Source: a virus
Lineage: Duplodnaviria; Caudoviricetes
Length of the DNA stretch: 64,000 nt
IMG/VR virus record: IMGVR_UViG_3300033183_000145
Location: 1,028-65,027 of that record
Direction: 5' to 3' (one strand)
Shown here: piece after piece, positions 1 to 64,000 of the stretch
Numbering within the stretch: the stretch's first letter is position 1
How the letters are laid out: every line of letters begins with the position of its first letter
The notes under the pieces: model-generated
The model's input: the letters and a program-made list of their open reading frames with translations, nothing else
The model's database searches: none
What the model was told of the DNA's origin: nothing
Program-made: the position numbers and the translations under genes

Positions 1-2218
1 TCTGGTCTGTAAACACAACCTGTCCGTCCTCAACCTTAGACCTTATTGAGATCTCGCGACCGTGCTCGTTTCTGTAGTTCGCAACGCTACGCTCCCAATC
101 GTCTCTTCTGCTCTGAGGTAGCTGCTCTATAGAGGCGTGAGTCTCTTCAAACCCAAGCTCTATAGGCTTGCTAGTAACATCTCTATCTCTGTACGGAACC
201 TCCTCTGGCTTGTTGTCGCCCTGAAGCATTTCAATCAACCCCTTTGGGTCGTTAGGATCGTACCCAAGTGCTCTTCCAGCTGGATTGTTGAACACGAAGT
301 TTCTAGATCTTGCTTGCTGGGCGTCTCTTGCCTCTTGCGTCATGCCTTGCTCCTGAGCCGCATTGTCGGCTCTAGTCGCTTGATTGTCAAGCGTATTTTG
401 AAGCAGTGGTGACGTTCCGACGAGAATTGTGAGCCTGTCATTGATGGCGTTTATCTCCTCCTTATCGGACCCAGTCGCCGTGTTAATGTTCATAACACCG
501 TCAATAAGCTCTTGAGGAGTCATTCGGACTATTTGGTCTGGAGTGTAATATCTAGCAGCAATGGCATTAACCCTGTTGCTCATTCCTTCCCATTCTGTTA
601 TAGTCTCTTGATCCTTCTCTTTCTGTCTTTCAAGCTGTTGACGATTGTAAGCATCTCTAAAGTAATCATCATCCCCGACAGGTGCTGCAGGGGCATTGGC
701 TGCTTCTTCAAGGATTGAAATAGAGCGAGCTTGCCTGTCTTCAGCCAGAACTGGAGCCATATCTACGTCCTGCATGATGTACTGGAAGATCTCCGACTCC
801 TGAGTTCCAGGGACTGGAGCCTCTTCACCTATCTCGGTGAGATATATGGTTCTGTTCTCGTAAGTAGTAGTTGAGGTGCCCTCATCAAAACCAGTTCCCT
901 GAACTTGCTTTGCCTGACGAACGGTAGCTACCAATCTTCCATCTGGAGCATATCCAGCCCCTGTAATCTCATAATTGCCGTCTGCACTTTCTACCCCTGG
1001 TACAATGCTACCAGCCAGCTTAAGAGGGGTTCTAAATGCGTTAATGTTGTAATCCTTGGCTGGGCCCGTTGATTCTCCAGGAAGGTTGTCATCCTTGGTT
1101 CCTGGAACGCCTTGACCGTTCCTAATAATCTTAGGGTTTGTTTGCTTCCCTCCGCCTGAAGAAGCCTTTGCTCTCTCTGCTATAGTGTGCTTAGATTCTT
1201 CAACAAACAGCTCTTCTCCTTGTCTAAGGGCGTCTCGAATAAGCTTTTCTTCCTTGGTAAGCTCTGATGAAGGCACATTAAATGTTCTGTTTCCTTCGTC
1301 GTCGTAAGAGACCCCGTACACCTTGTCCATGTCGAACTCACCAGCCTCAAACTGACGCTTCAGCTCATCGTCCATGTATGGGATAAGGTTTCTTGACTCA
1401 AGGCTCTGCAGGGTCATGTTTCTTACCGCATTTCCTCCTGACTGTCCGTTGGGGTTTATGCTAAGGATGTCGTCAACGTACACCTCTCTGGCGTCCTTCT
1501 CGTTCCAGTGTCCAAGGCGCATATCAATCCTAGCCATAGTTGACTCGCTCTTTGCGTGACCATCTATGCCTCCAAGGTCGTAAGCTTCACTCTCTACGGT
1601 CCACGCTGATGGGTCTACAAGCCTTTCGTCTTCGTCAATCCCCATCATTCCTCCTTGACCATCTGCTACCATCACCTTGAAGTCGTCGGTGATGATAAGC
1701 TCCCTGTCGTACATCTTGTCTCTTTCTGCGACATCCTGTATGCTCGGCACCTTAACCTTCTGTCCAGCAGGGAGGGCTGAGTTCATTGCTTCAAGCTCAC
1801 TTCCAGTGGCATTATACGCTTTCATGTATTCGCCTCTGAACTCATCGTTTTGAGCCTTAGCGTTTTTCAGGTAATCATAGGTTCTTTTGAAGTCCTGAAT
1901 AAGCTTAGATGCCTCGACTGGGTCGTTAATCTCTCTTATTTGCTGAGCGAGCCTATCTGAGTATTCCTTCATACCCTTGGCTATGCCAGGACCACCAAGA
2001 GAAGCAACGTCATAAGTTGAGAGAGTGTTGAGGTCATTGCGCATCATCGTCTGAGCGTTCTCATACTGTCTCTGAGCTTCTTTTCTTTTGGCCTGAAGAG
2101 AAGCGTCTGCAGACCTTATTGCTGCAGCTATGCCAGCTCCTTGCTGTGCAACCACCTGCTGTTGAGGCCCTCCAGCTTGAGAGGATCCCTGACCTCTCTG
2201 TCCTATTGGTACGTACAT
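1..2218 (-). CDS. Putative internal virion (ejected) protein, partial; runs off the left end of the window
   Basis: Not in the ORF track because it has no stop in the window. ATG at 2218 overlaps the upstream TGA (TGATG). The frame reads MYVPIGQRGQGSSQAGG... and is open to position 1 (...GQVVFTDQ). It lies after the tail genes. Confidence 0.7.
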   Translation of the reverse strand, partial: MYVPIGQRGQGSSQAGGPQQQVVAQQGAGIAAAIRSADASLQAKRKEAQRQYENAQTMMRNDLNTLSTYDVASLGGPGIAKGMKEYSDRLAQQIREINDPVEASKLIQDFKRTYDYLKNAKAQNDEFRGEYMKAYNATGSELEAMNSALPAGQKVKVPSIQDVAERDKMYDRELIITDDFKVMVADGQGGMMGIDEDERLVDPSAWTVESEAYDLGGIDGHAKSESTMARIDMRLGHWNEKDAREVYVDDILSINPNGQSGGNAVRNMTLQSLESRNLIPYMDDELKRQFEAGEFDMDKVYGVSYDDEGNRTFNVPSSELTKEEKLIRDALRQGEELFVEESKHTIAERAKASSGGGKQTNPKIIRNGQGVPGTKDDNLPGESTGPAKDYNINAFRTPLKLAGSIVPGVESADGNYEITGAGYAPDGRLVATVRQAKQVQGTGFDEGTSTTTYENRTIYLTEIGEEAPVPGTQESEIFQYIMQDVDMAPVLAEDRQARSISILEEAANAPAAPVGDDDYFRDAYNRQQLERQKEKDQETITEWEGMSNRVNAIAARYYTPDQIVRMTPQELIDGVMNINTATGSDKEEINAINDRLTILVGTSPLLQNTLDNQATRADNAAQEQGMTQEARDAQQARSRNFVFNNPAGRALGYDPNDPKGLIEMLQGDNKPEEVPYRDRDVTSKPIELGFEETHASIEQLPQSRRDDWERSVANYRNEHGREISIRSKVEDGQVVFTDQ

Positions 2219-3189
2219 CAGTCTTTAAATTGAGGCTTAGACAGAAGCTCCTTCATAAATTCGAGGAGTCCTTTTTCATCGCCCTTTTCAATTAATTCTT
2301 CCATTGCTTGGGACTGGTCTGGGTTAAATACTAATTCACCACCCGTAAGCTCAGCTTCTTTCTCTCCGTTCTCTTCGTCAATCACAGCCTTCTTGTTCGT
2401 GTCGTGATTAAACTCACCCTTGGTCTTGAATCCTTCATCAGCCATGTATCTCATGCCAGCTTCGGCCTTGATTCTACCTCCGTATTCGTTTTCAGTTTCG
2501 TCGTCGACACTTCCGCCTGGATTGCCAGGCTTGTAGTCCTTAAGGAGTGTGGCCAGAGCAGTAGCTGTCTGCGCGCCGCTTGCTGTAGCTGCAGGCCCAG
2601 CAGCAGCACTTCTTTCTGCAAGATCAAGCAAAGTTCTTCTGCCTTCGTCAGCTCCAGCAGCACCTCTCTCCATGATCATCTGATCAAGCGCAGACTGGAA
2701 GTCCTTTTCTTTTTCTGTGAGTGCAGCGCGTTTCTCTTCAGCGCCAGCCTTCATACCTAGGGCACGAGCTCTTGCGGCATCATCTCCAGCTCCAATTTGC
2801 TCAAGCGTGTTAAGCAATCCAGCAGCAGACCTAGGGTCTCCAGACTGAAGGGCCGACACGACATCTCTTCTTTGCTCCTGAGTTCTTCTGTCTCCAGCAG
2901 CAAGCAAGGCTTCAGCAGCCTCCTTTTGGCCTTGGATTGAATCCTCTGTGGCTTGCGTTACGGCAGGGCGAGAGCGAAGCTTTTCAAGCATCTTTTCGTA
3001 TGCTTTCTTGCCTTCGGTTTGTTGCTCAAGTGCAGCGGCTCTTCTCTCTTCTATGCCAGCTTCAAGGCCTTTCTTCGCTCTGCTTCTTTCAAGAGCTCCT
3101 GCGCCTACGGTGAGGGCTGTCTTACCGAGCTTCTTAGCTTGGTCGGATTTCAGCCAGTCTCCTATCTTATCCCATGGAATGTCTGCCAT
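2218..3189 (-). CDS. Putative internal virion protein (Ala/Gln-rich, helical)
   Basis: 323-aa ORF with a coiled-coil-like body and C-terminal xxGG/xxGM motifs plus ELTGGELVFNP. Lies downstream of the tail genes and has its own TAnnTTTG promoter. Confidence 0.55.
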   Translation of the reverse strand: MADIPWDKIGDWLKSDQAKKLGKTALTVGAGALERSRAKKGLEAGIEERRAAALEQQTEGKKAYEKMLEKLRSRPAVTQATEDSIQGQKEAAEALLAAGDRRTQEQRRDVVSALQSGDPRSAAGLLNTLEQIGAGDDAARARALGMKAGAEEKRAALTEKEKDFQSALDQMIMERGAAGADEGRRTLLDLAERSAAAGPAATASGAQTATALATLLKDYKPGNPGGSVDDETENEYGGRIKAEAGMRYMADEGFKTKGEFNHDTNKKAVIDEENGEKEAELTGGELVFNPDQSQAMEELIEKGDEKGLLEFMKELLSKPQFKD

Positions 3190-3194
3190 AACTG

Positions 3195-3202
3195 CAAAAA
3201 TA
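3195..3202 (-). promoter_or_regulatory. Bacteroidota sigma-A -7 element (TATTTTTG), 5 nt before ATG
   Basis: Matches TAnnTTTG; same placement as at several other genes. Confidence 0.6.
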
Positions 3203-3209
3203 ATAAATG

Positions 3210-4076
3210 TTAGCTATTGTGGTCTAATGTTGTTGGTTCAAAATCAACGTTGAAAGCGTGTACCTCGAAGTCATGCTCTTGAGGGAACAAAACAGACACG
3301 TCAGCAAACTGACCTTTTGGTTGATCTGAGTTTGTGTCTCTGTACGCTATGAGAACTGCACTTCCTTCTGAGAGGTTATGCGGTACATCGACGAAGTAAC
3401 CTCCATTGTAGTAAAGCAGAATTTTTGAGGTGCTAGCTTCCGCTTCTGGGTTGGTTCCTAGGGCCACGCCTGATTCCTTTACAAGTCTAGCGTCCCCACC
3501 ACTAAAGTGAGACCTTGGCCCACTGATCTTTACGTATGCTCCTGACCCTTCTACACCAGGATCAAAGCCGAAGTATTGAATGAAATCTGCTGATTCCACT
3601 AGTCTCTCTACAGTTCCTACTGGCTGAACTCTTGAGTTCGACCTATACTCCTCTGTACCTTTTACCCCTCCGTACAATATACCCCCTAAGCTTTTTAGCT
3701 TGTTAAGTACAACTCTTTTAGTCCATCCGTTGCCAGCCCCATTGTTTACAATGAATGTGTTAAAGGTGGCTGCGCCATTAGGGTCTGCGGGCCAAGATAA
3801 AAGATCGGGAGACTCAATGGAGAAGGACTTGTAAATCTTGTTTACTGACGGGTTAGCGTTGAAAGAGAAAGACACCCCAGAGCTTACAGGATCGCACCCA
3901 TAGAAACTGTTGTTGGTTGTAGCGTTTTGATCATGCTTCCATAAAATCTCTGCTGACGAAGTAGATACAGGGGCGGAAATCATGTGGTCTTTAATCCAGC
4001 CAAAGCACGAAGAGGTGTAGCTGTACCTGCTTACCCACTCATTAGAAGCGTTATTAAAAGCTATTGTCTCTCTCAT
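3210..4076 (-). CDS. Tail-associated structural protein
   Basis: 288-aa beta-rich ORF coupled to the stabilization gene. WVSRYSY...FNANPSVNKIYKS resembles the C-terminal part of phage stabilization proteins. Confidence 0.55.
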   Translation of the reverse strand: MRETIAFNNASNEWVSRYSYTSSCFGWIKDHMISAPVSTSSAEILWKHDQNATTNNSFYGCDPVSSGVSFSFNANPSVNKIYKSFSIESPDLLSWPADPNGAATFNTFIVNNGAGNGWTKRVVLNKLKSLGGILYGGVKGTEEYRSNSRVQPVGTVERLVESADFIQYFGFDPGVEGSGAYVKISGPRSHFSGGDARLVKESGVALGTNPEAEASTSKILLYYNGGYFVDVPHNLSEGSAVLIAYRDTNSDQPKGQFADVSVLFPQEHDFEVHAFNVDFEPTTLDHNS

Positions 4077-7000
4077 TCTTCAGGAAAGTTAAAGGTAACG
4101 GCATCGTTAGCCCCCAGGAAGGTTTGCTGGTCGGCAGCTGGGTCAAACGTATTCCCAAACACGGTCAAGAACCTTAGCAAATCTTGAGTAGATATAGCCC
4201 CATCGTTGATGTTGGCGTTGAGTTCAGGATCATCAATTTGCCCAGGGCCAGCAGCCAAGTCAAATAGCTGTTCAGCACTAAACCTACTAAGTATTTCGGA
4301 CAGGTCTATAGTAACGCTATCTGGGTATACGTACTCCACAACCGTCTCGGTCGGCCCTCCGCCGCCGCCGCCAGTATCTCCAGTGCCCTCAAATGCGTTG
4401 TCACCACACGTGCCTTCTTGCGTGTTCTGATTATACACACTGAGGATGTAAGTGTCGTTGTATGGGTCATATCCGCCCACAACCTTGATCTCACCCATCC
4501 CAGCATCCCTATCAGCCTCCGCTTGTTCGAACAGCTTCTTAAAGTAGCTCTTCATGTTGATATCAGAAACTACTTGAATGCCGTTCGCAGGGTTGAACTT
4601 GTACACCTGCCTGTTGCTCTTGCTCGCGAAGTAAACAGTGTTCCCGATGTTGCACACAGATTCTGGGTTGTCGTCACACCCGTAGTTGCCAGCATAGTAT
4701 CTCTCAGTGCCAAGCACCTGTCTTGCAGCCACAAGAGTCTCAGAACCACCTCCGTCAGTAATAAGGTTTCTATTTACAGGGATAGAGCTGCATCTGTTTG
4801 ACTGAATGACGAATATTGAATCGTCATTGTTAATCATGTAGTTGATATCGCCAAACTCAGATGGCAAGTCCTTGAACTGTGCCTTCGCTGGGTTAAATGA
4901 TGTCAAAGACATGATCTTAGACATAGGGTTGTCCTTGTCTGAATACGTAATAGAAGCTGACTTTACAGATCGCTCAACATCTGGGAGAACAATCTTTGGC
5001 TTTCCCTTTGCCCATACATCAGAGTTTCTGACTTTGTCGCTAAATGATTGAGCTTCAATGTTGTATGGGAAAAAGTTTGGGCTAGATGACTCTTCTTCTA
5101 TAATAGATTCAAAGCTTCCAGACTTAACCTTCTGGAAATTGACTGGAGCTGTCTTCCACCAAACATCTCCGCCGCTAATTGTCTGAACACCTCCGAAATT
5201 GGAGATGTCATATGTTGGCCCAATCTCGTAGTACACGAGGCTTTCTTCGTCGGCGGAAAGTTTAGGCGAGTATATCTCTACGACGCACCTCTTGTTCCAG
5301 TTGTGTATGTTCGAGTTTGGGTCGTTTTCTCCATTAGCTACTTGATCGTATGTAAACCCAATGGCGTTCAAGTTATTTTCAAGAACCAAAAATGACCCAG
5401 TCTTAGCTTTGTGGGGTATGTTTCCGTCTTGGTCAACATCGTAAAGAGGATTGTCAGCCCCAGTAGAAAGGGTTACTTGATCGACGATGTTAAACTCATA
5501 ATCAGAATCTAAGAATATCCTAGACTCTCCAGATGGGTTTTCGTAATAAGATATTATACGAAGCCTGTCTCCATCTCGATATGTGTATATGTCGCTAGAT
5601 CCATCAAGACCTCTTGCCCCATAAGATTTAGCATAAGAGGCCGTGTCGTGCTGAAGGTAATTAAGGGAGACATATATGTTTCCAGAAGACTCATCAGAAT
5701 CTTGCGCCCCCACAAAAGCCCCGCCTACCGAGTACTGAACAAACCTAGACATGGTTGTGTTTCCGCTGTAAACGAACCTGAATTTTGTAGCACCACTCGG
5801 GGGTGTACCAGTAAGAGTTACGATAATATCTGAAACCTTTCCTTCAAAACCGTCTGTCCTGTCGCTAAACCAAGGAACGTAAACACTTCCTATTGGATTT
5901 ACATTAGAGCTTCGACCTCTTCCGTCATAAAAAACAACCCCAAAAGCATGGCTTGCTCCAGCTTTAAATGTTTGACCCCCACCAATTCCTGGGGGTATAA
6001 CTGACATCAATGCGTTTACCCCAGACGAGTTAGACAGCTGATTCTCATATCCAGTCGAACTACTTTCGTGTGGAAAGTCACCGAAGTAGAATGAACCGAC
6101 TCCGTACCAGCAATCGGAGTTGATGTGTGGGAGGTAGTCATAGTTGAATCCAGACTTAAGGTGAATAAACGGCATAGATGACGTAGCCTCAAGATTTTGA
6201 ATGGCAGAAGATGTTGCGCCGTAGTTACCTCTAGCTACGACAACTTCCGCTCCAGAGCTGTCATTCATTATAGCCGCTGGGCCTTTATAGTTAAACTCAT
6301 TCGCGGAGTTGCCTTCATTTGAATTAGTTGTGTAAGCAACCATTATATTGTTGCTCATGGCAGGACCATAGATGCCAGCCAGTGGTTCTCTTCTTGGGAC
6401 TACAGTGCTTTCAATGTCTCCGTCATCTAACCCGATAAGAACAGCACTTCCAACCTGACCTATTCCTCTCCCGTCGTCTTCGGCTCCAGGTCCATTGAGC
6501 CCAGGAAGCAAGTAGTTGTCGTAAAACGAGTTGTCGTCAACTCCTGATCCGCCTGGACCTCCTTTGCCGTCCATAAGCGAAAAAATAGAAGTGCCATTTA
6601 TGTTCTCACCCTCAAAAAACTTTACTTCTCTGCCGCTGGTTTCATAGATATTTACGTGTTGGTTTGAGTAAAACAAACCGCCTATAATGGTCTTCCATGG
6701 AGCTTCTATCCCAGGAAAGCTTTCTGAAGCCCTGAAAACGTTTTCTTCCCGCAGAATCCTCATGCCTTCTACAGGATGATCAAAAAACCCATAGGGCGTA
6801 TCAACTTCAGCCCCAAATGTTGGTATGGCATCCTGGGGGTAAGAGTTAAACTCTATGTTGTGAGACATACCCTTTGCGGCAAAGTCTGGATTGTTCTGAA
6901 GACCTCCAAAGTTGTTTCCCTCGTAGGAGAATGGGAAAAAGCTATACTCTCTGAAGTCCGCGTTTCCGAACAATACCGACTCGTTTACTGCTGGTATAGA

Positions 7001-9370
7001 ATCGTTGCCAGCAGCATTCCACGGAGCCAAGCAGTACCATCTTGCACCTGGAAGAGGGCGTCTTATGCAGGTCAGAACAGCTTCTTCGTCTACTGGAACG
7101 GTTATCTCTTTAACATATATGCCAAAACGGGCCCTTGGCTTGTCATTCGACTCAGACACAGTGACGGCTTCTCCTGGGCTGTACTGATTCTGAGCAAATT
7201 CTCTCTCTTCAAGGTATCCCTCATCTAAAAAGACGCCAAACTTGACCGTAGCTTTATTCAGTATAATGAATCCTTTTACTATGTCTGCTACGAGAGAGTT
7301 ATCTGCCTCTGGCCCTCGCCCTGCTTCCAAGAGTTGACCGACCGCTACACCATTGTCGACTCCATCTGGAGTAAATCTTGACCCAACTGTAGATATGAGC
7401 TTAGCGAGAGACGAGGTCTCCTTAAAGGAAGAACTGTTCCTCAGCCCAAGGTCCACCTCATACTGAAGCTCCTCATCGGCAGGATATGAAATGTTGTCCG
7501 CAAGGGTGGCCAACTCTGAGCCTTCTGATGCTTCTGCTCCAGAAATAATCAAAGATATAGCTCTTACCACTTGCTGCTTCGTCAAGTCTGAGGCAGCGAC
7601 AAAGGAACAGCGAACTGTAAAAGGCTTCCCCTGAACTATAAGAGGGTGTCCAGCACTGGTGCCAAGGCTAACGCCCTCAACCTCACCTATTCCAGCGCTC
7701 TCCGTCTCCATGTCGAAATACTTCCACTTGAATTTATCATCTGCGCCATAGGCTCCGTCCTCAAGGAAGCTTACCCCTACTCCCGTAGAGCAGATAGCTG
7801 GAACTCTTTTGAAAGCATCAAACTGTTCTCTAATGAAGTCGCCTCCTGACTTTTTCATACTCTGCCAGAACAGCCCCTTTGGGTGGCCCGTGACGGCGCT
7901 ATCTCCAAGTCCAGCGTTAACGACAGGATGTACACCAGCTGCCCAGTCATCTATCGTTCCTATGCCATTCTGACTAATGCCCTCTAGGGAAAAGTCTTCA
8001 CCCATTTGTGGGCTTTGGTGGTATGAACGTCTGGAGTTGTATACGTGAAAGTTTTGCTTTGGGCTTACTGTAAAACTAAACGATATGAAAGACCCCTGCT
8101 CCATTGTGTTGTCAAGCTGAGAGGCATCTATCGTAAAGCCCATGTTTTTATTTTGAGCGCCATCCTCTGGGTCCCAGGGGCCTGGAGATGGGCATGTAGA
8201 CGGCAAGACGTTAAGTTCATAGCTCTTGAAATCTGAAGGCCTTTCAGAGGGCGAAGGAACCATTGCAGAATCAATTTCTACGTTGTCGAACCCGCTTAAA
8301 TAATTACCGTAAACAAGCCTGTTGTCTATAATTGTCTGAGCCTCAACTCTGTACGGAACATCATCAAACTGTTTTGTCTGTACGTCAGAAGGAATAGCTG
8401 AGTTAACAGAGGTGTTCAGGAACCTATAAGATATAGGAGCGTCTTCATAGTCAAATTCATCAACCATAAACCAAGACCCAGAGTCGCCCCTTCTCGCTAA
8501 CAGCTTGACACTGTTTATTTCCGAAGACATGTCATCATTAGGTATGATGAGGTCTATAGCGTTTAGCTGATTTAGATAAGATACATCACTAGATCCTGTG
8601 TACCTCAAGTATCCAGGTGGCACAAATATGTTTGAGTAAGCAGATATTGCGCTTTCAGACCCATCAATGTATACGTTTTGATATGCAAACTGAAAGCCTT
8701 CAATTCCCAAAAACTCATTTGAGTTAAACGAAGTTTCATTCTCCCACCCTCCAGAGCTTGACTCAGTGTCAGAGGTTATGGGCGTTTGAGGAGTGTTGGC
8801 GCACACAAGAACAAAGTCGTAGTAACCGCTTCCGCTGGAGTCGTGGTCGCCTTCCATGGCTCGGAGTACGTTAATCTTCTTTGGTTGAGACTGATTGTCT
8901 GTAAAGAAAATAAACGGCACATCCTCGTAAAGCGTCTCGTCTTCTGTTATGTAGTTTCTCTGGATATACGTAATGTCGGCCTTTACAAAGGCGTCAATAC
9001 CGTAAGTGAGAAGAGTTGAAGTGAAGACCTTCTTAATCCCATTCTTTTCAGCGCCTCCAGGAAGGTACCCATCAGGGTCGTAAGCATAAATACCGTTTGG
9101 TCCGTCCTCTTCATAAACGAAGAAATAGATGACGTTGTACTTATCGCACATCACCTTTCCGACCACGGTCTTGTTCGTTCCAGTAAACGAAGAATACCCT
9201 TCATTAAGAGGTGTGTTGGACTTCAGCGGCTTCAGTACGCCAGCATTTCCTCCACCACCTCTAGTGTCCTCCGATGTGTTGATGTTGATTGCATCAGACA
9301 TCTCATCTGGACCGAGCAGTCTTGAATCAGCGGACTTGTTCAGCTTTCTTGGATACCTCTTTTCAATCAT
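4073..9370 (-). CDS. Tail stabilization / muzzle-like protein (crAss-like, P22 gp10-like)
   Basis: 1765 aa. N-terminal LNKSADSRL...DAININ, FFTDN..PKKIN, FQFAYQ..Y.DG.ESA, NRLVYGNY, FKAGASHAFGVVFYD.RGRSS and YGC.DNPES motifs are typical of this family. Confidence 0.75.
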   Translation of the reverse strand: MIEKRYPRKLNKSADSRLLGPDEMSDAININTSEDTRGGGGNAGVLKPLKSNTPLNEGYSSFTGTNKTVVGKVMCDKYNVIYFFVYEEDGPNGIYAYDPDGYLPGGAEKNGIKKVFTSTLLTYGIDAFVKADITYIQRNYITEDETLYEDVPFIFFTDNQSQPKKINVLRAMEGDHDSSGSGYYDFVLVCANTPQTPITSDTESSSGGWENETSFNSNEFLGIEGFQFAYQNVYIDGSESAISAYSNIFVPPGYLRYTGSSDVSYLNQLNAIDLIIPNDDMSSEINSVKLLARRGDSGSWFMVDEFDYEDAPISYRFLNTSVNSAIPSDVQTKQFDDVPYRVEAQTIIDNRLVYGNYLSGFDNVEIDSAMVPSPSERPSDFKSYELNVLPSTCPSPGPWDPEDGAQNKNMGFTIDASQLDNTMEQGSFISFSFTVSPKQNFHVYNSRRSYHQSPQMGEDFSLEGISQNGIGTIDDWAAGVHPVVNAGLGDSAVTGHPKGLFWQSMKKSGGDFIREQFDAFKRVPAICSTGVGVSFLEDGAYGADDKFKWKYFDMETESAGIGEVEGVSLGTSAGHPLIVQGKPFTVRCSFVAASDLTKQQVVRAISLIISGAEASEGSELATLADNISYPADEELQYEVDLGLRNSSSFKETSSLAKLISTVGSRFTPDGVDNGVAVGQLLEAGRGPEADNSLVADIVKGFIILNKATVKFGVFLDEGYLEEREFAQNQYSPGEAVTVSESNDKPRARFGIYVKEITVPVDEEAVLTCIRRPLPGARWYCLAPWNAAGNDSIPAVNESVLFGNADFREYSFFPFSYEGNNFGGLQNNPDFAAKGMSHNIEFNSYPQDAIPTFGAEVDTPYGFFDHPVEGMRILREENVFRASESFPGIEAPWKTIIGGLFYSNQHVNIYETSGREVKFFEGENINGTSIFSLMDGKGGPGGSGVDDNSFYDNYLLPGLNGPGAEDDGRGIGQVGSAVLIGLDDGDIESTVVPRREPLAGIYGPAMSNNIMVAYTTNSNEGNSANEFNYKGPAAIMNDSSGAEVVVARGNYGATSSAIQNLEATSSMPFIHLKSGFNYDYLPHINSDCWYGVGSFYFGDFPHESSSTGYENQLSNSSGVNALMSVIPPGIGGGQTFKAGASHAFGVVFYDGRGRSSNVNPIGSVYVPWFSDRTDGFEGKVSDIIVTLTGTPPSGATKFRFVYSGNTTMSRFVQYSVGGAFVGAQDSDESSGNIYVSLNYLQHDTASYAKSYGARGLDGSSDIYTYRDGDRLRIISYYENPSGESRIFLDSDYEFNIVDQVTLSTGADNPLYDVDQDGNIPHKAKTGSFLVLENNLNAIGFTYDQVANGENDPNSNIHNWNKRCVVEIYSPKLSADEESLVYYEIGPTYDISNFGGVQTISGGDVWWKTAPVNFQKVKSGSFESIIEEESSSPNFFPYNIEAQSFSDKVRNSDVWAKGKPKIVLPDVERSVKSASITYSDKDNPMSKIMSLTSFNPAKAQFKDLPSEFGDINYMINNDDSIFVIQSNRCSSIPVNRNLITDGGGSETLVAARQVLGTERYYAGNYGCDDNPESVCNIGNTVYFASKSNRQVYKFNPANGIQVVSDINMKSYFKKLFEQAEADRDAGMGEIKVVGGYDPYNDTYILSVYNQNTQEGTCGDNAFEGTGDTGGGGGGPTETVVEYVYPDSVTIDLSEILSRFSAEQLFDLAAGPGQIDDPELNANINDGAISTQDLLRFLTVFGNTFDPAADQQTFLGANDAVTFNFPEE

Positions 9371-10221
9371 TAGTACTTAGGTACAAGTTTGAAGTTCTTT
9401 CTCGTGATTCTCATCGCCTCGTCCTTAGAGAAGTTCGTGAGTCTTCTGTTGGCCTTGCGTCGCTCGTTGTAGTACTCAGATCTAGCTCTGGCCTTTTCAT
9501 TGGCGGGAACAGTAGACTTTCTTTCACACAGCTTGTAGTAGATGTATGCTCTGAGAGCCTCCTCAGCGTATATGTGAATAACGGGGTTGGTGGATCTAGC
9601 TTCGTCAGCTACGTACTCCATGACAACCTCACTGAAAGAACCATTAGTGTCTATCTCTATTCTATTTTGGTCAAGGTTGATTCTGTACTCACCCTCCTTG
9701 AACCCTCCACCCATTCCGTACAATCTACCAAGAGACCCGTTGTATAAGTAGTTCTCAAAGACGTACTGATCGTAGTCGTCAGCCGTGTTGAGGTCCTGAG
9801 CAGTAGATGACTTGGAGTCTTGTCTATTTAAAATGAAGTTTGCCTCGATTGGCAAAGGACCTTCCTCGCTGTCGGAGGTAGAGGTGCCTGAGACCTTTCT
9901 TGAGTAGTTCAAATGCTTGTTTTCACCAAACACACGAAGGACTCCCTCAGAGTCCACAACGCCAAGCTTAATCATGTCGACGTAATCATCAGGTATAGCA
10001 ACAGTGTTGTTATCCTTGTTTATCGTCAATTTAAGGCTCTTAATTCGACTAACGACGTCAAAGCCAAGCTCTCGTATACCTCGCAGCGCAAAGTTCCTTA
10101 GAGCAGCGTCAGAAGCGTTCGCAGTGAAATCTTCTGAATCTGTAGTTATCTTGAAATCATTGATTACTTGGCTAAGGGGCACGTAGTTCATACCCGATGC
10201 CGAAACGTCCTGATAAGCCAT
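9370..10221 (-). CDS. Head-tail ring/adaptor protein
   Basis: 283 aa with RGIRELGFD, IPDDYVD and EEALRAYI motifs; lies between capsid and stabilization genes. Confidence 0.65.
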   Translation of the reverse strand: MAYQDVSASGMNYVPLSQVINDFKITTDSEDFTANASDAALRNFALRGIRELGFDVVSRIKSLKLTINKDNNTVAIPDDYVDMIKLGVVDSEGVLRVFGENKHLNYSRKVSGTSTSDSEEGPLPIEANFILNRQDSKSSTAQDLNTADDYDQYVFENYLYNGSLGRLYGMGGGFKEGEYRINLDQNRIEIDTNGSFSEVVMEYVADEARSTNPVIHIYAEEALRAYIYYKLCERKSTVPANEKARARSEYYNERRKANRRLTNFSKDEAMRITRKNFKLVPKY

Positions 10222-10979
10222 TAGTTAGTTTGTGTTTGTCCGTACTGAGACAGCACAGCGTCCCTGAGTCTAACGCCAATCATCTTGCAGATCTCGGCGA
10301 TAACATCACCCTTGAATCTCTCTGGAAGGTCAAAGTCCCTTGAGCCAATAAAGTCTGGAGTATAGAAGCCGTCTCCAGCGACTGAAGACACCTGAAACCT
10401 TGGTGAAGACCCGTAGTCACAGTCACCCTTAACATATGGACCGTTATTAGCTGGTATTCTTGAGGCTGGCTGTCTGTAGTAAGTCATGATGACGCTACCG
10501 ACGTCAGTAGGGAACACCTCGATGCTCTTAGATACGAGCGCCACAGGGAACAGCTCAGTAGGCGCTGATAGGTTGCTAGATACGATGTGAGACATCTGAT
10601 CTGGCCTGTAAACCAGTTCGATAGGCGTTCTCTCATCACCCTCAACTCTCAAAGAAACAAGCTTGTAGAAATCGTCAGGCTTTCTAAACAAGTTAGAGTC
10701 GCCAGTCAGATTTGGGTCGTTAGACCGATCAAGCTTCTGTTCCTTGATGTATTCTGACAGATCGTCCTCAACGCCTCTGTAAACGGACTCTGCTGCCCCT
10801 GGATCGCGCTGTCCCATACGCAGGGCCTTAGCCTGAACCAGTTCACCCAATATGCCTGCAAATACGTTCTGTTGAGCTACGTCAGCGAACGAATTGAATA
10901 CGGCTGGCGTAACGAAACCTTTTTGGTCTTTGTTAGCCAATTCACGCACGGCGTTATATACTTCTATTACGCTGATCAT
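10221..10979 (-). CDS. Head-tail ring/adaptor protein
   Basis: Likely start MISVIEVYNAV at 10979, 4 nt after TATATTTG. Contains LANKDQKGFVTPAVFN and YYRQP. Confidence 0.65.
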   Translation of the reverse strand: MISVIEVYNAVRELANKDQKGFVTPAVFNSFADVAQQNVFAGILGELVQAKALRMGQRDPGAAESVYRGVEDDLSEYIKEQKLDRSNDPNLTGDSNLFRKPDDFYKLVSLRVEGDERTPIELVYRPDQMSHIVSSNLSAPTELFPVALVSKSIEVFPTDVGSVIMTYYRQPASRIPANNGPYVKGDCDYGSSPRFQVSSVAGDGFYTPDFIGSRDFDLPERFKGDVIAEICKMIGVRLRDAVLSQYGQTQTN

Positions 10980-10983
10980 ATCG

Positions 10984-10991
10984 CAAATATA
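10984..10991 (-). promoter_or_regulatory. Bacteroidota sigma-A -7 element (TATATTTG)
   Basis: Exact TAnnTTTG, immediately downstream of a terminator and 4 nt before ATG. Confidence 0.65.
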
Positions 10992-10995
10992 CAAC

Positions 10996-11028
10996 AAAGA
11001 AAAAGGCCCCTTTCGGGGCCTTCTCTTT
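10996..11028 (-). terminator. Intrinsic terminator
   Basis: AAGGCCCC-GAAA-GGGGCCTT hairpin followed by a T-rich tract on the minus strand. Confidence 0.8.
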
Positions 11029-11878
11029 ATGCTAGGCGCTCAAGCCGATCTTCTATATCGGCAAGGACGGAAGATCCTTTCTCAGTGAGACAGAATCTGC
11101 AAAGAACGTCCGTTGGGTCTTGTCCAACAGGTACGCTTACAATCATAGTGTTTGAATCAAACCATCTGCAAGAGTCCTTTTTCAACGCAATGATCTGATA
11201 ATCAGACGCTTGCTTAATAATGGCTCTAGTGCGAACGGTTGGCGAGTCAAAGGATTCGATAAACTCCTTGGGCTTGCTTTTAGCGATACGCAACAAGTTG
11301 TGACGAATCTCCGAGGTAGGGGCGTTGATGTTCACCTTGAAGTACAAGGCAACCGCCAACAAGTCCGTAATATCCTTGTCGCGAACCATAGCAATAGCAT
11401 CCGTAACCAAGAACTCCTGATCGAGCTCCTTCTGAGCGTCAACCTTCTTGTTCACCTCTTTGAACTCAGAGCCACCGTTGGCAACATTGCCTGGGTGCAA
11501 CTGCAAGAACTTCAGCAGGTTAGGCTGGTCTGGGTTGACGAAGATGCGACCGTTACGGAAGATAACGGACTTCTTCATGGCCTTGTCTCCCTGCTCATCA
11601 CTCCAGATGGAATTTTCGTTAGGACAGTACCGCAACTCGCGAACCGAGTTGGTGTCCTTGTCAAACACCGTAACTCCTTGCTGAGGCAACATATAGACGA
11701 TGCCTCCGCCTTTCACCACTTTGTATTCAACAGTTTTCTTTGCAGGTTCCTCTACTCGTCGAATAGGCGGGGCCTTAGGCTTCGACTTAGCTACTGGAGC
11801 TGATTCAACAACAGAGGTCTCTACCTCCTTTGGTTGGGCTTTAGGGCGCCCTGGGGCCCGTCTGGTTTGTTGTGCCAT
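11027..11878 (-). CDS. Conserved capsid-operon protein of unknown function
   Basis: 283 aa with RELRYCPNENSI..DEQ, IFRNG and FLQLHPGN; follows the MCP cluster. Confidence 0.6.
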   Translation of the reverse strand: MAQQTRRAPGRPKAQPKEVETSVVESAPVAKSKPKAPPIRRVEEPAKKTVEYKVVKGGGIVYMLPQQGVTVFDKDTNSVRELRYCPNENSIWSDEQGDKAMKKSVIFRNGRIFVNPDQPNLLKFLQLHPGNVANGGSEFKEVNKKVDAQKELDQEFLVTDAIAMVRDKDITDLLAVALYFKVNINAPTSEIRHNLLRIAKSKPKEFIESFDSPTVRTRAIIKQASDYQIIALKKDSCRWFDSNTMIVSVPVGQDPTDVLCRFCLTEKGSSVLADIEDRLERLA

Positions 11879-11882
11879 TAAA

Positions 11883-13169
11883 TTAAACTTTGTATAGATT
11901 GAATAAATCAGTTGCTAATTTACTACAAGATGTGGAACCGATGTCTTTGGGTATTACGCCGAACCTAGCAATCCTCCCAACAAAGGATCCTGTTGTAATG
12001 TCACCCACGGTTCCGAGCCTTTCTATCTTAAGGTCTCCGTCCGTCAAGAAATCTGTGTTCTTAGAGTAATACTGACTCAGCTCTAGGTATTTTGCGGGGA
12101 TAGCTCCAACTAAGTCTCCATTCTTGTTGTACATGTAGAGGTTTTTATCTACATCTCTTCTAACCACAAATGCCTGAAGCCTTTCTTTTCTCTCTGCGTC
12201 ATTGATGGGGTAGACGAAGTTTACTGAACCGTCGTTTTCATTGGTTACATCAGTGAAAGCTGGTTCCCCAAACCTGTAGTTATGTCTGACAGAGAACCTT
12301 CCAACTGCGGTAGGCTTGGTTTTTGTTATCTGACCGTCGCTGTTTGTTACTGTTTGACCTAGTGTAAATCCCACACACTCTCCATCTCCGTCTCCGTAGA
12401 TAGGATACGCCTGCTTTGAGTGATATGCGACGTACAGTGTATAATCGTTTGTAACTGTAAGCGTGGGAATGACGAAGTGATCAGCAGCCGCAATACTGGC
12501 GGTTCTGTGAGAAACCTCAGAGTCAGACGCATAAACAGTTGGTGCCCCTACATTGGTCCCTATGTCGTAGGTGTTGCCCCCTGTCCCATCGTTGTTCCAC
12601 GAGTTAACCTCGTGACCCACAGTCTTGGTGTCAAGGTCTGTGTGATTGTAGTCTACGATAGGCTTGTTGGCAGCAATACCAAAGTCTATCTCACCGATCA
12701 CGTTTGATGTCACATCAGCTCCAACGGTGCCTGTGCTACCAATGAACGTCTGAGTGCTGACTTCACCTGTAATCCTTTTTATAGGGTTGATGTGAACCTT
12801 AGACTCAATCTTACTGTCGTAAGACACGGGGGAGAATGTAGACTCTTGATCTACAGCGTCGAATCGCATGACAGATCTACCCCCCTCACGAGAGATAAAC
12901 GCTAGGATAGACTCTATGAGGTCTACCTCCTTGCCAATTTCACAAGGAATCTTTACTGAAGTCTTCTCAAGGGACTCACCGTCTGTGAGGTTGCTCTCTT
13001 CGTACTTAGTGGCCCCGTTGAAGGAGAGCACGATGTGGCCTCTGCCCGCGCTTGCAAACGCTAGGCTGTCGGCAGGAAGAGCGAGAACACTAAGGCCTTG
13101 GCCGCTGTCCGATGCAGTGACACTAGAGACGTTGATCTCTTCCTTTCTAAATAAGAAAAACTTTTTCAT
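11883..13169 (-). CDS. Virion protein with probable beta-sandwich (LamG/ConA-like) C-terminal region
   Basis: 428-aa ORF; beta-rich C-terminal half ending FVGRIARFGV. Confidence 0.5.
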   Translation of the reverse strand: MKKFFLFRKEEINVSSVTASDSGQGLSVLALPADSLAFASAGRGHIVLSFNGATKYEESNLTDGESLEKTSVKIPCEIGKEVDLIESILAFISREGGRSVMRFDAVDQESTFSPVSYDSKIESKVHINPIKRITGEVSTQTFIGSTGTVGADVTSNVIGEIDFGIAANKPIVDYNHTDLDTKTVGHEVNSWNNDGTGGNTYDIGTNVGAPTVYASDSEVSHRTASIAAADHFVIPTLTVTNDYTLYVAYHSKQAYPIYGDGDGECVGFTLGQTVTNSDGQITKTKPTAVGRFSVRHNYRFGEPAFTDVTNENDGSVNFVYPINDAERKERLQAFVVRRDVDKNLYMYNKNGDLVGAIPAKYLELSQYYSKNTDFLTDGDLKIERLGTVGDITTGSFVGRIARFGVIPKDIGSTSCSKLATDLFNLYKV

Positions 13170-13175
13170 GAAATT

Positions 13176-13212
13176 AAAATAAAAGGGGGGTAAGGGCCAT
13201 TCCCAGCCCCCC
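13176..13212 (-). terminator. Probable intrinsic terminator
   Basis: GGGGG...CCCCC stem followed by TTTTATTTT on the minus strand. Confidence 0.55.
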
Positions 13213-13226
13213 GATTATCGTGAGTG

Positions 13227-13574
13227 TTACGAAGCAGTGGTTGCTGATTCACCTGAGAGAAGAACCCAAGCAGATCCATTCCACATTGCCAAGCATTGTT
13301 CCCCTTGACTATCGAGGGAAACTACATCAACGTCATCGTTAAGAGCCGTTGTAAACGTAATGTTTGCATCGTTGTCAGAGGAGTTCTTGTTAACTATAAC
13401 CATCATTTGACCTGGAATAGTGCCGTCGGCCACAGTGTACGCAACGTCATCTGACCCAGGGTTTACGATGTTGTAGCTTGTAGTGACGGGCAAAGCTCCT
13501 GCAGCGGCAGTAGTTACAGCGTCAGCATCCAAGAACAACGGAAATACGTGCTTATCTGAAAATTTTCCAGCCAT
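13227..13574 (-). CDS. Small structural protein (capsid decoration-like)
   Basis: Likely start MAGKFSDK; DGTIPGQM...L.WNGSAW; directly after the MCP. Confidence 0.55.
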   Translation of the reverse strand: MAGKFSDKHVFPLFLDADAVTTAAAGALPVTTSYNIVNPGSDDVAYTVADGTIPGQMMVIVNKNSSDNDANITFTTALNDDVDVVSLDSQGEQCLAMWNGSAWVLLSGESATTAS

Positions 13575-13638
13575 GATTAAAGGTATTGTGAAGATCAGAG
13601 CGAGAGCCCGAAGGCTCTCACTCGTCACTTCAGGTTAA

Positions 13639-15084
13639 TTATCCCTTGATGATTACGTGCTGGTTGGCAGCGCGAGTAACCAAGTTGATTTCAGAGCGGT
13701 AGTGGAACGTAGCAACGTCCTTACCCGTGTCACCGTTATTGTTGTGACCCATAACTCCGCCACCAGTTACCCAGTGCTCCAACTCACGGCTGTAACCGTT
13801 AGAAGCCTTGTAGTTCATCTCCAAAGCAGGAGCCTTCGTGCCTGAGCGTGGGTCCGTGACTTGCGTCATTGGAACCATAGCGCCTTGGAACTTGTTTGAA
13901 GCGCCCAACAACGTTGGATCGTTCAAGAGCTTCCAGTCGTGCTTGTGGAAGGTGTAACCACCTCTCGTGAATGACTTAAAGCCGAGCTTGACAGCCAAGT
14001 CAGAGTCGTTGTTAAACGCTCCGAACTGACCAGACAAACCAGCCGTCACCTGCGTAGCGATGCCTGCAGCCAACATGTCGTCGATAGCGAGGTCTTGCTT
14101 TCTGTTCAAGTACATAGCGTACTCAGCAGGAGCGCCTTGCTTGTCCAACTCGATGATGATGTCGTCGAAGTTAGAGAGCGTCAATGGAGCCGTTTCAGCG
14201 CCAGTAACAACCAAACCTCTGTCTTCAACAGCAGTGAAGTAACCTTCAGAACCAGCGACGTCAGCGCCAGTTGATTGACCTCCGTCGTGCAACTCACCGA
14301 AGAGCATCATCATTTCTCTGCGGTCCTCGAAGCGCTTACGAGCCTCTTGCTCACCGTACATGAACCATCTGTAGTCACCGTTGCCGATGTTCACGTAACC
14401 GACGTTAGTCGCTTGTGAACCATTGACTTGGTAGCGATCCTTGATGATCATGAATGGGTTCTTGTAACGCTTCAGCTCAGGCTGCATGAAGTGCTCAGGC
14501 TGATCGGTTCCTTGTGCGTACAAGTTGCCCAAAACGACAAATTCAGTAGCAGTAGAAACAGTATCAGCAGAGCTCAATGCCTCGCCATCCAAACGAGCCA
14601 AAGTGATAGCGTTAACGTCACCGCCAGTTGCGGCTCTGTTGTCGTTCATAACGATGTAACGAACTCCAGTAGAAGTGTTCATAACGACGTCACGAGTCTG
14701 GAAGAACTTAGAGGTTGCAGGGTCGTCACCAGCAGCTGCGGTTTCATCAACTGAAACTTCAAAGTTATCAGTCGCACCAGTAGCGTCACCGCCACCTTCA
14801 ACAGCATCAATGATAAACGTTCTGTGACGACGGCCTTCTTCGAAGAACTCAACTTGGTCAGCGCTTCCAGCGTTCTTGACAGCACCAGTGAGCTTCAGGA
14901 AGCCCGTGATGCCTTGGTCGCCGTAAGACTTGATCAAGAGGTCTCTTACGTCAGGCTTGTTAATGTCGTCTGCGCCCGTCAACAAGTCGTTGAGCGAGGT
15001 GTACTTTTCTGGAGTGAGTCTAAACGCTGGGTTGTATGCGCTGTTTGCTACACCTCCAGTAGGAGTGCTTGGGCTTGTAGCCAT
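13639..15084 (-). CDS. Major capsid protein
   Basis: 481 aa after the scaffold gene. YGDQGITGFL, EEGRRH, GSEGYF.AVEDRG, LGFKSFTRGGYTFHKHDWKLLND are typical of crAss-like/Bacteroidota phage MCPs. Confidence 0.85.
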   Translation of the reverse strand: MATSPSTPTGGVANSAYNPAFRLTPEKYTSLNDLLTGADDINKPDVRDLLIKSYGDQGITGFLKLTGAVKNAGSADQVEFFEEGRRHRTFIIDAVEGGGDATGATDNFEVSVDETAAAGDDPATSKFFQTRDVVMNTSTGVRYIVMNDNRAATGGDVNAITLARLDGEALSSADTVSTATEFVVLGNLYAQGTDQPEHFMQPELKRYKNPFMIIKDRYQVNGSQATNVGYVNIGNGDYRWFMYGEQEARKRFEDRREMMMLFGELHDGGQSTGADVAGSEGYFTAVEDRGLVVTGAETAPLTLSNFDDIIIELDKQGAPAEYAMYLNRKQDLAIDDMLAAGIATQVTAGLSGQFGAFNNDSDLAVKLGFKSFTRGGYTFHKHDWKLLNDPTLLGASNKFQGAMVPMTQVTDPRSGTKAPALEMNYKASNGYSRELEHWVTGGGVMGHNNNGDTGKDVATFHYRSEINLVTRAANQHVIIKG

Positions 15085-15097
15085 AGTTTCTTAGTTT

Positions 15098-16195
15098 TTA
15101 GATGTTAAAAGTCATCCGACCTCCATCTCCCATGATTTGTTTTAGTTGGGATATGACGGGGTCAGCATCTTGATTTGTTTGTCCGACCTGAGGTGTCTGT
15201 GACTGGACATTGGCCGCCTTATCAACAATGCCTCTTTGACCATCGCCCATGCCCTGCCTGTAAGCAGCAGAAACAATTTTGTCGATGTTGTCAATGACGG
15301 CTCTGTGAGAATTGAGCATATCGTAATCCCAGCTACCATCCTCTCGGACGTAAGGATCGAAGTACTCGTCGAGACGAGCGTTTTTATCTACAAGCTGAGC
15401 CTTGTAATCATCATCAAGACCAAACGTAAAGGTTTTGTCGCCACCCAAGTCAAACTCTAGACCCGTCATGGCGTCCACCTCAGTGGCCATGTTTTTAATC
15501 CAAGTCTCGTCAATGATGTTATCTGCTACAGATTCTGAACGCTCAGGAGCCATGTATTCGTTTCTCATCGTCTCGATGTTCGATTTGGCCTTCTTCGCAT
15601 CAATCTTCATCTGAAGCTGCGACATCCGAATCTCGTCCTCTGAATAGAGGTCTGGATCCAACTTGTATTTGCTATTGACGAGCATGTTGATTTCGTCAGA
15701 AGTAAGGTCTGGATACTCCGTAGCGAGGTCTACACGAATAGCAGTAGAATCGTCCATCTCGGACGGATTCAAACGCTGGTATGCGAACCAATCTTCAGGA
15801 GCTCTTCCCGTTTCTTCTACAAAGCGAGAAATCGCTTCAACTCTCTCGTCAAGAGCGGTTTGTTGAGGCTGAGACAAAGCGTCGAAGTCGTTAATCTCTC
15901 TACCGAGCCTCTCGCTCAGGTAAGTGAGGACAGCGTCTTCGATGTCTTCATCAGCATACTCAGGTTGATTTTCTTGTTGTTCAGCCTGAACCTCTTGTTG
16001 TGGCTCAGTTGGAGCTGCGTCTGGGTCTACGTATTGAGACTCCTGAACTGGCTCTGGAGATGACTCCTGAGTCTGTTCTTGCGCGGCCTCCTGGATTGGA
16101 TTTTGAGGCTCTTGTTGAGTCTCACGATCCATGCTTGCTTGCAACTCCTCTGGAGAGGAGGCAATCTCGAAATTGGTGATGTTTGTTTCTTCCAT
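15098..16195 (-). CDS. Putative capsid scaffolding protein
   Basis: 365 aa, very acidic, E/Q-rich N-terminus, directly upstream of the MCP. Confidence 0.7.
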   Translation of the reverse strand: MEETNITNFEIASSPEELQASMDRETQQEPQNPIQEAAQEQTQESSPEPVQESQYVDPDAAPTEPQQEVQAEQQENQPEYADEDIEDAVLTYLSERLGREINDFDALSQPQQTALDERVEAISRFVEETGRAPEDWFAYQRLNPSEMDDSTAIRVDLATEYPDLTSDEINMLVNSKYKLDPDLYSEDEIRMSQLQMKIDAKKAKSNIETMRNEYMAPERSESVADNIIDETWIKNMATEVDAMTGLEFDLGGDKTFTFGLDDDYKAQLVDKNARLDEYFDPYVREDGSWDYDMLNSHRAVIDNIDKIVSAAYRQGMGDGQRGIVDKAANVQSQTPQVGQTNQDADPVISQLKQIMGDGGRMTFNI

Positions 16196-16215
16196 CTTAA
16201 TTGAATTTTGATTTC

Positions 16216-16836
16216 TTATTTAGTTCCTCCTACGTAGGCAATCCCTTTAGCTGTTCCATCAGTGGCAACAGAAAGGAACTTCCCGTAGATAGTCATTCCA
16301 GCCTTGAGAGCCAGCGTAGTGGCTACAGTGCTCTTTACTTCGTAAGCACCAGCGACTATATCAAGGTCGGCTCTTTGCAACTTAAACGTAACGTCCGTGC
16401 TGCCCCCTATCAGATCCTTAGACACCGTAAGGGTATCGCCAGGTCTGTAGTCCTTTCCTATGGTTTTTATTGCGGCTGCCGTCACAGCTCCACCAGCAAT
16501 CGTAATGCCAACCTGACCTCCAGTTCCGTACCCGTCAGTGGTCGGGGTCAAAATAAGGTTTGTTACTGTGTCACCATCTGTCGTGTTTGTCTCGATAGAC
16601 CCGAAGATGCTTGTGTTAAGCGCAGAAAGAGGTGAGATGATATACTTGATATCATCGTATGTAGAGCTATCGGCATCTCCAGCAGCAAAAAGCTTACTCA
16701 TGCCGTACCCCTTGAAGGTGACGTCCCCAGCAACAGTACACACAAACGAGCTGAACAAGCGAGTGCTATCGGTAGCAGTGTCGCTCGCATCCAGCTTGTA
16801 GATGGTTTGTGGGAATTGATCTCTGAGTCCGCTCAT
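16216..16836 (-). CDS. Hypothetical structural protein
   Basis: 206 aa; shares FP..I and GMTIYG.F..V...IAY with the next ORF. Confidence 0.6.
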   Translation of the reverse strand: MSGLRDQFPQTIYKLDASDTATDSTRLFSSFVCTVAGDVTFKGYGMSKLFAAGDADSSTYDDIKYIISPLSALNTSIFGSIETNTTDGDTVTNLILTPTTDGYGTGGQVGITIAGGAVTAAAIKTIGKDYRPGDTLTVSKDLIGGSTDVTFKLQRADLDIVAGAYEVKSTVATTLALKAGMTIYGKFLSVATDGTAKGIAYVGGTK

Positions 16837-17135
16837 TATCTGTAAGCTATGAATTTGCCGTTGGTTCCTGCAGAAACGGTCTTCACGTGAGTAAAGCTTC
16901 CATAGATGGTCATTCCCTCGTCAAGAGGGATGGTCTGATAAGTTCCCGCATCCGCTTCAGAGTATCCAGAGTCATCGACAAAGATGCCACCTCCTTTTAC
17001 TGAGACCTGAGTGGTCCCGCTACCTTTAACCACGCACGTAATAGCGTAGAAAGGATTGTTCTTAGAGATAGCCTCTATGTCGTCAGCATCTATGATGAAT
17101 ATCTCAGACGGGAATGCTGCTGTAGGATGCGCCAT
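16836..17135 (-). CDS. Hypothetical structural protein (paralog of 16216-16836)
   Basis: 99 aa; GMTIYGSF...KFIAY; translationally coupled. Confidence 0.6.
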   Translation of the reverse strand: MAHPTAAFPSEIFIIDADDIEAISKNNPFYAITCVVKGSGTTQVSVKGGGIFVDDSGYSEADAGTYQTIPLDEGMTIYGSFTHVKTVSAGTNGKFIAYR

Positions 17136-17137
17136 GA

Positions 17138-17533
17138 TTATCCGAGTTTAGCTTGTGTGTCGTCAATACCGAAGGCCGCGTATTCGATCATCTGACCAAC
17201 CTGAGTGGCATAAACCTTCAGGTCGATATCTGGCATAGCTGGGATGAAAACAAATTCACCTCCAGCAACCTTAGCGATGTTGGTGCTACCCGTATAGACG
17301 TAGATATAGTTCTCTCTTGTGCCGTCAAGGTTGCAGACATAGACATAGGCTACATCAGTCTTGTCGTTGGCCTTGGCAATAGTAACCGCATCAGCGCCTT
17401 GAGCCGTACCCAGAACCTTAGATCTAATAGCGTGCCCAGAATCGACTGGACCCGTAAAGGATTTGGAAAGGTTAATGGGGTAGGATAGAGCGTCTGCAGT
17501 ACTAAAATTGAATGCAGCTTTTATCCGAGCCAT
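17138..17533 (-). CDS. Small beta-rich structural protein
   Basis: 131 aa; similar to 17533-17928 and 33678-34106. Confidence 0.6.
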   Translation of the reverse strand: MARIKAAFNFSTADALSYPINLSKSFTGPVDSGHAIRSKVLGTAQGADAVTIAKANDKTDVAYVYVCNLDGTRENYIYVYTGSTNIAKVAGGEFVFIPAMPDIDLKVYATQVGQMIEYAAFGIDDTQAKLG

Positions 17534-17928
17534 TACTCTTCGAATGCGAGGAAGTACTCTACTGCAAGTGACGTAGAAACGCTTGGTGTGAGCTTAACGT
17601 CAGACGTTCCGCTCCAAGGAAGAATAGTAAAGTCACCACCGTAAAGGCGGCCAATCTCTTGGGTGCCAATAGTCAGAGTTACGTACTCAGTGACGTTGTT
17701 AGAGTTAACCCTAATATAAAGCTTGTGCGCTTTGTCGTCAGTGTAATCAGCTGCTGAAAACAGAGTGTACTGAGTCGTAGCCTGAGTGATCTTCTTACCG
17801 ACACCAGTCGTTTGATCGAGTCCAGTAGAAACTCCCGCCTTCTTCAGCTGGGTAGTCTTGCTGATCGCTATAACGTCACCAGAGATGTCTGGGCTATTGA
17901 TAGAGATGCTTGTAGTGGTTGTAGCCAT
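17533..17928 (-). CDS. Small beta-rich structural protein
   Basis: 131 aa; TATATTTG promoter at 17957-17964. Confidence 0.6.
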   Translation of the reverse strand: MATTTTSISINSPDISGDVIAISKTTQLKKAGVSTGLDQTTGVGKKITQATTQYTLFSAADYTDDKAHKLYIRVNSNNVTEYVTLTIGTQEIGRLYGGDFTILPWSGTSDVKLTPSVSTSLAVEYFLAFEE

Positions 17929-17968
17929 TTTAAAGAAATGTTGTTGTTGTTTTCCGCAAATATAGTGA

Positions 17969-18217
17969 TTATCTATTTGCCTTCTTTACCCTCCATCTAC
18001 TCACGCGGCCCTTCTCTCTTTTTTCTTTCTTTCCTCTACGCTTTTCATACTCAGTTAGTTCGCTAGCAGTAGTTGGAGTTTCACTTGAAATCCTTTTCGT
18101 GGGACGAAATGACCTATCTCCCTTGGAGTAATCCTTGTCCCCAGACAGCGTTCGCCAATCCTCCTTAAACCAGCGCTTTAGGTTAAGCCCAGCCTTAGTC
18201 TTTCTTACTCTTCCCAT
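17969..18217 (-). CDS. Small basic protein
   Basis: LKRWFKEDW...RPTKRISSETPTTASEL, a motif common in marine phage basic proteins; start moved to MGRVRK. Confidence 0.6.
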   Translation of the reverse strand: MGRVRKTKAGLNLKRWFKEDWRTLSGDKDYSKGDRSFRPTKRISSETPTTASELTEYEKRRGKKEKREKGRVSRWRVKKANR

Positions 18218-18338
18218 TACCCCAGTTTGATACACCAACCTTGCGGCACTTAGCTAAAGCGCCAGAGGCATAGGCAGAAGGCCAAACTTTGTAGCGAGCC
18301 TTCACCTTATGGTAGCATGCGTCTTTTAAAGTCTTCAT
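18195..18338 (-). CDS. Small basic protein (47 aa)
   Basis: Manual translation MKTLKDACYHKVKARYKVWPSAYASGALAKCRKVG..., a family widespread in marine phages; fills the gap between neighbours. Confidence 0.65.
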   Translation of the reverse strand: MKTLKDACYHKVKARYKVWPSAYASGALAKCRKVGVSNWGNGKSKKD

Positions 18339-18339
18339 G

Positions 18340-18639
18340 TTAGCAGCGGCATCTCCACTTACGCAGAGCTTTGTTGATTCTTGAGTTAGGGTCTCTAGCT
18401 GTCTTGGCGCTAGTAAGCCTTTTCTTCATTCCGCACATGCGAGAACAGAAGGACTTTCTTCTACCAGCTCTTTTACCTTTGGGGTTTGATTCCGTGACAG
18501 CAGTCTTAAGCTTGCTTCCAGGGTTGGCTCTGCGGTACGCAGCAACACCCTTAGCCGTGAGCCCACCAGATCTGCTCTTGTGAACCCCCATCTTCATTTT
18601 GGGCATTACGGCCTTGCGCTTCTTCTTGACTTTAGGCAT
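18340..18639 (-). CDS. Small basic protein (DUF6321-like)
   Basis: GGLTAKGVAAYRRANPGSKLK...RRKSFCSRM...DPNSRINKALRKW; TATATTTG at 18644-18651. Confidence 0.65.
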   Translation of the reverse strand: MPKVKKKRKAVMPKMKMGVHKSRSGGLTAKGVAAYRRANPGSKLKTAVTESNPKGKRAGRRKSFCSRMCGMKKRLTSAKTARDPNSRINKALRKWRCRC

Positions 18640-18650
18640 AGTGCAAATAT

Positions 18651-18676
18651 AAAAAAAGAGGCCGAAGCCTCTTTTT
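18651..18676. terminator. Bidirectional-type intrinsic terminator
   Basis: AAAAAAAGAGGC-CGAA-GCCTCTTTTT. Confidence 0.75.
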
Positions 18677-19676
18677 AATCAAGATACCTTAGGTAAAGGG
18701 TTACTTGGTGATTGCTTGTTGGACCGTTTGCTGATGCTGAGGTTATATATGATGTTATTCCCACAGTAACAAAATCACCAGCCGAAAGTGTTGTGTCGTA
18801 ATCAAACTCGTAGGCGCCTATGTAGCTGTCTTGAGCAATGTTGTAGCCAAAATAGTCAGATGAAAATGCCAGAGCTGCATTTGGAAAGGCTGCATCGCCA
18901 CTACTTCCAGGAGTGCTAGTAACACTCCCTATCCATATATTGAACCTTCTTCTTGTTCCAGTGAGTCCGCTTGTAGCAGTTCCATCTACGTCTTTTTTGA
19001 ATGAAAACGTACCTCCTACTATCTTGCAGTTAACAGGAACCATGTGGCCATAATTCTGAGCAAACTGAACACCATTTGTACCCCTCATAAACTCATTAGA
19101 CGCGGCAGTTCCTGGACTGTTTCCAGGCTGTATTGCAGCGTTGAGACCGAAGGTTAGAGTAAAGATCTTACTGCCAACGACGTCCTCAATGGTGGCCGTA
19201 GATAGTCTGTTGCCAGACTTGTCATAGATTAACGCGCTATCTGCGTTGGCTCCAGTACGAACAGGTGTTACCGACTCATACCCACCCTCATAAGCCAGCC
19301 CATCAACAGGGTTAAAGAGCTCACTTGAGGACTTAAACTTAACCTGTTTGGAGTCCTCTCCGAAAACAAAAGTTCTATTGGAGAATGTGGTACAATCTGG
19401 AAGCTGATAATGATACTGTGAGCCATTGTACCCAACGTAAGTTTTGTGGCCCGCTAGGTATAAGCTCGCTACGTTAGCAGCGCTATTGATCTCAATAACT
19501 GGTACTGACGTGTTGGGATCATCTGTAATTAGGTTTGACTCAAACTTCAATGTGGGGTTACTCCCCATCTTGTATTTTCGTACAGAGTCAGCCTGAGCCA
19601 GGTCCCCAGTACCAAGGTTTCCAAAAGATTGTGTTAGATCCTGATCAGTCAGGACTCTCTTCCAGGTTGTTGCCAT
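18675..19676 (-). CDS. Putative tail fibre protein
   Basis: 333 aa; N-terminus MATTWKRVL is similar to 20034-21455; beta-rich. Confidence 0.55.
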   Translation of the reverse strand: MATTWKRVLTDQDLTQSFGNLGTGDLAQADSVRKYKMGSNPTLKFESNLITDDPNTSVPVIEINSAANVASLYLAGHKTYVGYNGSQYHYQLPDCTTFSNRTFVFGEDSKQVKFKSSSELFNPVDGLAYEGGYESVTPVRTGANADSALIYDKSGNRLSTATIEDVVGSKIFTLTFGLNAAIQPGNSPGTAASNEFMRGTNGVQFAQNYGHMVPVNCKIVGGTFSFKKDVDGTATSGLTGTRRRFNIWIGSVTSTPGSSGDAAFPNAALAFSSDYFGYNIAQDSYIGAYEFDYDTTLSAGDFVTVGITSYITSASANGPTSNHQVTLYLRYLD

Positions 19677-19688
19677 AACGTAGAGCTA

Positions 19689-19856
19689 TTAAGCAACAAC
19701 ATCAGCTCCTTTCTTTTCTTCTGCTTTCTGAAGTCTTTCGAATTCCTTGTCAAGTTTCTCCATGAGTACCGTCGCAAACTTTGCGTCAGTCACCTTGATA
19801 TTGACAGACTCAGATGCTTGCTTCAAAAAGTAGACTTCGTTGATATCGAGTTTCAT
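19689..19856 (-). CDS. Small helical hypothetical protein (possible fibre chaperone)
   Basis: Manual ORF MKLDINEVYFLKQA...KKGADVVA, 55 aa. Confidence 0.5.
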   Translation of the reverse strand: MKLDINEVYFLKQASESVNIKVTDAKFATVLMEKLDKEFERLQKAEEKKGADVVA

Positions 19857-19857
19857 T

Positions 19858-20034
19858 TTACTTAGAATTTAATTGATTTGAAAGTTTATTTACGATGCTC
19901 GAAAGCAAATGTACGTCTTTTCCTCTAAAAGTAGACTCACTTATTGCCCACAAAAGATGCTCAAGCTCATCTTTTGTAAGCGTGTCGGTCATTTGCGGTG
20001 CTTGAGGCTCTTTTTTACCGCTAAGAAGTCCCAT
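19858..20034 (-). CDS. Small helical hypothetical protein
   Basis: Manual ORF MGLLSGKKEPQ...LSNQLNSK, 58 aa, TAATG-coupled. Confidence 0.5.
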   Translation of the reverse strand: MGLLSGKKEPQAPQMTDTLTKDELEHLLWAISESTFRGKDVHLLSSIVNKLSNQLNSK

Positions 20035-21455
20035 TAGAGTGCCGTTTGAATGTAAAGAGAAGGGGTTCCGTCGTAATCAACGAGAGCCATTGCACCAACA
20101 CCAATACTGAGGTCTGCGTCATTTAAGTCCGCTCCAAGGGCGGTAACTGCCGTCTGGTCGGTGACGTGCATGACTCCAATACCATACGCTGTTGAAGCGC
20201 CAAGTGCGGAGTCGGCACCAGCACCCTTGTAAGCGGCCTTCCAGCCAAGAACTGAATTACTACTAACCTGAGTTCCTGCTCCGTTATCCCAGATAACTCT
20301 TGGGAGATCTCCTTCGACGTTTTGAGCAGTTACGCCATCTTCATCACCTGCATCAAATCCAGCTGCTCCGATATTTATTACAATACCACCTCCAGAGGCT
20401 ACAGCGCTACTGACAACAGTTCCCTCTGCAGCACCCACGCCAAGTCTAATAGTCTGATCTTCTACCTGAAGGTTGTTTGTGTTGATTGTAGTCTGAGTGC
20501 CAGTAACGATGAGGTTTGGAACCTTGAGGGCCTTTTCCTTAGGGTTGTAAACAAAGTCACTTTGTACACCCGTGTGATAGAAAGAGCTGTCGGCAGAGGA
20601 AGCTTTTAAGAACCCTACTGAATAAAACGCATCGTTGGTGCCTGAAGCGGCAATCGAATTAGCCTTCACAATCATGGACCCTCTCGCAAGACCCAGAAGC
20701 GTTCCAGAAATACCAGCGGTGGCGGGGGTTATAAAGGCTGCATCGTCGTCGGCGCCCTCATAAATATTGGTAACATTATTAGATACGTAGGCCCCATTCC
20801 AGTCGAGAAGCTTGCTTGTATCGAGAGTTTGGCCGTTTTTGTACGTAAACTCAGTATCACCAAAAACTTCTTGAGTAGTGAGGTCGCCTGCCGTCGTAGT
20901 ACCAGCAATCAAGATACGTCTTCTCGCCGTGTCTGGAGAAGTGTCAGAGTCAGTGACAGAGAGACTCGTTGCTGAAGAAGCGTCTGCAAATGTGAATCCC
21001 TCCCCGTCACTGTCGACCTTAAGAATCTTGTTGCCTTGTCCTGAGGCAGACAGGAAGGTTGGATCACCACCAGCGCCGTCGTAAACCATGACACCCGCGT
21101 TAGCTTGGTGTGCAATCTTAGCCAGGGTTACAGCGTTATCCTGAATCTTGGCCGTTCCAATAGCGTTGTTGTCAACAGTAAATGTAACTGTGCCTGTAAG
21201 GGCGTCATCGTCCTGGTCTGTTAGTGATACAGAGACTCCGCCAGACCCTGCGGTGGCGGTTCCAAAAGAGCACAACAGGGCGTCATTGTTTGAGCTACCA
21301 AAAATGATGTTGTTGGCAGAAACGTCTATATTTTCTACATCGTTATTGGCATCTCCTCGAAGGATCTGACCCTTTTCCATTGATGTTACACCAGTGACAT
21401 CATTGATATCTATAGCAGAGCCCTCCATGAGGACCTTTTTCCATACTGTAGCCAT
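20034..21455 (-). CDS. Tail fibre protein
   Basis: 473 aa; NAIGTAKIQDNAVTLAKI and NLIVTGTQTTINTNNLQVED fibre motifs. Confidence 0.7.
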   Translation of the reverse strand: MATVWKKVLMEGSAIDINDVTGVTSMEKGQILRGDANNDVENIDVSANNIIFGSSNNDALLCSFGTATAGSGGVSVSLTDQDDDALTGTVTFTVDNNAIGTAKIQDNAVTLAKIAHQANAGVMVYDGAGGDPTFLSASGQGNKILKVDSDGEGFTFADASSATSLSVTDSDTSPDTARRRILIAGTTTAGDLTTQEVFGDTEFTYKNGQTLDTSKLLDWNGAYVSNNVTNIYEGADDDAAFITPATAGISGTLLGLARGSMIVKANSIAASGTNDAFYSVGFLKASSADSSFYHTGVQSDFVYNPKEKALKVPNLIVTGTQTTINTNNLQVEDQTIRLGVGAAEGTVVSSAVASGGGIVINIGAAGFDAGDEDGVTAQNVEGDLPRVIWDNGAGTQVSSNSVLGWKAAYKGAGADSALGASTAYGIGVMHVTDQTAVTALGADLNDADLSIGVGAMALVDYDGTPSLYIQTAL

Positions 21456-21463
21456 TGTCTATT

Positions 21464-22204
21464 TTATTCTGTTACGCCAACAAAAAAATGATTCTCTGAA
21501 GAGTTATAATAAAATCCACCGAGCACTGGCGTGGGTGCCGATGAATTTGGTACAAATATAGCAGTTTTTTCTTCGTTCAAAACGAAGGCCTTCTCAAGCC
21601 CTCCGTCACTTGGTCTTGAGGTATAGAACTCAATAGATCCAGGCACGCTAGAAACACCAGCTGATCCAGATTGCTTAAAGACAATCTTAGGTCCATACGC
21701 AGTTATATTTTGCTCTATAGCAGAAACCCCATTAGAAGATATCTCTCCTAAAACCGTTCCATCTGTTGTGCTGCCGTCTTGAGAGCTTGAGAAAGAAAGG
21801 CCTGGGTAATTTGTTTTCTTTAGGGTTAGAGTGGAGAACTCTGGGTCTCCAGTCCACCCTGCATCGTAATCGTCATCAGAAAGCTTTACAAGGGCATTGT
21901 GTTCTAAACCGCCACTAGGTATTCCGTTGGTGGCGGACAGCCCAGCCCAGTTACCCTCAGTCTCCCAAGCATCATCAGCATTACTGGCCGAGGTGTAAAC
22001 ATATGGGGTATTTCCGACAACAGCAAGATACCCTTGTGTTCTGTACCTCTGAGTAACAGAAGATCTGTTGGATATGCTGCTAAATATACCAATACCCTTT
22101 ACTGGGCTCTTACCGCTCTGATTAAACTGACCAGAACCATCAGTAAGGTCCAATACAGGATACTCAGCGTTAGAGTGTCTTACTTGCCCTGCAAATTCTG
22201 GCAT
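21464..22204 (-). CDS. Putative tail fibre/spike protein
   Basis: 246 aa; GIPSGG....LVK.SD.DYDA.W and P.LGGFYYNS...FFVG fibre-like motifs. Confidence 0.55.
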   Translation of the reverse strand: MPEFAGQVRHSNAEYPVLDLTDGSGQFNQSGKSPVKGIGIFSSISNRSSVTQRYRTQGYLAVVGNTPYVYTSASNADDAWETEGNWAGLSATNGIPSGGLEHNALVKLSDDDYDAGWTGDPEFSTLTLKKTNYPGLSFSSSQDGSTTDGTVLGEISSNGVSAIEQNITAYGPKIVFKQSGSAGVSSVPGSIEFYTSRPSDGGLEKAFVLNEEKTAIFVPNSSAPTPVLGGFYYNSSENHFFVGVTE

Positions 22205-22205
22205 T

Positions 22206-23453
22206 TTAGTTTGTTGTTACGGTTAGAGTTACGCCATCGTTATAGGCTCCAGTATCGTTCGTCCTGTAAATATAATAAGGAATGTCTACACCATAATCAT
22301 TTGTTACTGTGAACTCACCCTCAAGAACAAAATCAGCAGTAGAGTCTGTAGAATTGTTTTGAAGTACTGACTTTAATGTTCCGAACGTGCTTGGGTACAT
22401 AATTATGGAGTAATACCCGTTAGTAGCATTTTGCTCGTCGCAAGTAAAATTAAATGGATTTGATCCAGGGTTACCCAACAAAAGAGCGCTTGAAGTGAGC
22501 GAGGCGTCGTTAAAAATATCTGTCGCCTCACTGTCAGTAGAGGGTATTGTCGTTGAGGCCTTTAGAAAGAACCTATACTTCCAGTTCAAGGTTATGCTAC
22601 CGCTAGATAAAGAATACTCCTGACCGTTAGGGTTACCGTTGTCTACAAAAGTTATCTTGTAGATGTCCTGAGCCAAAGAGTTGTACTGAGAGTTTATTAC
22701 TGGATCTATGTCTACTCCATAAGTTGCTATCTCTGGAAGAGTTTGATGTGCAGATCCATCACGACGAAAAGTCAAGCTCCCGTCTTTAACCTTGTTGACA
22801 TCCCCTACGATGTAATCAATACTAGTCAGAGATATAGAGGCCCCAACTTCAAAGTCCTTAGAGTTGGTGACAGATAGAGATGATCCATTTGCTGTACCTC
22901 TCAAGGTGTTGAACGAAACTGAAGTCTTTGTGTAAGGATCTAAGATGTCCTTAAACAAGTCCGTCATGTTCGTGTACTTCTCATACGTGTTGTTCCTGAT
23001 AGTATCAAAAGCACCGTCGGAGTTTGTCACAGTGATAGCGTAGTCAGTGAGCTCATCGGCATCACCACCGCCACCGCCGCCGCCGCCGCCAGTCTGATCC
23101 GCAAACTGGAAGTTGTTCTCCCCTTCATTGTATATCAGAACCTGCCCGCTAGTTGGATCACCTATAACGTCCTCAAGGTCTCTGAGTCTTTTTGGCCACT
23201 GACCAGCGTTGGTGTTTGTGGCGACCTCGATGGTAATAGAGTCAGTATCAATAGATATCGAAGGGGAGTCACTTTGCTGAACAGTAACTTCAGTAGATAC
23301 CGATGAAATAGAGATGGACTGAGATTCAGGGGAATCAACAGACACCACAGTGCCTCCAACAGGTGTGACAACTATAGATTGTCCATCCGTTGAATCTACA
23401 GAGACCGAAGTTATACCATCGCCTCCAAGAATTATTTCTGCTGGGGTAGACAA
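22206..23453 (-). CDS. Putative tail/fibre-associated protein
   Basis: 415 aa; L.DL.DV...P.SGQVL.YN repeat motif, poly-Gly linker; TTG start uncertain. Confidence 0.55.
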   Translation of the reverse strand: MSTPAEIILGGDGITSVSVDSTDGQSIVVTPVGGTVVSVDSPESQSISISSVSTEVTVQQSDSPSISIDTDSITIEVATNTNAGQWPKRLRDLEDVIGDPTSGQVLIYNEGENNFQFADQTGGGGGGGGGDADELTDYAITVTNSDGAFDTIRNNTYEKYTNMTDLFKDILDPYTKTSVSFNTLRGTANGSSLSVTNSKDFEVGASISLTSIDYIVGDVNKVKDGSLTFRRDGSAHQTLPEIATYGVDIDPVINSQYNSLAQDIYKITFVDNGNPNGQEYSLSSGSITLNWKYRFFLKASTTIPSTDSEATDIFNDASLTSSALLLGNPGSNPFNFTCDEQNATNGYYSIIMYPSTFGTLKSVLQNNSTDSTADFVLEGEFTVTNDYGVDIPYYIYRTNDTGAYNDGVTLTVTTN

Positions 23454-23457
23454 ATCA

Positions 23458-23946
23458 TTATCTACCTAGGGGGTTGGCCAACCTAGCTCCCTCAACGACA
23501 GTGATATCTGTCACGTCCTCATTGACGACAAAGGCTCCCTTCAGGATGGTCTTTGTAAGGTCCTGATCCGAAGGGGCTCCGCCTGGTATTATATACTGCA
23601 AGTCGTAAACATATCGGCCAGAAGAAAAAGACCTCATGGCGCCGTCGTGAATAACTACAGAAATGACTCCGTTTGCGTCTCCAGTAATCTCTTCTATAGT
23701 AACATATGACGACGCCCCCTCTGGCAAACCCTCTATAGTAGAGGCAAGCAGGCCAACAGAACCGTCTTGGTCCGCTGAGTTTCTAATCTGCATAGCGAAC
23801 TTATAGGCCTGGGCAGATCCAGATCCATCAAGAATAAGAGGGGCTCCAGTAGAGTCCTTTAGGGTCATATTCAACTGAAACGTATCACCGCGTCTGCAGG
23901 TGATGTTCAGTGTTTGTGCTACATCTAAGTTTACCTTCTTAGCCAT
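23458..23946 (-). CDS. BppU-like (baseplate upper protein N-terminal) structural protein
   Basis: RRGDTF...MQIR...GRYVYDLQ...ILKGAFVVNEDVT pattern. Confidence 0.6.
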   Translation of the reverse strand: MAKKVNLDVAQTLNITCRRGDTFQLNMTLKDSTGAPLILDGSGSAQAYKFAMQIRNSADQDGSVGLLASTIEGLPEGASSYVTIEEITGDANGVISVVIHDGAMRSFSSGRYVYDLQYIIPGGAPSDQDLTKTILKGAFVVNEDVTDITVVEGARLANPLGR

Positions 23947-26402
23947 TACAGTCCGAGTATTTCGTCAATATCTTGTGATCCTTGCTGCTGCTCCATAGGC
24001 TCGTTCATCTCGCCCCTCTTTCCTTGACGCTGAGAGATGAGCTTACTCTGCTCAGCGGATTCTTTCTTGATGCGCTCGTCCTTACGGTCCTCCTTAAGAA
24101 CATCCAGTTTCTCTTTGAACTCTTGATCTTCCGTTCTGAATCCGAGAGTGGCCTGAGCTCTTATCATCTCGATTTCTTTTCTGAACTCGTGCTTAGCTTT
24201 CTCAAGCTCAATCTCAAGCTGATTCTTCATCTGCATCTTCTGAGCTTCTATCTGAGCTTCCATCTGCATCTCTTGCTGTTTAGCCTGAGAAGCGGCCTGA
24301 GTAGCTTGAGCTTGCTGCTGAGCTTGCATCTGTGAGTTCTGCTGAGCCATCTCCTGCTGCTTCTTCATGCGCTTCTGACGACGCACAATCAACAGGCGTT
24401 CAGCCTGATTGATATCCTTGAGCTGCCTGATAGCGATAGCGTCCTCCAAGTCGAGCTCTTTTTGAGCCAAGGAAGCCTGGATGTTCTGCTCCAGGAACTG
24501 ACGCTCAGCGTCCTCCATCTCTTTCTGCACCTGCACACCAAAGTTGTACATAGGTAAATCAGAGAAAGAAGAAAGGACTCTCATGTTTTCCTCACCAATA
24601 GCATTCTGGTAAGCTTTCATGATAACAGACTCAGGAGGAAGTATTTGCAGACACTTAACAATGTCCTCGCAAACCTTCTTGAACAATACCATAGATGCGT
24701 TAGTGATGTCGTAGATGGCATTGTTTCCTGCAGCAATAGCTTGCTCGCGCACGCCAACCAAAGCATCGCCCTTCGGAGAGCTAGCATCCATCGCCTCGTT
24801 AACACCCGTGGAGTCTCTGATGAGGCGCAGGTAGTGATTGTATATACCAATGAGTTCATTGATGTTTCTGATGCTATTGCCGATTTCTCGGATTGGAGGG
24901 TTTTGAAATCCTCCCTCTGGGTCCTTACTTCTGTAATAGAAGACACCAGTCTGCTCGTAGATGTCATGCAGCTCCAATGGCTGCAACTCACCACCCTTGC
25001 CGAGCTGTACGTTCTCCAATCCCTCGATGTCAATGATCAAGCCGTCAGGCTTAGCCTTAGCGATAGCCTGCTGGATCTTCAAGTGAGTGATCTGGAGCAT
25101 ATCTGCAAATCCTACACAGCCATCGACCATAGACTTCGGAATCATTCTCCGAATGTTCGTGGCGATAGCTGAGTAAGAAAGACGCACCTTAGAGATATCG
25201 TGGATGTTTCTAGGCATATTGGCCTTCATCCCGTAGTCGAACATGAAGTCAGTGCCGATGATGTAGCTACCACCGTAAATAGTGGTGATGTTCATCTTGC
25301 GTGGCTGACGCTCAAATACGCTGCCTGGCTTCTCCTTGTATTCGAATCCTTCGTAGAAGAAGAGTTTGTTGCCGTATCTGTTCTCTTTGTCTTCGAAGTA
25401 CATGCAGTCGACAGACAAGAACTCGAAGTCGAGAACGTCAACCATGTACTCGTCATACCCATATACCGTTCTCTTCAAGTAGTCATCGAAGTACTGGTAG
25501 TTGAGTTTGCTTGAATCGTTTCCGTTGATGCCTGCCGCACCCTGAGCCATCTTACCGTACTCGTCTTCGGTGAACTGGTCACCAGCGAGGCGCTTAAGCT
25601 CCTGGATAGAGATACGCTTGATATGACCCGCATACGTCAAGTCATTCATGCCTGGGTCCTCAGTGTAACTGTGGATGAACATGCAGGGGTCGACGTAGTC
25701 TGTCTTAATGCCGTAGTTAGGGTCGTTAGACCTCTTCACCACAGCCATACCCAAGGAAACAAGGTCGTTGACAGCTCTTCTGTAGATGTCGTCGTTGAAG
25801 TTGTTCCAAGAGAGAGTGAGGTTAGTGCCTATCTGAGCAGCTATCTCAGCGTCAGTCTTAAGGTTGGTCTCCAAGAAGATTTCAGCCTCCTCAAGAGTCT
25901 CTGGGAGCTCTGCTGGGTCTTTGTCCAATACCAAGCCCCCAGTCTCTGCTTTGAGGGCTTCGAGCTCTGGGCGAATCTGCACCTGAACCTTGATGCGCTG
26001 CTTCTCTTTGTTCTTCTCTGAAGAAGAGATAGGGTCGATAGCTTCCAGGTTCGGATATGGGTTGCGAGACAAAATCTTGTTGCCTACAATCTTCGCGAAC
26101 TTAGGAAGTATAGGTACTGGCGTGTAGTCTAGGTTCACCAAGCTCCCATCGGAGCTGTTTGGGTCCATAGACGTGAGGATACGCTTATATATGTTTGTGT
26201 CTTGTGTTCCGTTTGCATAATCCCTGTTTCTCTCCCAAATTTTATTTCTCTTCCTGTAGAGGGACTCGGAATCCTGCAACTTACCCCACTGAGACTCTAT
26301 CGCCTTGGCATACTTCAGGCCGTACTTCTTCCCTGACTTGATGTCTTGGGGAGCTAGCGGGTCTGGAAAGTTTTTACTCTGCCTATTATTGTTGCTGTAC
26401 AT
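23946..26402 (-). CDS. Portal protein
   Basis: 818 aa directly after terL; YANGTQD, TPVPILPKF, DMLQITHLKIQQ, Gln-rich coiled C-terminus. Confidence 0.85.
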   Translation of the reverse strand: MYSNNNRQSKNFPDPLAPQDIKSGKKYGLKYAKAIESQWGKLQDSESLYRKRNKIWERNRDYANGTQDTNIYKRILTSMDPNSSDGSLVNLDYTPVPILPKFAKIVGNKILSRNPYPNLEAIDPISSSEKNKEKQRIKVQVQIRPELEALKAETGGLVLDKDPAELPETLEEAEIFLETNLKTDAEIAAQIGTNLTLSWNNFNDDIYRRAVNDLVSLGMAVVKRSNDPNYGIKTDYVDPCMFIHSYTEDPGMNDLTYAGHIKRISIQELKRLAGDQFTEDEYGKMAQGAAGINGNDSSKLNYQYFDDYLKRTVYGYDEYMVDVLDFEFLSVDCMYFEDKENRYGNKLFFYEGFEYKEKPGSVFERQPRKMNITTIYGGSYIIGTDFMFDYGMKANMPRNIHDISKVRLSYSAIATNIRRMIPKSMVDGCVGFADMLQITHLKIQQAIAKAKPDGLIIDIEGLENVQLGKGGELQPLELHDIYEQTGVFYYRSKDPEGGFQNPPIREIGNSIRNINELIGIYNHYLRLIRDSTGVNEAMDASSPKGDALVGVREQAIAAGNNAIYDITNASMVLFKKVCEDIVKCLQILPPESVIMKAYQNAIGEENMRVLSSFSDLPMYNFGVQVQKEMEDAERQFLEQNIQASLAQKELDLEDAIAIRQLKDINQAERLLIVRRQKRMKKQQEMAQQNSQMQAQQQAQATQAASQAKQQEMQMEAQIEAQKMQMKNQLEIELEKAKHEFRKEIEMIRAQATLGFRTEDQEFKEKLDVLKEDRKDERIKKESAEQSKLISQRQGKRGEMNEPMEQQQGSQDIDEILGL

Positions 26403-26421
26403 CAGGGCATCTGCATTTTTG

Positions 26422-26429
26422 CAAATATA
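26422..26429 (-). promoter_or_regulatory. Bacteroidota sigma-A -7 element (TATATTTG) upstream of portal
   Basis: Exact TAnnTTTG in the terL-portal spacer. Confidence 0.6.
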
Positions 26430-26444
26430 GAAATATTCTGATTG

Positions 26445-28553
26445 TTAGCCGATTGAGGAATATCTCCTAAAGAACTTCTTCTCATCGAACTTAGCTGGCT
26501 CCTTTTTAGCCTTGGCCTTTTGAGCTGCCAAGAGAGCCAAGCCTGAACTAATCGTAAGGTCAAACTTAGTACGGTCGTTGATCTTGAAGCCAATCCAATC
26601 CTCAAGAGTATCGTTGAAATACATCCTCCCGTACTCCCCCGTCTCTCTGTCCATGCCAACATGATCATGTACGTATGCTTCAATGGCGTGTGCATGCGCT
26701 TGTATTACATCTTGAGAGTTAGAGGGGATACCTTTGGTCTTTACGTTCACTTTAGAGTTTGCAGCCTTCAAGTGGTCTGGTCTATTCATTAGGTAGCCAT
26801 CGTAACCCCTTGATTCAAAGTATCTTGCGATACCGTACTTATTGTTTTCAATTAAGAGTGGGTACCCATAGAACACAGCTGCCATCAAGCAATCTTCGTA
26901 GAAGATCTTAGCCAAAGGCGGACGGGACGCGTACTCAAGCACAAACATGTTCGATGGGTGCTCCATGTGGAACTTGTTGTACAGGTGTAGCGCACCCTTA
27001 GACCCCCGTCCATCGACGGTGGCGTCAAGGTCATAAGAGTCAACCCCGCCTACCCCCAGCTCTGCATTCGGTGCAATACGTTTACCTCGGTCTTCTTTCT
27101 TGAGGTTCCTTAGTTCCTCGGGAGGCATCCACACGACCTTGAACCTCCCCTTCGCGTCTGGCTTAAAGACGACTTTCGTGTCTTGGACCCCATCCTTCCA
27201 GACGAAGTTGCCTCGGACAACAGGATTAGGATATAGGTCGTCGTTATATTGTATCTGTTCATAGATCTTCCCGATGTTGAAAAGGCTTCCGTCGATACTA
27301 TCTCTGAATGCCTCGTCTGTAGTAAATGGGAACTGACGAGTAACCTCGTTCAATTCTGATGGATCGTGCTTCAGGCTTTCGCGCTCATTCTTAAGATACG
27401 TCTTAGCTCCGAATATTATATCCTCACCATCCAATCCTTCTACTACAGAAGTGGGGTCGTCTACTACTGGATTCCCATATTTATCGAAGAAACCTTCTAA
27501 GGACTCATACGCTGGGATAAATAGCCTATACAGGCCAGTCCTGGTCCTCCCATTCGCGTTCCTCTCCGAGGGGTCCGAATCCCTCCATAGTTCCTTGTAT
27601 TCTTTTCCGCCCTTGTCCATCGGATTTACCGTGCTTCCGACCAGAGCTTTTCCGACGATTCTTCGCCCGACGATCAAACAGGTCCGCTGAATCCTCCAGG
27701 CGTCCCTTATGTCTGTAGGTTTTTCCCATTTTCCAGCCTCATCGAGATACAACAGGTGAAGCTTCTCACCGTCGTATGCGTTGTTAGTTGTATTCTTCCA
27801 GTTTATGACCGTATTAAGAGCTTCGCCCTTCGTCGCAGTCTTATTCTTCTTCGTGATTCTCTTACTCGGCTCGCGAAAAGCCAACTCCATGCGAGGGTTC
27901 GTGGTACCATCTTGAATAGGTTTAAAGAAGAATGGGTAGTGCCGAAACATCTGCACCACCTTCTTCATGAAAATATTTTCTTGAGCGTCCTTACCAGTCT
28001 TCGACTGTATACCTAGGAGCTTGTCTTTGACTTGCGAGGCCTCATCGAGAAGCACAGACGAGCAGATATTCGTGTACCCGCTACGTCTGCACTTGGTATA
28101 GAGCTGCCCGATACATCGGGGATCCGCCTCACACGCAGACAAATGTAAGAAAATATCTCTTTGAAAACTCAAGAAGCTCGGATAACCTATGTCCATCCGA
28201 GTCCACTGTAGCATCATGTAGTGCCTGCCCGTAATATATGTAGCGACACCGTTATTATAAAACCAAAAGCCCTCACGCCGACGGCGAAATTCCTCCTCGA
28301 TATACGGAGAAAACTTTTGTCGAAACTCCCTAGGCATCTCCGCCCACTCATCCATACTCTTAATCCTAGACAGCTCCTCAGGCATAGGAACCCTCTCCCA
28401 CAGCTGCATGTGGTCTGGCTTTCCATATCCCGCAATTTCTTCTTTGGGAGGCTCAGCGGGAAGTGCAATGTCAAGCCCACCGATTTGAACAACTTCTCCC
28501 TGCGTACCCTTGGGGCAAATTCGGATAATATCCTCATCAGAATACTTGTCCAT
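26445..28553 (-). CDS. terL: Terminase large subunit
   Basis: 702 aa; Walker A-like KCRRSGYT, Walker B LLYLDEAGKW, coupling motif GSTVN, RNase H-like GGVDSYD...ENNK...FDLTIS. Confidence 0.9.
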   Translation of the reverse strand: MDKYSDEDIIRICPKGTQGEVVQIGGLDIALPAEPPKEEIAGYGKPDHMQLWERVPMPEELSRIKSMDEWAEMPREFRQKFSPYIEEEFRRRREGFWFYNNGVATYITGRHYMMLQWTRMDIGYPSFLSFQRDIFLHLSACEADPRCIGQLYTKCRRSGYTNICSSVLLDEASQVKDKLLGIQSKTGKDAQENIFMKKVVQMFRHYPFFFKPIQDGTTNPRMELAFREPSKRITKKNKTATKGEALNTVINWKNTTNNAYDGEKLHLLYLDEAGKWEKPTDIRDAWRIQRTCLIVGRRIVGKALVGSTVNPMDKGGKEYKELWRDSDPSERNANGRTRTGLYRLFIPAYESLEGFFDKYGNPVVDDPTSVVEGLDGEDIIFGAKTYLKNERESLKHDPSELNEVTRQFPFTTDEAFRDSIDGSLFNIGKIYEQIQYNDDLYPNPVVRGNFVWKDGVQDTKVVFKPDAKGRFKVVWMPPEELRNLKKEDRGKRIAPNAELGVGGVDSYDLDATVDGRGSKGALHLYNKFHMEHPSNMFVLEYASRPPLAKIFYEDCLMAAVFYGYPLLIENNKYGIARYFESRGYDGYLMNRPDHLKAANSKVNVKTKGIPSNSQDVIQAHAHAIEAYVHDHVGMDRETGEYGRMYFNDTLEDWIGFKINDRTKFDLTISSGLALLAAQKAKAKKEPAKFDEKKFFRRYSSIG

Positions 28554-28722
28554 ACCTATTGCTTCTAAAGCTAGGGGCGCCCGATTTAGGGTTCTTTATC
28601 TCCATGTACTTACCGCATGGACACTTGATGTCGAAGTACGCCTCGTCATTAGCGAACTTGATAGACACACCACTCTTAGATTCTTCGTGCTTTTTTTCGC
28701 ACTTGCAGATGTAATCAGCCAT
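28537..28722 (-). CDS. Small zinc-ribbon protein
   Basis: 61 aa; YICKC...KCPCG. Confidence 0.55.
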   Translation of the reverse strand: MADYICKCEKKHEESKSGVSIKFANDEAYFDIKCPCGKYMEIKNPKSGAPSFRSNRYGQVF

Positions 28723-28737
28723 GTTAATTCAATTTAG

Positions 28738-28811
28738 TACGCCCGCCAGGATTCGAACCTGGGACCGTTTGCTTAGAAGGCAAATGCTCTATCCAGCTGA
28801 GCTACGGGCGC
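28738..28811 (-). tRNA. tRNA-Arg (anticodon UCU)
   Basis: Full cloverleaf: GCGCCCG acceptor, TAGCTCAGCTGGATAGAGC D-arm, TTTGC-CTTCTAA-GCAAA, GGTTCGAATCC; CCA not encoded. Confidence 0.95.
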
Positions 28812-28817
28812 ATACAG

Positions 28818-29039
28818 TTACCTGCTGCGTCTACGCTTAGGCCTATTGTTAGCTCTGTTCCTGCCTTCAGGCATAGGGGTGGTTCTATCTGACGTACCCA
28901 CGTGGGCATTATCGAGACCGTCACCATTTCCGTAGACTCCAAGACGTCGAGCTATACGATTGAGGGCAGCACGGTACTTCTTAGCCTTACCTCCCTTACC
29001 GTACTTCCTGTACTCTTCCTTGTAGTTTCTGCCTGCCAT
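28818..29039 (-). CDS. Small basic protein, degenerate HNH-like
   Basis: RNYKEEY...RAALNRIARR...GDGLDNAH...NRA resembles small podovirus HNH proteins; TAACTTTG at 29044-29051. Confidence 0.45.
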   Translation of the reverse strand: MAGRNYKEEYRKYGKGGKAKKYRAALNRIARRLGVYGNGDGLDNAHVGTSDRTTPMPEGRNRANNRPKRRRSR

Positions 29040-29074
29040 ATTGCAAAGTTACAAAAGTGGACACATATATACCC

Positions 29075-29212
29075 TCAGCGTCCTTGACCTGCGTATCGCT
29101 TGCTGTAATTCTTAGAGTTCTTGTTCTTAGACTGCTTGGTCTTGGCGTGTACTCCCTTGCGTCGGACGTTTGTTTTTACGTAGGCACTACCTACTCCTTG
29201 TTTCTTAGCCAT
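29075..29212 (-). CDS. Small basic protein (45 aa)
   Basis: Manual ORF MAKKQGVGSAYVK...KNYSKRYAGQGR between the two tRNAs. Confidence 0.55.
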   Translation of the reverse strand: MAKKQGVGSAYVKTNVRRKGVHAKTKQSKNKNSKNYSKRYAGQGR

Positions 29213-29230
29213 TGCTTTAGATTTAATTTG

Positions 29231-29304
29231 TTGGGGCGGTGGGACTTGAACCCACGACTTCCTGTGTATAAGACAGACGCTCTAACCAACTGAACTACGC
29301 CCCA
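29231..29304 (-). tRNA. tRNA-Ile (anticodon UAU)
   Basis: Cloverleaf: TGGGGCG acceptor, TAGTTCAGTTGGTTAGAGC, TCTGT-CTTATAC-ACAGG, GGTTCAAGTCC. Confidence 0.9.
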
Positions 29305-29437
29305 GTTTGATTGCCCCATTTGCGTAGGGGGCCGCCTGACGAAAAGGATTACGCCTTAGTCTTCGTACTCTCCGTTCCAGGAATCTTCCCAGAACTTGTG
29401 TTCTACTTTATTTCTTTCCCATACTATTTGTTTCCAA

Positions 29438-29728
29438 TCATTTAGAGAACTTTTCAGCGAAACCTCCGCTGTAGTCTTTGGCTTCTTCGATTCCTCCATT
29501 TGTTGTTAGATCTTTAATCATCTGCTCTAGGCGCTGTCTCTCTACGATGAGCTCCTTGCAGTCTGTTGCTGTTTGCTTGATGGACTGAAGTTCCGCTTTG
29601 CGGGCGCTCCCGTTGATCTCAGGATCAACAGGTTTCTTGACTTCGTCGATCATGTTGTTGATGGCTACCTCCATGCTATTCATGAGGCGCTGTGCAGCAT
29701 CAATCGTTGTGAACTTCTTCTTCGACAT
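29438..29728 (-). CDS. Putative terminase small subunit-like helical protein
   Basis: 96 aa, helical, ends GGFAEKFSK, upstream of terL; positional inference only. Confidence 0.4.
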   Translation of the reverse strand: MSKKKFTTIDAAQRLMNSMEVAINNMIDEVKKPVDPEINGSARKAELQSIKQTATDCKELIVERQRLEQMIKDLTTNGGIEEAKDYSGGFAEKFSK

Positions 29729-30305
29729 AGAGGATGTCTTCTGCGCGGACTCTAAAGTACTTAATTCCGTCTATAGTTATCTCGTAGTCTCGGTTTTTTT
29801 TAATACCCACAACATCGCCAGTATACACCCCAAGTTCTTCGAGCCAAGGAGCATCGAAAGCAATGCGAGCTTTTCGAACGGGAGACTCAGTAAGCTTGAC
29901 CACTTCAATGAGGTCGCTCTGCTCGCCAGGAGAAGGGTCTTCGTCCACAGGCGTGAGCAATGCCCAACCACCAAGAGTATATATGTGTCCACTTTCTGCA
30001 CTCTTGTAAGCTATAGCTTGGTTGTTGATTGTGTGCTCTGGGTCATATCTAACCAAGAAGTGCTTGTCGTGGCCAGTAAGTACCTGGCCCTCATTGAGCA
30101 CCACTAGGTGGTGGAAGTACAGAGTATCGCCCTCTTTGACCCCTGTGTTGTGCTTCATAGGGGAGGCTATAACGGGCCCCTCTGTCACTCTGTGCTGGAA
30201 CTCGTTAAACTTAGAGTCGATGTGTAGCGTAAGACCTCCTTCGGTCGTAATCGTGTCGTTGATCTGCTTATCTAGCTCTACAACGAATAGATCAAGAGTC
30301 TTCAT
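29700..30305 (-). CDS. GroES-like co-chaperonin (tandem domain)
   Basis: TTEGGL.L...G.V.A.P....VKEGD.LYF, then a second GV..GDVVG....YEI.IDG.KY.RVR.EDIL unit. Confidence 0.65.
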   Translation of the reverse strand: MKTLDLFVVELDKQINDTITTEGGLTLHIDSKFNEFQHRVTEGPVIASPMKHNTGVKEGDTLYFHHLVVLNEGQVLTGHDKHFLVRYDPEHTINNQAIAYKSAESGHIYTLGGWALLTPVDEDPSPGEQSDLIEVVKLTESPVRKARIAFDAPWLEELGVYTGDVVGIKKNRDYEITIDGIKYFRVRAEDILYVEEEVHND

Positions 30306-30459
30306 TTTTATAGGGAAACATTTGATTCAATTTATCGCGCCGCGCAGCGCATCCGCAATCGGATGGGCCGTATTTCTCAACGAGCTTTTTAATTCCTGTG
30401 GCCTTAGTGATCTTCTCTACAGTATCGCCAAGACCCTTGCTGTTAGAAGTTGCAGTCAT
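30292..30459 (-). CDS. Small conserved phage protein (55 aa)
   Basis: Manual ORF with KGLGDTVEKITKATGIKK...DCGC..RRDKLN.MFPY. Confidence 0.6.
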   Translation of the reverse strand: MTATSNSKGLGDTVEKITKATGIKKLVEKYGPSDCGCAARRDKLNQMFPYKNEDS

Positions 30460-30679
30460 ATTCAATTATACATGGCATTTCGTCAACGCACTTCCACAGT
30501 ACCTGTGCGTCGTCCTGTTGCAAATATACAAGGTATCTTTTCTTACCGTGCTTGTACAGATGTTCTTCGTCCATAACTATTGTCGACACCTCGCCTGCGC
30601 CAGCTCTCATGCCAACGTAATAAGCCATGGCATCCTTCGGGTCTCTCCCGATGATGATCTTCCTAATAAGTCCGTCCAT
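30443..30679 (-). CDS. Hypothetical protein
   Basis: 78 aa; IRKIIIGRDPKDAMAYYVG; coupled to neighbours. Confidence 0.65.
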   Translation of the reverse strand: MDGLIRKIIIGRDPKDAMAYYVGMRAGAGEVSTIVMDEEHLYKHGKKRYLVYLQQDDAQVLWKCVDEMPCIIEYDCNF

Positions 30680-30984
30680 TAGTTCAATGAAATACCGAGG
30701 TCACCGAGAAGGCTGTCTAGATCGGGCCCGTTCTGATCCTCGTATGTGTTAGATATGAATTTTACCATCTCCTCCATTTCCTCTTGAGAACCAAGGTTGT
30801 AGCTGAACAGCGCTTTCATCTGCGACGTCTCTTCGTCGATAGGTTCAAGCACCCCAGTAACAACGACGGACATGACTCTGTCTCTCATATCGTACTTCTC
30901 TATGAGCATCTCCATTTCGTGATGAAGCTGCTGCATTTCCATGAGAAAATCGTACTCTTCTTTATCTTTGTCTTCCATCATCAC
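30679..30984 (-). CDS. Acidic hypothetical protein
   Basis: 101-aa ORF. Confidence 0.55.
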   Translation of the reverse strand: MMMEDKDKEEYDFLMEMQQLHHEMEMLIEKYDMRDRVMSVVVTGVLEPIDEETSQMKALFSYNLGSQEEMEEMVKFISNTYEDQNGPDLDSLLGDLGISLN

Positions 30985-30992
30985 TTCAGTTT

Positions 30993-31418
30993 ATGCCCAA
31001 AAGCGTCGTCTCAAAGAAGAAACTCTTCAGGGAGTTTTCTAGATTAAATCAAAGGTACGTAAAAAACAACTACCTCAAGAGACTCAGAACCACGGTAAAA
31101 GACTTCTGCAGAGACAAGGATATCTTCGAAAAGGAGCTTATGTTCTTGCTGTGGGCTTACGACCTAGAGTTCTGGACGCTACGACACGCAGCTGAAGATT
31201 ACGACTACTCAGAGAAGAAGCTTGGCGAACGCATTGTATATGAGCTAGTTAAGCAAGGTTACATCTACAAACACTTTGATAAGATGACCCCGTCACAAAC
31301 CATGGAGGATCACTTGTTTAGAGATGAAACCAAGTACAACTACAGGGTTAGATACGCTATAACGCAAAAAGCCCGCTTGTTAGTGCAGGCTTTTTACAAT
31401 AGACTTGAAGCAGGTTAA
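30993..31418 (+). CDS. Putative winged-helix (MarR-like) DNA-binding protein
   Basis: 141 aa; ELMFLLW.YD.EF.T...LVKQGYI...RYAITQKAR; only plus-strand gene in the late arm. Confidence 0.5.
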   Translation: MPKSVVSKKKLFREFSRLNQRYVKNNYLKRLRTTVKDFCRDKDIFEKELMFLLWAYDLEFWTLRHAAEDYDYSEKKLGERIVYELVKQGYIYKHFDKMTPSQTMEDHLFRDETKYNYRVRYAITQKARLLVQAFYNRLEAG

Positions 31419-32512
31419 AGATCCCCGAACTGAAGTGTTACAGGCCCTCCAGGGACCATTGTCTGGAGGTTGCCTCCAGTATTATTAGAAACACCAATAA
31501 CGACTCCTCCTTGACCTGAAAACAGGTAATCACCGTAGTAGTCATCAGGAACGCCATCGTCATCTGAGTCGACACCTATGGAGTAGCTACACATTTCAAA
31601 GCCCCACCATGGGTTAATTTCAGCGTTGATACCCTCAAGGTATATGATGTCGCCGTAATTCCAGTTATTCGTAAATGGCAAGCTTTGGTTCATGTCGAGA
31701 CCAAAGTTAGCATCTAGCCCGTATGGTCCGTTTACACCGTCAAGCCCCTGTCCAGCAGGGTGAAAGACCTGACCCTGATACTCCCAGAGGCACTTGTGGA
31801 GAGGTAGTTGCTGTACAGAAAAGTGATAATGATAGGCATATTCTGGCAAATAACCTGTTCCATCTTGCATCCAAGGCTCGGAGCCAGTTGTTCCCCAGTT
31901 GCCTGGGACACCACCAATGCCATATCCACCGCTTCCCTGATTTGGATTCCAGCTACCATCAAATGCGAGGAATGGAATCAGGTTTTTTACTTCGAACCAA
32001 CATGGATGGACAGTCCCATCAGTTCTTTTTACTAGGGCTTTCGACGTGAGCCTCAGGGAATAATACATCATCCCTGGCATAATGGCAATGAGTCCCCAGG
32101 TTCCATTGCTAGGGTATCCCTGATGGGTTGTCATTATGAGGTCAAAGTTCAGGTTTATACTCCCGCTTGCGTTAAGGAAGTATTGACCACCTTGAGTAGT
32201 AGTGCCCCAGTACTGCTGGAACTCCATGACGTCTATGCCAGCAAAGTTGCCAAAAAGAGGTGGCTCTGGATTAAGCTGAATTTGAGGCCCGTAACCTTCT
32301 TGACCCAAACCAACCTGAGATGAGTTGTAAGTGGTTCCCCATTGCATCAGCTGACATGAATTGTCAGGCGGGGGGTTGGTGGGCAGCTGAACTACCTGGG
32401 GGCCAGCATACACAGAGCTATCCTGAGACGGCATAGGGGGTATTCTAAAAGGCTTCGTCTTAGACGCTTTAGTTGTCCTTCTGTCCGCTGTTTTTCTTCT
32501 TCTAAATGCCAT
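31415..32512 (-). CDS. Hypothetical protein (Gly/aromatic-rich)
   Basis: Likely start MAFRRRK at 32512 (TAATG coupling). Confidence 0.55.
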   Translation of the reverse strand: MAFRRRKTADRRTTKASKTKPFRIPPMPSQDSSVYAGPQVVQLPTNPPPDNSCQLMQWGTTYNSSQVGLGQEGYGPQIQLNPEPPLFGNFAGIDVMEFQQYWGTTTQGGQYFLNASGSINLNFDLIMTTHQGYPSNGTWGLIAIMPGMMYYSLRLTSKALVKRTDGTVHPCWFEVKNLIPFLAFDGSWNPNQGSGGYGIGGVPGNWGTTGSEPWMQDGTGYLPEYAYHYHFSVQQLPLHKCLWEYQGQVFHPAGQGLDGVNGPYGLDANFGLDMNQSLPFTNNWNYGDIIYLEGINAEINPWWGFEMCSYSIGVDSDDDGVPDDYYGDYLFSGQGGVVIGVSNNTGGNLQTMVPGGPVTLQFGDL

Positions 32513-32658
32513 TATGCTGGTGTGTTGTCGTCTCTGAGTTGTGTGAAATAAGTAACTACATCCTGAGGCATATTTGGGAAGCTCAAGACGTTTATTGCCC
32601 ACCAATACTTTTCTATTGAAGACAGGGTGGGGGACGGTATGATATCAGATAACTGCAT
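32512..32658 (-). CDS. Small hypothetical protein (48 aa)
   Basis: Manual ORF MQLSDIIPSP...DDNTPA with TAATG overlaps at both ends. Confidence 0.5.
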   Translation of the reverse strand: MQLSDIIPSPTLSSIEKYWWAINVLSFPNMPQDVVTYFTQLRDDNTPA

Positions 32659-33134
32659 TACTTAGTGGCGTTCGTGAGTGAAACTGTGACAGAAACGCTA
32701 GCTGTATTGTACTCAGCCTGATCTACGTCGAAAGAAAAAGTAAAGCTGTTGCTTCCAGATCCATTGTGAGCAGCTGCTATACCGCTATTCGAAGCGACAC
32801 TGTGTAAGCCGACCCTTATGCTGTGGACAGTAACAATCTGCCCAAGGTCTATCAGAGTAGACGAAAGAGAGGAGGTTTGTCCAGTCGTATTGTTCGTGAC
32901 CTGATAATTAGATACCGTGTAAGAACCTAGGCTTCCAGTCCAGTCGTTAGCCTGGTCCATATAAAAGTATACGCTGATAGCGTTTGAGCCCCCTGAAGTA
33001 GACGCCTGAGGAGTTGTAATACCACCAAGGACTGTTACCGTCCAGTCAGTGCCAGTGGGGGCAGCGTTCTTCTGAACCCTTGCCCCATCGTTGGTGGGGG
33101 ACGTTACTATACCTGATCCAAGTCCTAGCATCAC
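32658..33134 (-). CDS. Hypothetical virion-associated protein
   Basis: 158 aa; MLGLG N-terminus, Ser/Thr- and beta-rich. Confidence 0.5.
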   Translation of the reverse strand: MMLGLGSGIVTSPTNDGARVQKNAAPTGTDWTVTVLGGITTPQASTSGGSNAISVYFYMDQANDWTGSLGSYTVSNYQVTNNTTGQTSSLSSTLIDLGQIVTVHSIRVGLHSVASNSGIAAAHNGSGSNSFTFSFDVDQAEYNTASVSVTVSLTNATK

Positions 33135-33601
33135 TTGAACATTACTTCGTAAACCACTTTTCCTTGATCATCGCGAACAGCTTTGAGACACCTACCACGA
33201 TTATCCCCATCATAAACGAAAGAGACGTGAACCCAATCAGGATTGTCTTCATCGCCAAACTCCCAAATGAGCTGATCAAACGTAAGATTGTTGAGTATAT
33301 AGCGGAAGATTTCACCGTTTGTACAGCGTCCGTATACGTCTGCGTCCAAATCAAGTGCTCTGCCTTCCACATGCTGACTGCGCTTCGAACCACCGATAGC
33401 AGTGTTGAGGTCAGCTGAACGATAGCCGCTCGACACGTATATAGGACACTGGAAAGCGTCCCTAAGAGGTTGAAATACGTTGATCGCAACTTGACGAAGA
33501 TTTTCTGTAGTCCAGTCATCTGGTGTGTTATCTATTCCTAGTCTCTTAGCCGTTGTGCTTTTTGTTGCCTCGGCGAGCGACAGATTTTTTGACAGCTTCA
33601 T
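33131..33601 (-). CDS. Endolysin, peptidase M15A family
   Basis: SSGYRS..LN.AIGGS..SQH..G.A.D and FDQLIWE...WVHVS zinc-peptidase motifs. Confidence 0.9.
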   Translation of the reverse strand: MKLSKNLSLAEATKSTTAKRLGIDNTPDDWTTENLRQVAINVFQPLRDAFQCPIYVSSGYRSADLNTAIGGSKRSQHVEGRALDLDADVYGRCTNGEIFRYILNNLTFDQLIWEFGDEDNPDWVHVSFVYDGDNRGRCLKAVRDDQGKVVYEVMFK

Positions 33602-33677
33602 TATTTAGGCGTCGTTTTTCATTCTCTACTCCAGGGTCCTTTCGCTTCTGCTTGGGGTTGAAGTAGTGTTTTTTCAA

Positions 33678-34106
33678 TTATGCCGCAACAAACAGTTCAA
33701 CATTGCATGCCGCTGAATTAGCAACGGCTTTAATAGAGTCTATATTGGCCAGAGAAGCTACTGCTGCTCCAGCATCATCATCAGTGTCCATCACCGTCTC
33801 AAACAAGACAAAGGAATCGCCAGCTGAGATCTTAACGAAGTACTCGTCGTCTCCTGACGTCATTCTAAGGGTGATGTAGTTAGTAGTGTCCAGGTTCGTG
33901 ATACGAACATAGTCTACGCTGCTATCGGCAAACTGGCCAGCAGCCTCCGCTGTATCGAAAAGGACCAGAGACTGTTCTGTAGTCCCCACCTTTACGATAC
34001 GTTGGTCGAGCTGGGTGATACCCGTGATGTCGATCACGTTAGTAGATCCTCTCTCCGAACCGTTGAGAGTGATCTCTTCTTTGATTGTTACTGTAAGTGT
34101 TGCCAT
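33678..34106 (-). CDS. Small beta-rich structural protein
   Basis: MATLTVTIKEEITLNG...YVRITNLDTTNYITL. Confidence 0.6.
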   Translation of the reverse strand: MATLTVTIKEEITLNGSERGSTNVIDITGITQLDQRIVKVGTTEQSLVLFDTAEAAGQFADSSVDYVRITNLDTTNYITLRMTSGDDEYFVKISAGDSFVLFETVMDTDDDAGAAVASLANIDSIKAVANSAACNVELFVAA

Positions 34107-34987
34107 TATCTAGGGAGTCTTGCGCCAAGCATAGCCATAAGCATCTTTTGTTGCTCTGGAGAGAGCTTCGATCCTTTCTTGGATATTCTCATTCCGTTTT
34201 TTCCAGCATACTGGCCAAAAGCCTGAAGAGCCCCCATAAGATCAAATCCAGATCCGTCGTCGAAGTTCTCTTCAGCTGGTCCGAAATTCTGTATCCCCTG
34301 ATCTACCGACTCCCCAGCATAATCGAAATTCTCATCAGCTGGATCAAAGTTCTGGATACCAAGATCTACTGACTCTCCAGCATAGTCAAAGTTTTCTTCG
34401 GCTGGATCAAAGTTCTCAATAGGCAACAAGCCTTCCCCTACATTTCCTCCAGGTGTAGCCAAACCTCTCTGTCCAGGTTGAGCTCCAGGAACGCTTGCAG
34501 CGTCTTTTTTAAGCAAGCCTATAGCCTTAGGTGCTTGTTTGAGAATTTGCTGTTGAACCTTTGGGTTTGAGATAGCTTTGGCCATCTTTGGAGCCAGCTG
34601 TTTAGCCGCCCCCTTACCCAAAATCTTACCAGCCAAACCAGAAAGGCCTCCAGCGCCCTTAACAGCTCCTGCAAGCGCAGGGGCACCAAAAGCTGCACCA
34701 GCAGCCAGGGCACCAGCCGCTATACCTTTCTTTGCTCTGTCTTTCTGTACGTTTCTGAGGTAATCGAGTCTATCGGCGCTCTGAGTGCCGTACTCGTTTA
34801 ATTTGCCCTGTCTCTCAAGCTTCTTGAGGTGCCTTTTTTCTCTCCTGAGTGCGGCACCTTTGGTTTTCAAGAGGCCACGGTTGGCATACGCCATGTTGAT
34901 CCCTCTGCCAGCACCCTCCATATCAGCGTACTTGGCTTGGGAGTTTCCGAAGAAGCCTCCTCTCTTGTATTCTTTGGTTACTTGCAT
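34106..34987 (-). CDS. Hypothetical protein with hydrophobic Ala/Gly segment and acidic tandem repeats
   Basis: 293 aa; TATATTTG at 34993-35000. Confidence 0.6.
   Translation of the reverse strand: MQVTKEYKRGGFFGNSQAKYADMEGAGRGINMAYANRGLLKTKGAALRREKRHLKKLERQGKLNEYGTQSADRLDYLRNVQKDRAKKGIAAGALAAGAAFGAPALAGAVKGAGGLSGLAGKILGKGAAKQLAPKMAKAISNPKVQQQILKQAPKAIGLLKKDAASVPGAQPGQRGLATPGGNVGEGLLPIENFDPAEENFDYAGESVDLGIQNFDPADENFDYAGESVDQGIQNFGPAEENFDDGSGFDLMGALQAFGQYAGKNGMRISKKGSKLSPEQQKMLMAMLGARLPR
34260..34416 (-). repeat. Intragenic 63-nt (21-aa) tandem repeat, about 2.5 copies
   Basis: NFDPAEENFDYAGESVDLGIQ / NFDPADENFDYAGESVDQGIQ / NFGPAEENFD. Confidence 0.85.
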
Positions 34988-35012
34988 GATTGCAAATATA
35001 ACCAGAGAATTT

Positions 35013-35492
35013 TTAGTAGAATCTGTCCTTCCTGAGTCTCATAAGGCCCCCGTCAGCATAGAGGTCAGCTGCCCAGGCTGCAGCCTTCGCAGAATTCTTA
35101 GCTCCCCAACCGAGAGGTTCTCCCTTGTAGTCTTTTGAGTTGTCAAGAATGCTCTCAAAGAGCGGGCCTGTATCAAGATTGTAGTTTTCGGTAAGACCAC
35201 CAAGTGTTTCTTTAATCTCAGGCAGTCTTTCCTGGAGCTGATCCTTAAACTCAAGAAGCTTAAGCTTACCTTCTTCATCCCTTGGCATCTTAAATGTCTG
35301 AATCATACCTAAAAGGCCTTTCATCTCCTCATCGGTCATATTCTGCATCTTTTCGTAGTCCAGACCCTCAAGGTTTTCCACTGGGAAGTCTCCGAGATCA
35401 ACAAGTGCTGATGCTCTCTTTATAAAGTCTGCTTTTGGGTCACCAGGATTGCTGGATTTACCCCCTGATTCGAATCTTCTAAGTGTTCTCAT
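35013..35492 (-). CDS. Hypothetical protein
   Basis: 159 aa; FESGG and YADGG motifs at the termini. Confidence 0.6.
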   Translation of the reverse strand: MRTLRRFESGGKSSNPGDPKADFIKRASALVDLGDFPVENLEGLDYEKMQNMTDEEMKGLLGMIQTFKMPRDEEGKLKLLEFKDQLQERLPEIKETLGGLTENYNLDTGPLFESILDNSKDYKGEPLGWGAKNSAKAAAWAADLYADGGLMRLRKDRFY

Positions 35493-35661
35493 GTTTAGAT
35501 ATAACTATTCTTGCGCCATAAAGAAAAAGGATTCATCTTTGTACACACAAAAACCAACTTTGAATGTTTAATTACTTCTGAATCGCTTCGATACCGTAAA
35601 GGTATAAAGGAATTTTTTAAAAGTCAAGACTAAAGTGATGCTTTAACAAGAATAACGTAAG

Positions 35662-35982
35662 TTATTCAAAACCAAGGAGTTCGAGCATAGAATTTTGAGC
35701 TGCGTTTTCTCCAACTTGCCTCGTAGACTCGTTTAAAAGATCGTTTATCACCCTTTGAGCCTTAGTTTTCCCCTTTTTGAGGATGTTTTTAGCAGCTGAA
35801 GTACCAGCTTTAGCAAGGCCTCTACCCAAAAGGAGCGCTTCAAGCATTAATTCAGGCTTCATCTTCACTGGACCGTCCTCAAAACCGTACAGATCCATAG
35901 AAACGCTTCGGTTAGAAGGTGCATTTTCAGGCCTAGCTACAGCCTCCTTGACAGGATCTCCTGTTTTTCTAATAGTTCTCAT
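35662..35982 (-). CDS. Hypothetical protein, first gene of the leftward arm
   Basis: 106 aa; TACCTTTG at 35988-35995, 5 nt before ATG. Confidence 0.6.
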   Translation of the reverse strand: MRTIRKTGDPVKEAVARPENAPSNRSVSMDLYGFEDGPVKMKPELMLEALLLGRGLAKAGTSAAKNILKKGKTKAQRVINDLLNESTRQVGENAAQNSMLELLGFE

Positions 35983-36055
35983 AAGAGCAAAGGTAAAAAA
36001 TGCTCAGTAATACGTATCTGGGGGATTATATATACTTTCAGACGAGCGCGCGCGT

Positions 36056-36385
36056 GAACCGAAACGGATTCCCCAACCCCACCCCCCTAATATCTTCGAT
36101 ATTAGCGCAAATACTTTTAGCTTTTTACCTACTGACTTTCAGTCAGTTAGGTAGCCTCAGCTCTACCACTGATGCAAAGACCTGCGAAGCTTGTGCCGTC
36201 TTCGTTGCGGTGGGACAATCCCTCCCCAATCCATCCTTGAACCCTGACTCTTCCCCTTTCAGGGGAAACATTCGGTTCCGATTTGGTGGCTCTTCACGTT
36301 GGCTAACCTACGGATACAACAAGTTGTATCTCAGTGTGTTAGCAGGTTTCAACTCCACTACTACTACCAAGGGTAGTATGTAGTG
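36056..36385. other. Non-coding divergence region packed with hairpins (control region / possible origin or genome end)
   Basis: Inverted repeats at 36087-36105, 36126-36153, 36251-36267, 36313-36330 and 36356-36385; strand-switch point. Confidence 0.6.
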
Positions 36386-36401
36386 AAAAGCTGAGAGTGT
36401 A

Positions 36402-36470
36402 GAGAGATGTATTAAATGAAACGAAACTCTATGAGTTTCATTTAATACATTCTCTCATGTCAAACTTCAA
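36402..36470 (+). repeat. Early-region hairpin + TCAAACTTCAA element, copy 1
   Basis: gagagatgtattaaatgaaac...gtttcatttaatacattctctc; motif at 36460-36470 lies in the first codons of the ORF. Confidence 0.75.
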
Positions 36471-37044
36471 TTTCTCCGACTGCCGTAAGGCAACCAACCA
36501 AGCCATCTTCCGTCCAACTGCGGCCCGCAAAGCAGAAGCTGTAAAGCTTCTGACTGAAGCCTTGGACTTCATCAACAACCTCGAAGAGGTTGCCGACAAG
36601 CCTTCGAAGAAGGCTAAGACGAAGAAGCGTCGTCGTAAGACGACGAAGAAAGCGACTCCACAGCAACGAGTTGCTGACCGTCAAGAGAAAGCCTTCCACG
36701 GGAAGGCTGACAGCCCAGTCAAGCCTTGTTCCAAGGCTAAGACAGCTTCGGTAGAAGCTGCAAGAGAGTCAGCTAAAGCTGTTAGCGAAGCTACTGGTGC
36801 TGCTCAGAGAGCAGCAAAGAGAGCTGAACTCAAGGCTGAAGCCTTGAAGAAAGAGGCTAAAGCCTCTGAAGCGAAGCCGAAAGCTTCGAAGAAAGCGGTT
36901 GCTCAACCAAAGGTTGACGACTCTCGACTCTCTTCCTTGGAAGAGAAGATTGAGATGCTGACCAAGCTGATGGCCTTGCAGATGCAGGGTGAGCCTACAC
37001 AGGTCGAAACTGTTAGTTTCGATGAACTCCCTTTCGAACTCTAA
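36457..37044 (+). CDS. Lys/Ala-rich histone H1-like early protein
   Basis: 195 aa; K/A-rich low-complexity core; acidic-aromatic tail SFDELPFEL. Confidence 0.65.
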   Translation: MSNFNFSDCRKATNQAIFRPTAARKAEAVKLLTEALDFINNLEEVADKPSKKAKTKKRRRKTTKKATPQQRVADRQEKAFHGKADSPVKPCSKAKTASVEAARESAKAVSEATGAAQRAAKRAELKAEALKKEAKASEAKPKASKKAVAQPKVDDSRLSSLEEKIEMLTKLMALQMQGEPTQVETVSFDELPFEL

Positions 37045-37057
37045 TCCTTCATTGAAA

Positions 37058-37216
37058 ATGAACATTTGGCAACAACACATCAACGCCGACTACCATAGAA
37101 TGGTAGACGAAATCAAAGATATGGCTCGTTTCCAAGGAAACGACAAGGCGCTTGAGATGCTCGATGCAGTCATCGACTGCCTCAATGCTCAAAGAGCACA
37201 ATTCGAACAACTCTAA
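37058..37216 (+). CDS. Small early protein
   Basis: MNIWQQHINADY..., 52 aa. Confidence 0.55.
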   Translation: MNIWQQHINADYHRMVDEIKDMARFQGNDKALEMLDAVIDCLNAQRAQFEQL

Positions 37217-37226
37217 TTCATCGAAG

Positions 37227-37316
37227 ATGGACATCAACATCATCCTTTACGCCGTGTGCCTTCCGCTGAAAATCGTGACGCTCGCCTTGCTTTGGGTCGA
37301 TGCCAACTACGAATAA
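37227..37316 (+). CDS. Small hydrophobic (membrane) peptide, 29 aa
   Basis: MDINIILYAVCLPLKIVTLALLWVDANYE. Confidence 0.45.
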   Translation: MDINIILYAVCLPLKIVTLALLWVDANYE

Positions 37317-37322
37317 ACCCTT

Positions 37323-37408
37323 AGAGAGTCTTAGTATATATACTCTCTCTGAACGTAGTGAAGAGAGTATATATACAAGACACTCTTGAAACCTTTTTCA
37401 AACTTCAA
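37323..37408 (+). repeat. Early-region hairpin + TCAAACTTCAA element, copy 2
   Basis: agagagtcttagtatatatactctct-ctGAacGTAgtGA-agagagtatatatacaagacactct; motif at 37398-37408. Confidence 0.9.
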
Positions 37409-37418
37409 TTCAATCGCT

Positions 37419-37565
37419 ATGCAAAACTTTGCAGACATCCGCCGTCAGCTGATTGCTGACATCCTCGACTCTCACCTCTCCTTCGACGCAGTCCGTGCGA
37501 CTACGGACTGGGAGCAACTCACCTGCTTGGAGCAGATGACGTTGGAGGACTTGATTGATATGTAA
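37419..37565 (+). CDS. Small early protein (48 aa)
   Basis: MQNFADIRRQLIADILDS...; ATG 10 nt after the motif. Confidence 0.55.
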   Translation: MQNFADIRRQLIADILDSHLSFDAVRATTDWEQLTCLEQMTLEDLIDM

Positions 37566-37578
37566 TATCAATTTCACA

Positions 37579-37628
37579 GGCACACTGATGAGTCCTGAAT
37601 GGACGAAACGCCGTGAGGCGTCTGTGTC
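37579..37628 (+). ncRNA. Hammerhead ribozyme, type I
   Basis: Stem I GGCACA/UGUGUC, core CUGAUGA, stem II GUCC-UGAAU-GGAC, GAAA, stem III CGCC-GUGA-GGCG, GUC cleavage triplet (cut after 37622). Confidence 0.93.
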
Positions 37629-37649
37629 AAACTTCAAATTTCATCTACG

Positions 37650-38009
37650 ATGACAATAAAATCCTTATACTTCCTCGTTCAAGAGGGCGAGGGCTTCAGC
37701 GTCTGTGCTGACTTGCTCACCTACGGAGGTGGCGGCTATGCCGTCGGAGGTTCAGTCCCTGCCGTCGGCGTGTACAAGTACAAGAACGACGAGCTTTCGT
37801 TCAATCGTTTCAAAGAAACGATGGTGAATCTCCAGCGCGTATCAACTGATGTGACGCAGGTGATTGGTGCTTGGGTCGATGCCGACGGCATCGCTTACCT
37901 CGAAATCTCTGACGTAGTGCTTTCCAAGCAAGTGGCTCTCGAACTTGCACGAGCACGTGGAGAGAAAGCCGTCTACGACTTCGCTAACTCTGAATCCATC
38001 TACGTATGA
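37650..38009 (+). CDS. Early hypothetical protein
   Basis: 119 aa; IGAWVD...YLEISDV.....ALELA..RGEKAVYD conserved-looking motif. Confidence 0.65.
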   Translation: MTIKSLYFLVQEGEGFSVCADLLTYGGGGYAVGGSVPAVGVYKYKNDELSFNRFKETMVNLQRVSTDVTQVIGAWVDADGIAYLEISDVVLSKQVALELARARGEKAVYDFANSESIYV

Positions 38010-38233
38010 ACATCTGGGAACGCTACCCCAAGCGGGGCACGACGAGCGATTGGCGCCCCAAGGCGGTGCCAACCGACGAGTACCGAATGGTCTACTACTA
38101 CGGCTTCGACCGAGATGATTGGGATGCGCTCACGTTCAAGGCGTGGTCACTCGACCACGCGAAAGAGCGGGCACTCGAACTCGTCCCTAATGGACACCGC
38201 ATCAAGTCAGTCAAACCTGTTGATAATCAGTAA
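38006..38233 (+). CDS. Early hypothetical protein
   Basis: 75 aa, ATGA-coupled. Confidence 0.6.
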   Translation: MNIWERYPKRGTTSDWRPKAVPTDEYRMVYYYGFDRDDWDALTFKAWSLDHAKERALELVPNGHRIKSVKPVDNQ

Positions 38234-38248
38234 CTTAAACCCTTTCAG

Positions 38249-38329
38249 ATGAACAAACGATTGAACATCGCGTTCCTCGCATTCCTTGCGTGGATGGCCA
38301 CGCTTTTTGTGGTGGCTCTCCTCCACTAA
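38249..38329 (+). CDS. Small hydrophobic (membrane) peptide, 26 aa
   Basis: MNKRLNIAFLAFLAWMATLFVVALLH. Confidence 0.45.
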   Translation: MNKRLNIAFLAFLAWMATLFVVALLH

Positions 38330-38332
38330 ATA

Positions 38333-38406
38333 GAGAGGTGAGTATATTACTCTCTGAACGTAGTGAAGAGAGGTAATATACGAACCCTCTCAATGTCAAA
38401 CTTCAA
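38333..38406 (+). repeat. Early-region hairpin + TCAAACTTCAA element, copy 3
   Basis: gagaggtGAgtatattactct-ctGAacGTAgtGA-agagaggtaatatacGAaccctctc; motif at 38396-38406. Confidence 0.9.
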
Positions 38407-38418
38407 ATTTCCAATCCT

Positions 38419-38649
38419 ATGGACAACTTCTTCAAACGCCCCGTCGGTGCGGCGGTGCTCTACCTCAACGACTTCCACTTCGGCAAGCGACTCAATGACC
38501 TGAATCGGTGTGCTCGGCTTGTACCTGACGACGTGAAGGGCATGGCTTCCATCCTCTCGAACGTGCCACAAGCTGGCACCGCCACGGCAAAGCTTGCCAT
38601 CGACCAACTCGTTACATGGGCAGACGATGCCGAAAAAGCAGAGCAATGA
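38419..38649 (+). CDS. Early hypothetical protein
   Basis: 76 aa following element 3. Confidence 0.6.
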   Translation: MDNFFKRPVGAAVLYLNDFHFGKRLNDLNRCARLVPDDVKGMASILSNVPQAGTATAKLAIDQLVTWADDAEKAEQ

Positions 38650-38960
38650 AATTCACACACTCCTTCAAGACCACACTCCCCTTCGTGTCAATGCGGACAT
38701 CCTACGACGTAGACCTTGACGCCGCGAAGAACGTAGAGATGGACACCTCCATCGGGATTGACCCCAACCATCAGTATGGTGGGTGGTACGAAACCTACGA
38801 CCTCGAATCAGGAGGCGACCGCTTCTATGCAGGTGGTGTGCTCGAAGTGTACTGGGATGACAACGGAGAGGTACGCCTCACGGGGTACGATGGATGCTTC
38901 GAACTCCCTGAATATATCATCGAAGCCCTTGAAAAGAAGGGCGTAATCATTGACCTATGA
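38646..38960 (+). CDS. Early hypothetical protein
   Basis: Start MKFTHSF (ATGA overlap); LTGYDGCFELP motif. Confidence 0.6.
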   Translation: MKFTHSFKTTLPFVSMRTSYDVDLDAAKNVEMDTSIGIDPNHQYGGWYETYDLESGGDRFYAGGVLEVYWDDNGEVRLTGYDGCFELPEYIIEALEKKGVIIDL

Positions 38961-39154
38961 CACAAGACAAATGCGAACGTGCAGTCAAAGCACTGCAAGA
39001 ACAAGGCTTCTCTGCCTCCTATGTGCAGGGAGCACCTGACAACCACGGCGTATGGTTGGACAACGTATGGAATGACGCCCTTCAGGGAGCCTTTAGCTTC
39101 CGCATCCACGACGAAGAAATCGAATGGTGGCAAACCCAAAACAAACCAGTATGA
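38957..39154 (+). CDS. Early hypothetical protein
   Basis: 65 aa, ATGA-coupled. Confidence 0.6.
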   Translation: MTQDKCERAVKALQEQGFSASYVQGAPDNHGVWLDNVWNDALQGAFSFRIHDEEIEWWQTQNKPV

Positions 39155-39297
39155 CACAGGCAGAACGACTCGACAACCGCACGAAGAACTGCGGTAGCTT
39201 TGAACTTGCGCTCATCCGAGCGTGGTTCAAGGCCGACAACATCAACAAGAAGATTCTCGAAGCGGCCTTCAAGGACACCAACTTCGACCTAACATAG
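39151..39297 (+). CDS. Early hypothetical protein (48 aa)
   Basis: GSFELALIRAWFKADNINKKILEAAF; its stop abuts element 4. Confidence 0.55.
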   Translation: MTQAERLDNRTKNCGSFELALIRAWFKADNINKKILEAAFKDTNFDLT

Positions 39298-39378
39298 AGA
39301 GTGTTAGTATATATCTCTCTCTGAACGTAGTGAAGAGAGATATATACAACACCTCTCAATAACAAATTCAAACTTCAA
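39297..39378 (+). repeat. Early-region hairpin + TCAAACTTCAA element, copy 4
   Basis: gagagtgttagtatatatctctct-ctGAacGTAgtGA-agagagatatatacaacacctctc; motif at 39368-39378. Confidence 0.9.
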
Positions 39379-39388
39379 TTTAATTACG

Positions 39389-39649
39389 ATGGACAACATC
39401 AAGCAAATGACAAATGCGGAGTTCCTCACTCACCTGACGGAGGGCTACTCCAAGTACGGGGCACTCGTACAAATGGTGGTCATTGACTGCCTCGCCAAAG
39501 GACTCGACCAATACATCGAGCACAAGGAGGAAATCCTTGCAGACTACAAGGCTAACTGCGAAGCGGGCAAGTTCTCCTTCGTGAATATGGAGGCATGGGT
39601 AGCATGCTGTGAAGAAACCAAACAACGATTCAACGACAAGTACTCATGA
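39389..39649 (+). CDS. Early hypothetical protein
   Basis: 86 aa following element 4. Confidence 0.6.
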   Translation: MDNIKQMTNAEFLTHLTEGYSKYGALVQMVVIDCLAKGLDQYIEHKEEILADYKANCEAGKFSFVNMEAWVACCEETKQRFNDKYS

Positions 39650-39804
39650 AAATAACACTCGGACACAATCAAGTAGCCGTACTCGACTACTCCACACGAG
39701 AGGTGGACATCATCACCATCGCTAACCTCGACGACGTTGAGGATTTGGAATCAACACTATACGAACTTGGGTACAACCCATCTGAAATCTCATACATGGC
39801 ATGA
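39646..39804 (+). CDS. Early hypothetical protein (52 aa)
   Basis: Manual ORF MKITLGHNQVAVLDYST..., ATGA-coupled at both ends. Confidence 0.55.
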   Translation: MKITLGHNQVAVLDYSTREVDIITIANLDDVEDLESTLYELGYNPSEISYMA

Positions 39805-39954
39805 ACAACATCATCGAAGTAATTGTCGAGCTGTCCCGCATGCAGGGACAGGCAATCGACCGAGCACAGGCAGAGGCTCTCAACACTGCCATCGAAGCTG
39901 GCTACGACAAGTGGCAAGCAAGCAAGACATTTAATCTCAACAAAAGCAACGACA

Positions 39955-40389
39955 ATGGCTGATACACAAGTGAAAGACCAACCATGGGGTAGCTACTGGG
40001 ACAACGAAGGCAAGTACCAAGAGCAATACACAAAGGCATGGGAGAAACTTATCCCCTTCGAGGGTGAGGCAGAGGACGGGTGGCCCGAAGCCCTCCGTGC
40101 TATCTCCCGCATCGGCTACGACTACTACAACAACGGGTTCTGCAACCTGTGGAGGGAGTGGGATGATGGCGACAAAACTATGGATTCGTACTACAAGGGC
40201 ATGGTAGACTACCTGCGAGACCACGTACCGTCTGACCTGTACCGCGAGTTCAGGGGTTGGCTACCCACCATCAGATACGATAGCATCTCATGGGGTACGA
40301 ATGGTGACGACATCATCGACCGCATCATCAATCACATTATGGAAGGCATCATCGAAGATAGCCTTCTCGAAGAGGAATTGGTTGATTGA
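39955..40389 (+). CDS. Early hypothetical protein
   Basis: Start MADTQVK; YWDNEGKYQ...LIP..G...LRA..RI.YDYYNNG motif. Confidence 0.65.
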   Translation: MADTQVKDQPWGSYWDNEGKYQEQYTKAWEKLIPFEGEAEDGWPEALRAISRIGYDYYNNGFCNLWREWDDGDKTMDSYYKGMVDYLRDHVPSDLYREFRGWLPTIRYDSISWGTNGDDIIDRIINHIMEGIIEDSLLEEELVD

Positions 40390-40401
40390 AGTTTGACCAT
40401 C

Positions 40402-40448
40402 GAGGAGGCATGAGTGACTGAAACGTCAGTCCGCCTCCTCACTTTTTT
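40402..40448 (+). terminator. Terminator-like hairpin
   Basis: GAGGAGGC...GCCTCCTC followed by acTTTTTT. Confidence 0.55.
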
Positions 40449-40450
40449 CA

Positions 40451-40534
40451 AGGGAGCGCAGTCGGTGCGTACGTCCACGAATACCATGACCACTCAGGTC
40501 GGACGTCAGTTGTGTTCGATTCCCAACCTCCCTT
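40451..40534 (+). ncRNA. tRNA-like RNA with aberrant anticodon arm
   Basis: AGGGAG/CTCCCT acceptor, CGCA/TGCG D-like stem, ACGTCC/GGACGT stem with a 24-nt insert, GTTGTG-TTCGATT-CCCAAC T-arm. Confidence 0.6.
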
Positions 40535-40540
40535 CTATTT

Positions 40541-40623
40541 AGTATCTCTTACTATACACTCTCTTCATTTATGAAGAGTGTATAGTTAGAGAGACTTATA
40601 CGACTTCAAATTTCAAACTTCAA
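40541..40623 (+). repeat. Early-region hairpin + TCAAACTTCAA element, copy 5
   Basis: agtatctcttactatacactctcttcat-tt-atgaagagtgtatagttagagagact; motif at 40613-40623. Confidence 0.8.
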
Positions 40624-40632
40624 TTCAATACC

Positions 40633-41256
40633 ATGAAACAATATGCAGTAATCCACGCTGTCGCAGGACTCTTCGAAGGGTACTCCGACACCACTTGCGA
40701 GTTCTTCCCCAAGCGGAGTTTCGCAGACAAGCACATCAAGCAAATCCTCAGCGGCTACCGCAAGGATGAGATGTGCGTAGACATCGACGAATCAGACCCG
40801 ATGAACGTCATCGTCACCATGACCCGTCAGTACGAGGACTACCACGCTTGCGTCCCGTCTGACATGGACCATGACGATTGGGTGGCAGAGAGCGGCGACG
40901 ATTGCAGCGTCGAGGTGTTCCGCATCATCGAGGTTGACTTATCTGACCGCCCTGACTCCACCGAGTCATGCTGGCTCACGTGGGACCAAATCGAAACATG
41001 CCCTGCATGGGATTACTACCCTTTGTGTATGTCCTTGGTGGCTCGTGTTACATCCGATGTCCTTGACACAACCACCGACGGACAACCCACACAATCCTTG
41101 CACAACATGGCGCAACTCGGTGACTTCATCTCCTCGGTGTACTACGGCAACCACGCATTCATCGACCTCGATGACTACTCGATGCACGCTTTCCGCATCC
41201 CCAAACCCAACTTGGAATCACAATCTGTGATGTCAAGACGTCAGCCTACATCCTGA
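40633..41256 (+). CDS. Acidic early hypothetical protein
   Basis: 207 aa following element 5. Confidence 0.65.
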   Translation: MKQYAVIHAVAGLFEGYSDTTCEFFPKRSFADKHIKQILSGYRKDEMCVDIDESDPMNVIVTMTRQYEDYHACVPSDMDHDDWVAESGDDCSVEVFRIIEVDLSDRPDSTESCWLTWDQIETCPAWDYYPLCMSLVARVTSDVLDTTTDGQPTQSLHNMAQLGDFISSVYYGNHAFIDLDDYSMHAFRIPKPNLESQSVMSRRQPTS

Positions 41257-41354
41257 CAACCGTCCGTAAGACGTCAGGATTTACGCTGAACATACATGAC
41301 GGAATATCGCATCATTAACCCCTGATTTGAGCTATAAAGTAGGAAATATACATC

Positions 41355-41564
41355 ATGAAAAACACAATCAACTTCACCGACCTCGAAAAGCAAAAGCTTA
41401 TCGAACGTATCAGCCACGTGCTGAACTACACAGGGGCGTACACCGAGTTGCATAAGCTACTCGTTGACCGCGAAGAGGTGCTCCTACACACTGACATGGA
41501 GAACCTTGCCGATGAACTCGAAGAATTTATTTTCAACTGGACAAAAATCGAAGACGATGAATAA
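41355..41564 (+). CDS. Hypothetical protein
   Basis: 69-aa ORF, codon usage like neighbours. Confidence 0.55.
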   Translation: MKNTINFTDLEKQKLIERISHVLNYTGAYTELHKLLVDREEVLLHTDMENLADELEEFIFNWTKIEDDE

Positions 41565-41707
41565 AACAACACAAATCGCCCTATCCTTCATGGCCATCAT
41601 GCGGGACTACCAAGAGCGTCAGGAAGACGACCCAAACTTTGACCCACGTACACGGCTCTACGACCTGTACGACGAACTAGTATTTATCTACGAAAAAGCA
41701 AAAGACA

Positions 41708-41947
41708 ATGACGAGTAAAGACATCCAAGACTACATCGAGGTTGACCTCGGCTTCGCTATGCGTCACGACCCCGAGATGCTCCTCGAAGCAACACAGGAA
41801 ACCGCATCCACCTTTGAGCTTGACGAGTGGGGAGTCCTTCGGCTTGTGCTTGCCAACGAACCAATGACTGGTACACATAGCTATGGATTCCACACCCGCT
41901 ACGGCAGAGCAATCATTGACCACTTCTCATTTATCTACGGCTCATGA
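41708..41947 (+). CDS. Hypothetical protein
   Basis: 79-aa ORF in a coupled run. Confidence 0.55.
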   Translation: MTSKDIQDYIEVDLGFAMRHDPEMLLEATQETASTFELDEWGVLRLVLANEPMTGTHSYGFHTRYGRAIIDHFSFIYGS

Positions 41948-42132
41948 TGCGAGTACACGACCTCCTCAGTGCTAACCCGTACGACGGGGACTACCGCATC
42001 CGAGTAGAGCACATCGAACGTGAAGCCCCTGAAACTACACGACAACTCAAGAAACATTTACAAACTTCACCTCAACTCAAGAGCGTAGTCATTGACTGCG
42101 TCAATTCAATCTTCAAAGCAACATTACAATGA
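41944..42132 (+). CDS. Hypothetical protein
   Basis: 62 aa, ATGA overlaps. Confidence 0.5.
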   Translation: MMRVHDLLSANPYDGDYRIRVEHIEREAPETTRQLKKHLQTSPQLKSVVIDCVNSIFKATLQ

Positions 42133-42872
42133 ACTCATTCCAAGAATCCAAGAACGAACTCGAAGCGGCTATCCGCTACGCAGAGAACGCTATCTCATCT
42201 GCACAGGGGACTATCGAATCGATGGAGTTCCGCCAAGAGATGGCGAAGAAAAACTACCAAGAACAGACAGGTCGTGAGAAAGCTCTCCAAGCTCAGGTCG
42301 GTGAACTCAAGTCCGAGTGCGCCGTTCTTGCGGAGCGTATTGATGAGATGAAGGACGCCGCGTTTGCCGATGCCAACACCATCAAGCACCTCAAGGAGGC
42401 AAACATGAGCCTCGTGTGCGACAACGACGACCTCAAGGATGAGCGCACCATGTTAGAGAAGAACGTCAAGTACCTGCGTGACGAGAACGAACGACTGAAG
42501 CGTGAGAAGGAAGCATCAAGCGGACCATGCGGATGCCAAGCATACCGCGACCTCGAAGAGAAGGTTGCTACTATGCCCGTCATCCCTCGTGACGTAGCCA
42601 TCGCCATCTTCCGTGAGGGTACGTTGTTTGGGGTAGAGGCCGCTTGCGATGAGATTCAGGGGGAGACCATCAACATCAGCGAGAGCGACTACGTCGGTGA
42701 CTTCTCCATCTCATTCGAGCGTGACATCGACCTCGACGGCTTCATCGACTTCGACTGGGTGCGTAGCAAGATTGGTGACTACGACGAAGACAACGTCACT
42801 GCCAACCTCAAAGGGCTGTGTGCCAAGAGCAACTTCGAGTGTCGTATCCACGGAATCGACGACAATGACTAA
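42129..42872 (+). CDS. Coiled-coil protein
   Basis: 247 aa; heptad-rich N-terminal half. Confidence 0.65.
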   Translation: MNSFQESKNELEAAIRYAENAISSAQGTIESMEFRQEMAKKNYQEQTGREKALQAQVGELKSECAVLAERIDEMKDAAFADANTIKHLKEANMSLVCDNDDLKDERTMLEKNVKYLRDENERLKREKEASSGPCGCQAYRDLEEKVATMPVIPRDVAIAIFREGTLFGVEAACDEIQGETINISESDYVGDFSISFERDIDLDGFIDFDWVRSKIGDYDEDNVTANLKGLCAKSNFECRIHGIDDND

Positions 42873-43281
42873 TCAAGTGAACGTAAAGCCTGAGGTAATC
42901 ATCCGCAGGTTACACTTCACACAAGGCAAGACTCCCGAGGAGATTGCTCAGATGTGGAGATTCGAATTGAAATATGTAGAACAAATCATTAACACAGAAA
43001 AATTTAAAACCATGAAGAAGACAAAGATGTCTGCCAAGACGCGCAACAAGCGCATCGTACAACTCCGAAAGGAAGGACTTACTCAAGAGGCTATTGCCGA
43101 CAATGTAGGATGTAGCACAAGCACGGTCCAACGTGTGCTCGGTAGCCGACCACGTCAGCAACAGGTTACCAAGCCAGTAGCCAAGAAGGTTGTCAAGCCC
43201 AAGGCTTCACCGAAGACTGGCTTCGTCACCGAGTACAGCATTCTGTGGGGTGCGTTCAAGTTCGTCAAGACTAGCGCGTGA
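42865..43281 (+). CDS. Helix-turn-helix DNA-binding protein (two HTH-like segments)
   Basis: GKTPEEIAQMW...YVEQII and EGLTQEAIADNVGCSTSTVQRVL. Confidence 0.65.
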   Translation: MTNQVNVKPEVIIRRLHFTQGKTPEEIAQMWRFELKYVEQIINTEKFKTMKKTKMSAKTRNKRIVQLRKEGLTQEAIADNVGCSTSTVQRVLGSRPRQQQVTKPVAKKVVKPKASPKTGFVTEYSILWGAFKFVKTSA

Positions 43282-43469
43282 CGGACGAATACATGGATGA
43301 GCTCATGCGCCGCATCGACAACAAGATGCAGGCGTATGAACTCTACCGCAGACCACAAGACAAGATGATGTTGGAGTGTATGCTCCAAGACTACGAAGCA
43401 AAACAGAAACTCAAACTTCAAGATGAAGCAAAAGAAGAAACGATTTCAGGTACGATTCCACCTTGGTAA
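43278..43469 (+). CDS. Hypothetical protein
   Basis: 63 aa, GTGA overlap. Confidence 0.45.
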   Translation: MTDEYMDELMRRIDNKMQAYELYRRPQDKMMLECMLQDYEAKQKLKLQDEAKEETISGTIPPW

Positions 43470-43884
43470 GGGTGAGAACTACATGTGTTGGCAAGTGAAG
43501 GACTTCGGTGTCAACCGAGCCGCCAACAACGGCAAGGCTAGTATCGACTACTACGCCCCATCAAACGTAGCCCTTGAGCTAACCAACTGCACCCTGCGTA
43601 ACTCTCCAGCTACGGCCATGAAGATTTACAACGGCCAAGCCAAGACAGTATGTGCGTGGGTAGAGTGCGACATGATCGACGTACACTACAAGAAGTCCCC
43701 TGACTTTGAGCGTCCACCCATCAAGAACATGGACAAGTACAAGTACAACCCACGCAAGCACATGCACTGGTTCACCAAGCGTCTACGTAACGCAGACAAC
43801 AAAGAGCTGAAGAAAATGTACACTAATAACAGAGCCATTTATGGACAAGTTTCAAAGATTCCTTCGCAACATAGCGAAGGGTGA
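43423..43884 (+). CDS. Hypothetical protein
   Basis: 153 aa; VRFHLGKGENYM.WQVK...KTVCAWVEC; preceded by TCAAACTTCAA at 43411-43421. Confidence 0.6.
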   Translation: MKQKKKRFQVRFHLGKGENYMCWQVKDFGVNRAANNGKASIDYYAPSNVALELTNCTLRNSPATAMKIYNGQAKTVCAWVECDMIDVHYKKSPDFERPPIKNMDKYKYNPRKHMHWFTKRLRNADNKELKKMYTNNRAIYGQVSKIPSQHSEG

Positions 43885-43943
43885 GAACAAGAGCGCACGC
43901 GCACGACGACGTCTAATGGAGCGGGAACTGAACAAACTAAATA

Positions 43944-44324
43944 ATGACAGAACAACAAGTGATGGAGTGGATGGAGGACTACCTCGACGGGACTAAGGTC
44001 GAGCTAACTGCCCTCGGTATGATTAAGGCAGACATTGCAGAACATGGGTTTGAGAACTGGCTTCACATGCCAGCCATACCTATCGTCGAGTGGTATCTAG
44101 AAACAACCAACGAAGTAGCAACACAACTAGTACACGACTACAAGACTATGCTCGACCAAGAAAAAGAACTCGACGAGCTAGGCATCAAGCAATCCATGAA
44201 GCTCGACCCCGTGCAGAGCATGGACGCATTCAAGGGTGGTGTGCTCGAAGTGTTTGAATCCTTGCTACTCTATCTAACCGTACAAGAAATGGCATCAGCA
44301 TACTATGGAGAACACACACATTAA
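43944..44324 (+). CDS. Hypothetical protein
   Basis: 126-aa ORF. Confidence 0.6.
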   Translation: MTEQQVMEWMEDYLDGTKVELTALGMIKADIAEHGFENWLHMPAIPIVEWYLETTNEVATQLVHDYKTMLDQEKELDELGIKQSMKLDPVQSMDAFKGGVLEVFESLLLYLTVQEMASAYYGEHTH

Positions 44325-44745
44325 GCAGATGATGCTCGAAGCACGCCGCGAATACGAGCATCGGTTGGGATATGACATCGACGAAGACTCCCGACTACAA
44401 CACTACGTGCAGGACAGAACTGCACTAGCTAACGCATGGAGGCCTTATACTTCTTACCGAGAGATTGGTGAGGTTTTCGGCAAGGACCATAGCACAATCG
44501 TGCACTACTGCAAGGAGCACGAGCCTATGCTCAACACATACGCTAGCTATATGTCCAAGTTCGACGATGCCGTCGAGGTGACGCAACGTGTAGCCCATCG
44601 ACTAGCCGTACATCCTAAGATGAAGTACGGGAAGTCACGTAACCTACATGATGAGCTAATGGTTATCAGAAACACAATCAAGAACTTACGTCAATTCGAA
44701 AAAAAAATCGAGCTAATGCTTGCATCTAATGGGACGTCTACGTAA
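44305..44745 (+). CDS. DnaA domain IV-like HTH protein
   Basis: SYREIGEVFGKDHSTIVH matches the DnaA C-terminal signature (S...IG..F..RDHTTV.H). Confidence 0.7.
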   Translation: MENTHIKQMMLEARREYEHRLGYDIDEDSRLQHYVQDRTALANAWRPYTSYREIGEVFGKDHSTIVHYCKEHEPMLNTYASYMSKFDDAVEVTQRVAHRLAVHPKMKYGKSRNLHDELMVIRNTIKNLRQFEKKIELMLASNGTST

Positions 44746-44926
44746 ATTTGCCCAGTTGTTGAAAGTCATTTGGGTCGAAGACATCCAGCATTGGGTGTGG
44801 TGGCATACCATCGGCAAGTGGCGAGTACGCAAGCACATTAAAGAAGGCAGGTGCCTTAAGTGTGGCAGGTTAATAGATTCGGATAATTGTCATTGTGACC
44901 ACATTTTAATTTAATTCACTATCATC

Positions 44927-45481
44927 ATGTCGAACTACAAGTTCAAGACCACGAACATCCGTGGTAAGCAGTACGTTGAAGTCAACGAACGCATTAAGTT
45001 CTTCCGTCAGGAGGAGCAGTACAAAGAATGGACTATTGCAACCGAGTTCCCTGTACTTGAGGAGGACGCTTGTGTATGTAAATGCACAATCGCTAACTCT
45101 CAGGGACGAGTAGTAGCCAATGGCCATGCCCATGAAGAGAAGGGCGCATCTAACATTAACAAGACAAGCTATGTCGAAAACTGTGAAACATCAGCAGTCG
45201 GTCGAGCCTTGGCCATGCTCGGAATCGGAATTGATACCTCTATCGCCTCTGCCAACGAGGTTGAAGACGCCATCTCCAAGCAACAAGAGATGGTCGACAA
45301 TCCTCTTGTACAGAAGCTTTCGAAGAAGCTCGACGCGCCAGTAGAGAACATCATGGACAAGGCTGTGTCTTACATCAAGACGCAGACAGACAAGAAGAAA
45401 GCCTTCGAGTCTATCACCAAGAAGTATGGTGACCAGCTCACCGAGAAGCAGGTAGCTGGACTCAAGAAGTTTGTGCGATGA
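44927..45481 (+). CDS. Single-strand annealing recombinase (Rad52/Sak-like)
   Basis: GKQYVEVNERI...GHAHE....NINKTSYVENCETSAVGRALA. Confidence 0.7.
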   Translation: MSNYKFKTTNIRGKQYVEVNERIKFFRQEEQYKEWTIATEFPVLEEDACVCKCTIANSQGRVVANGHAHEEKGASNINKTSYVENCETSAVGRALAMLGIGIDTSIASANEVEDAISKQQEMVDNPLVQKLSKKLDAPVENIMDKAVSYIKTQTDKKKAFESITKKYGDQLTEKQVAGLKKFVR

Positions 45482-46242
45482 GCATGCGCGACAGGTTGCA
45501 GGAGAGTGTGGGCAAGCCCCACCTCTCTTACTCCTCTCTCAAGTACGCCCTTGGAGACATGCGTCTCTGGGAGATGTACATGCGGGGCCAACTGAAGAAA
45601 GAGTCTGAAGCTCTCACCTTCGGAACCCTGTACGATATGCTCTTATTCGAACCAGAGAAAGCACATGACACATATTTTGTATTGGACGATAGCGACATTG
45701 TCGGTAGTATCGGTGGCAAGTACCCTCGCAGCACTAAGCGTTACAAGGAGTGGAAAGCCGAGCAAATCGAAAATCAAACCGACAAGGAACTGGCTAGCCA
45801 AGAGGATTGGAAGAAAGCGCACGAGATGATCCAGCGCCTGAAGGATTGTGGGTTGTACGACTTACGATTCGCAGGAGGAAAGTTTCAAGTCGAGTTCAAC
45901 GTAGACCTCGATGGTGTCCCCCTCAAGGGATTCCTTGACTGTCTTCAAGATGGATTCATTGTGGACTCCAAGTCTGCTCGGTCTATCGAGAAGTTTAGGT
46001 ATGACGTCAATAGCTGGAGCTATGACATCCAGGCCTATGTATACACGAAGGTATTTGATATACCTGATTTCTATTGGGTGGTACAGGAGAAGGCTTACCC
46101 CTTTTACCCTGCGGATGTGAAGTGTTCAGAGGAAACTCTGTTCCGAGGCGAGATGAAATTCCACCAAGCCCTTGAAAACATCCAAGCCTACCTAAATGGA
46201 GACAAGAAAACAGAAAAGCACTACGCTGAATTTGTGGTGTAA
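45478..46242 (+). CDS. PD-(D/E)XK exonuclease (RecE/DUF3799-like)
   Basis: LSYSSLK, FGT..D..L.EP, KGFLD, IVDSKS, YDIQAYVY; adjacent to the SSAP gene. Confidence 0.8.
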   Translation: MSMRDRLQESVGKPHLSYSSLKYALGDMRLWEMYMRGQLKKESEALTFGTLYDMLLFEPEKAHDTYFVLDDSDIVGSIGGKYPRSTKRYKEWKAEQIENQTDKELASQEDWKKAHEMIQRLKDCGLYDLRFAGGKFQVEFNVDLDGVPLKGFLDCLQDGFIVDSKSARSIEKFRYDVNSWSYDIQAYVYTKVFDIPDFYWVVQEKAYPFYPADVKCSEETLFRGEMKFHQALENIQAYLNGDKKTEKHYAEFVV

Positions 46243-46305
46243 AATCTTACTTTACGGAACTCTGTTCCTTATTTTTGACAACCTTTTTTACAATTTAATT
46301 CTATC

Positions 46306-46608
46306 ATGAGCGATAAGCAGTATGATTCAGTACTCGTAGGGTACGCAGAGGAGCCACGTTACAACGACGATGGCCAGTTGATGTCTTGGAACGTCCGCTT
46401 CAAGGACACCGAACTCCAAGAGATGATTGAGAAATACGCTACCAAGCGTAATGAACAGGGCCAAGGGGGTAACCTCTACGTCACCATGTTCATGTCTAAG
46501 AACGGGAAGGCTTGCTGCCGTGTGTTCGATCCGAACAGCGCAGCTGCCAAGGAGCGCCGTGCCGCTAAGGAGGCAGAAAGCTCTACGGAGGATGCCCTCC
46601 CATTCTAA
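46306..46608 (+). CDS. Putative single-stranded DNA-binding protein
   Basis: 100 aa, beta-rich, acidic tail ending EDALPF. Confidence 0.55.
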   Translation: MSDKQYDSVLVGYAEEPRYNDDGQLMSWNVRFKDTELQEMIEKYATKRNEQGQGGNLYVTMFMSKNGKACCRVFDPNSAAAKERRAAKEAESSTEDALPF

Positions 46609-46624
46609 GGCTCCTATCCATTAC

Positions 46625-46891
46625 ATGACCGCTCGTGTCGCCTTCAAGAAACGGAAGGTTGTACACGAGCGTGTCGTGTGGATAGTTTCTGTGTTCGAGA
46701 ATCCAAGCGATATCATGGCTTACGATGTCAAGACTATGCACCGCCTAGGGCTTGAGCTCTACGGGAAGAACGCTAAGTCTGAGAAGCAGATAGTTATCCG
46801 TGAGATTCTCACTAAAAAATTCATTTCAAATTCAACCCTATCTCAGGATGAACACAAGAAACAAAATCAAGAAGAGATGCAAGGAGCTTGA
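46625..46891 (+). CDS. Hypothetical protein
   Basis: Likely start MTARVAFKKRK. Confidence 0.45.
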   Translation: MTARVAFKKRKVVHERVVWIVSVFENPSDIMAYDVKTMHRLGLELYGKNAKSEKQIVIREILTKKFISNSTLSQDEHKKQNQEEMQGA

Positions 46892-47213
46892 GGATTTGCT
46901 CCTCATGAAGAACGCCAAGTACGGTGATGCCGCGCTTGACCCTCTAAACATTTTCTCAAAAGCTGGCGCTGTAGCTGGCATCAAGGTGCGTATTGACGAC
47001 AAGTTGAAGCGCATTCAGAACGCAGGTCTCGTAGACGCAACGGAGGATACGTTGCAAGATCTGGCAGGTTACCTTATCCTCCTCATGATTGCCAAGGACA
47101 ATGAAAGTCACGATATTCAAAAACGTATTCGACAAGACAGCACCCCATCACATTCCACTACAGCTAGCGTTGGAGCGGATTCAGAATGGGAAGTCGAGTA
47201 CACTGGTATCTGA
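46848..47213 (+). CDS. DUF1599 / nucleotide-modification-associated domain 1 protein
   Basis: KNAKYGDAA...VRIDDKLKRI...EDTLQDLAGYLIL. Confidence 0.7.
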   Translation: MNTRNKIKKRCKELEDLLLMKNAKYGDAALDPLNIFSKAGAVAGIKVRIDDKLKRIQNAGLVDATEDTLQDLAGYLILLMIAKDNESHDIQKRIRQDSTPSHSTTASVGADSEWEVEYTGI

Positions 47214-48897
47214 AGTCCGAGATGGCGATAAAACAAAAAAGCAAGAGCTCCCCGTTGTCTGTTTCAGCGGGGAGTTCTCGTCTAGGGCCGATGATGCGCT
47301 CTTCGAGCATTCGGGGTTCATTATCCTCGACTTTGATCACGTGGATGTTGATGCGACCAAAAGGTCTCTTGCCACGGACGATTTTATTCATTCATGCTGG
47401 ACGTCGCCGAGTGGACAGGGCGTTAAGGCTCTGGTCAAGATTACAAACCCTGAACGACATCGAGACCACTTTCGAGCGCTTGTCAAATATTTCGAACGAA
47501 CGCACGGACTAGAACTCGATGAGTCTGGTATCAACGAGTCTCGGGCTTGCTTCGAATCTTACGACCCAGACATCATCATCAAGGATGAGTACAAGAAGTT
47601 CGGTCACTTCACGACCGAGCATGCCGAAGCTCAGGTTCCTACCAACGAAGCTTACGACTACACAGACTACATGAAGCTCAACCTGGCTGCGCGAATGATT
47701 CGCAACGCTCAGGACGGAGAGAAGTGGGTGACCCTCAACCGAGCGTCGATCCTGTGTGGCGGATACGTAGCTGCTGGACGTATGGAGCAGGAGGAGGTTG
47801 TACGAATCCTTTTTCGTGAGATCTGCAAGCGTGACGTAGACAACGAAGAGCACGCACGCCAGACGATCATCGCAGGCATTGAGAAGGGCAAGCAGATGCC
47901 CATCAAGGACATCATCAACGAAGAGAAATCAGCTCAGCGTGAGATGCTCCTGAACGATGGGGATATGTCCTTTATCTCGTCCGACGATGAAGACTTCCGA
48001 TGGATTGACGACTACTCTCAGGGTAAGATTGATATCGGACTGGACACTGGTGACCCTCGCCTTGACGAGTACTTCCGTTACAAGAAGGAGTTCGTCATCG
48101 TGAACGGCCACTCCAACGTGGGTAAGACCACGACAATGCTTTATTTAATTACTAACTCAGCGGTACGCCATGGCTGGAAGTGGGTGATTTACTCCTCGGA
48201 GAATCGCACAGCCTCTGTAAAGATGTCCCTCATGCAATTTGCTATGGACAAGAAGGTGGCAGACATGACGTTCCTCGAACGCAAACAAGCTTACAAATGG
48301 GTGCAAGAACACTTCACCGTCATCAACAACAATCAAATCTACAGCTACAGCGATATCATTCTTTTCATGGAGAAGGTGATGCGCCAGCAGCCGATCGACG
48401 CGATCTTCGTGGATCCGTACAACAGCCTGAAGCTGGACATGAAGAACAGCGGTATCGGAGTACACGACTACCACTACGAAGCGGCGAGCGAGTTCCTAAC
48501 GTTCAGCAAGGCCAACAACGTTGCAGTGTGGCTCAACATGCACGCAGTAACGGAGGCTCAGCGACGCAAGGGTGATGACGGATTGCCTATCGCTCCGTAT
48601 GCAGAAGATACAGAGGGTGGCGGAAAGTTCGTAAACAGAGCGGATTGCTTCATGACGATTCACCGAAAGGTTCAAGCCATGGACCCTGAGATCCGCAAGA
48701 TGAGTGAGTTACACGTTCGGAAGGTACGTGAGGTCGAAACAGGTGGTGCTCCTACTCCTTTGGAGGATCCGTACCGACTTCAGATGAATCTTTCCCACAC
48801 TGGATTCACAACCATGACAGGACAACGAGCACTGTATCAGCCGATTAACTTTCCCAAGGAGGCGTCAATGCCTTTGAACATGAGCTTCCTTAGTTGA
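47101..48897 (+). CDS. Primase-helicase (BT4734/VirE-N-like primase + DnaB-like SF4 helicase)
   Basis: K..LP...FSG.F..R, HSG.I.LDFDH, SPSG.G.K; C-terminal Walker A GHSNVGKT, IFVDPYN, KVRE. Confidence 0.85.
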   Translation: MKVTIFKNVFDKTAPHHIPLQLALERIQNGKSSTLVSEVRDGDKTKKQELPVVCFSGEFSSRADDALFEHSGFIILDFDHVDVDATKRSLATDDFIHSCWTSPSGQGVKALVKITNPERHRDHFRALVKYFERTHGLELDESGINESRACFESYDPDIIIKDEYKKFGHFTTEHAEAQVPTNEAYDYTDYMKLNLAARMIRNAQDGEKWVTLNRASILCGGYVAAGRMEQEEVVRILFREICKRDVDNEEHARQTIIAGIEKGKQMPIKDIINEEKSAQREMLLNDGDMSFISSDDEDFRWIDDYSQGKIDIGLDTGDPRLDEYFRYKKEFVIVNGHSNVGKTTTMLYLITNSAVRHGWKWVIYSSENRTASVKMSLMQFAMDKKVADMTFLERKQAYKWVQEHFTVINNNQIYSYSDIILFMEKVMRQQPIDAIFVDPYNSLKLDMKNSGIGVHDYHYEAASEFLTFSKANNVAVWLNMHAVTEAQRRKGDDGLPIAPYAEDTEGGGKFVNRADCFMTIHRKVQAMDPEIRKMSELHVRKVREVETGGAPTPLEDPYRLQMNLSHTGFTTMTGQRALYQPINFPKEASMPLNMSFLS

Positions 48898-48929
48898 TTT
48901 CTCAGATTTTCTTTGGTAACTTCGTTCAC

Positions 48930-49388
48930 ATGAAGAAACGGACAAAGACTCCGAAGAAGCGTTCAGCGAAAAAAAGACAACTAGGGAGGTACGCAAGTTC
49001 ACTTGAGAAGTATTGTGCTGACCAGCTTAAAGAATACGGGCTAGCCTTTGACTATGAGGAACATCAGTTCGAACTCATGGAGAAGTTTCGATTCCCGAAC
49101 AAGTACTTTAAGATGACTGCAAAGGGGAAAGAGATGACTGACCGATCTGGGTCAGTCGTCCTTCCCATCACATACAAGCCTGACTTTGTAGGCAGGGATC
49201 ATGATTGGATCATTGAGACGAAAGGATTTCTTCCTTCTCACCATGATTTCCCTATGAGGTGGAAACTTTTTCTTCGGCATTTAGTTGGAAAGGACTCCAA
49301 AACGATTGTATTTTTAGCGAAGAATAGTGGTCAGGTAGACCATGCTATCCAAGAAATACTACAATCTATTAAAAATGGAGATATCTAA
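48930..49388 (+). CDS. Endonuclease I-like (T7 gp3-like) resolvase
   Basis: YASSLE...L...G..F.YE...YKPDF...IIETKG; TAACTTCG promoter-like element 5 nt upstream. Confidence 0.75.
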   Translation: MKKRTKTPKKRSAKKRQLGRYASSLEKYCADQLKEYGLAFDYEEHQFELMEKFRFPNKYFKMTAKGKEMTDRSGSVVLPITYKPDFVGRDHDWIIETKGFLPSHHDFPMRWKLFLRHLVGKDSKTIVFLAKNSGQVDHAIQEILQSIKNGDI

Positions 49389-49602
49389 ACTGAGCTGGTA
49401 TTACTTCCATGCTTGTGATAAGATACATGAGATCGTGGACGATCTTTATGAGGCCTTGCACAGGGAGAAGGGTGAGCCAGTAGAAATGTCGGGTGAAGTA
49501 GAAGAGGCGATGGAAGGAGTGAGGACGGCTATTTACCACGAGCTTGATTTAATCAAAGCAGCCGTCGATGAGCACGAGTCAGAATCGGAGAAGGTACAGT
49601 AA
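49375..49602 (+). CDS. Hypothetical protein
   Basis: 75-aa acidic helical ORF. Confidence 0.5.
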   Translation: MEISKLSWYYFHACDKIHEIVDDLYEALHREKGEPVEMSGEVEEAMEGVRTAIYHELDLIKAAVDEHESESEKVQ

Positions 49603-50068
49603 CGCTACTGGCCGAGTTGCCGAGGTTAGGTTTGTGAGAGCGGCGCGAAATAAAGGACTCTTGGTAACTAAGTCTTCTCACACGGAAGACATGCACGAAC
49701 ACATCGACTATTGGCTTGCCATCAAGGATGGTGGTAAGTGGGGGGTCGATGTGAAAGGTAACAACCTACCAGATGAGATCTGGTGTGAGTTTAAGAACGT
49801 TAGGGGAAACCCTGGATGGATGTATGGTGGTGCAACGATCATCGCCTTTGACATGCCAGAAGAAGGAGGGTTTGCCATCGTGGATCGAGAAGAGCTGGCG
49901 TTCTTCTGCGAGAAGCACGTATCAGACGAAGTCGTCTCAGATAAGCGCAATGCCTACCTGAAAAGATACACCCGCAAGGACCGTGAGGACGTAATAACAA
50001 TCCTTAAGTTACACGATCTCAAGAGTTTACTATCCTACAGAGTGTGGGAGTACGATAAGAGATACTGA
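49568..50068 (+). CDS. Putative PD-(D/E)XK-fold nuclease
   Basis: G..AE..F, ED...HID, VDVK, W.EFKNV.G.PGW.YG.A. Confidence 0.6.
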   Translation: MSTSQNRRRYSNATGRVAEVRFVRAARNKGLLVTKSSHTEDMHEHIDYWLAIKDGGKWGVDVKGNNLPDEIWCEFKNVRGNPGWMYGGATIIAFDMPEEGGFAIVDREELAFFCEKHVSDEVVSDKRNAYLKRYTRKDREDVITILKLHDLKSLLSYRVWEYDKRY

Positions 50069-50112
50069 CGTATCTTAGCGGTCCCTTTTTTCAAAAATCT
50101 AAACCTTAAAAA

Positions 50113-52005
50113 ATGAGTTATAACCCAGAGTTAATTCCCTGGGGCGAGGTCGGCTACGCTACTTACAAGCGGACCTATGCACGCCCTATCAAAGATCGAA
50201 CAGAGGAGTGGGAAGAGACAGTTGATCGCGTAATCGAGGCGTGCAACAAACAGTTGAAGTGCGACTTCAACGAAAAAGATCAAGCAGACATCAAGCGCAT
50301 GATGATGCAGCTCAAGGGTACCGTCGCTGGACGATTCCTTTGGCAGCTCGGGACAAAGACAGTGGATCGCCTTGGCCTCCCGTCCCTTCAGAATTGTGCG
50401 TTCGTTGTTGTGGACGAACCGATAAGGCCTTTTACTTGGGCGTTTGAGATGCTCATGCTTGGCAGTGGAGTTGGATTCAACATCCAGCGTGAACATGTGT
50501 ACCAGCTCCCTAAGATCAAGAAGAAAGTCAACGTCAAGCACGTAGAGGACCACGGCGCAGACTTCATTGTCCCCGACTCTCGTGAGGGGTGGACAGACCT
50601 TTTGCATCGTGTCCTTGAAGCTTCGTTCGTAACGGGACAGGGGTTCACCTATGACACCTCTTTGGTGCGTCCAGCTGGCGCTCCTATCAAGGGATTCGGC
50701 GGGACGGCAAGCGGACCAAACGATTTGATCTGGGGGATGAACGAAATCAACCGCATCCTCAATGAGCGAAGTGGTAAGCGCCTCCGTCCAATCGACTGCT
50801 TGGACATCATGAACATCATTGGCAAGATCGTCGTGGCTGGTAACGTCCGTCGGTCTGCACAAATTGCAATCGGAGACCATGACGACATCGAATACTTGCG
50901 AGCAAAGCGCTGGGACCTCGGGGGCATCCCCAACTGGCGAGCCATGTCCAACAACTCAGTCGCATGCGACGACATTTCTCTCCTCCCTGAGGAGTTTTGG
51001 GAGGGGTATAAAGGAAATGGCGAACCTTATGGGCTTATTAACCTTGAAGCCTCGCGTCGTATGGGAAGGACAGGTGACACTATGCACCCTGACCCAGACG
51101 TCATGGGGTACAACCCGTGTGCGGAACAGAGTCTTGCTCCATTTGAGACCTGTTGTCTCGCCGAGATCTATCTACCGAATATTGAGACGGAGAGAGAGCT
51201 CAAAGATGTTGCTGCACTCCTATACCGTATCAATAAGCATAGCTTGGCGATCAAGTGTGCGGTTCCCGAAACTGAGGACATCGTTCACAAGAACATGCGT
51301 ATGGGGATTGGTGTAACTGGTTATCTTCAGGCTACAGAAGAGCAGCGTAGCTGGCTCTCATCTGTATACACTCACCTTCGAGCCTATGACCAAGAGTACT
51401 CTAGACTTTGCGGATTTCCGACATCTATTAAACTTACAACTGTTAAGCCCAGTGGAACGTTGTCTCTACTTGCTGGCGTTACACCAGGAGCACATCCAGG
51501 GTATTCGCAGTACTACATTCGACGAATTAGAATGGCTGCAGATAGTGAGTTGGTCGGCGTGTGCCGAGACAATGGGTATCACGTAGAATATGTCAGGAAT
51601 TTTGACGGAACGGAGGATCACTCTACCGTTGTTGTCAGCTTCCCATGTTCTTTCCCTGAAGGCACGACTTTTGCTCATAACATGACTGCTGTAGACCAGT
51701 TGGAAGTCATTAAGCGATTGCAGGCTGAGTGGTCGGATAACTCTGTGTCAGTAACTATCTACTATCGCAAGGAGGAGCTTGACGCCATTAGAGAGTGGTT
51801 AAATGAGAACTACATCAACGTCAAGTCAGTATCGTTCTTGCTCCACAACGAGCACGGATTTGATCAGGCTCCTATGGAGGAGATCTCTCACGAAGAGTGG
51901 ATGAAGATGTCGAAGGAGGTTACTCCGATCACCAGCCTCACTCAGCTGAACATGGAGGACATCGACATTGCGGATTGTGAAGGTGGTGCATGTCCAGTAC
52001 GATGA
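50113..52005 (+). CDS. nrdJ: Class II (adenosylcobalamin-dependent) ribonucleotide reductase
   Basis: TYKRTYAR, AGR.LW, LQNC, VVAGNVRRSA, GYNPCAEQ, TTVKPSGT, C-terminal CEGGACPVR; no beta-subunit gene present. Confidence 0.92.
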   Translation: MSYNPELIPWGEVGYATYKRTYARPIKDRTEEWEETVDRVIEACNKQLKCDFNEKDQADIKRMMMQLKGTVAGRFLWQLGTKTVDRLGLPSLQNCAFVVVDEPIRPFTWAFEMLMLGSGVGFNIQREHVYQLPKIKKKVNVKHVEDHGADFIVPDSREGWTDLLHRVLEASFVTGQGFTYDTSLVRPAGAPIKGFGGTASGPNDLIWGMNEINRILNERSGKRLRPIDCLDIMNIIGKIVVAGNVRRSAQIAIGDHDDIEYLRAKRWDLGGIPNWRAMSNNSVACDDISLLPEEFWEGYKGNGEPYGLINLEASRRMGRTGDTMHPDPDVMGYNPCAEQSLAPFETCCLAEIYLPNIETERELKDVAALLYRINKHSLAIKCAVPETEDIVHKNMRMGIGVTGYLQATEEQRSWLSSVYTHLRAYDQEYSRLCGFPTSIKLTTVKPSGTLSLLAGVTPGAHPGYSQYYIRRIRMAADSELVGVCRDNGYHVEYVRNFDGTEDHSTVVVSFPCSFPEGTTFAHNMTAVDQLEVIKRLQAEWSDNSVSVTIYYRKEELDAIREWLNENYINVKSVSFLLHNEHGFDQAPMEEISHEEWMKMSKEVTPITSLTQLNMEDIDIADCEGGACPVR

Positions 52006-52092
52006 AAAGGATTGACCAATGCTGGATTTCCCAAATGTACTATCTTAGTAACGTTACACGGGTTAGTTGACTGTGGAACTTCGCAATCTGTG

Positions 52093-52128
52093 GAGGGGGG
52101 CTTACATAAGTTCCCCTCTTCTCTTTTT
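52093..52128 (+). terminator. Intrinsic terminator after nrdJ
   Basis: GAGGGGGGCTTA-CA-TAAGTTCCCCTC followed by a T-rich tract. Confidence 0.6.
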
Positions 52129-52130
52129 CG

Positions 52131-52138
52131 TACCTTTG
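52131..52138 (+). promoter_or_regulatory. Bacteroidota sigma-A -7 element (TACCTTTG)
   Basis: Exact TAnnTTTG, 7 nt before the protease ATG. Confidence 0.6.
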
Positions 52139-52145
52139 GGGGTGA

Positions 52146-54044
52146 ATGAAAACCTTTATCACTACCCTCCTACTGGCAATTACCTTTTCGAGCATAGCTC
52201 AAGAGTGTAGCCTCTTAGTGCCTGATAACGTGAAAGTTATGGGCATGAGTCGAACTGATGTTAACCTCGCAGAGGTTGATACAGTGGTACTACCCATTGT
52301 GTTCCATATCGTGCACACTGGGGCTGGCGAAGAAAACAACATCTCCGACGAACAAATCATGTCGCAGGTCGATGTTTTGAATGATGAGTTCGCTGACAGT
52401 AAGATTCAGTTCTGTATGGCCGTGCGAGATCCTGAAGGCAACCCAACCAACGGCATCACTCGCACCGATTACAGCTGGAACAAGGAGTATGTAGCCAATG
52501 GTATCAGCAATGGCTCAGGTGGCGGAGCTGACCAGACACAAGTAAAGTCTGACGCGGGGTGTTGGAACCCTGAAGAGTACATCAACTTTTACGTGGTTAA
52601 CGAGATCAATGGGAATGACGGGGGATGGGGTATTCAGGGATTTGCTTACCTCGGACCTACTGGTGATTGCAGAGACGGTGTGGTGTGTCTGTACAACGTA
52701 ACGGGCAACATAGGTACGCTGAAGCCAGGTCGAGAGCTTGGGTTTACGGGGGTCCACGAGATGGGTCATCACCTTTCTCTTTGGCACACATTCTCTAACT
52801 CGAACGACTGCGTAGAGACGAACTGCGAGACTCAGGGTGATCAGGTATGCGACACTCCGCCAACCACCCCGAATGATATTGGGTGCGTTGCCGCAGATTG
52901 CCCCGACGCTTTGCTTGAGAACTTTATGGACTACACTCCCGAGACTTGTAGGGAGTCGTTTACTGTTGGTCAAGCTGAGCGTATGCACGAATGCTTGCAG
53001 ACTGTGAGGTCTGGCCTTCTCGACAACCTGTCCTGTGTGCCTATAGTAGACTACGACGCGACACCGCTAACAGCCTACTATCAGCAGACGTGGTGCACCC
53101 CAACTCAGGATATTTGGATCGACGTAGTAAACCAAGGAACGCTCCCTTTGGACGTCATCGAGGTGCAGCTCTACGTCAATGGAAACCAATACGCAGAATA
53201 CTTATACGACGTTCCTACTGGCACCCACGAAGTGTTGTTTGAGAACGTATATGTTGATGGAGCCCAGATGTTCGAGGTCCAAGTAGTTAGCTCCCTTGAT
53301 CAATATCAAGACAACGATTACTCTTGGTGGCCTATCGAGACTGTCTCTGGGGAGCTTATGAATATCACCGTAGGGACGGACAACTGGGCCAACGAAGTCG
53401 ACTGGGTGCTCTACGATGAGTTTGGGGAAATTGTAACTGGGGATGGGGACTATCCTTTTGGGGTGAATACATACGAGTATGAGGTATGCGTCTACGAGGG
53501 TTGCTATACCTTCGAGGCCACCGACACTAACGGAGATGGGATGTGTTCTTTGGACTTCGGTAACGATGGTATTTGCGACATTGGAGGGGATGGGATTACG
53601 GCCAGTGTTAATGGGAGTGTCATCTTCGCTACGGAGCAAACGGAGTACTCTCTCTTCGACACAACCTTCTGCTTCTCTATTGGGGATTGCCCTCTTGACT
53701 TTGACGGTAACGGAACCGTAGGCAATGGTGACGTGCTTGATATGATACTTGAGTACGGGTGTCAGTCTGGATGCCAGACGGACCCAAACAACGATGGTAT
53801 CGTAAACGTAATGGACCTACTCTACATGCTCACCAACTTGGGCGATTGCCCGCTTGAGCAAGACCTCTCTATAGGTATGCTTAAGGACGTAACCCTTGCC
53901 GCAGCATCGGCAGGAGGTGTTGGAAAAAATCCTCAGATCTACGACATGACGGGGCGGAGGGTTCGAGGCCCTGTGGAGTCCCTGGCCACGGGAGTCTACA
54001 TTCTGAAGTGGGAAAGTGTAACCAAGAAAGTATTTGTACAATGA
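52146..54044 (+). CDS. Secreted M43 (pappalysin/ulilysin-like) zinc metalloprotease with dockerin-like repeats and T9SS type A C-terminal signal
   Basis: Signal peptide ...SSIA-Q; LPIVFHIVH; HEMGHHLSLWH; GDQVCDTP; Met-turn NFMDY; D.DGNG.V...D repeats; IYDMTGR.V...GVYILK....KKVFVQ. Confidence 0.88.
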   Translation: MKTFITTLLLAITFSSIAQECSLLVPDNVKVMGMSRTDVNLAEVDTVVLPIVFHIVHTGAGEENNISDEQIMSQVDVLNDEFADSKIQFCMAVRDPEGNPTNGITRTDYSWNKEYVANGISNGSGGGADQTQVKSDAGCWNPEEYINFYVVNEINGNDGGWGIQGFAYLGPTGDCRDGVVCLYNVTGNIGTLKPGRELGFTGVHEMGHHLSLWHTFSNSNDCVETNCETQGDQVCDTPPTTPNDIGCVAADCPDALLENFMDYTPETCRESFTVGQAERMHECLQTVRSGLLDNLSCVPIVDYDATPLTAYYQQTWCTPTQDIWIDVVNQGTLPLDVIEVQLYVNGNQYAEYLYDVPTGTHEVLFENVYVDGAQMFEVQVVSSLDQYQDNDYSWWPIETVSGELMNITVGTDNWANEVDWVLYDEFGEIVTGDGDYPFGVNTYEYEVCVYEGCYTFEATDTNGDGMCSLDFGNDGICDIGGDGITASVNGSVIFATEQTEYSLFDTTFCFSIGDCPLDFDGNGTVGNGDVLDMILEYGCQSGCQTDPNNDGIVNVMDLLYMLTNLGDCPLEQDLSIGMLKDVTLAAASAGGVGKNPQIYDMTGRRVRGPVESLATGVYILKWESVTKKVFVQ

Positions 54045-55060
54045 GAGCGGTACTATTGTGGTTTCTGATTCCTGTTCTGTCCTATGGGCAGGGAATATGC
54101 GATATGGAGATCATAGGGTTTAACCCCATCTCCACGGATATAACAATCGCTATTAACGGAGGGTACTGCACGCCTGAGGCTGGGGATTCTATCGGTGAGT
54201 TCTTATTGTCTCTGGCATTTAATCCAGCGCTAGACGATAACGGAGACTGGGGGTGTATATACCCTAACGGATGGGCATACCTCATCTTCCCACTCAACTT
54301 CCCTGGTTTCGACATAGGCGAAGGAGCGGATCAGATACTCCAGACAGGGGATACTGTTTCTTTTACCCTCGATGAGATACCAACGTTTGGAAGCGGAACA
54401 GCGGCATGCTGGATAGACATCATGCAAAGCGGAGCATACTATGAAGAGTGCCTTGTTCTTACTGTGTGGCAAATCAACGATAGTCACCCACTTGACGGAA
54501 GCAACACTGGACTAGGTGGATTCCCATACCCTGATGCCAACATCTTCAATTCGTGGATTATGTGGAGCCTTAATGGAGCGTGCGATCCACCACCTCCCCC
54601 TATCGTATACGGGTGTACAGATATGTTTGCGTACAACTACAACTTCGCTGCTTCGCAGGATGACGGAACGTGCGTATATCAGGGGTGTCAAGACCCTCTG
54701 GCACTTAACTATTGCGAGGAGTGTGAAGTAGAAGGGCCATGTATCTATGAGCCTCCAGGAGGTGAGGATTGCAGCGATCCACTGATCTTTATAGCAAACA
54801 CCTTTAGTCCCAACAACGATGGTCTTAACGACTACTGGAAGGTCGTTACAAGGGCAGAGTGCTGGCTCACATGGGAGCTCAGGATCTACAATAGATGGGG
54901 CACGCTCGTATGGATGAGCTACGACCCAGACGCTAAATGGATAGGGGAAAGGCTTGATGCCTTTGTCCCTGACGGTGTATACACCTGGGCTCTCAAGGCC
55001 AAAACTTATGAATCAACGAAGGTTGTGGACATGGCTGGCCACGTCACCATATTCAGGTAG
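54041..55060 (+). CDS. Secreted protein with gliding-motility-associated (T9SS type B, CHU_C) C-terminal domain
   Basis: Signal peptide ...LSYG-Q; GCTD..AYNYN..A..DDGTC repeat; NTFSPNNDGLND.W...IYNRWG...W.G...DGVY.W......G.VTIFR. Confidence 0.88.
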   Translation: MRAVLLWFLIPVLSYGQGICDMEIIGFNPISTDITIAINGGYCTPEAGDSIGEFLLSLAFNPALDDNGDWGCIYPNGWAYLIFPLNFPGFDIGEGADQILQTGDTVSFTLDEIPTFGSGTAACWIDIMQSGAYYEECLVLTVWQINDSHPLDGSNTGLGGFPYPDANIFNSWIMWSLNGACDPPPPPIVYGCTDMFAYNYNFAASQDDGTCVYQGCQDPLALNYCEECEVEGPCIYEPPGGEDCSDPLIFIANTFSPNNDGLNDYWKVVTRAECWLTWELRIYNRWGTLVWMSYDPDAKWIGERLDAFVPDGVYTWALKAKTYESTKVVDMAGHVTIFR

Positions 55061-55429
55061 TCAGGGCTGCTCTATCGTGTTAGCCTGCTGAACTTCGTAG
55101 ACCTTATTTTGGATCTCGTTAAAAGGAGTTCCGAGTCTAAAGCTTATGTCTGCAACGTATTGCCACGCAGGTCTATCTCCATTGTATATCACAACAACGG
55201 GGACTGCTGTAACGCTAGTCTTAATTGACTCTGGTTGGTCCTCAAGCCAGCCGAATTTATAGTTGCAACCACGCAGTTCCTCAAGGTCTCTTCGGGTGTG
55301 GTTCTCGTTCCATTCAGCATTGATCTGAACCACCGTAACCTGCTCTTCTGGGAGAGAGTTAAGCTTTACTGCAGCTCCAGTTCCAAGTGCGCCAGCTGCA
55401 AGCGCCAAAATAGCAATAGTCTTGTTCAT
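55061..55429 (-). CDS. Exported thioredoxin-like-fold protein lacking CxxC
   Basis: Hydrophobic N-terminus; VVQINAEWN...VTAVPVVVIYNG. Confidence 0.5.
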   Translation of the reverse strand: MNKTIAILALAAGALGTGAAVKLNSLPEEQVTVVQINAEWNENHTRRDLEELRGCNYKFGWLEDQPESIKTSVTAVPVVVIYNGDRPAWQYVADISFRLGTPFNEIQNKVYEVQQANTIEQP

Positions 55430-55707
55430 CAGTCCTGAGTACTTAATTCATAGAGCCTTTGTTCAATCAAATCCAGCTTCTCTCCATTCTCCTCCACTTG
55501 CTCCTGAGTGTTCATGATGGTTTCTCTTATGAGTTGGTCCTTAAGATCGTATTCTGTTCTAGACACCTCTGGCTTAGGAAGCTTTTTAGCTAACTCAATG
55601 TCAGCCTGCAACGCAAACCACATCCCGCATAGCGAAATTACAAAAGAAATAATAACCACTATGGTTTTGATGTCGAGAGTGAACTCGGTCTTGTCGTCAA
55701 GCTTCAT
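55429..55707 (-). CDS. Single-TM coiled-coil membrane protein (lysis cluster)
   Basis: IVVIISFVISLCGMWFAL followed by a coiled coil. Confidence 0.55.
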   Translation of the reverse strand: MKLDDKTEFTLDIKTIVVIISFVISLCGMWFALQADIELAKKLPKPEVSRTEYDLKDQLIRETIMNTQEQVEENGEKLDLIEQRLYELSTQD

Positions 55708-56144
55708 TTTTTGGACTTTTCGAGGGTTCTTCCAGCAAAGTATGCGCCAAAAGATGTTAGCATAAGAATCTCCAGCAAAGATACATAACTTTCCTTCACG
55801 TTAAAGGGCAGGTAATCAAGCGAGTCCAGCACCATGGTCACCATGAACATGGCCATGAGAGCGATCAAAGTCACTGGTCTGATGTACTTTGCGAGCTTGA
55901 CGTCGCTCCCCATATCAGCCTTCCATCTTTCAGTTACATTGTTCTGATAGGCTATCTCTGCGTCAAGGACTGCCTTGGCTTCTGCAGGGTCTACACTATC
56001 ATCATTATCGAGAAGGTTCTTCACTATCCCGAGAGCTCCCTGATCTGGCAAAAGATCACCCACTGTATCCAATACACTAGGCGCTTTATCTTTTAGCCAC
56101 TTGCCAAGGTTGGTGTCTTTGATCTTATTTTCTTGCTTGCTCAT
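55704..56144 (-). CDS. Putative holin (GTA 3TM-holin-like)
   Basis: VTERWKADM.SD..L.K.IRP, two TM segments, FGAYFAGRTLEK. Confidence 0.7.
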   Translation of the reverse strand: MSKQENKIKDTNLGKWLKDKAPSVLDTVGDLLPDQGALGIVKNLLDNDDSVDPAEAKAVLDAEIAYQNNVTERWKADMGSDVKLAKYIRPVTLIALMAMFMVTMVLDSLDYLPFNVKESYVSLLEILMLTSFGAYFAGRTLEKSKK

Positions 56145-59100
56145 ATCTCTTGTTGAACTCCATGATTATCTTTCTTTCCTTCTCTCTGAGCTCCTGTATT
56201 CTCGCTATGCGTTGAGCATACGGGAGCTTGTTTGCTTCTCTTTTAGCAGCTCTTAGCTGACGGAGCATCTTGTCTACCTTATTCAGGTAGTTATCCATTC
56301 CTCTAGTAATGCCTCTGTGTCTTTCTGGATCGTATTCTCCAGATGCCTTTATTTCCTTTACGTAAGACTTGAGCTCTTGCTTGTTCTCGTTAAACAACTC
56401 AAAGTCATAGTACTTAGATGGCTCTCCGTAAAGTATACGCGCAAGAGGTATCTCATTTGCCTCAATCTTTATGTCTTCTCCAGAAGAGAACTTAGAGACT
56501 ATCTTCTTTGGAACTGCAACAGATCTGTTTACAAACTGACCAGCTGATCCGATATAGTACTCGAACATGTACCAAAGCTTATCTGGATTAAAATCAAGTC
56601 CTCCAGATTTGTACTCACTTCCACCAGTGGCTTCATTCATCCACTTGAAGAAGTCCTTCACGGCCTCAGGGGATCTGAAAGAAAGCTCTGACTCTGGGCG
56701 CTGAACTCCGAACGGGAGATTCTCTCCTGTTACTGGAGCTCCAAAGTAAGTTTCATTCACCATGACCTCAACCCAAGGCTTGAGTACCGTTGGAACTGCT
56801 CCCTTACCGACGCTCGTCATAAGGTCTTTAGACTGACCAAACGATACTGGAGAGAACGAGGCCATAAATGAGTTAAACAAGAACATCATCGCCTCATCAG
56901 CCTCCTTGCCTCCGTGAGCAGACTCTACCATAGCTGTACCCATGTTTGCAAACACGTTAAATCCATACGGCATAGGAATCTTAAAGTAGTCCTTTCCGTT
57001 GGGGCGCATAATGATAAGGTTTCTTTCCTTCACGTAATCTGGAATCTTGTCCCAGTATGGAGTTCCGTCTTCATCGTCGTCAGACATAGCGTAGCCAAGC
57101 TGCGCGAGCATAGCGCTAAACGTCGTCAATCCAGCAGCCATCCATTGTGCTGCGTTGACTCTTTCAACTCCCTTTCTTCTTGTGCCGTCTACCCTTGTTT
57201 CGGGTTTAAGCGTAAGCAACGACCTTCCAAGTCTTGCTGTACCCTGTATAGATGCGTTGAAGAACAAGTAAACAGCATTTAGGGCTGGACCCCATTCGCC
57301 CTGCTTATTGAAGTTAACAGTGATGTTCTTTGCAAGCTGAGCTGCCTTTTCTCTGCTGACTCCATTCTCCCTTGCAGCTATGTATGCAGCAAGCCTGATG
57401 CTATTCTCAAAGGCGTCGTTAACGCCCTCGATTGTTTCTGCAAAGTTCTTAGCCTTGCCGAGTATCTCTTGAGTTCTTGTCGTATCACTAGCAGCATTTT
57501 CAAGGTCGCTAGCTATTTGGTCTAGAGATCTTGCGTATGCCCAACCTGTCTTACCTCCGTCTTCTTTAAATTCTTGGAAATACTTCTCAATAGCTGGGTC
57601 TCCGCCTCTCTGAACAGAGTTCTTGACGAGCGTTTTAAGCGTTTGAGGAACAAGCTTCATCATCCTCTTGATGGTGCCCTTGCTGTTCAGCATTCCACCC
57701 TCTATATCGGCCTCTGCTGCTGCGTTAAATATAGCAGACTGAATATCTCTAGAGAAGTTGGATATCATAAACTCTGGGTTCAGAGTCGTGAATGACCTTC
57801 TCAGCCATTGTGCTGGAACTCTGAGCGCTCTTATGAATGCGTTGGTCTGTGGGAGGTTCATTCCCTTCAGGCTTTCAGCATAGCTTGGGTCCTTAAAGAA
57901 TATGAACTTCTGCTCTCCATTGATTCTTACTGCGACAACTCTCGCGTCGTTGGGGTTCTGAACCTGACTCGCATCAAGTACTCTCCAAACCTTAGGATTA
58001 GGAGTATCCTTAATCAGGTTGTATAGAGTCGTGAGGGCTTCGTTGGTTCTGGCCTTTATGTGGATTCCTGCATTTTGAGCAACAATCTGAGCGAGAATGT
58101 TTTCAGCTTGACTCTTTCTACCTTGTGCTCTCTTGGTCGTAGATCCAAATACGTTCATGCCAGCCCCTCCAGTGGGATATGGAGATCCAAGATCTTCGTC
58201 TACAGCTACTCCAGCCAAAGGAACATAGTTGCTAAACATAGACTCAAAGGCATCAACAGTATCCTTGGTCTCAAGACCATACTTAACCATTGTGTCCCTT
58301 GTGTCTTGCTGTATCTCTCTGACCTTAGCAACGATTGGGTCCAGCTGAGCCTTGTTTGCGGAGTTGATGATTGCATCAGCCTCAGCGTTGGACATGCCAC
58401 TACCATCCTTTATCGCTCCATTCGTTCTTTGCTCAATGATGGCATTGCGTTCCTTGGCGTGCAGGGCGTACAGGTACTGAGACAATGCAGTAACATCTAT
58501 GCCAGAGTCCTTCATCATCTTGGTGATCTCCTCGACCTTCTTGTCGAGTTTAGCGAGATCTTCTGCGGCCTTGCCGTACATGAGCTCTTCAGCCATTTTG
58601 AAGTCCTTGTCTTTCGACAGCGGACCAAACTGCTTCTCTATAGACTGTTGCAGATTAAATATGTCTACATACTTGTCCTGAAGCCTTCTTATCCAAAGGT
58701 TTTTCCACCTCTGGAATCCAGTGTGGTTAGGGGCGTCCCAGGCTTTGTGCTTTCTCTTGCCAGCCGATCGCCTAATCGTGTCTTCTCCATCTGAGTGTGT
58801 AACCGTCTCCTCTCCTACGACTTGACCAGTAACACCCTTGGCCGCATAGAATGATTCCTGAGCCTCAAGGTAATCTTCGTATCTGTCGAATTTGTTTGCT
58901 TCGTCTGAAGCTTCAAATTCTTCCTTGGACATGAACTTAGCGAAGAATCTTTTTTCACCTTTGTCGTACCCCTTCGCCTCTGGGTATGCGTCTGCTATAC
59001 CCATCTGCTCTCTCAGGAAGCCCATCTGCTCCACTCTGGAGTCGTACTCTTCCTGAGTTTCACCGTCAAGCTTTGTTATAGCAAGCCCGTAAGAGAATGC

Positions 59101-62100
59101 GCCGTTACCCTTGAGTCCAACTACATCAAGACCAGTTACAAGTCGCTTCTTGTTATCAAGAGACATTCTCTTAAGCTGATTCTTAGATATGTCTCCTTCA
59201 ATCTTGTATGGGACCTTTATCGCAGCCACTATCGTTCCACCTTCTACCTTCCCAAATTGCTTTTCTATGTAGTTATCTTTAAGGAATTGGTCTGCATTTT
59301 GGTTGAGGTTCTTTGCTATTATTCTTCTGGCAAAGTTGTTTCTATTCTCAAAGTTCTGGTCAAAGTTCTTTGGGTTCGTGTCCATGAGTATATCGACCAG
59401 CGCTTGCGCCTCTTGCATCGTCTCCACCTCGAAAGCCTCGGCCCTTTGGTAAGCGTTGTATATTCTTCTGGCGTCAGCTGGTTCCAGCGCATCCATAAGG
59501 TCCTTTATGTTTCTTCTCTTGCCCTTGCCCTTGGCGTCAATCATTTCGTTCAGAGCGTCTCTGACCTGCTCGAAGTTTTGATCTGTGACTTGTATTCTTC
59601 TGCCCTTTTCAAATCCGAGAGCCCTTCTCACCACGTCTTGGAATATAGCTGGGTTTCCAGCCATAGAAGCCAAATCAAGGACAGAGAAAGTAAACAATAC
59701 ATATCCCTTTGGGTTCTTGCTCTCTGCATCAAGTATTGCCCCTCTTCTGAACTTTCCAGAAACTATGTTAGCCATAGCCTTGTTTCTGTGGCTTGAGGCA
59801 ATTATCTCCCTAATTCCGTCATTATCAATTCTTTGCGTAAGCTGCATCACGATGCCAGTGCCGATCTGTTCCCCAGATCTGTCGTAACCAAAGTTGATTC
59901 CGCGAGCGCCAGCAAATCCCTTGAGGCTATCAATAATTTTCGCGCCTCTGTTCTGAGCCTTTTTCAAGAGCCCGTCTTCTGCCTGAACAGTACGAGCCTT
60001 CTTTCTCTTACCTGCGCTGTATCTAATGCTTCCGTCGTTAGTAGCGTCCCCATCCTTGGCCATGTGGTGCGGCGTAAGCCCAGACATACCATAGATTTCA
60101 GAGGGCTTCATCTGCTCTATCTCACCTGGGGTGAGGCCAGACTCTTTAAGTGCCTCGAAGTTTTTCTTGGCGACCTCAAGAAACTCTCTTTGGTGCTCAA
60201 CAGGCTTAAGGCCGAAATCAATCATGGCTCTACCAACAGCCATTGATCTCTCGTCTTCGCTCATATTTTGCATAGCGTCGACGTCCATAACTCCTGGCAT
60301 GAAGAACTCCGCTCTTGCTCCAGGTACACCAGCCCGAACCATCTCTGCTCTTACGAACCCAGAAAAATCAATGATTTCGCTGCGAATCTTTCTTTTCTCC
60401 TCTGCAGCTAACGCTCTTTTCTTTTGAGCCCTATCCGCTGCAGCAAGTCTTCCATGAAGCGCACCCTCCATGCGTATTACGTTCCCGTCTCTATCCGTCT
60501 TTGGCTTTGGTGGCTTGATCGTGTACCTCTTGCCATCCTTGATAAAGTACATCTGGGTAATCCTTGCTGGTCTACGACCGTTGGCAGTCATATGGTTAAA
60601 CCAGTTTCTGAAATGGAAGTAGTCGTTAACCTTAATCTTCTTTTGAACTGTCCTTTCAAATGTTGGCTTGGCCTCGCCTATCTCGACGTATGCGTCCTCC
60701 GTGTAAAACACCTCGGTATCCTTGAGATAATTGAACTCGGTTTTTCTTTTCCCGTACGCAAAACGAACCTCACCTAGGTCACCCATCTCGTCCTCAAACC
60801 TCTGCTGCTCTGTCTCTTCATCTCCGAGCATTTCTGTTGCCATTTGCTCAAGACGTGCTTCGTACTCAGCTTGAGACTCAGTCTCTCTCTTTTGCATGGA
60901 CGGCCCCTCTGTTGTGACGCCCTGCTCTCCTCTAGTTGCTCTAGCGAAGTTCTGTGCGAACTTGATGAGCTCTTCTCTGTTCTTAATCTGCGGGTCTCTT
61001 TGATCGCCTGGCTGACGACCAAGGAATCGGTCAAGAGCGTCGTTGATAGCGTTCTTAAGTCTGACAAAAAATCTTTCGTCGTTAGCCTCGAAGAGGGATT
61101 GATTCTCTGCATATGAAAGCAGAACCTCAACAATAGACTCCTCCTCTACAGCCGCCTGACCTTGCTCCTGATATACAGGGTTGTTTTTTATTTCTTCAAG
61201 TATGTTTCTGACGGCTTCATTCTTTTCAGCCATCTCGACAAGAACGCCGTAGATCTGCTTTCTTGCAAAAGCATCATTCCCTATGACGTGTCTCAGAGCA
61301 GCGTGTGCAAACTCTTCCTGTACCTCTCTTGCGTTGACGTCTGGTGGGAAGTGAATAACCTTTCCGCCGTGGTCAACGTGACCAAAACCGCCCTTCAGTC
61401 CTCCACTAGCCTCGTATGAGGCTCTTGTCTTATGGGCTCTAACCTTATAGCCAGCTTTGCCCAAGGCGTCACCGTATGCAGAGTTGAGGCGGTTAGCCTG
61501 AATAGCCGCAGCCACAGACATGCGTCCAGACTCACCGACTTGAGTTTCATCTGTAATGTCAATCAGATCGCCCTTGCCAAGTTCGAGGTCAGCAAAGTCA
61601 CTATCATCAGTTGTCGGTTCGGCCCTCTGTTCAGCCTTAGGCGCGTCGGCCTTTGCCTCAGACTTCTCCCCAGAAACCTTATCTCTAAAGTCTTGTTCTT
61701 CAACAATCTTCCCTGCAACCTTGGCAGACCTCTCATCAATAGGCCTTCCCTCTTGGGTCTCGTCAAATAGCGACAGCTGCTCGGCCTCTTGTGCTTGGCC
61801 TTCTGGTGCTGGCTCTGACGACTGCTCTGAGAGCTTTATGTTGTTTCTCTCAAGCATCTTAATAGACTCAGACTTCATCTCAGTCTCGTTTCCTTCGGCG
61901 TCAGTAGTAGCTACTGGGGCATCGTTCTCCGCCACGTCAGGACCCTCTGAAGCACCCTCAATAGCTACCTTGGCTCTGTAGAGGTTTTCGTACCTCTTCT
62001 TAAGCTGCTCTTTCTCTTCCTTCGTTGTGTTGGGGTCCATGAGCTTGGCCTCCGTGTAAGCCATGTCTCTGTGGATCTTCAGAAGTCTTCTTCTTTGTCC

Positions 62101-64000
62101 TTCGCTCATGTTGTCGAAGGCCTTCATTGAGCTATCGTCGATAGCCATAAGCTCTGCAGAGATTTGAACCTGCATAGCTTCAAGTCTCTTTCTGTTGTCT
62201 GGGTCTCTTTCTATTGAGAGATCATTTTCGATCTCTTCCATCTGCTTTGCGAGCTGACGTCTTCTCTTTATGAAGCTGTTGTGGGCTTGGAATGATGCGT
62301 AACCAGACATCGCGCTTCCTGGGGCTGCACCAATGAGTCCAGCTATACCAGCATCAAGCATGTTGTACCAGTTCAGCTCACCTGGCTCCCTACCCATAAG
62401 CATGTCATCCAAGATTGGCAGGGCCTGTTGAATCAACTCCACACCAAATTCTTCAGCAAACTCACCGAAAGCATTTTTTGATCCATAGGCCATAGACTTT
62501 GCAAGGGACCTTCTCTTCGTCATCTGAGCAAGTCTTTCCGCAGACTCTTTCTTGAGTTTATCTATGGCCTGCCTGTACACTCTAGTCTTTCCGCCAGCAA
62601 TAGCCCTATCAAAACCAGAAAAAATTCTTCCTAGATAAACCTCGGCTGCGCCGACCAGTGTAGACATTGTAGCCTTTTCTGCCCAGGATTTTGATGGATC
62701 CGTGACTTGCTCGCTATTCCAGAAGTTTCCGTATCCACTAACACCAAGAGTTCCAATCATTCTAGCGCTTTCAGCTCTTGTCGTAGCTTTTACAAGCTGA
62801 TCTGCTCTTCGAGCCGCAGAAGCAGCACCCTTGGTGAGCAGTCCTTCTCCAGCTGGAATTCCTTTCTGTATAGCTTTAGCCCTCCGAAGCCTGTCGGCTG
62901 GACCACCAATAATCTTACCCCACCCCCGCATTTGCCCAATGAAGCCAGACGTATAAAAAGACATGCTTTCAAAGAAGTCCGTTGCAGAGATATCATCGTT
63001 TAGATATTTCTCCCAAGAACCCATAAACCCGTTTTCGAGATCCTCTAGTGGCATTCTAGCTGCCTCTGCATATGCTACAGCCTTAGCCCTTGCGTCAAGC
63101 ATTTTAGCTGTTTCAGCGTAACCCGACAACTTCAGTGAAGCATCATCCATTCCGATTAGGTCTAGCCCAGAGCTAACAGCACCTGCGAATCCGCTCACTA
63201 TGCCTACTCCAGTTCCAGCATATTGTTCCGCAAAAAAGTTTGCTGCGCTTCTCCATGCCCACCCAAGAGCTGGGACATCTGCCAATCTGTATTCCTCTCC
63301 TCCTATAATTACGTCCCCAGAGTACAGGGACTTGTACATATCCGCAGAAGCACTCTCTCTAACCGCCTTGTCTACTTCTTGCTGATAGCGATAAAGAGGC
63401 GAGTTCTTCATCATAGCAAGGTTTCTGTCCATGGACTCGTCAAGCAAGTACATAAAATCTACATCAGACTCAGGGTTAAACGAAGAAGGGAGCCCAAAGG
63501 CTTCGTTCAGCCTGTTTCTTTCTTCTATAAGCTCTCTTTTGTCCTTTTGGATCTGCTTCGAGACTATGTTGTTGACGTACTCAACGTCCCGCTGGTCAAT
63601 TTCATCACCGAGGTCTGGGATGTCGTAACCCTTGCTATTGAGCAGGTCTATAGTAGCTCTTGCTGATTCGTAATCACCTCTAGCTACAGCGGCCCTAAGC
63701 CTCTCATTTGCTTTAGTGGCTTCAAAAACATCAAAAGACCTTGCGTCGTTTTGATTTGACTGGAAGAGATTGTCTACGAGTTCGTAGTTGCCAGCGTCAA
63801 GCGCAGCAATCATTTGGTCTGGCATCGCCGTTGGCGACACCGCGTCCTCTGGATCGTAATACTCAATAGCTGGTTTTGCCTTGTCTTCGTATGCACCAGC
63901 GCCACCAAAAATACGATCTGCGTTTTCTGGGATGGCTACACTTACGGGTTGTCCATACTCATCCTCTGTAAACATGGATTGTCCATCCCCACGCTCGAAA
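56125..64000 (-). CDS. Giant internal virion / large polyvalent protein with C-terminal LPD38-like domain, partial at the 5' end
   Basis: >2616 aa; the frame stays open from 63975 to the window edge. NPEF...NF.RD, EN..RLA.Y, AKNITVNFN..G, YLFFNASIQG, IPDYVKERN, KIPMPYGF motifs. Confidence 0.8.
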   Translation of the reverse strand, partial: FERGDGQSMFTEDEYGQPVSVAIPENADRIFGGAGAYEDKAKPAIEYYDPEDAVSPTAMPDQMIAALDAGNYELVDNLFQSNQNDARSFDVFEATKANERLRAAVARGDYESARATIDLLNSKGYDIPDLGDEIDQRDVEYVNNIVSKQIQKDKRELIEERNRLNEAFGLPSSFNPESDVDFMYLLDESMDRNLAMMKNSPLYRYQQEVDKAVRESASADMYKSLYSGDVIIGGEEYRLADVPALGWAWRSAANFFAEQYAGTGVGIVSGFAGAVSSGLDLIGMDDASLKLSGYAETAKMLDARAKAVAYAEAARMPLEDLENGFMGSWEKYLNDDISATDFFESMSFYTSGFIGQMRGWGKIIGGPADRLRRAKAIQKGIPAGEGLLTKGAASAARRADQLVKATTRAESARMIGTLGVSGYGNFWNSEQVTDPSKSWAEKATMSTLVGAAEVYLGRIFSGFDRAIAGGKTRVYRQAIDKLKKESAERLAQMTKRRSLAKSMAYGSKNAFGEFAEEFGVELIQQALPILDDMLMGREPGELNWYNMLDAGIAGLIGAAPGSAMSGYASFQAHNSFIKRRRQLAKQMEEIENDLSIERDPDNRKRLEAMQVQISAELMAIDDSSMKAFDNMSEGQRRRLLKIHRDMAYTEAKLMDPNTTKEEKEQLKKRYENLYRAKVAIEGASEGPDVAENDAPVATTDAEGNETEMKSESIKMLERNNIKLSEQSSEPAPEGQAQEAEQLSLFDETQEGRPIDERSAKVAGKIVEEQDFRDKVSGEKSEAKADAPKAEQRAEPTTDDSDFADLELGKGDLIDITDETQVGESGRMSVAAAIQANRLNSAYGDALGKAGYKVRAHKTRASYEASGGLKGGFGHVDHGGKVIHFPPDVNAREVQEEFAHAALRHVIGNDAFARKQIYGVLVEMAEKNEAVRNILEEIKNNPVYQEQGQAAVEEESIVEVLLSYAENQSLFEANDERFFVRLKNAINDALDRFLGRQPGDQRDPQIKNREELIKFAQNFARATRGEQGVTTEGPSMQKRETESQAEYEARLEQMATEMLGDEETEQQRFEDEMGDLGEVRFAYGKRKTEFNYLKDTEVFYTEDAYVEIGEAKPTFERTVQKKIKVNDYFHFRNWFNHMTANGRRPARITQMYFIKDGKRYTIKPPKPKTDRDGNVIRMEGALHGRLAAADRAQKKRALAAEEKRKIRSEIIDFSGFVRAEMVRAGVPGARAEFFMPGVMDVDAMQNMSEDERSMAVGRAMIDFGLKPVEHQREFLEVAKKNFEALKESGLTPGEIEQMKPSEIYGMSGLTPHHMAKDGDATNDGSIRYSAGKRKKARTVQAEDGLLKKAQNRGAKIIDSLKGFAGARGINFGYDRSGEQIGTGIVMQLTQRIDNDGIREIIASSHRNKAMANIVSGKFRRGAILDAESKNPKGYVLFTFSVLDLASMAGNPAIFQDVVRRALGFEKGRRIQVTDQNFEQVRDALNEMIDAKGKGKRRNIKDLMDALEPADARRIYNAYQRAEAFEVETMQEAQALVDILMDTNPKNFDQNFENRNNFARRIIAKNLNQNADQFLKDNYIEKQFGKVEGGTIVAAIKVPYKIEGDISKNQLKRMSLDNKKRLVTGLDVVGLKGNGAFSYGLAITKLDGETQEEYDSRVEQMGFLREQMGIADAYPEAKGYDKGEKRFFAKFMSKEEFEASDEANKFDRYEDYLEAQESFYAAKGVTGQVVGEETVTHSDGEDTIRRSAGKRKHKAWDAPNHTGFQRWKNLWIRRLQDKYVDIFNLQQSIEKQFGPLSKDKDFKMAEELMYGKAAEDLAKLDKKVEEITKMMKDSGIDVTALSQYLYALHAKERNAIIEQRTNGAIKDGSGMSNAEADAIINSANKAQLDPIVAKVREIQQDTRDTMVKYGLETKDTVDAFESMFSNYVPLAGVAVDEDLGSPYPTGGAGMNVFGSTTKRAQGRKSQAENILAQIVAQNAGIHIKARTNEALTTLYNLIKDTPNPKVWRVLDASQVQNPNDARVVAVRINGEQKFIFFKDPSYAESLKGMNLPQTNAFIRALRVPAQWLRRSFTTLNPEFMISNFSRDIQSAIFNAAAEADIEGGMLNSKGTIKRMMKLVPQTLKTLVKNSVQRGGDPAIEKYFQEFKEDGGKTGWAYARSLDQIASDLENAASDTTRTQEILGKAKNFAETIEGVNDAFENSIRLAAYIAARENGVSREKAAQLAKNITVNFNKQGEWGPALNAVYLFFNASIQGTARLGRSLLTLKPETRVDGTRRKGVERVNAAQWMAAGLTTFSAMLAQLGYAMSDDDEDGTPYWDKIPDYVKERNLIIMRPNGKDYFKIPMPYGFNVFANMGTAMVESAHGGKEADEAMMFLFNSFMASFSPVSFGQSKDLMTSVGKGAVPTVLKPWVEVMVNETYFGAPVTGENLPFGVQRPESELSFRSPEAVKDFFKWMNEATGGSEYKSGGLDFNPDKLWYMFEYYIGSAGQFVNRSVAVPKKIVSKFSSGEDIKIEANEIPLARILYGEPSKYYDFELFNENKQELKSYVKEIKASGEYDPERHRGITRGMDNYLNKVDKMLRQLRAAKREANKLPYAQRIARIQELREKERKIIMEFNKRYEQARK

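Follow-up and report, generated by a model that had tools for sequence, protein, structure and literature searches.

In an uncultured marine virus of Bacteroidota that resembles podophages, the junctions of the putative early region carry structured elements that are interchangeable between relatives at orthologous positions. The best explanation, to which we give roughly even odds (about 0.5), is that these elements are RNA punctuation modules that give every early cistron block a standard leader. In other words, the ORFan-rich plus strand from ~36.4 to 43.5 kb of the window (the whole 64,000-nucleotide stretch analysed) would be an early region built of cassettes, each opened by a junction module in which a structured element is joined to a leader (Table 1). 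The structured elements would comprise 22-27 bp hairpins, tipped either by a GA/GNA mini-hairpin or by a plain TTTA tip, as well as a type I hammerhead predicted to cut 4 nt before the leader, and a tRNA-like element. The leader would be G-poor and read UCAAACUUCAA(W)UUCAUCUACG-AUG.

Table 1. Junction elements and leader motifs of the putative early region, in order of position in the window.
Feature	Position	Strand	Description	Inverted repeat; RNA folding z-score
Junction hairpin 1	36394..36456	+	~21 bp stem, 12-nt loop	I12; -6.1
Leader motif TCAAACTTCAA, copy 1	36460..36470	+	overlaps the start codon (ATG 36457) of the first early gene, 195 aa	
Junction hairpin 2	37322..37388	+	19-nt tip CTCTGAACGTAGTGAAGAG at 37347-37365	I13; -5.2
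Leader motif, copy 2	37398..37408	+	ATG 37419	
Small hairpin TTGATAT-GTA-ATATCAA	37555..37571	+	just before the hammerhead; stop codon of the preceding gene in the loop	
Type I hammerhead	37579..37628	+	CUGAUGA, GAAA, GUC at 37620-37622, three stems	
Leader motif after hammerhead	37627..37637	+	ATG 37650	
Junction hairpin 3	38331..38389	+	tip at 38352-38370	-5.5
Leader motif, copy 3	38396..38406	+	ATG 38419	
Junction hairpin 4	39294..39360	+	tip at 39319-39337	I1; -6.0
Leader motif, copy 4	39368..39378	+	ATG 39389	
Anti-leader and terminator	40386..40456	+	TTGAAGTTTGA at 40386-40396, then GC-rich hairpin and T-run	
tRNA-like element	40451..40534	+	acceptor plus T-arm mimic, TTCGATT loop	
Junction hairpin 5	40541..40596	+	fully Watson-Crick tip CTTCATTTATGAAG	I3; -6.0
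Leader motif, copy 5	40606..40623	+	exact at 40613-40623, overlapping a 1-mismatch copy at 40606; ATG 40633	
Leader-like motif, 1 mismatch	42106..42116	+	inside the end of the upstream ORF, without hairpin; ATG 42129	
Exact leader motif without hairpin	43411..43421	+	ATG 43423	

All five long hairpins of the original prediction were recovered where it had placed them. Folded as RNA they reach -26 to -29.8 kcal/mol, with z-scores of -5.2 to -6.1 and none of 200 shuffles as good; folded as DNA, their z-scores against shuffles are -4.3 to -7.0. Hairpins 2, 3 and 4 begin 6, 2 and 0 nt downstream of the preceding stop codon, bearing out the statement that these copies begin within a few nucleotides of one, and in hairpin 4 the stop codon (TAG) is contained in the 5' arm. 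The stems had been said to differ between copies while keeping their pairing. The pairing holds, but hairpins 2-4 also share an identical 19-nt tip, CTCTGAACGTAGTGAAGAG. Other tips are found in hairpin 5 and in hairpin 1, which precedes the first early gene and is replaced by a double hairpin in many relatives; relatives have the 'TTTA' type of hairpin 5 at further junctions.

The stems are near-perfect palindromes of 22-27 bp (~21 bp in hairpin 1), and RNase III, which needs a minimum stem length, would find 22-27 bp long enough. None of the hairpins has a T-run, and a terminator scan called none of them. Stem length, missing T-runs and missing terminator calls together favour RNA punctuation. 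Counting against it, the stems show no sense-strand G-U excess (164/3953 pairs in sense versus 321/4166 in antisense, a weak test on related sequences), and a hairpin also stands ahead of the first early gene, where there is nothing upstream to cut.

Allowing at most one mismatch, the leader motif TCAAACTTCAA has 13 matches in the window versus 2.3 expected, a count that none of 100 shuffles reached. Nine matches are exact, eight on the plus strand and one on the minus strand; seven of the eight fall within 36460-43421, that is, in the early region, and the eighth, at 19540, lies within a minus-strand gene. As predicted, each element is followed by the motif, and in copies 2-5 by an ATG 9-12 nt further on: the gaps are 10, 12, 10 and 9 nt behind hairpins 2, 3, 4 and 5, and 12 nt behind the hammerhead. 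Conservation extends from the motif up to the ATG, and the same ...ATCTACG-ATG signature is found ahead of internal genes at 38006 and 41944; a translation-start region fits this pattern better than a promoter. At some sites the motif is only 1-4 nt from the ATG, a spacing that cannot fit a -10-type element. Taken as a whole, the sequence evidence supports a motif that behaves as part of a translation-start leader reaching the ATG.

The first early operon ends at the anti-leader and terminator. The anti-leader, TTGAAGTTTGA, is the exact reverse complement of the leader and spans the stop codon. It is kept with the terminator in relatives behind different upstream genes, exactly in L017, L018, L020, L027 and L056 and with 1 mismatch in L040, and this conservation again favours RNA punctuation.

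At one junction a hammerhead stands in the hairpin's place, as had been predicted, and it is a complete type I ribozyme. Its predicted cut falls after 37622, 4 nt ahead of the leader motif, and the leader shares its first two bases with the 3' strand of stem I. The window copy scores 23.4 bits with Rfam RF00163, below the gathering score of 34. Among 24 distinct copies the core is intact, the GUC-to-motif distance is 4 nt in 24/24, 100% of 360 cells are paired and 7/15 pairs change on both sides, a result matched by 0/500 shuffles. On the strength of this covariation, the hammerhead is real. A hammerhead works only in RNA and in cis; the junctions that carry one must therefore be transcribed through. 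The stem of the small hairpin just before the hammerhead of the window varies among relatives with pairing kept, as judged by eye.

ARAGORN and Rfam make no call on the tRNA-like element of the window. Relatives have one to three such elements each, and in L012, L020, L021 and L025 one lies directly 5' of a leader.

To compare junctions, we collected 165 leader sites with an ORF behind them from the fetched IMG/VR viral loci and the window, and counted downstream-gene groups of at least three sites. More than one type of upstream element occurs in 12 of the 17 groups, and in 6 of the 17 some phages have a hammerhead where others have a hairpin or tRNA-like element. Related phages do, then, swap hairpin and hammerhead at orthologous junctions, as the original prediction had asked. 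In one group (MKHHDLML), the same slot holds a tRNA-like element in L012 and a hammerhead in L013. The proposal that hairpin and ribozyme do the same job survives as far as a single functional slot is concerned, but cutting at the hairpins is putative. The original prediction had also asked whether gene content changes at element boundaries: 52 of 85 blastn blocks (at least 150 nt, 21 relatives) begin inside junction modules, where 14% were expected; gene order is altered in L012 and L025. The same modules recur in dozens of contigs from different samples, and contigs of relatives are present in two metatranscriptomes.

We infer that the early region would be transcribed as long RNAs that run across the junctions and are punctuated by their elements. 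Hammerhead junctions would self-cleave, tRNA-like junctions may undergo RNase P/Z-type processing, and hairpins may act as sites for a double-strand-specific nuclease and/or as exonuclease blocks. In this way all cistron blocks would have defined ends and share one translation-start leader. The anti-leader before the operon terminator may pair with leaders and shut off the early genes, and the repeated modules could double as homology for cassette shuffling. No host-type TAnnTTTG box is intergenic on the plus strand between 36.0 and 44.7 kb (such boxes occur from 44743 onward). No RNA polymerase or sigma factor was found among the phage's genes, the sole related match being a weak region-4-like helix-turn-helix in ORF 42649-43281. 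Both results fit a region with few promoters and long transcripts.

The strongest competitor, which we nonetheless consider unlikely, is that the hairpins act as DNA. Their tips would be copies, without the tags, of a REP (Ssn-type) hairpin that carries CGTC/TGTC tags, folding on the single-stranded plus strand in replication, in recombination or by supercoil-driven extrusion. They might be recognition, nicking, priming or recombination sites, selfish DNA, or decoys for host hairpin nucleases, and the intergenic position would simply be where insertions are tolerated. In the folded tip a stem is followed by tandem G·A pairs, then by two base pairs and finally by a GNA triloop. A C-GNA-G triloop with tandem G·A is a hairpin kind unusually stable as DNA, which argues against RNA punctuation. 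Variants of the tip in 1.22 Mb show covariation in the inner 2-bp helix and the GNA loop (AC-GAA-GT 25, GT-GCA-AC 11, GC-GGA-GC 4, GC-GCA-GC 4, and others). The exact 19-mer is present in 53 viral and 86 prokaryotic stretches from many phyla, including archaea, and is a member of a cross-phylum small-hairpin repeat family, DNA-level in appearance. The original prediction had named a match to a known repeat family as evidence against itself; such a match exists in part for the tip, but not for the whole module.

The Ssn nucleases of Chenal et al. (2025, PMC11893778), which bind single-stranded DNA and not RNA, go together with hairpin repeats, the NTS/SRM, that are equivalent to the REP superfamily with CGTC tags (Di Nocera et al. 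2013, PMC3733652). Like NTS as described there, the bacterial 19-nt tip is a small palindrome with a GTC(A) tag before it and a TC tag after it (PMC11893778), and adjoins ~94-aa single-domain GIY-YIG genes. GTCA...TC tags occur in 56 of 91 distinct prokaryotic contexts, and single-domain GIY-YIG ORFs of 93-110 aa adjoin tagged copies in L081, L124, L135 and L142. This resemblance keeps a DNA-level role in play and counts against RNA punctuation. So does the lack of a sense-strand G-U excess. In seven high-GC viral contigs the 19-mer sits antisense within the linker of genes that resemble replication initiators (Phage_rep_O, DUF1376, HTH_36), and mRNA punctuation would make no sense there. Lambda-type origins are located in the linker of such genes. 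Intragenic copies in replication genes are on record for REPs as well (PMC3733652).

The phage copies depart from this pattern. Among 29 distinct viral contexts the GTCA tag is found in 0 and TC in 2, the phage has no GIY-YIG gene, the tandem G·A pairs of the tip apex are missing from the NTS consensus, and the SRM search expression as published matches no 19-mer copy. In the phage lineage, all copies are sense-oriented, begin at a stop codon and have the leader behind them. Furthermore, tips are replaceable by Watson-Crick tips, hammerheads and tRNA-like elements with the same flanks, which points to a job that RNA elements can do. Coliphage N4 also has small early-region DNA hairpins, and its promoter hairpins owe their stability to a closing G:C pair and a loop with 5'G and 3'A, a tip chemistry that CTCTGAACGTAGTGAAGAG shares (Lenneman & Rothman-Denes 2015, PMC4496689). 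An N4-type promoter would, however, be expected to place the stable hairpin on the template strand and to depend on a packaged virion RNA polymerase; here it is the coding strand that carries the stable hairpin, and no virion polymerase was found in the phage.

Next in standing, and in our view improbable, are composite cassettes that act on transcription, like the PeSLs (promoter-early stem-loops) of T4-type phages, where a functional terminator is paired with a strong sigma-70-like promoter (Arbiol et al. 2010, PMC2839356; Comeau et al. 2014, PMC4122927). The upstream unit would be terminated or attenuated at the hairpin, host RNA polymerase, perhaps modified by an injected phage factor, would use TCAAACTTCAA as an early promoter element, and hammerheads would merely trim read-through RNA. 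Modules at intervals of ~1 kb through a hyperplastic ORFan region, with homology blocks starting there, match the published PeSLs, and modules precede the first early gene and the first post-terminator gene, where a promoter is needed. Because the early block lacks host-type -7 boxes, another promoter signal must exist. An inverted copy on the minus strand (40386-40449), hairpin then motif, is followed by no ORF, which is what an antisense promoter could look like. The motif itself is nevertheless unlike both the Bacteroidota TTG/TAnnTTTG consensus and sigma-70 hexamers, and a promoter scan gave 6 promoter-like sites versus 8.3 expected. The absence of T-runs, the lack of a phage polymerase or sigma factor beyond the one weak helix-turn-helix, and the closeness and conservation of the motif up to the ATG also weigh against promoter cassettes, as do the hammerhead and tRNA-like elements, which need transcription entering from upstream through the junction.

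That the spacing and motifs arose by chance or assembly is hardly credible: one relative contig (L017) is an inverted duplicate of itself and looks like an assembly artefact, but the folding z-scores (-4.3 to -7), the motif enrichment, the recurrence of modules across samples and the hammerhead covariation refute this reading.

RNA punctuation has a familiar counterpart in the polycistronic early RNA of T7, whose RNase III processing sites are hairpins between early cistrons with a T7-type internal loop. Our hairpins likewise lie between early cistrons and have stems of RNase III length, with cleavage putative; they differ in being near-perfect palindromes with an invariant tip, without the T7-type internal loop or a sense G-U signature. 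The combined architecture had been thought undescribed, but partial precedents exist, the closest of which are the T4 PeSL cassettes (PMC2839356, PMC4122927) and clustered prophage hammerheads (PMC3088659). With PeSLs, as those reports present them, the modules share a stem-loop and a conserved expression signal, repeated across a hyperplastic early region of small ORFans and serving as exchange points for modular shuffling. They differ in having neither a host-type promoter match nor a T-run terminator, in a signal that runs to the ATG like a leader, and in a stem-loop replaceable by a hammerhead or tRNA-like element. Hammerheads flank genes in prophages and have been proposed to cut long transcripts into gene-length mRNAs; the HHphage hammerhead of haloviruses HF1/HF2 is located 13 nt upstream of an early start codon, and its cut coincides with a mapped 5' end (Perreault et al. 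2011, PMC3088659). These precedents favour RNA punctuation. There, as here, hammerheads occupy intergenic slots of phage operons, whereas the present hammerhead, under the RF00163 threshold, is joined to a conserved leader at a fixed 4-nt register and is one of several element types at orthologous junctions.

Sister phages place a hammerhead ribozyme, a long hairpin or a tRNA-like element before the same leader and gene, which amounts to a substitution experiment carried out by evolution. An exact search of IMG/VR for the tip, the 19-nt apex of window hairpins 2-4, returned 53 stretches, most of them from a lineage that also bears the leader, the motif TCAAACTTCAA that follows each junction element. 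With at most one mismatch allowed, these fetched loci (L-numbers) and the window together hold 191 distinct leader sites, a few of which are chance matches in unrelated contigs. The 110 nt 5' of these sites contain a tip-bearing hairpin (54), a hammerhead-like element (25), another strong hairpin (90, a class that takes in hairpins with a plain 'TTTA' tip, as in hairpin 5, and the double hairpin found before the first gene) or little structure (22). Sorting the sites by the opening residues of the ORF that follows gave 17 groups with at least three sites; 12 of these hold more than one element type, and in six a hammerhead alternates with a hairpin or a tRNA-like element. Exchange of hairpin and hammerhead had been raised in the original prediction, which read both as cutting or delimiting the early transcript in the manner of the T7 RNase III sites, and it is borne out. 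On the accompanying question of whether gene content changes at element boundaries, 52 of 85 blastn blocks (at least 150 nt, against 21 related loci) start in the junction module, where 14% is expected; block ends cluster instead at the ends of gene blocks. These blocks are not independent of one another, so their p-value is not to be read literally. Gene order is altered in L012 and L025. One 9.75-kb viral contig (L017) is an inverted self-duplicate whose two strands carry tip copies at mirror-image places, probably an assembly artefact.

Junction elements and anti-leader in the window
Feature	Position	Strand	Description
Junction hairpin 1	36394-36456	+	
Junction hairpin 2	37322-37388	+	
Type I hammerhead	37579-37628	+	full core, three stems; Rfam RF00163 at 23.4 bits (gathering threshold 34)
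Junction hairpin 3	38331-38389	+	
Junction hairpin 4	39294-39360	+	
Anti-leader	40386-40456	+	exact reverse complement of TCAAACTTCAA, covarying GC hairpin, T-run
tRNA-like element	40451-40534	+	acceptor/T-arm mimic only; no ARAGORN or Rfam tRNA call
Junction hairpin 5	40541-40596	+	

The source IMG/VR record is 65,027 bp long and rated complete; the window covers its bases 1028-65027. Structural genes (terminase, portal, virion proteins) occupy the minus strand as far as about 35.5 kb, and the plus strand carries, from 36.4 kb, a block of small genes followed by replication genes that include a primase/helicase, a ribonucleotide reductase, a PD-(D/E)XK protein and a DnaA-like helix-turn-helix protein. 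TerL is 41-50% identical to the proteins of Flavobacterium, Cellulophaga and Maribacter phages, and one gene encodes a CHU_C type IX secretion domain; on these grounds a Bacteroidota host is likely. At the DNA level, the early block (36300-44000) has no match to GenBank phages. Positions 52146-55060 encode a phage-borne M43 peptidase as well as the protein with the CHU_C type IX secretion signal domain.

All elements listed in the original prediction are present in the window. The hairpins had been described as differing in stem with pairing kept; the pairing is indeed kept, and more than that, hairpins 2-4 share an identical 19-nt tip, CTCTGAACGTAGTGAAGAG. The tip of hairpin 5 is plain Watson-Crick. 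As RNA, the five fold at -26 to -29.8 kcal/mol (z -5.2 to -6.1), which none of 200 shuffles equalled, and they fold equally well as DNA, on either strand. Their stems of 21-27 bp, with few bulges, have an RNase III-type length (about two helical turns). No T-run follows any of the five on its 3' side, a terminator scan called none, and Rfam returned no family for them, only microRNA-like and plastid 3'UTR noise far below threshold. In L009, L013, L021, L044, L050 and other relatives, a conserved double hairpin takes the place of hairpin 1 ahead of the first early gene; pairing is conceivable between the loop of its second hairpin and the 3' arm of its first, and no Rfam family matches it.

The hammerhead proved to be real. 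Its core (CUGA[U/C]GA, GAAA, GUC) is intact in the window copy and in all 24 distinct copies; across these, 360 of 360 cells are paired and 7 of 15 pairs vary in both partners, a result that none of 500 shuffles matched. The covariation spans all three stems, with stem I open, and slid controls are only 20-55% paired. The predicted cut site lies 4 nt 5' of the leader in 24 of 24 hammerheads, and stem I takes the first two bases of the leader. No Rfam hammerhead reaches the gathering score in 10 related loci, nor is there one at E<=1 in L021 6050-7450. Because a hammerhead works only in its own transcript, at least the hammerhead junctions would be transcribed through; for the hairpin stems, transcription is what we infer. 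Just 5' of the hammerhead, a seven-bp hairpin with a GTA triloop (37555-37571) encloses the stop codon of a 48-aa gene; judged by eye, its stem varies among relatives with pairing kept.

The third kind of element consists of a T-arm and an acceptor stem, and the relatives carry one to three per genome. These tRNA-like elements come in several sequence types with one conserved T-stem mismatch, and they stand singly or in runs of two or three after the early-operon terminator, in the window and in L018, L021, L023, L049 and L056. In L012, L020, L021 and L025 such an element lies directly 5' of the leader, with no intervening hairpin. ARAGORN finds no tRNA at these elements in 14 related loci and none in the early region of the window, and Rfam likewise calls none.

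The leader motif occurs exactly eight times on the plus strand and once on the minus strand, and 13 times with at most one mismatch (2.3 expected). Conservation runs from the motif on to the start codon (...TTCATCTACG-ATG), and the ATCTACG-ATG part also stands 5' of internal genes that lack the motif. We read this sequence as a leader rather than a promoter, given the conservation to the ATG, a motif-to-ATG distance as short as 1-4 nt, its lack of likeness to the Bacteroidota -7 box, the absence of T-runs after the junction hairpins, and the absence of a phage RNA polymerase among the proteins scanned, a 2616-aa ORF included. The host-type TAnnTTTG box is found at no junction and in no intergenic position on the plus strand from 36.0 to 44.7 kb; it returns before the genes at 44743, 46270 and 52131. 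A sigma-70-type scan gave 6 sites (8.3 expected), none of them rightly placed at a junction leader, and the terminator scan likewise gave no excess over shuffles.

The first operon ends in a sequence complementary to this leader. The anti-leader itself (40386-40396) covers the operon's final stop codon, and 3' of it comes the GC hairpin (40402-40449), which, unlike the five junction hairpins, does have a T-run. Relatives L017, L018, L020, L027 and L056 retain the arrangement with other genes 5' of it, and L040 retains it with one mismatch. The anti-leader could be a small RNA derived from the 3' end that pairs with all early leaders.

The simplest reading would be that long early transcripts are punctuated at the junctions. 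Arguing for RNA punctuation are the swap of the hairpins with two kinds of element that act only as RNA, the strict sense orientation, a position that runs from a stop codon to the leader, and the presence of the anti-leader; we give it a probability of about one half. In a search for transcripts, half of the words were present in no run: the highest share, 0.20, came from a DNA run, and two metatranscriptomes reached 0.05-0.06. These two metatranscriptomes yield contigs of relatives and no ends of molecules, and in DNA contigs the breaks fall at the same repeats. In RNA-library contigs a relative's hammerhead with other stems II and III shows up as loose ends, at 37571 and 37620. RNA punctuation might be reconciled with the DNA-level reading given below: a very stable hairpin may be all that the lineage requires in this slot, where tips can be plain Watson-Crick (hairpin 5), and the widespread tip may simply be the best nucleation unit available or may have been acquired.

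Alternatively, the tip may have its role at the level of DNA. In unrelated viral contigs, hairpins built on quite dissimilar stems have the same 19-mer at their apex. At the two positions beyond the 19-mer, where the search set no constraint, bases pair in 46 and 43 of the 47 sequences covered (out of 56 distinct contexts), with 11 and 8 double changes. The tip can fold into a CTCT/AGAG helix, two tandem G·A pairs, an AC/GT helix and a GTA triloop. Variants in which the inner helix and a GNA loop are preserved recur in the 1.22 Mb of fetched loci (AC-GAA-GT 25, GT-GCA-AC 11, GC-GGA-GC 4, GC-GCA-GC 4, and others), where a random model would give one or two by rough estimate. In two unrelated phage contigs (L016, at 9414-9470, and L039) the 3' arm of a tip hairpin includes the downstream gene's Shine-Dalgarno sequence; in an RNA, this hairpin would mask the ribosome site.

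Several observations speak for a role as DNA. Seven high-GC viral or prophage contigs (L010, L030, L034, L041, L047, L051, L061) carry the 19-mer antisense in replication-initiator-like genes (Phage_rep_O, DUF1376, HTH_36). The residues SSLRSE that it specifies there fall within a low-complexity linker, beside a purine-rich repeat. The linker of a replication-initiator gene is where lambda-type origins sit. The tip is also kin to repeats that function as single-stranded DNA, and a hairpin sits before the very first gene. The hairpin stems have no excess of G-U pairs on the sense strand (164 of 3953 pairs, versus 321 of 4166 antisense), and thus no RNA-strand signature. The first early gene (36457-37044) encodes a Lys/Ala-rich basic protein without a Pfam match, whose C-terminal end, ...SFDELPFEL, resembles the acidic tail of SSB; this tail could be relevant if the hairpins work as single-stranded DNA. 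Set against the evidence for RNA punctuation, we regard a DNA-level role of the tip as unlikely.

The kinship with single-stranded-DNA repeats comes from prokaryotes. A scan of one genome per species found 86 prokaryotic stretches with the tip, in Bacteroidota, Bacillota, Chloroflexota, Proteobacteria, Patescibacteria and two archaeal records, and some genomes have many copies. The form GTCA-tip-TC appears in 56 of 91 distinct prokaryotic contexts versus 0 of 29 viral ones; taken singly, the GTCA tag is present in 0 and the TC tag in 2 of the 29 viral contexts. A Cyclobacteriaceae metagenome-assembled genome (L140 5950-7010) has seven tagged 19-mers in about 1 kb, at repeating spacings of about 56, 146 and 491 nt. 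Single-domain GIY-YIG ORFs of 93-110 aa adjoin tagged copies in four prokaryotic loci; NCBIfam gives them nothing above cut-off. In the available part of PMC11893778, the NTS repeat is described as a CGTCA-palindrome-TC sequence that flanks ssnA, the gene for a 94-aa GIY-YIG nuclease, and SsnA as binding and cutting the hairpin only as single-stranded DNA, with no RNA interaction. From their sequence, the tagged bacterial tip copies look like a subfamily of the Ssn/NTS system or of the CGTC-tagged REPs, small palindromic repeats treated in the accessible text of PMC3733652. The phage copies differ from both in having neither the (C/T)GTC tag and 3' C nor a nuclease gene; the 65-kb phage record has no GIY-YIG match. 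The published degenerate expression for the SRM, the Ssn nuclease hairpin repeat, matches none of 120 distinct tip contexts.

These observations link the hairpins of a phage early region to small DNA hairpin repeats that cross phyla and are apparently related to the Ssn system, and they raise the possibility of an interplay between phage and host through hairpin recognition. A broader and tentative proposal, which we think improbable as a whole, is that stem-GA-NN-GNA-NN-GA-stem constitutes a portable recognition signal in phage junctions, replication-initiator genes and Ssn-type repeats, marking nuclease cut sites here. In this lineage a hairpin-specific nuclease of host or phage would cut nucleic acid at the tip. 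The tip hairpin would then be the protein-dependent equivalent of hammerhead and tRNA punctuation, interchangeable with them before one leader, and the conserved anti-leader RNA at the operon end would control the whole class.

Among known phage systems, the promoter-early stem-loop (PeSL) cassettes of T4-type phages are close in one respect: in the available portions of PMC2839356 and PMC4122927, as here, the motifs mark cassette exchange points in a hyperplastic region. The host-type sigma-70 promoter and intrinsic terminator, which those portions present as the defining parts of a PeSL, are missing here. We regard a PeSL-like reading of the junctions as transcription signals as unlikely.

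Hairpin promoters read by an N4-like or crAss-like virion RNA polymerase, for which the giant ORF at 56125-63975 (minus strand) was the candidate, are unsupported; in no test run did that ORF look like an RNA polymerase. It encodes the 2616-aa protein, a polyvalent protein whose only Pfam match is LPD38 and whose PHROG matches are of unknown function; the atlas neighbours of residues 1-1750 are polyvalent-protein clusters carrying LPD families, and the ORF lacks a DFDxD motif, nor does any PDB entry match it at E<=0.01. The tip does have the G:C closing pair and the 5' G and 3' A in the loop that N4 extrusion needs, according to the accessible part of PMC4496689; in N4, the same part states, the active hairpin is on the template strand, and no packaged polymerase was found among the scanned proteins of the phage studied here. 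In the portion available of the phi14:2 preprint, early transcripts lack a common upstream motif and so offer no template for hairpin promoters here. Further conceivable readings were considered and set aside: a K-loop in the tip, a sarcin-ricin-like motif, pairing of the leader with the 5' end of 16S rRNA, an analogy to integron attC sites (no integrase was noticed), and the reversed motif as a weak -7 box.

The statement that no description of the combined architecture was known needs qualifying. The ingredients have precedents in the available parts of PMC3088659 (hammerheads), the PeSL cassettes and the REP/Ssn hairpins, and the combined slot was not found in the literature searched. Neither a slot filled by hairpin, hammerhead or tRNA-like element before one leader nor a GA-bracketed GNA tip is described in that literature, although supplementary data may hold such cases; string searches of the tip returned only unrelated papers. 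The system also offers what may be a standard leader for translation, together with its anti-leader, in Bacteroidota-type expression that does without a Shine-Dalgarno sequence. The portions of PMC3088659 at hand describe hammerheads that flank phage genes, and the role of self-cleaving ribozymes in phages has been open since they were found there. If the broader proposal of a portable recognition signal is correct, natural swaps of ribozyme, hairpin and tRNA-like element would give a direct handle on the purpose of phage hammerheads. Because the substitutions occur at the same junction, the role of the ribozyme can be tested directly by comparing RNA ends, stability and translation across the variants.

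Follow-up and report, generated by a model that had tools for sequence, protein, structure and literature searches.

A putative self-cleaving type I hammerhead ribozyme at the front edge of a repeated leader in the early region of a tailed phage

Hammerhead ribozymes between phage genes, including some just before start codons, are a kind of element that has been known since 2011 (PMC3088659). In that study, Perreault et al. (2011) report all three hammerhead types from bacteria, place hammerheads in intergenic regions of the phages PaP3 and Bcep176, and describe hammerhead clusters that flank genes in polycistronic RNAs. The same paper (PMC3088659) describes a hammerhead variant in the haloviruses HF1/HF2, HHphage, which lies 13 nt before a start codon and for which a mapped transcript 5' end falls within 3 nt of the cleavage site. 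A 2019 review (PMC6765202) presents the roles of bacterial and phage hammerheads as largely undefined, with the processing of polycistronic transcripts as a proposed function, and a 2026 paper (PMC13725137) gives type I hammerheads as the usual form in bacteria and bacteriophages.

Here, we analyze a hammerhead that lies between two small genes of an uncultured marine phage, and we compare it with these elements as well as with engineered and protein-dependent systems. RiboJ-type insulators of synthetic 5'-UTRs consist of an engineered self-cleaving hammerhead followed by a hairpin. Both RiboJ and the phage element would fix the 5' end of the downstream message whatever lies upstream; the element described here occurs naturally and has an unstructured leader behind it. 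In the T7 early region, RNase III sites punctuate the operon. These sites and the T4-type PeSLs (PMC2839356, PMC4122927) are likewise repeated intergenic punctuation in early operons and points of gene shuffling, but they act via host RNase III or RNA polymerase, whereas at this locus a ribozyme would fill one such slot.

The window, by which we mean the whole stretch of DNA that was analyzed, comprises 64,000 nt (positions 1,028 to 65,027) of the IMG/VR virus record IMGVR_UViG_3300033183_000145, which is 65,027 bp long and rated 100% complete. The structural and packaging genes, which include terminase, portal, and virion protein genes, lie on the minus strand up to ~35.5 kb. From ~36.4 kb, a block of small ORFs runs on the plus strand, followed by genes for an exonuclease, a primase-helicase, and a ribonucleotide reductase; the ribozyme lies 1.2 kb inside this block. 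The first-pass annotation called the flanking genes early, and because this label comes from the genome layout, we keep it as an interpretation and not as an observation.

The terminase is closest to those of Flavobacterium, Cellulophaga, and Maribacter phages (41-50% identity). Shine-Dalgarno use is rare, with an SD-like word at just 6 of 58 starts genome-wide, and TATATTTG stands upstream of late genes at seven minus-strand sites (10984, 17957, 18644, 21553, 26422, 30521, and 34993), with no copy in the early plus-strand block. Altogether, this suggests that the host is likely a member of the Bacteroidota and that the early genes use a different transcription mode. The phage group is a marine one, and its members probably infect Flavobacteriia. 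A megablast search of 36400-39400 against cultured phages gave no match.

The elements of the locus are as follows, with the parts of the ribozyme read from the sequence unless another basis is given.

37419..37565, plus strand: upstream 48-aa gene (ORF), preceded by the shared leader motif
37554..37572, plus strand: stop-codon hairpin of 8 bp with TAA 37563-65 at its tip (from sequence, fold, and orthologues)
37579-37628, plus strand: complete type I hammerhead
37579..37584, plus strand: 5' strand of stem I, GGCACA, which pairs with UGUGUC 37623-28 (6 bp, one G-U)
37585..37591, plus strand: catalytic core CUGAUGA (C3-A9)
37592..37604, plus strand: stem II, GUCC 37592-95 with GGAC 37601-04, loop UGAAU
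37605..37608, plus strand: core GAAA (G12 A13 A14 A15.1)
37609..37620, plus strand: stem III hairpin CGCC-GUGA-GGCG, below the A37608-U37621 pair (from sequence and fold)
37620..37622, plus strand: cleavage triplet GUC (from the hammerhead consensus)
37623..37649, plus strand: leader of the predicted 3' product, UGUGUC (3' strand of stem I) followed by a G-poor part with CAAACUUCAA
37650..38009, plus strand: downstream 119-aa gene (ORF), function unassigned

The first-pass annotation described a complete core and three intact stems on the sense strand, and every coordinate proved correct when re-read in the sequence. The same is true of its distances: there are 13 nt between the upstream TAA (37563-65) and stem I, and a leader of 27 nt (37623-49) runs up to the ATG at 37650. 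The stop-codon hairpin ends 6 nt ahead of the ribozyme. CUGAUGA at 37585-91 supplies C3 U4 G5 A6 N7 G8 A9, and GUC conforms to NUH, in which H is not G. The G10.1-C11.1 pair that closes stem II (G37592-C37604) is GC in 58/58 and 11/11 sequences of the two alignments described below, and the GAAA core and the A15.1-U16.1 pair (A37608-U37621) are invariant in both. Because stem I is open and stems II and III are closed by loops, the topology is type I. Scission is predicted after C37622.

This architecture has the core, junction, and open stem I of the phage and prophage type I hammerheads in PMC3088659 (RF00163, clan CL00010), and it likewise sits between same-strand phage genes; its relatives often carry several copies per operon. 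Stem III is longer here than in the Rfam type I model. As in HHphage of HF1/HF2, a few nucleotides separate the hammerhead from the start codon of an early gene, but as described in PMC3088659, HHphage has an altered core, an archaeal high-salt host, and a mapped 5' end, whereas the core here is canonical and the element is known from sequence. Members of this precise subclass may already be among the sequences aligned in Dataset S1 of PMC3088659.

A type I descriptor run on both strands of the window gave a single match, the 37579-37628 site. Across 300 dinucleotide-preserving shuffles of the window there were two loose matches (a chance expectation of ~0.007 per window), and none had stems this long. 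Minimum-energy folding of 37566-37652 (87 nt) produces the hammerhead junction, at an ordinary energy (z = -0.95). A 150-nt context yields the same hammerhead fold (z = -2.49), and in this context no alternative structure is predicted to compete with the ribozyme.

Searches with Rfam hammerhead models had been proposed as a check. RF00163 (Hammerhead_1) returned a full-length match (model positions 1-45, E = 0.0017 in 301 nt) that is the sole match in the genome, but its score, 23.4 bits, lies under the 34-bit gathering cut-off, so that a default Rfam scan reports nothing. The shortfall is explained by an 8-nt insert in the very short stem III of the model. The RAGATH-1 hammerhead model (RF03152) scored 20.6 bits against a cut-off of 56.3; of the RAGATH-1 traits, the upstream hairpin is present and the reduced stem II is absent, since the helix has a normal 4 bp.

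We also built a covariance model for a working class defined as phage type I hammerheads with a 6-bp stem I, using 24 hammerheads of other phages. None of the 24 came from this phage or from phages that share its stem I. The site aligns to all positions (1-50 of 50) at 73.4 bits (E ~4e-23 by a rough calibration), part of which arises by construction because the pattern used to fetch the members derives from the core and stem II of this site. The next best match of this model in the window scores 11.1 bits.

Comparison with relatives provides the evidence that carries our reading. The exact 25-nt core plus stem II occurs in 17 IMG/VR contigs (15 distinct), and in each of the 17 stem I measures 6 bp and stem III is closed and varies in sequence, although neither stem was selected for by the search. 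When the loop was freed, the search reached at least 127 loci; among the 129 matches listed, 83 fit the type I descriptor, and in 65 of these 83 stem I is exactly 6 bp. Stem III varies among relatives in both length and sequence, with its pairing kept. A separate set of 75 loci from related and unrelated phages was fetched through a different element, the 19-mer hairpin described below.

The hammerhead is tied to the gene in front of it. In this set, homologues of the 48-aa gene (tblastn, 55-90% identity) were found in 16 distinct relatives. Every one of the 16 carries a hammerhead downstream of the gene, no more than ~130 nt from its stop codon: 12 lie within 80 nt and the other 4 after ~100 further nt. 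The upstream gene and the ribozyme are conserved in these relatives, and the gene after the ribozyme differs. Comparison of the 48-aa ORF with the contigs of relatives places 11 of 16 listed differences at third codon positions. The downstream 119-aa protein has a weak match to PHROG 17808, a PHROG without known function, and a search for related loci with this protein found none. In one relative, G001, a homologue of the 119-aa gene also follows a hammerhead, with one small gene in between. The two hammerheads of G001 agree in stem I and leader and differ in stems II and III.

In an alignment of 11 orthologous sites, 99.3% of cells are paired and 10 of 25 pairs show compensatory changes, compared with 24-44% of cells pairing when the partners are slid by 1-3 columns. 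On four of five measures, none of 500 shuffles of the alignment reached the observed value; the exception was the count of further pair types, for which 294 of the 500 did so. Compensatory pairs are found in stem I (3 of 6), stem II (3 of 4), and stem III (one), and each of these stems is 100% paired. The CUGAUGA core is invariant except at N7, which is U or C. The stop-codon hairpin is kept as well, with compensatory changes in 3 of its 8 pairs and 97.7% of cells paired. A larger set of 58 sequences is partly circular as a test of covariation because its members were picked by a pairing descriptor, and it counts here for the variety of pair types only; the covariation argument is carried by the 11-site alignment and the 17 unselected contigs. 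The conservation and the compensatory changes in orthologues show that the motif is under selection for its fold.

Clusters of such elements are common. Two or three type I hammerheads with an identical stem I sequence are found within 0.2-1 kb in many phage contigs (L051 at ~195-280, L024, L005, L007, L008, L010, L012, L014, L177, L220, and L146). The second hammerhead core in L051 begins 7 nt past stem I of the first.

The first-pass annotation suggested that UUCA, which is located at 37573-76, could pair with UGAA in loop II as a tertiary contact, and flank permutation lends this no support. Loop II forms at least four Watson-Crick pairs with the 14 nt upstream in 15 of 118 phage type I hammerheads, where permuted flanks give a mean of 12.9 of 118 and 306 of 1000 permutations reach 15. 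Thus, in contrast to the pseudoknot described in PMC3088659, loop II/5'-flank pairing in this set is no better than with permuted flanks. With G-U pairs allowed, loop II pairs with the 3' flank in 46 of 118 against 35.3 expected (8 of 1000 permutations reach 46), an enrichment to which we give no weight because many of the sequences are related. Of 86 distinct phage type I hammerheads, 73 could be used for a comparison of the flanks, stem I not being extendable in them. An A directly precedes stem I in 58 of these 73, and A's occupy positions +1 and +2 in 49 and 47 of 73, respectively. We infer that these conserved A's flanking a stem I of fixed length (6 bp) may be a better candidate for a contact than UUCA:UGAA.

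The predicted cut abuts the front edge of the CAAACUUCAA leader, and this leader recurs through the early region. The motif CAAACTTCAA starts at 36462, 37400, 37629, 38398, 39370, 40615, and 43413 on the plus strand. Apart from the copy at the ribozyme, it stands before the ATGs at 37419, 38419, 39389, 40633, and 43423, all without a ribozyme, and the copy at 36462, also without a ribozyme, overlaps the ATG at 36457. The ATG mostly lies 20-22 nt from the start of the motif. In the phage group, the motif was found in 116 distinct contexts: 44 follow the 19-mer hairpin, 21 follow a hammerhead, and 51 follow other elements, which include terminator-like hairpins and tRNA-like 3' ends. The motif may serve in translation, as a leader, or in transcription, as a promoter element. 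A G-poor leader is compatible with Shine-Dalgarno-independent initiation.

Altogether, this is a genuine type I hammerhead, maintained by selection, and we consider it probable that it cuts an early polycistronic RNA ahead of a leader lacking a Shine-Dalgarno sequence. The ribozyme would be transcribed within a rightward early polycistronic RNA, presumably together with the upstream gene, and would fold after the ribosome has cleared the stop codon of that gene. It would then cut itself after C37622, so that the message of the 48-aa gene would end in a folded ribozyme with a 2',3'-cyclic phosphate and the downstream message would start with a 5'-hydroxyl at U37623, followed by the 27-nt, G-poor, Shine-Dalgarno-less leader. 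At other early junctions, the same leader stands behind long conserved hairpins.

The role in mRNA processing that was suggested from the gene context is, on this comparative evidence, most likely: it fits best a junction that is conserved with covariation and a leader that is also used without a ribozyme. Since the cut lies at the front edge of a leader that also follows non-ribozyme elements, the position points to the definition of message ends and not to genome processing. In the predicted fold, the uncut ribozyme leaves the start codon uncovered. Cleavage is therefore not obviously needed for translation. Instead of unmasking the start, it would act by defining the end of the RNA, by altering its stability, or by insulating the message from structures folded upstream, and it may affect message stability or translation. 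In public sequencing runs, the shares of sequence words in common with the stretch were at most 0.20, and three RNA runs gave 0.05-0.06. The records were contigs of relatives, a form of data that carries no RNA ends, and none of them had 31 letters to either side of the cut. The locus is a clean comparative case for the role of phage hammerheads and by itself raises no new question.

The main rival to mRNA processing ahead of a leader would make the ribozyme the 3' end of the upstream message and CAAACTTCAA a DNA promoter or part of one, with the downstream gene on a transcript of its own and the hammerhead and the hairpins doing no more than trimming read-through transcripts. The result would be a composite terminator-promoter cassette like the T4-type PeSLs, which are described as composite terminator/promoter motifs (PMC4122927). 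It would account for a motif that is highly repeated and has a fixed spacing to the ATG, in a region where the TAnnTTTG motifs of the late genes are absent and where host-type promoters are unremarkable (6 found in 35400-40000 against 4.5 expected). However, the 3' strand of stem I belongs to the conserved leader, and in 42 of the 86 phage type I hammerheads the distance from the cut to the first ATG is 19-29 nt. In phage groups other than this one, hammerheads of this class have just 20-30 nt behind them, in which a Shine-Dalgarno sequence and the ATG are located. Such a short stretch offers little space for a promoter and favors a 5'-UTR role. We thus regard the promoter arrangement as unlikely.

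A conditional switch is a less probable arrangement still. In this case, the stop-codon hairpin and terminating ribosomes would tune folding of the ribozyme, so that cleavage and downstream expression would depend on upstream translation. The compensatory changes that maintain the stop-codon hairpin are consistent with such coupling, as is the upstream stop codon 0-13 nt before stem I in 10 of the 17 same-core contigs. The evidence on this side consists of proximity, however, and no competing fold is predicted.

It is also quite improbable that the ribozyme and leader serve mainly to shuffle early genes, as a recombination or mobile cassette in which cleavage is incidental. The constancy of the upstream gene, ribozyme, and leader in 16 relatives in which the downstream gene differs would fit such a cassette, and so would the multiple copies per phage with a common stem I. 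Homology for recombination, however, would not need a catalytic fold, and the fold here is kept by compensatory changes. Finally, a chance or decayed, inactive motif, to which a score under the Rfam cut-off might point, is very improbable given the shuffles, the covariation among orthologues, and the 73.4-bit covariance score.

The other early junctions carry elements of their own. Long imperfect hairpins lie between early genes on the plus strand at 37322-37390, 38330-38392, and 39294-39360 and share an invariant 19-nt tip, which in the first of them is at 37347-37365; variants with other tips lie at ~36402-36456 and ~40541-40596. The tip folds with a three-base loop, a C-G closing pair, an A-U pair, and tandem G-A/A-G mismatches within a CUCU/AGAG helix. 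The 19-mer occurs in 75 IMG/VR viral stretches, several of them from unrelated phages, in which the outer stems differ yet remain complementary, with a start codon 12-40 nt further on. It also occurs in bacterial and archaeal genomes of many phyla (86 stretches, 96 matches), within a GTCA...TC frame in 60 of the 96 matches and often as inverted pairs or arrays. The tip matches no Rfam family, and a literature text search with a 15-mer of the hairpin, its reverse complement, and its RNA form found no paper with the string; the tip may be more novel than the ribozyme. We considered the hairpin modules as host-type promoters and rejected this, because the spacing to a -10-like hexamer fits the copies in the window and not diverged copies.

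In a tRNA-like cloverleaf at 40450-40536 (+), the T-loop reads TTCGATT and a long arm replaces the anticodon arm. The cloverleaf is flanked on one side by a terminator-like hairpin (40404-40449) and on the other by a hairpin module, and neither ARAGORN nor Rfam calls it or its relatives a tRNA. Relatives of the phage have similar tRNA-like 3' ends immediately ahead of the leader. Near the ribozyme itself, a weak 5-bp mini-hairpin at 37641-37653 (+) includes the downstream start codon, and in relative L219 one of its pairs has changed on both sides.

A broader proposal, which we put forward tentatively as a possibility, is that the early operon is matured by interchangeable punctuation modules (hammerhead, cloverleaf, and hairpin) placed before one Shine-Dalgarno-less leader, with the hairpin as an undescribed two-domain signal. 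If so, the ribozyme would carry out on its own a processing step for which the other modules depend on a widely conserved host factor, and the hairpin would be a processing or recognition signal found across bacteria and archaea.

Two observations concern the rest of the window. A 2616-aa ORF at 56125-63975 (-), whose in-frame reading continues upstream of its ATG to the end of the window, carries an LPD38 polyvalent-protein domain close to its C-terminus, and its large PHROG matches are to families without known function. It was considered as a giant virion RNA polymerase and set aside, as it has neither a DFDxD motif nor a PDB sequence match and its only domain is LPD38. Beside the terminase gene, there are two tRNA genes on the minus strand, Arg (tct) and Ile (tat), at 28737-28811 and 29230-29304.

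Follow-up and report, generated by a model that had tools for sequence, protein, structure and literature searches.

The window analysed here, a 64,000-nucleotide stretch of phage DNA, covers nearly the whole of a virus record of 65,027 bases, complete according to CheckV. It carries two overlapping open reading frames on the + strand, at 52146-54044 (632 aa, hereafter gene A) and 54041-55060 (339 aa, gene B), the stop codon of the first and the start codon of the second overlapping as ATGA. A sequence-only reading of this DNA had described such a two-gene unit and had assigned to both proteins Sec signal peptides ending before Gln; both points held, the predicted cuts being placed by inspection at A18/Q19 and G16/Q17. 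A Sec-type leader cut before Gln is a pattern of Bacteroidota. The features of the cassette and of the region upstream are the following:

52041..52048, + strand: first -7-like box, TATCTTAG (TATCTTTG in most relatives), identified from the sequence and the relatives' alignment; it precedes a conserved RNA-like element
52053..52091, + strand: near-invariant 39-nt element, kept in 7 of 9 aligned loci and found in 21 viral contigs
52092..52129, + strand: intrinsic-terminator-like hairpin (52092-52119, 12 pairs) followed by a T-rich run
52131..52138, + strand: second -7-like box, TACCTTTG, 7 nt before the protease ATG
52146..54044, + strand: gene A, M43B metalloprotease (predicted to be exported), 632 aa
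52146..52199, + strand: gene A signal peptide, residues 1-18, predicted by inspection; N-terminal helix in the model
52539..52997, + strand: Pfam M43 catalytic match, residues 132-284 (zinc motif 52755-52787, Met-turn 52920-52934)
53058..53675, + strand: two beta-sandwich domains of the AF2 model, residues ~305-510, the first CARDB-like (Foldseek match to the CARDB structure 3idu)
53676..53846, + strand: Cys-bracketed module resembling a dockerin, with a double calcium loop (residues 511-567; Dockerin_1 and EF-hand match weakly, below cut-offs)
53928..54041, + strand: near-invariant C-terminal tail, residues ~595-632, a probable shortened type A CTD remnant
54041..55060, + strand: gene B, encoding 339 aa counted from its ATG, with a T9SS type B CTD
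54041..54088, + strand: gene B signal peptide, residues 1-16, MRAVLLWFLIPVLSYG, predicted cut G16/Q17 (then QG), from inspection and conservation
54089..54583, + strand: gene B N-terminal domain (residues 17-181), rich in beta structure and without a known family
54584..54787, + strand: Pro-rich linker, then Cys-bracketed ~22-aa repeats whose number differs among aligned homologs
54788..55057, + strand: type B (CHU_C) C-terminal sorting domain (PF13585, TIGR04131, fold)

Gene A is predicted to encode an intact zinc protease of the M43B (pappalysin) type. The Pfam family PF05572 (Peptidase_M43) matched at 64 bits for a cut-off of 23, and the zinc motif HEMGHHLSLWH (residues 204-214) and the Met-turn NFMDY (residues 259-263) were each kept in 120 of 120 listed homologs, in agreement with the intact HExxHxxxxxH/Met-turn protease of the earlier reading. 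The AF2 model of the protein has a mean pLDDT of 71.9, with residues 213-270 below 50. Its catalytic fold was matched by Foldseek to 6r7w, 3lum and 2cki (E ~1e-12, 30-32% identity, target-normalised TM 0.62-0.65), and the family profile matched ulilysin at E 9e-42 and mirolysin at E 1e-37. Gene A was also considered as a TIGR03952 equivalog; with 44 bits against 208, it lies outside that lipoprotein subfamily. The catalytic fold and motifs are thus common to gene A and the unicellular pappalysins (MEROPS M43B: ulilysin, Tannerella forsythia mirolysin, cytophagalysin), of which mirolysin is a cargo of type IX secretion (T9SS). Mirolysin is described as a secretory protease whose latency depends on a cysteine switch, Cys23 in its profragment (PMC8259862, PMC6949598); in gene A, a nearly invariant E20-C21 directly follows the leader. 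Cys21 is a candidate cysteine switch, and no more than a candidate, since the pro-segment of gene A did not align to the solved pro-ulilysin and pro-mirolysin chains. Downstream of the catalytic domain, the two beta-sandwich domains are also present in bacterial homologs. The dockerin-like module has many matches in Flavobacteriales genomes; the Dockerin type I family (PF00404) scored 11-16 bits on residues 511-567, below its cut-off of 22.9, and the two calcium-loop-plus-helix repeats were recognised by inspection only. Compared with the unicellular pappalysins, gene A differs in that (i) it is phage-encoded, (ii) its catalytic domain is followed by two beta domains, then a dockerin-like module and no more than a CTD remnant, and (iii) its translation is coupled to that of a gene for a type B CTD protein.

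The sequence-only reading had given the protease a type A CTD, and this assignment failed against the curated models. On the gene A tail, PF18962 scored 15.1-16.8 bits (cut-off 27) and TIGR04183 15.3-17.2 bits (cut-off 23), the matches covering profile positions 24-72 only; none of the tails of 12 relatives passed the type A cut-offs, 8 of the 12 scoring 12.4-17 bits. The HMM check suggested with that reading was consequently split, PF05572 and TIGR04131 (see below) passing and TIGR04183 staying below cut-off. Nevertheless, alignment of the tail by hhalign to 29 true type A CTDs gave a probability of 96.5% and E 7e-10 over 30 aligned columns, which take in the D-x-x-G-R loop and the last strands; the first ~21 CTD columns (the YPNP part, that is, the N-terminal third) are missing and there is an 11-residue gap. 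When the tail profile was searched PDB-wide, the RgpB CTD accounted for 4 of the top 5 matches (E 0.08-0.44). The solved type A CTD is described as a compact sandwich of seven strands and is stated to be indispensable for secretion (PMC11285876). The AF2 model of the gene A tail shows three short strands at pLDDT 50-59, and a complete seven-strand sandwich of ~70-80 residues was not found in it. The last ~38 residues of gene A thus look like the shortened remainder of a type A CTD. As the tail scores below the curated models, is shortened and is absent from 22 of the 120 listed homologs, passage of the protease through the T9SS is only a possibility.

The type B CTD proposed for the second protein was, in contrast to the type A assignment, borne out. 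PF13585 (CHU_C) matched gene B at 59.7 bits against a cut-off of 27, over profile positions 2-78 of 86, and TIGR04131 matched at 39.9 bits against 35, over positions 3-84 of 85. In fold comparisons, residues 243-339 aligned with the CTD of PorZ (Z 8.6, rmsd 3.1, 88 aligned), with that of NucA in the SprA complex (Z 8.5, rmsd 2.3, 74 aligned) and with those of FspA, RemA, PorU, mirolase and RgpB (Z 7.0-7.9); because Z values of 7-8 are common among beta-sandwiches, these matches support the assignment and do not prove it. Judged by profiles and model together, gene B carries a complete type B CTD, and it resembles known T9SS type B cargo in having CHU_C/TIGR04131 at the very C-terminus and a Sec leader. 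The leader forms an N-terminal helix in the gene B model and is followed by Q..CD in 92 of 95 gene B homologs. Gene B differs from known type B cargo in its small passenger (~165 aa) and in lying in a phage genome without any PorP/SprF gene: as the earlier reading had stated for the window, no match to PF11751 was obtained at E<=1, here anywhere in the 65,027-base record. This is not strictly disqualifying since orphan type B cargoes share one host shuttle (PMC12618676), and gene B is likewise without an adjacent shuttle gene.

The passenger itself appears specific to this setting. The gene B N-domain was represented by 35 clusters among 1.84 billion proteins and was found only ahead of CHU_C, which was present in 15 of 15 full-length representatives. 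No Pfam family was assigned to the domain in 19 of 19 members (two weak PKD matches at E 0.058), the best PDB sequence match reached only E 0.69, an ESM Atlas search gave no match, and no full-length relative of gene B was found in a scan of bacterial species genomes. Foldseek and VIA matches spanning the N-domain were discarded as multi-domain alignments with rmsd values of 13-25.

Upstream of gene A, a transcript spanning the 39-nt element and the hairpin behind it would be ~75 nt long and could be a small RNA or a leader; an Rfam scan of positions 51900-52250 gave no match at E<=10. The stem sequence of the hairpin varies among relatives while its pairing is retained. The second -7-like box recurs just 5' of the M43 start in relatives, other genome contexts included, although taken singly such a box would be frequent by chance. 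The bipartite promoter consensus of Bacteroidota is TTTG-N17-21-TAnnTTTG. This pattern had no match at the cassette and one elsewhere in the window, a number equalled in 49 of 100 shuffles, and a sigma-70 scan did not rise above shuffles. Of the host-type promoter after a terminator that had been proposed, the terminator-like hairpin therefore stands, and the promoter is reduced to a recurring -7-like box.

The surroundings are those of a phage, as previously read: portal, large terminase, virion proteins, endolysin and holin genes are present in the window, and no integrase or resolvase family was found. The nearest cultured relatives of the phage infect Maribacter, Cellulophaga and Flavobacterium (Flavobacteriia), and the best 80 relatives of the gene B CTD come almost all from Bacteroidota records; on these two grounds the host is likely a member of the Bacteroidota. 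Against the 50,697 GenBank phage records, a collection that may omit records near the window's own genome, no DNA match was obtained; the M43 protein matched a single record (39% of the query aligned, at 31.5% identity) and gene B matched five, none with 80% coverage.

As the protease has cellular homologs, we considered whether the locus could be an assembly artefact, or host DNA misjoined to a phage contig. No support for this was found, and we regard it as next to impossible: the junctions RNR-M43, M43-gene B and gene B-next gene are all bridged by contigs from four runs of four studies, base composition is even across the region, the pair recurs in dozens of viral contigs of 40-66 kb, and in a quick tree the phage M43s form one group apart from 35 bacterial rows (SH-aLRT 100). 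The chimeric insert named earlier as a possible refutation is thereby ruled out. Among the sequencing runs listed as carrying the sequence none is an RNA run, and in the DNA runs its share was small throughout.

We then compared the arrangement of the pair across viral loci. Among loci seeded with M43, gene B directly follows the protease gene in 20 of the 20 that have downstream DNA, which marks the two genes as linked. In loci seeded with gene B, the M43 gene lies upstream in 50 of 77 and the protease is absent in 20 of 77, which means that the two genes need not act as a pair; one locus of the same phage family as the window (L171) has gene B and no M43. The distances of the M43 catalytic domain and of the gene B N-domain are weakly correlated (r 0.32), a point against the account favoured below. 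Those of the dockerin-like module correlate with gene B at r 0.63-0.68 and with its own catalytic domain at r 0.63; the correlations of this module are not taken as evidence of binding because adjacency on the DNA explains them equally well. The dN/dS of the pair is at most ~0.1, with synonymous sites saturated. These data indicate that the pair is under strong purifying selection, and both cassette genes appear, from their sequences, to be functional. With its terminator, its -7-like box and its variable presence and position, the cassette is probably a phage accessory ('moron') unit.

The position of the cassette bears on two other explanations. In the window, RNR and the holin gene flank the pair, which is placed at the end of the replication module and convergent with the holin gene. 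In L125 it follows the holin gene, an amidase gene lies just downstream of the cassette or gene B in L113 and L134 and just upstream in L129, and in the L147 group the cassette or gene B comes after an M15 endolysin gene and a small membrane protein gene. Because the cassette often adjoins lysis genes, in these six contexts, a role in lysis is also compatible with the data: the protease would stay in the periplasm and act, for example, on outer membrane-wall ties, gene B would act on T9SS or outer-membrane parts, and together they would aid outer-membrane breakdown or set the timing of release. The incomplete CTD, missing altogether from part of the protease homologs, fits a periplasmic enzyme, as does the local-model result that short bacterial M43 homologs have no CTD either. 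We nevertheless hold this explanation to be distinctly unlikely, as in L167 the pair lies between GroES and terminase genes and not by a holin gene, and a holin is already encoded in the window, with two small envelope proteins downstream of it. Moreover, sites beside lysis genes are common accessory-gene spots in phages generally, and we know of no link between type B CTD proteins and lysis.

Large tail-like genes precede the pair in L113, L134 and L136, and part of a virion protein from a Synechococcus phage is similar to the gene B repeats (55% over 40 aa), as would suit a component of the virion or of its assembly, such as a fibre-associated depolymerase-like protease. The Sec leaders argue against such a role: leaders followed by Gln are conserved across the homologs of both proteins. 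Both also have many invariant cysteines, typical of exported proteins, neither matched a PHROG at E<=0.001, and the pair in the window closes the replication module. We judge a virion function very improbable.

On the cellular side, the phage M43s form one clade beside the M43s of small-genome Flavobacteriales. The cellular homologs are large secreted M43 proteins of Flavobacteriales, one being present in 206 of 301 sampled genomes, and two of them, of 1379 and 1449 aa, combine M43 with PKD, SprB repeats and a full PF18962 CTD. The short bacterial M43 homologs end at the C-terminus in one dockerin-like motif, and local profiles found no gene B-like or N-domain gene in the neighbourhoods of three of their genes. 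These secreted relatives, and the wholly retained catalytic machinery, agree with a nutritional use of the cassette, in which an extracellular protease and a surface scaffold would digest dissolved or particulate protein and channel amino acids into virions, receptors being unaffected. Added enzymatic capability is also among the options offered for the only earlier phage T9SS cargo (PMC7468147). However, gene B occurs alone in 20 of 77 loci and its N-domain belongs to no family that is enzyme-like or known for binding, the window showed neither transporter genes nor genes for a peptidase partner, and a payoff within one lytic cycle seems doubtful. This use is, in our view, unlikely.

The account that we favour, tentatively and with slightly less than even confidence, is that the cassette is a moron-like accessory unit through which a virulent phage infecting marine hosts of the Flavobacteriales type delivers two proteins to the envelope of its host and so alters the surface of the infected cell. 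For gene B, T9SS display is the best reading. The protein would cross the outer membrane via the host T9SS and would be held at the surface by a PorP/SprF-like shuttle of the host, like the orphan type B cargo of F. johnsoniae, with its phage-specific N-domain exposed outward. Two papers agree with this in part: in the published model, type B cargo is anchored at the surface by binding to a PorP-like protein (PMC9143113), and an orphan cargo is able to use a shared host shuttle, although type B CTD motifs by themselves do not confer shuttle recognition (PMC12618676). The protease would be exported as a zymogen, held off by the conserved Cys21 after the leader, and might reach the surface by either of two routes: the T9SS may read the shortened type A remnant, or the protease may ride on, or dock to, the gene B protein or another surface partner via its dockerin-like module. 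On the infected cell, the two may then jointly cleave or cover surface proteins. The phage would most likely benefit through the removal of receptors or adhesins, leading to superinfection exclusion, to fewer progeny lost on debris, or to detachment. Grazing defence, likewise named in the sequence-only reading, is a further candidate role that the data do not separate from these. The proposal of the sequence-only reading that a lytic phage uses the host T9SS is thus retained for gene B, by virtue of its type B CTD, and is only a possibility for the protease, which is no type A cargo by the curated models.

A more specific form of the favoured account, which we consider doubtful, would have a large clade of marine phages hijack the host T9SS by means of a phage-only type B cargo, which would take over a PorP/SprF-type shuttle of the host, displace host adhesins and dock or carry the tag-depleted protease, so that the pair strips receptors in a T9SS-based superinfection exclusion. 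If true, carriage of this protease by gene B would be the first piggy-back T9SS export.

T9SS and gliding surface proteins of Flavobacteria are major phage receptors as well as fitness traits, and Flavobacteria are key degraders of marine organic matter. Among phage morons and outer-membrane exclusion proteins, lambda bor and lom and T5 Llp are lipoproteins or beta-barrels that use general export. Like the present cassette, their genes are accessory, have their own signals and encode exported proteins that alter the surface of the infected or lysogenic cell; we know of none of this type that uses the T9SS or is paired with a protease. The closest precedent is 'Cryophage', a glacier phage (Bellas et al. 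2020, PMC7468147), which likewise encodes T9SS-sorting-domain proteins in variable accessory regions. Its three genes join type A domains to glycoside hydrolases and a PA14 protein, the occurrence is called unique, and the authors proposed a hijack of the host T9SS with a role in competition or superinfection (PMC7468147). Here, by contrast, the tag is of type B, the protease has a degenerate tail, and the pair is found in many marine viral contigs. To our knowledge, phage-encoded T9SS cargo has been reported once before, with type A tags only, and the type B tag would be new.

If the favoured account is true, a cassette that feeds its own cargo to a host-specific T9SS would be a new route by which phages reprogram the cell surface. 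Gene B offers a small natural unit of passenger plus type B CTD for studies of shuttle recognition, and the full, shortened and absent CTDs found on one protease form a natural series for defining the minimal T9SS signal. The cassette may also serve as a strong host-phylum marker for uncultured marine phages.

The two-gene cassette is carried by a virus record (65,027 bases, IMG/VR) that is 100% complete according to CheckV; the window spans positions 1028-65027 of it. The window encodes a portal, the large terminase, several virion proteins, a GroES-like protein, an M15 endolysin and a holin, together with a primase-helicase, a class II-type ribonucleotide reductase and a 2616-aa protein. Tyrosine-integrase and resolvase families were searched for in the phage and none was found, which fits a virulent lifestyle without proving it. 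In primase-helicase comparisons, the nearest cultured relatives are Flavobacteriia phages, Maribacter phage Panino being the closest (35% identity), with weaker matches to phages of Cellulophaga, Flavobacterium, Nonlabens and Tenacibaculum. The cassette consists of:

52146-54044, + strand: ORF A, 632 aa, M43B (pappalysin-type) zinc protease
54041-55060, + strand: ORF B, 339 aa counted from ATG, protein with a T9SS type B (CHU_C) C-terminal domain (CTD)

The TGA of A is overlapped by the ATG of B, 140 bases separate the reductase gene from A, and B faces, in convergent orientation, the giant gene and three small ones (encoding 122 aa, 92 aa and the holin). We asked whether the segment is a chimeric host insert. 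Base composition is even over the cassette region, and all junctions (reductase-A, A-B and B-next gene) are bridged by contigs, 85–99% alike, from four public runs of four studies; a mis-join is thereby excluded.

Protein B matches PF13585 with 59.7 bits (cut-off 27) and TIGR04131 with 39.9 bits (cut-off 35), in both cases over nearly the whole model and at the very C-terminus. In its AlphaFold2 (AF2) model (mean pLDDT 85.9), the best structural matches of residues 243–339 are T9SS CTDs: PorZ (Z 8.6) and the NucA, FspA and RemA CTDs in SprA complexes (Z 7.0–8.5), the CTDs of PorU, mirolase and RgpB being likewise among the matches. The type B CTD proposed in the sequence-only reading is thus confirmed. 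A Gln directly follows the leader, in agreement with the Bacteroidetes Q-rule (PMC5837995), and a Q..CD pattern is found behind the leader in 92/95 homologs. Proteins that follow the Q-rule had already been described for phages of P. gingivalis, in passages that do not connect them with the T9SS (PMC10367356). The N-terminal domain (residues 17–181) matched no Pfam family in the members searched (0/19), and neither a PDB relative nor an Atlas hit was found for it. Of 1.84 billion proteins, its profile recovered no more than 35 representative clusters; in all 35 the domain lies directly behind the leader, and CHU_C above cut-off ends 15/15 of the full-length representatives. When prokaryote species, each represented by one genome, were scanned by short patterns, at least 552 relatives were obtained, the best 80 of which match within residues 191–339 only, mostly 242–339 (the CTD); the N-domain was not matched in these 80, an absence that in a scan of this type is not proof. 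Between 54584 and 54787, Cys-bracketed repeats of ~22 residues (GC.D..A.NY....DG.C) vary in copy number among B homologs and show a match (55% over 40 aa) to part of a virion structural protein from a Synechococcus phage. Larger phage proteins (619–822 aa) ending in CHU_C occur in four contigs (L170, L174, L175 and L178), L170 and L174 matching the N-domain as well; in L170, a 169-kb viral contig, two such genes lie in tandem (5501–8244). The CTD region of B is also matched by two uncultured ~640-kb phage records.

Protein A is an M43 metalloprotease with an intact motif, as previously claimed: it matches PF05572 with 64 bits (cut-off 23), and the zinc motif and Met-turn are retained in 120/120 listed homologs. 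The family profile of A recovered ulilysin (E 9e-42) as well as mirolysin (E 1e-37) and the PAPP-A proteins; the AF2 model (mean pLDDT 71.9, residues 213–270 poorly modelled) likewise matches mirolysin and ulilysin, with a Foldseek E of about 1e-12. The leader is predicted to be cut at A18|Q19, followed by a nearly invariant E20-C21. In mirolysin, the latency switch is described at Cys23 (PMC8259862, PMC6949598), and by likeness to it C21 of A may be a latency cysteine; the pro-segment of A gave no alignment to solved zymogens, so that this is inferred. Behind the catalytic domain come, in order, two beta domains, a dockerin-like module (a double calcium loop bracketed by Cys residues, scoring under the Pfam cut-off) and a tail of ~38 residues that is almost invariant among homologs, the remainder of the protein dropping to 50% identity.

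The sequence-only reading had labelled this tail as type A CTD-like. It scores 15.1–16.8 bits against PF18962 (cut-off 27) and 15.3–17.2 bits against TIGR04183 (cut-off 23), the match being limited to the second half of the profile, and the tails of 12 relatives of A gave no pass against the curated type A models (0/12). Deeper profile comparisons recovered a relationship. When the tail profile was compared with 177,635 PDB sequences, the RgpB CTD accounted for 4 of the top 5 hits (E 0.08–0.44), and an hhalign comparison with 29 true type A CTDs from two Flavobacteriales genomes gave a probability of 96.5% (E 7e-10). This alignment is confined to 30 columns and lacks the initial ~21 columns as well as a stretch of 11 residues. 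The tail is present in 95/120 listed homologs of A and absent in 22 (3 are fragments); these 22 proteins (554–590 aa) end directly behind the dockerin-like module. On the profile evidence, the tail is probably the remnant of a type A CTD; from its absence in 22 homologs, it is dispensable in part of the family. As the curated models failed, only a remnant aligned and part of the family lacks the tail, A was not retained as a type A cargo, although it may still use the remaining part of the signal. The earlier observation was largely right, but its type A label was too strong.

Both proteins have many relatives. For A, 8000 candidates were scored, of which 592 are relatives at E<=0.001; the top 120 are nearly full-length, share 49–88% identity and derive from marine-type sources, their contigs reaching ~66 kb. 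For B, 95 of 100 relatives are near full-length (33–94% identity). Among 26 viral loci seeded with A, downstream DNA is present in 20 and B is directly next in 20/20, the remaining 6 stopping inside A. Among 77 viral loci seeded with B, A lies just upstream in 50, full B occurs without A in 20, five match the CTD or part of it only and two have no upstream DNA. As B follows A in 20/20 loci and stands alone in 20/77, A seems to need B while B does not need A. Against the closest relatives, dN is 0.05–0.11 and dS is >1.3 or saturated, so that dN/dS is at most about 0.1 for both genes. Identity to the window differs independently in the two proteins (A and B, respectively: 87% and 64% in contig L002, 63% and 83% in L109), and there is only a weak correlation (r 0.32) between catalytic-domain distances and those of the B N-domain, which indicates recombination between A and B.

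Taken together, the comparisons argue for a genuine, conserved, phage-borne and T9SS-directed cassette of putative function. Both proteins would be exported by Sec. B would then pass through the T9SS, held on a PorP/SprF-like shuttle of the host, the phage itself encoding none; type B cargo is described as held on such a shuttle, and orphan cargoes as sharing one (PMC9143113, PMC12618676). A would be kept latent as a zymogen, and the cassette products might act on surface proteins. Phage-borne T9SS cargo has been reported once before: in the genome of a glacier phage, Bellas et al. (2020) identified three genes for proteins with type A CTDs and regarded this phage-encoded T9SS cargo as "unique" (PMC7468147). 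In contrast, the present cassette pairs a type B cargo with a protease, and the type B tag and this pairing are what is new; no earlier report of either was found in the limited literature searched. A paper on crAssphage BACON domains mentions the T9SS (PMC6949934).

The position of the cassette differs from genome to genome:

Position of the cassette, or of B alone, in viral genomes
Window and close kin: cassette between replication genes and holin
L167 (same phage family): cassette between GroES and terminase
L125: cassette behind holin, convergent with reductase
L113 and L134 (other phage types): cassette after tail-like genes, amidase endolysin just downstream
L129 (other phage type): cassette with divergent amidase just upstream
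L171: B alone, between class I reductase and holin
Subgroup of ~41% identity: B alone, after M15 endolysin and small membrane protein (L147 examined by Pfam)

This shifting position is the behaviour of an accessory cassette. Lysis genes often adjoin the cassette or B, so that a role linked to lysis is a live alternative explanation for the T9SS-directed cassette. In L167, the cassette occupies the interval where the window has two tRNAs, and a tRNA-like sequence directly precedes it in other contigs:

28737-28811, - strand: tRNA-Arg(TCT), between GroES-like gene and terminase
29230-29304, - strand: tRNA-Ile(TAT), between GroES-like gene and terminase

We then considered the origin of the protease. 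An M43 relative at E<=1e-20 is present in 206/301 sampled genomes from the order of a Flavobacteriales MAG. The best bacterial relatives are 42–46% identical over residues ~43–495, one spanning residues 30–569. In two long homologs (1379 and 1449 aa), M43 is joined by PKD, by six or seven SprB repeats and by a full PF18962 CTD (33.4 and 48 bits); both are true T9SS cargo. The short bacterial homologs (583–616 aa, from genomes of 2.1–2.4 Mb) terminate with one dockerin-like motif bracketed by Cys residues, with no CTD found by the local model, and resemble the tail-less phage form of A. In a quick maximum-likelihood tree of 19 phage-family and 35 bacterial rows (the latter top hits only; 2/56 rows dropped as short matches; midpoint root), all phage rows, the metagenome proteins being assumed to be phage from family membership and contig size, lie on one side of a branch (SH-aLRT 100) and adjoin a 10-row group from the 2.1–2.4 Mb genomes (SH-aLRT 99). 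One capture from small-genome hosts would be the simplest reading. The dockerin-like calcium-loop motif (53676–53846 in the window) recurs in a great many ORFs of MAGs from marine Flavobacteriales. In short bacterial M43 proteins without recognisable CTD, it constitutes the very C-terminus (loci L243 and L266–L270); it may itself act as a module for sorting or docking.

Upstream of A, a hairpin at 52092–52119 followed by a T run constitutes a good terminator, as previously noted. Right after it, TACCTTTG (52131–52138) fits what we take to be the -7 box of Bacteroidota promoters. The host-type promoter proposed earlier was not confirmed in that form: the -7-like box recurs before A in several genome contexts, but the two-part Bacteroidota consensus had no match at the A locus. 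The box is only 7 nt from the ATG, so that the message would have almost no leader. Between the reductase and protease genes, 52041–52129 comprises a promoter-like box, a 39-nt near-invariant sequence and the terminator; this element occurs in 21 viral contigs and its DNA is more conserved than the flanking genes. No Rfam family matches it, and its 5' stem, being invariant, has no support from covariation; the element is a candidate for a small RNA of the phage, or for a leader, of ~75 nt. What comes next is mostly the M43 gene, but a different leader-plus-Gln protein in three contigs and no ORF in five; in one metagenome contig it is joined straight to the gene upstream of the reductase, the reductase being skipped.

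Downstream of the holin (phrog_3427), the two small genes on the - strand (55061–56144) are both without family match. The 92-aa product has a single membrane helix and a charged, coil-like tail, and the start of the 122-aa product resembles a signal peptide; these genes may encode spanin-like lysis partners. Elsewhere, a 99-aa ORF (18340–18639, - strand) is a stand-alone DUF6321 domain (72 bits); in eight PHROG families, this domain is found as the C-terminal part of longer proteins of phages.
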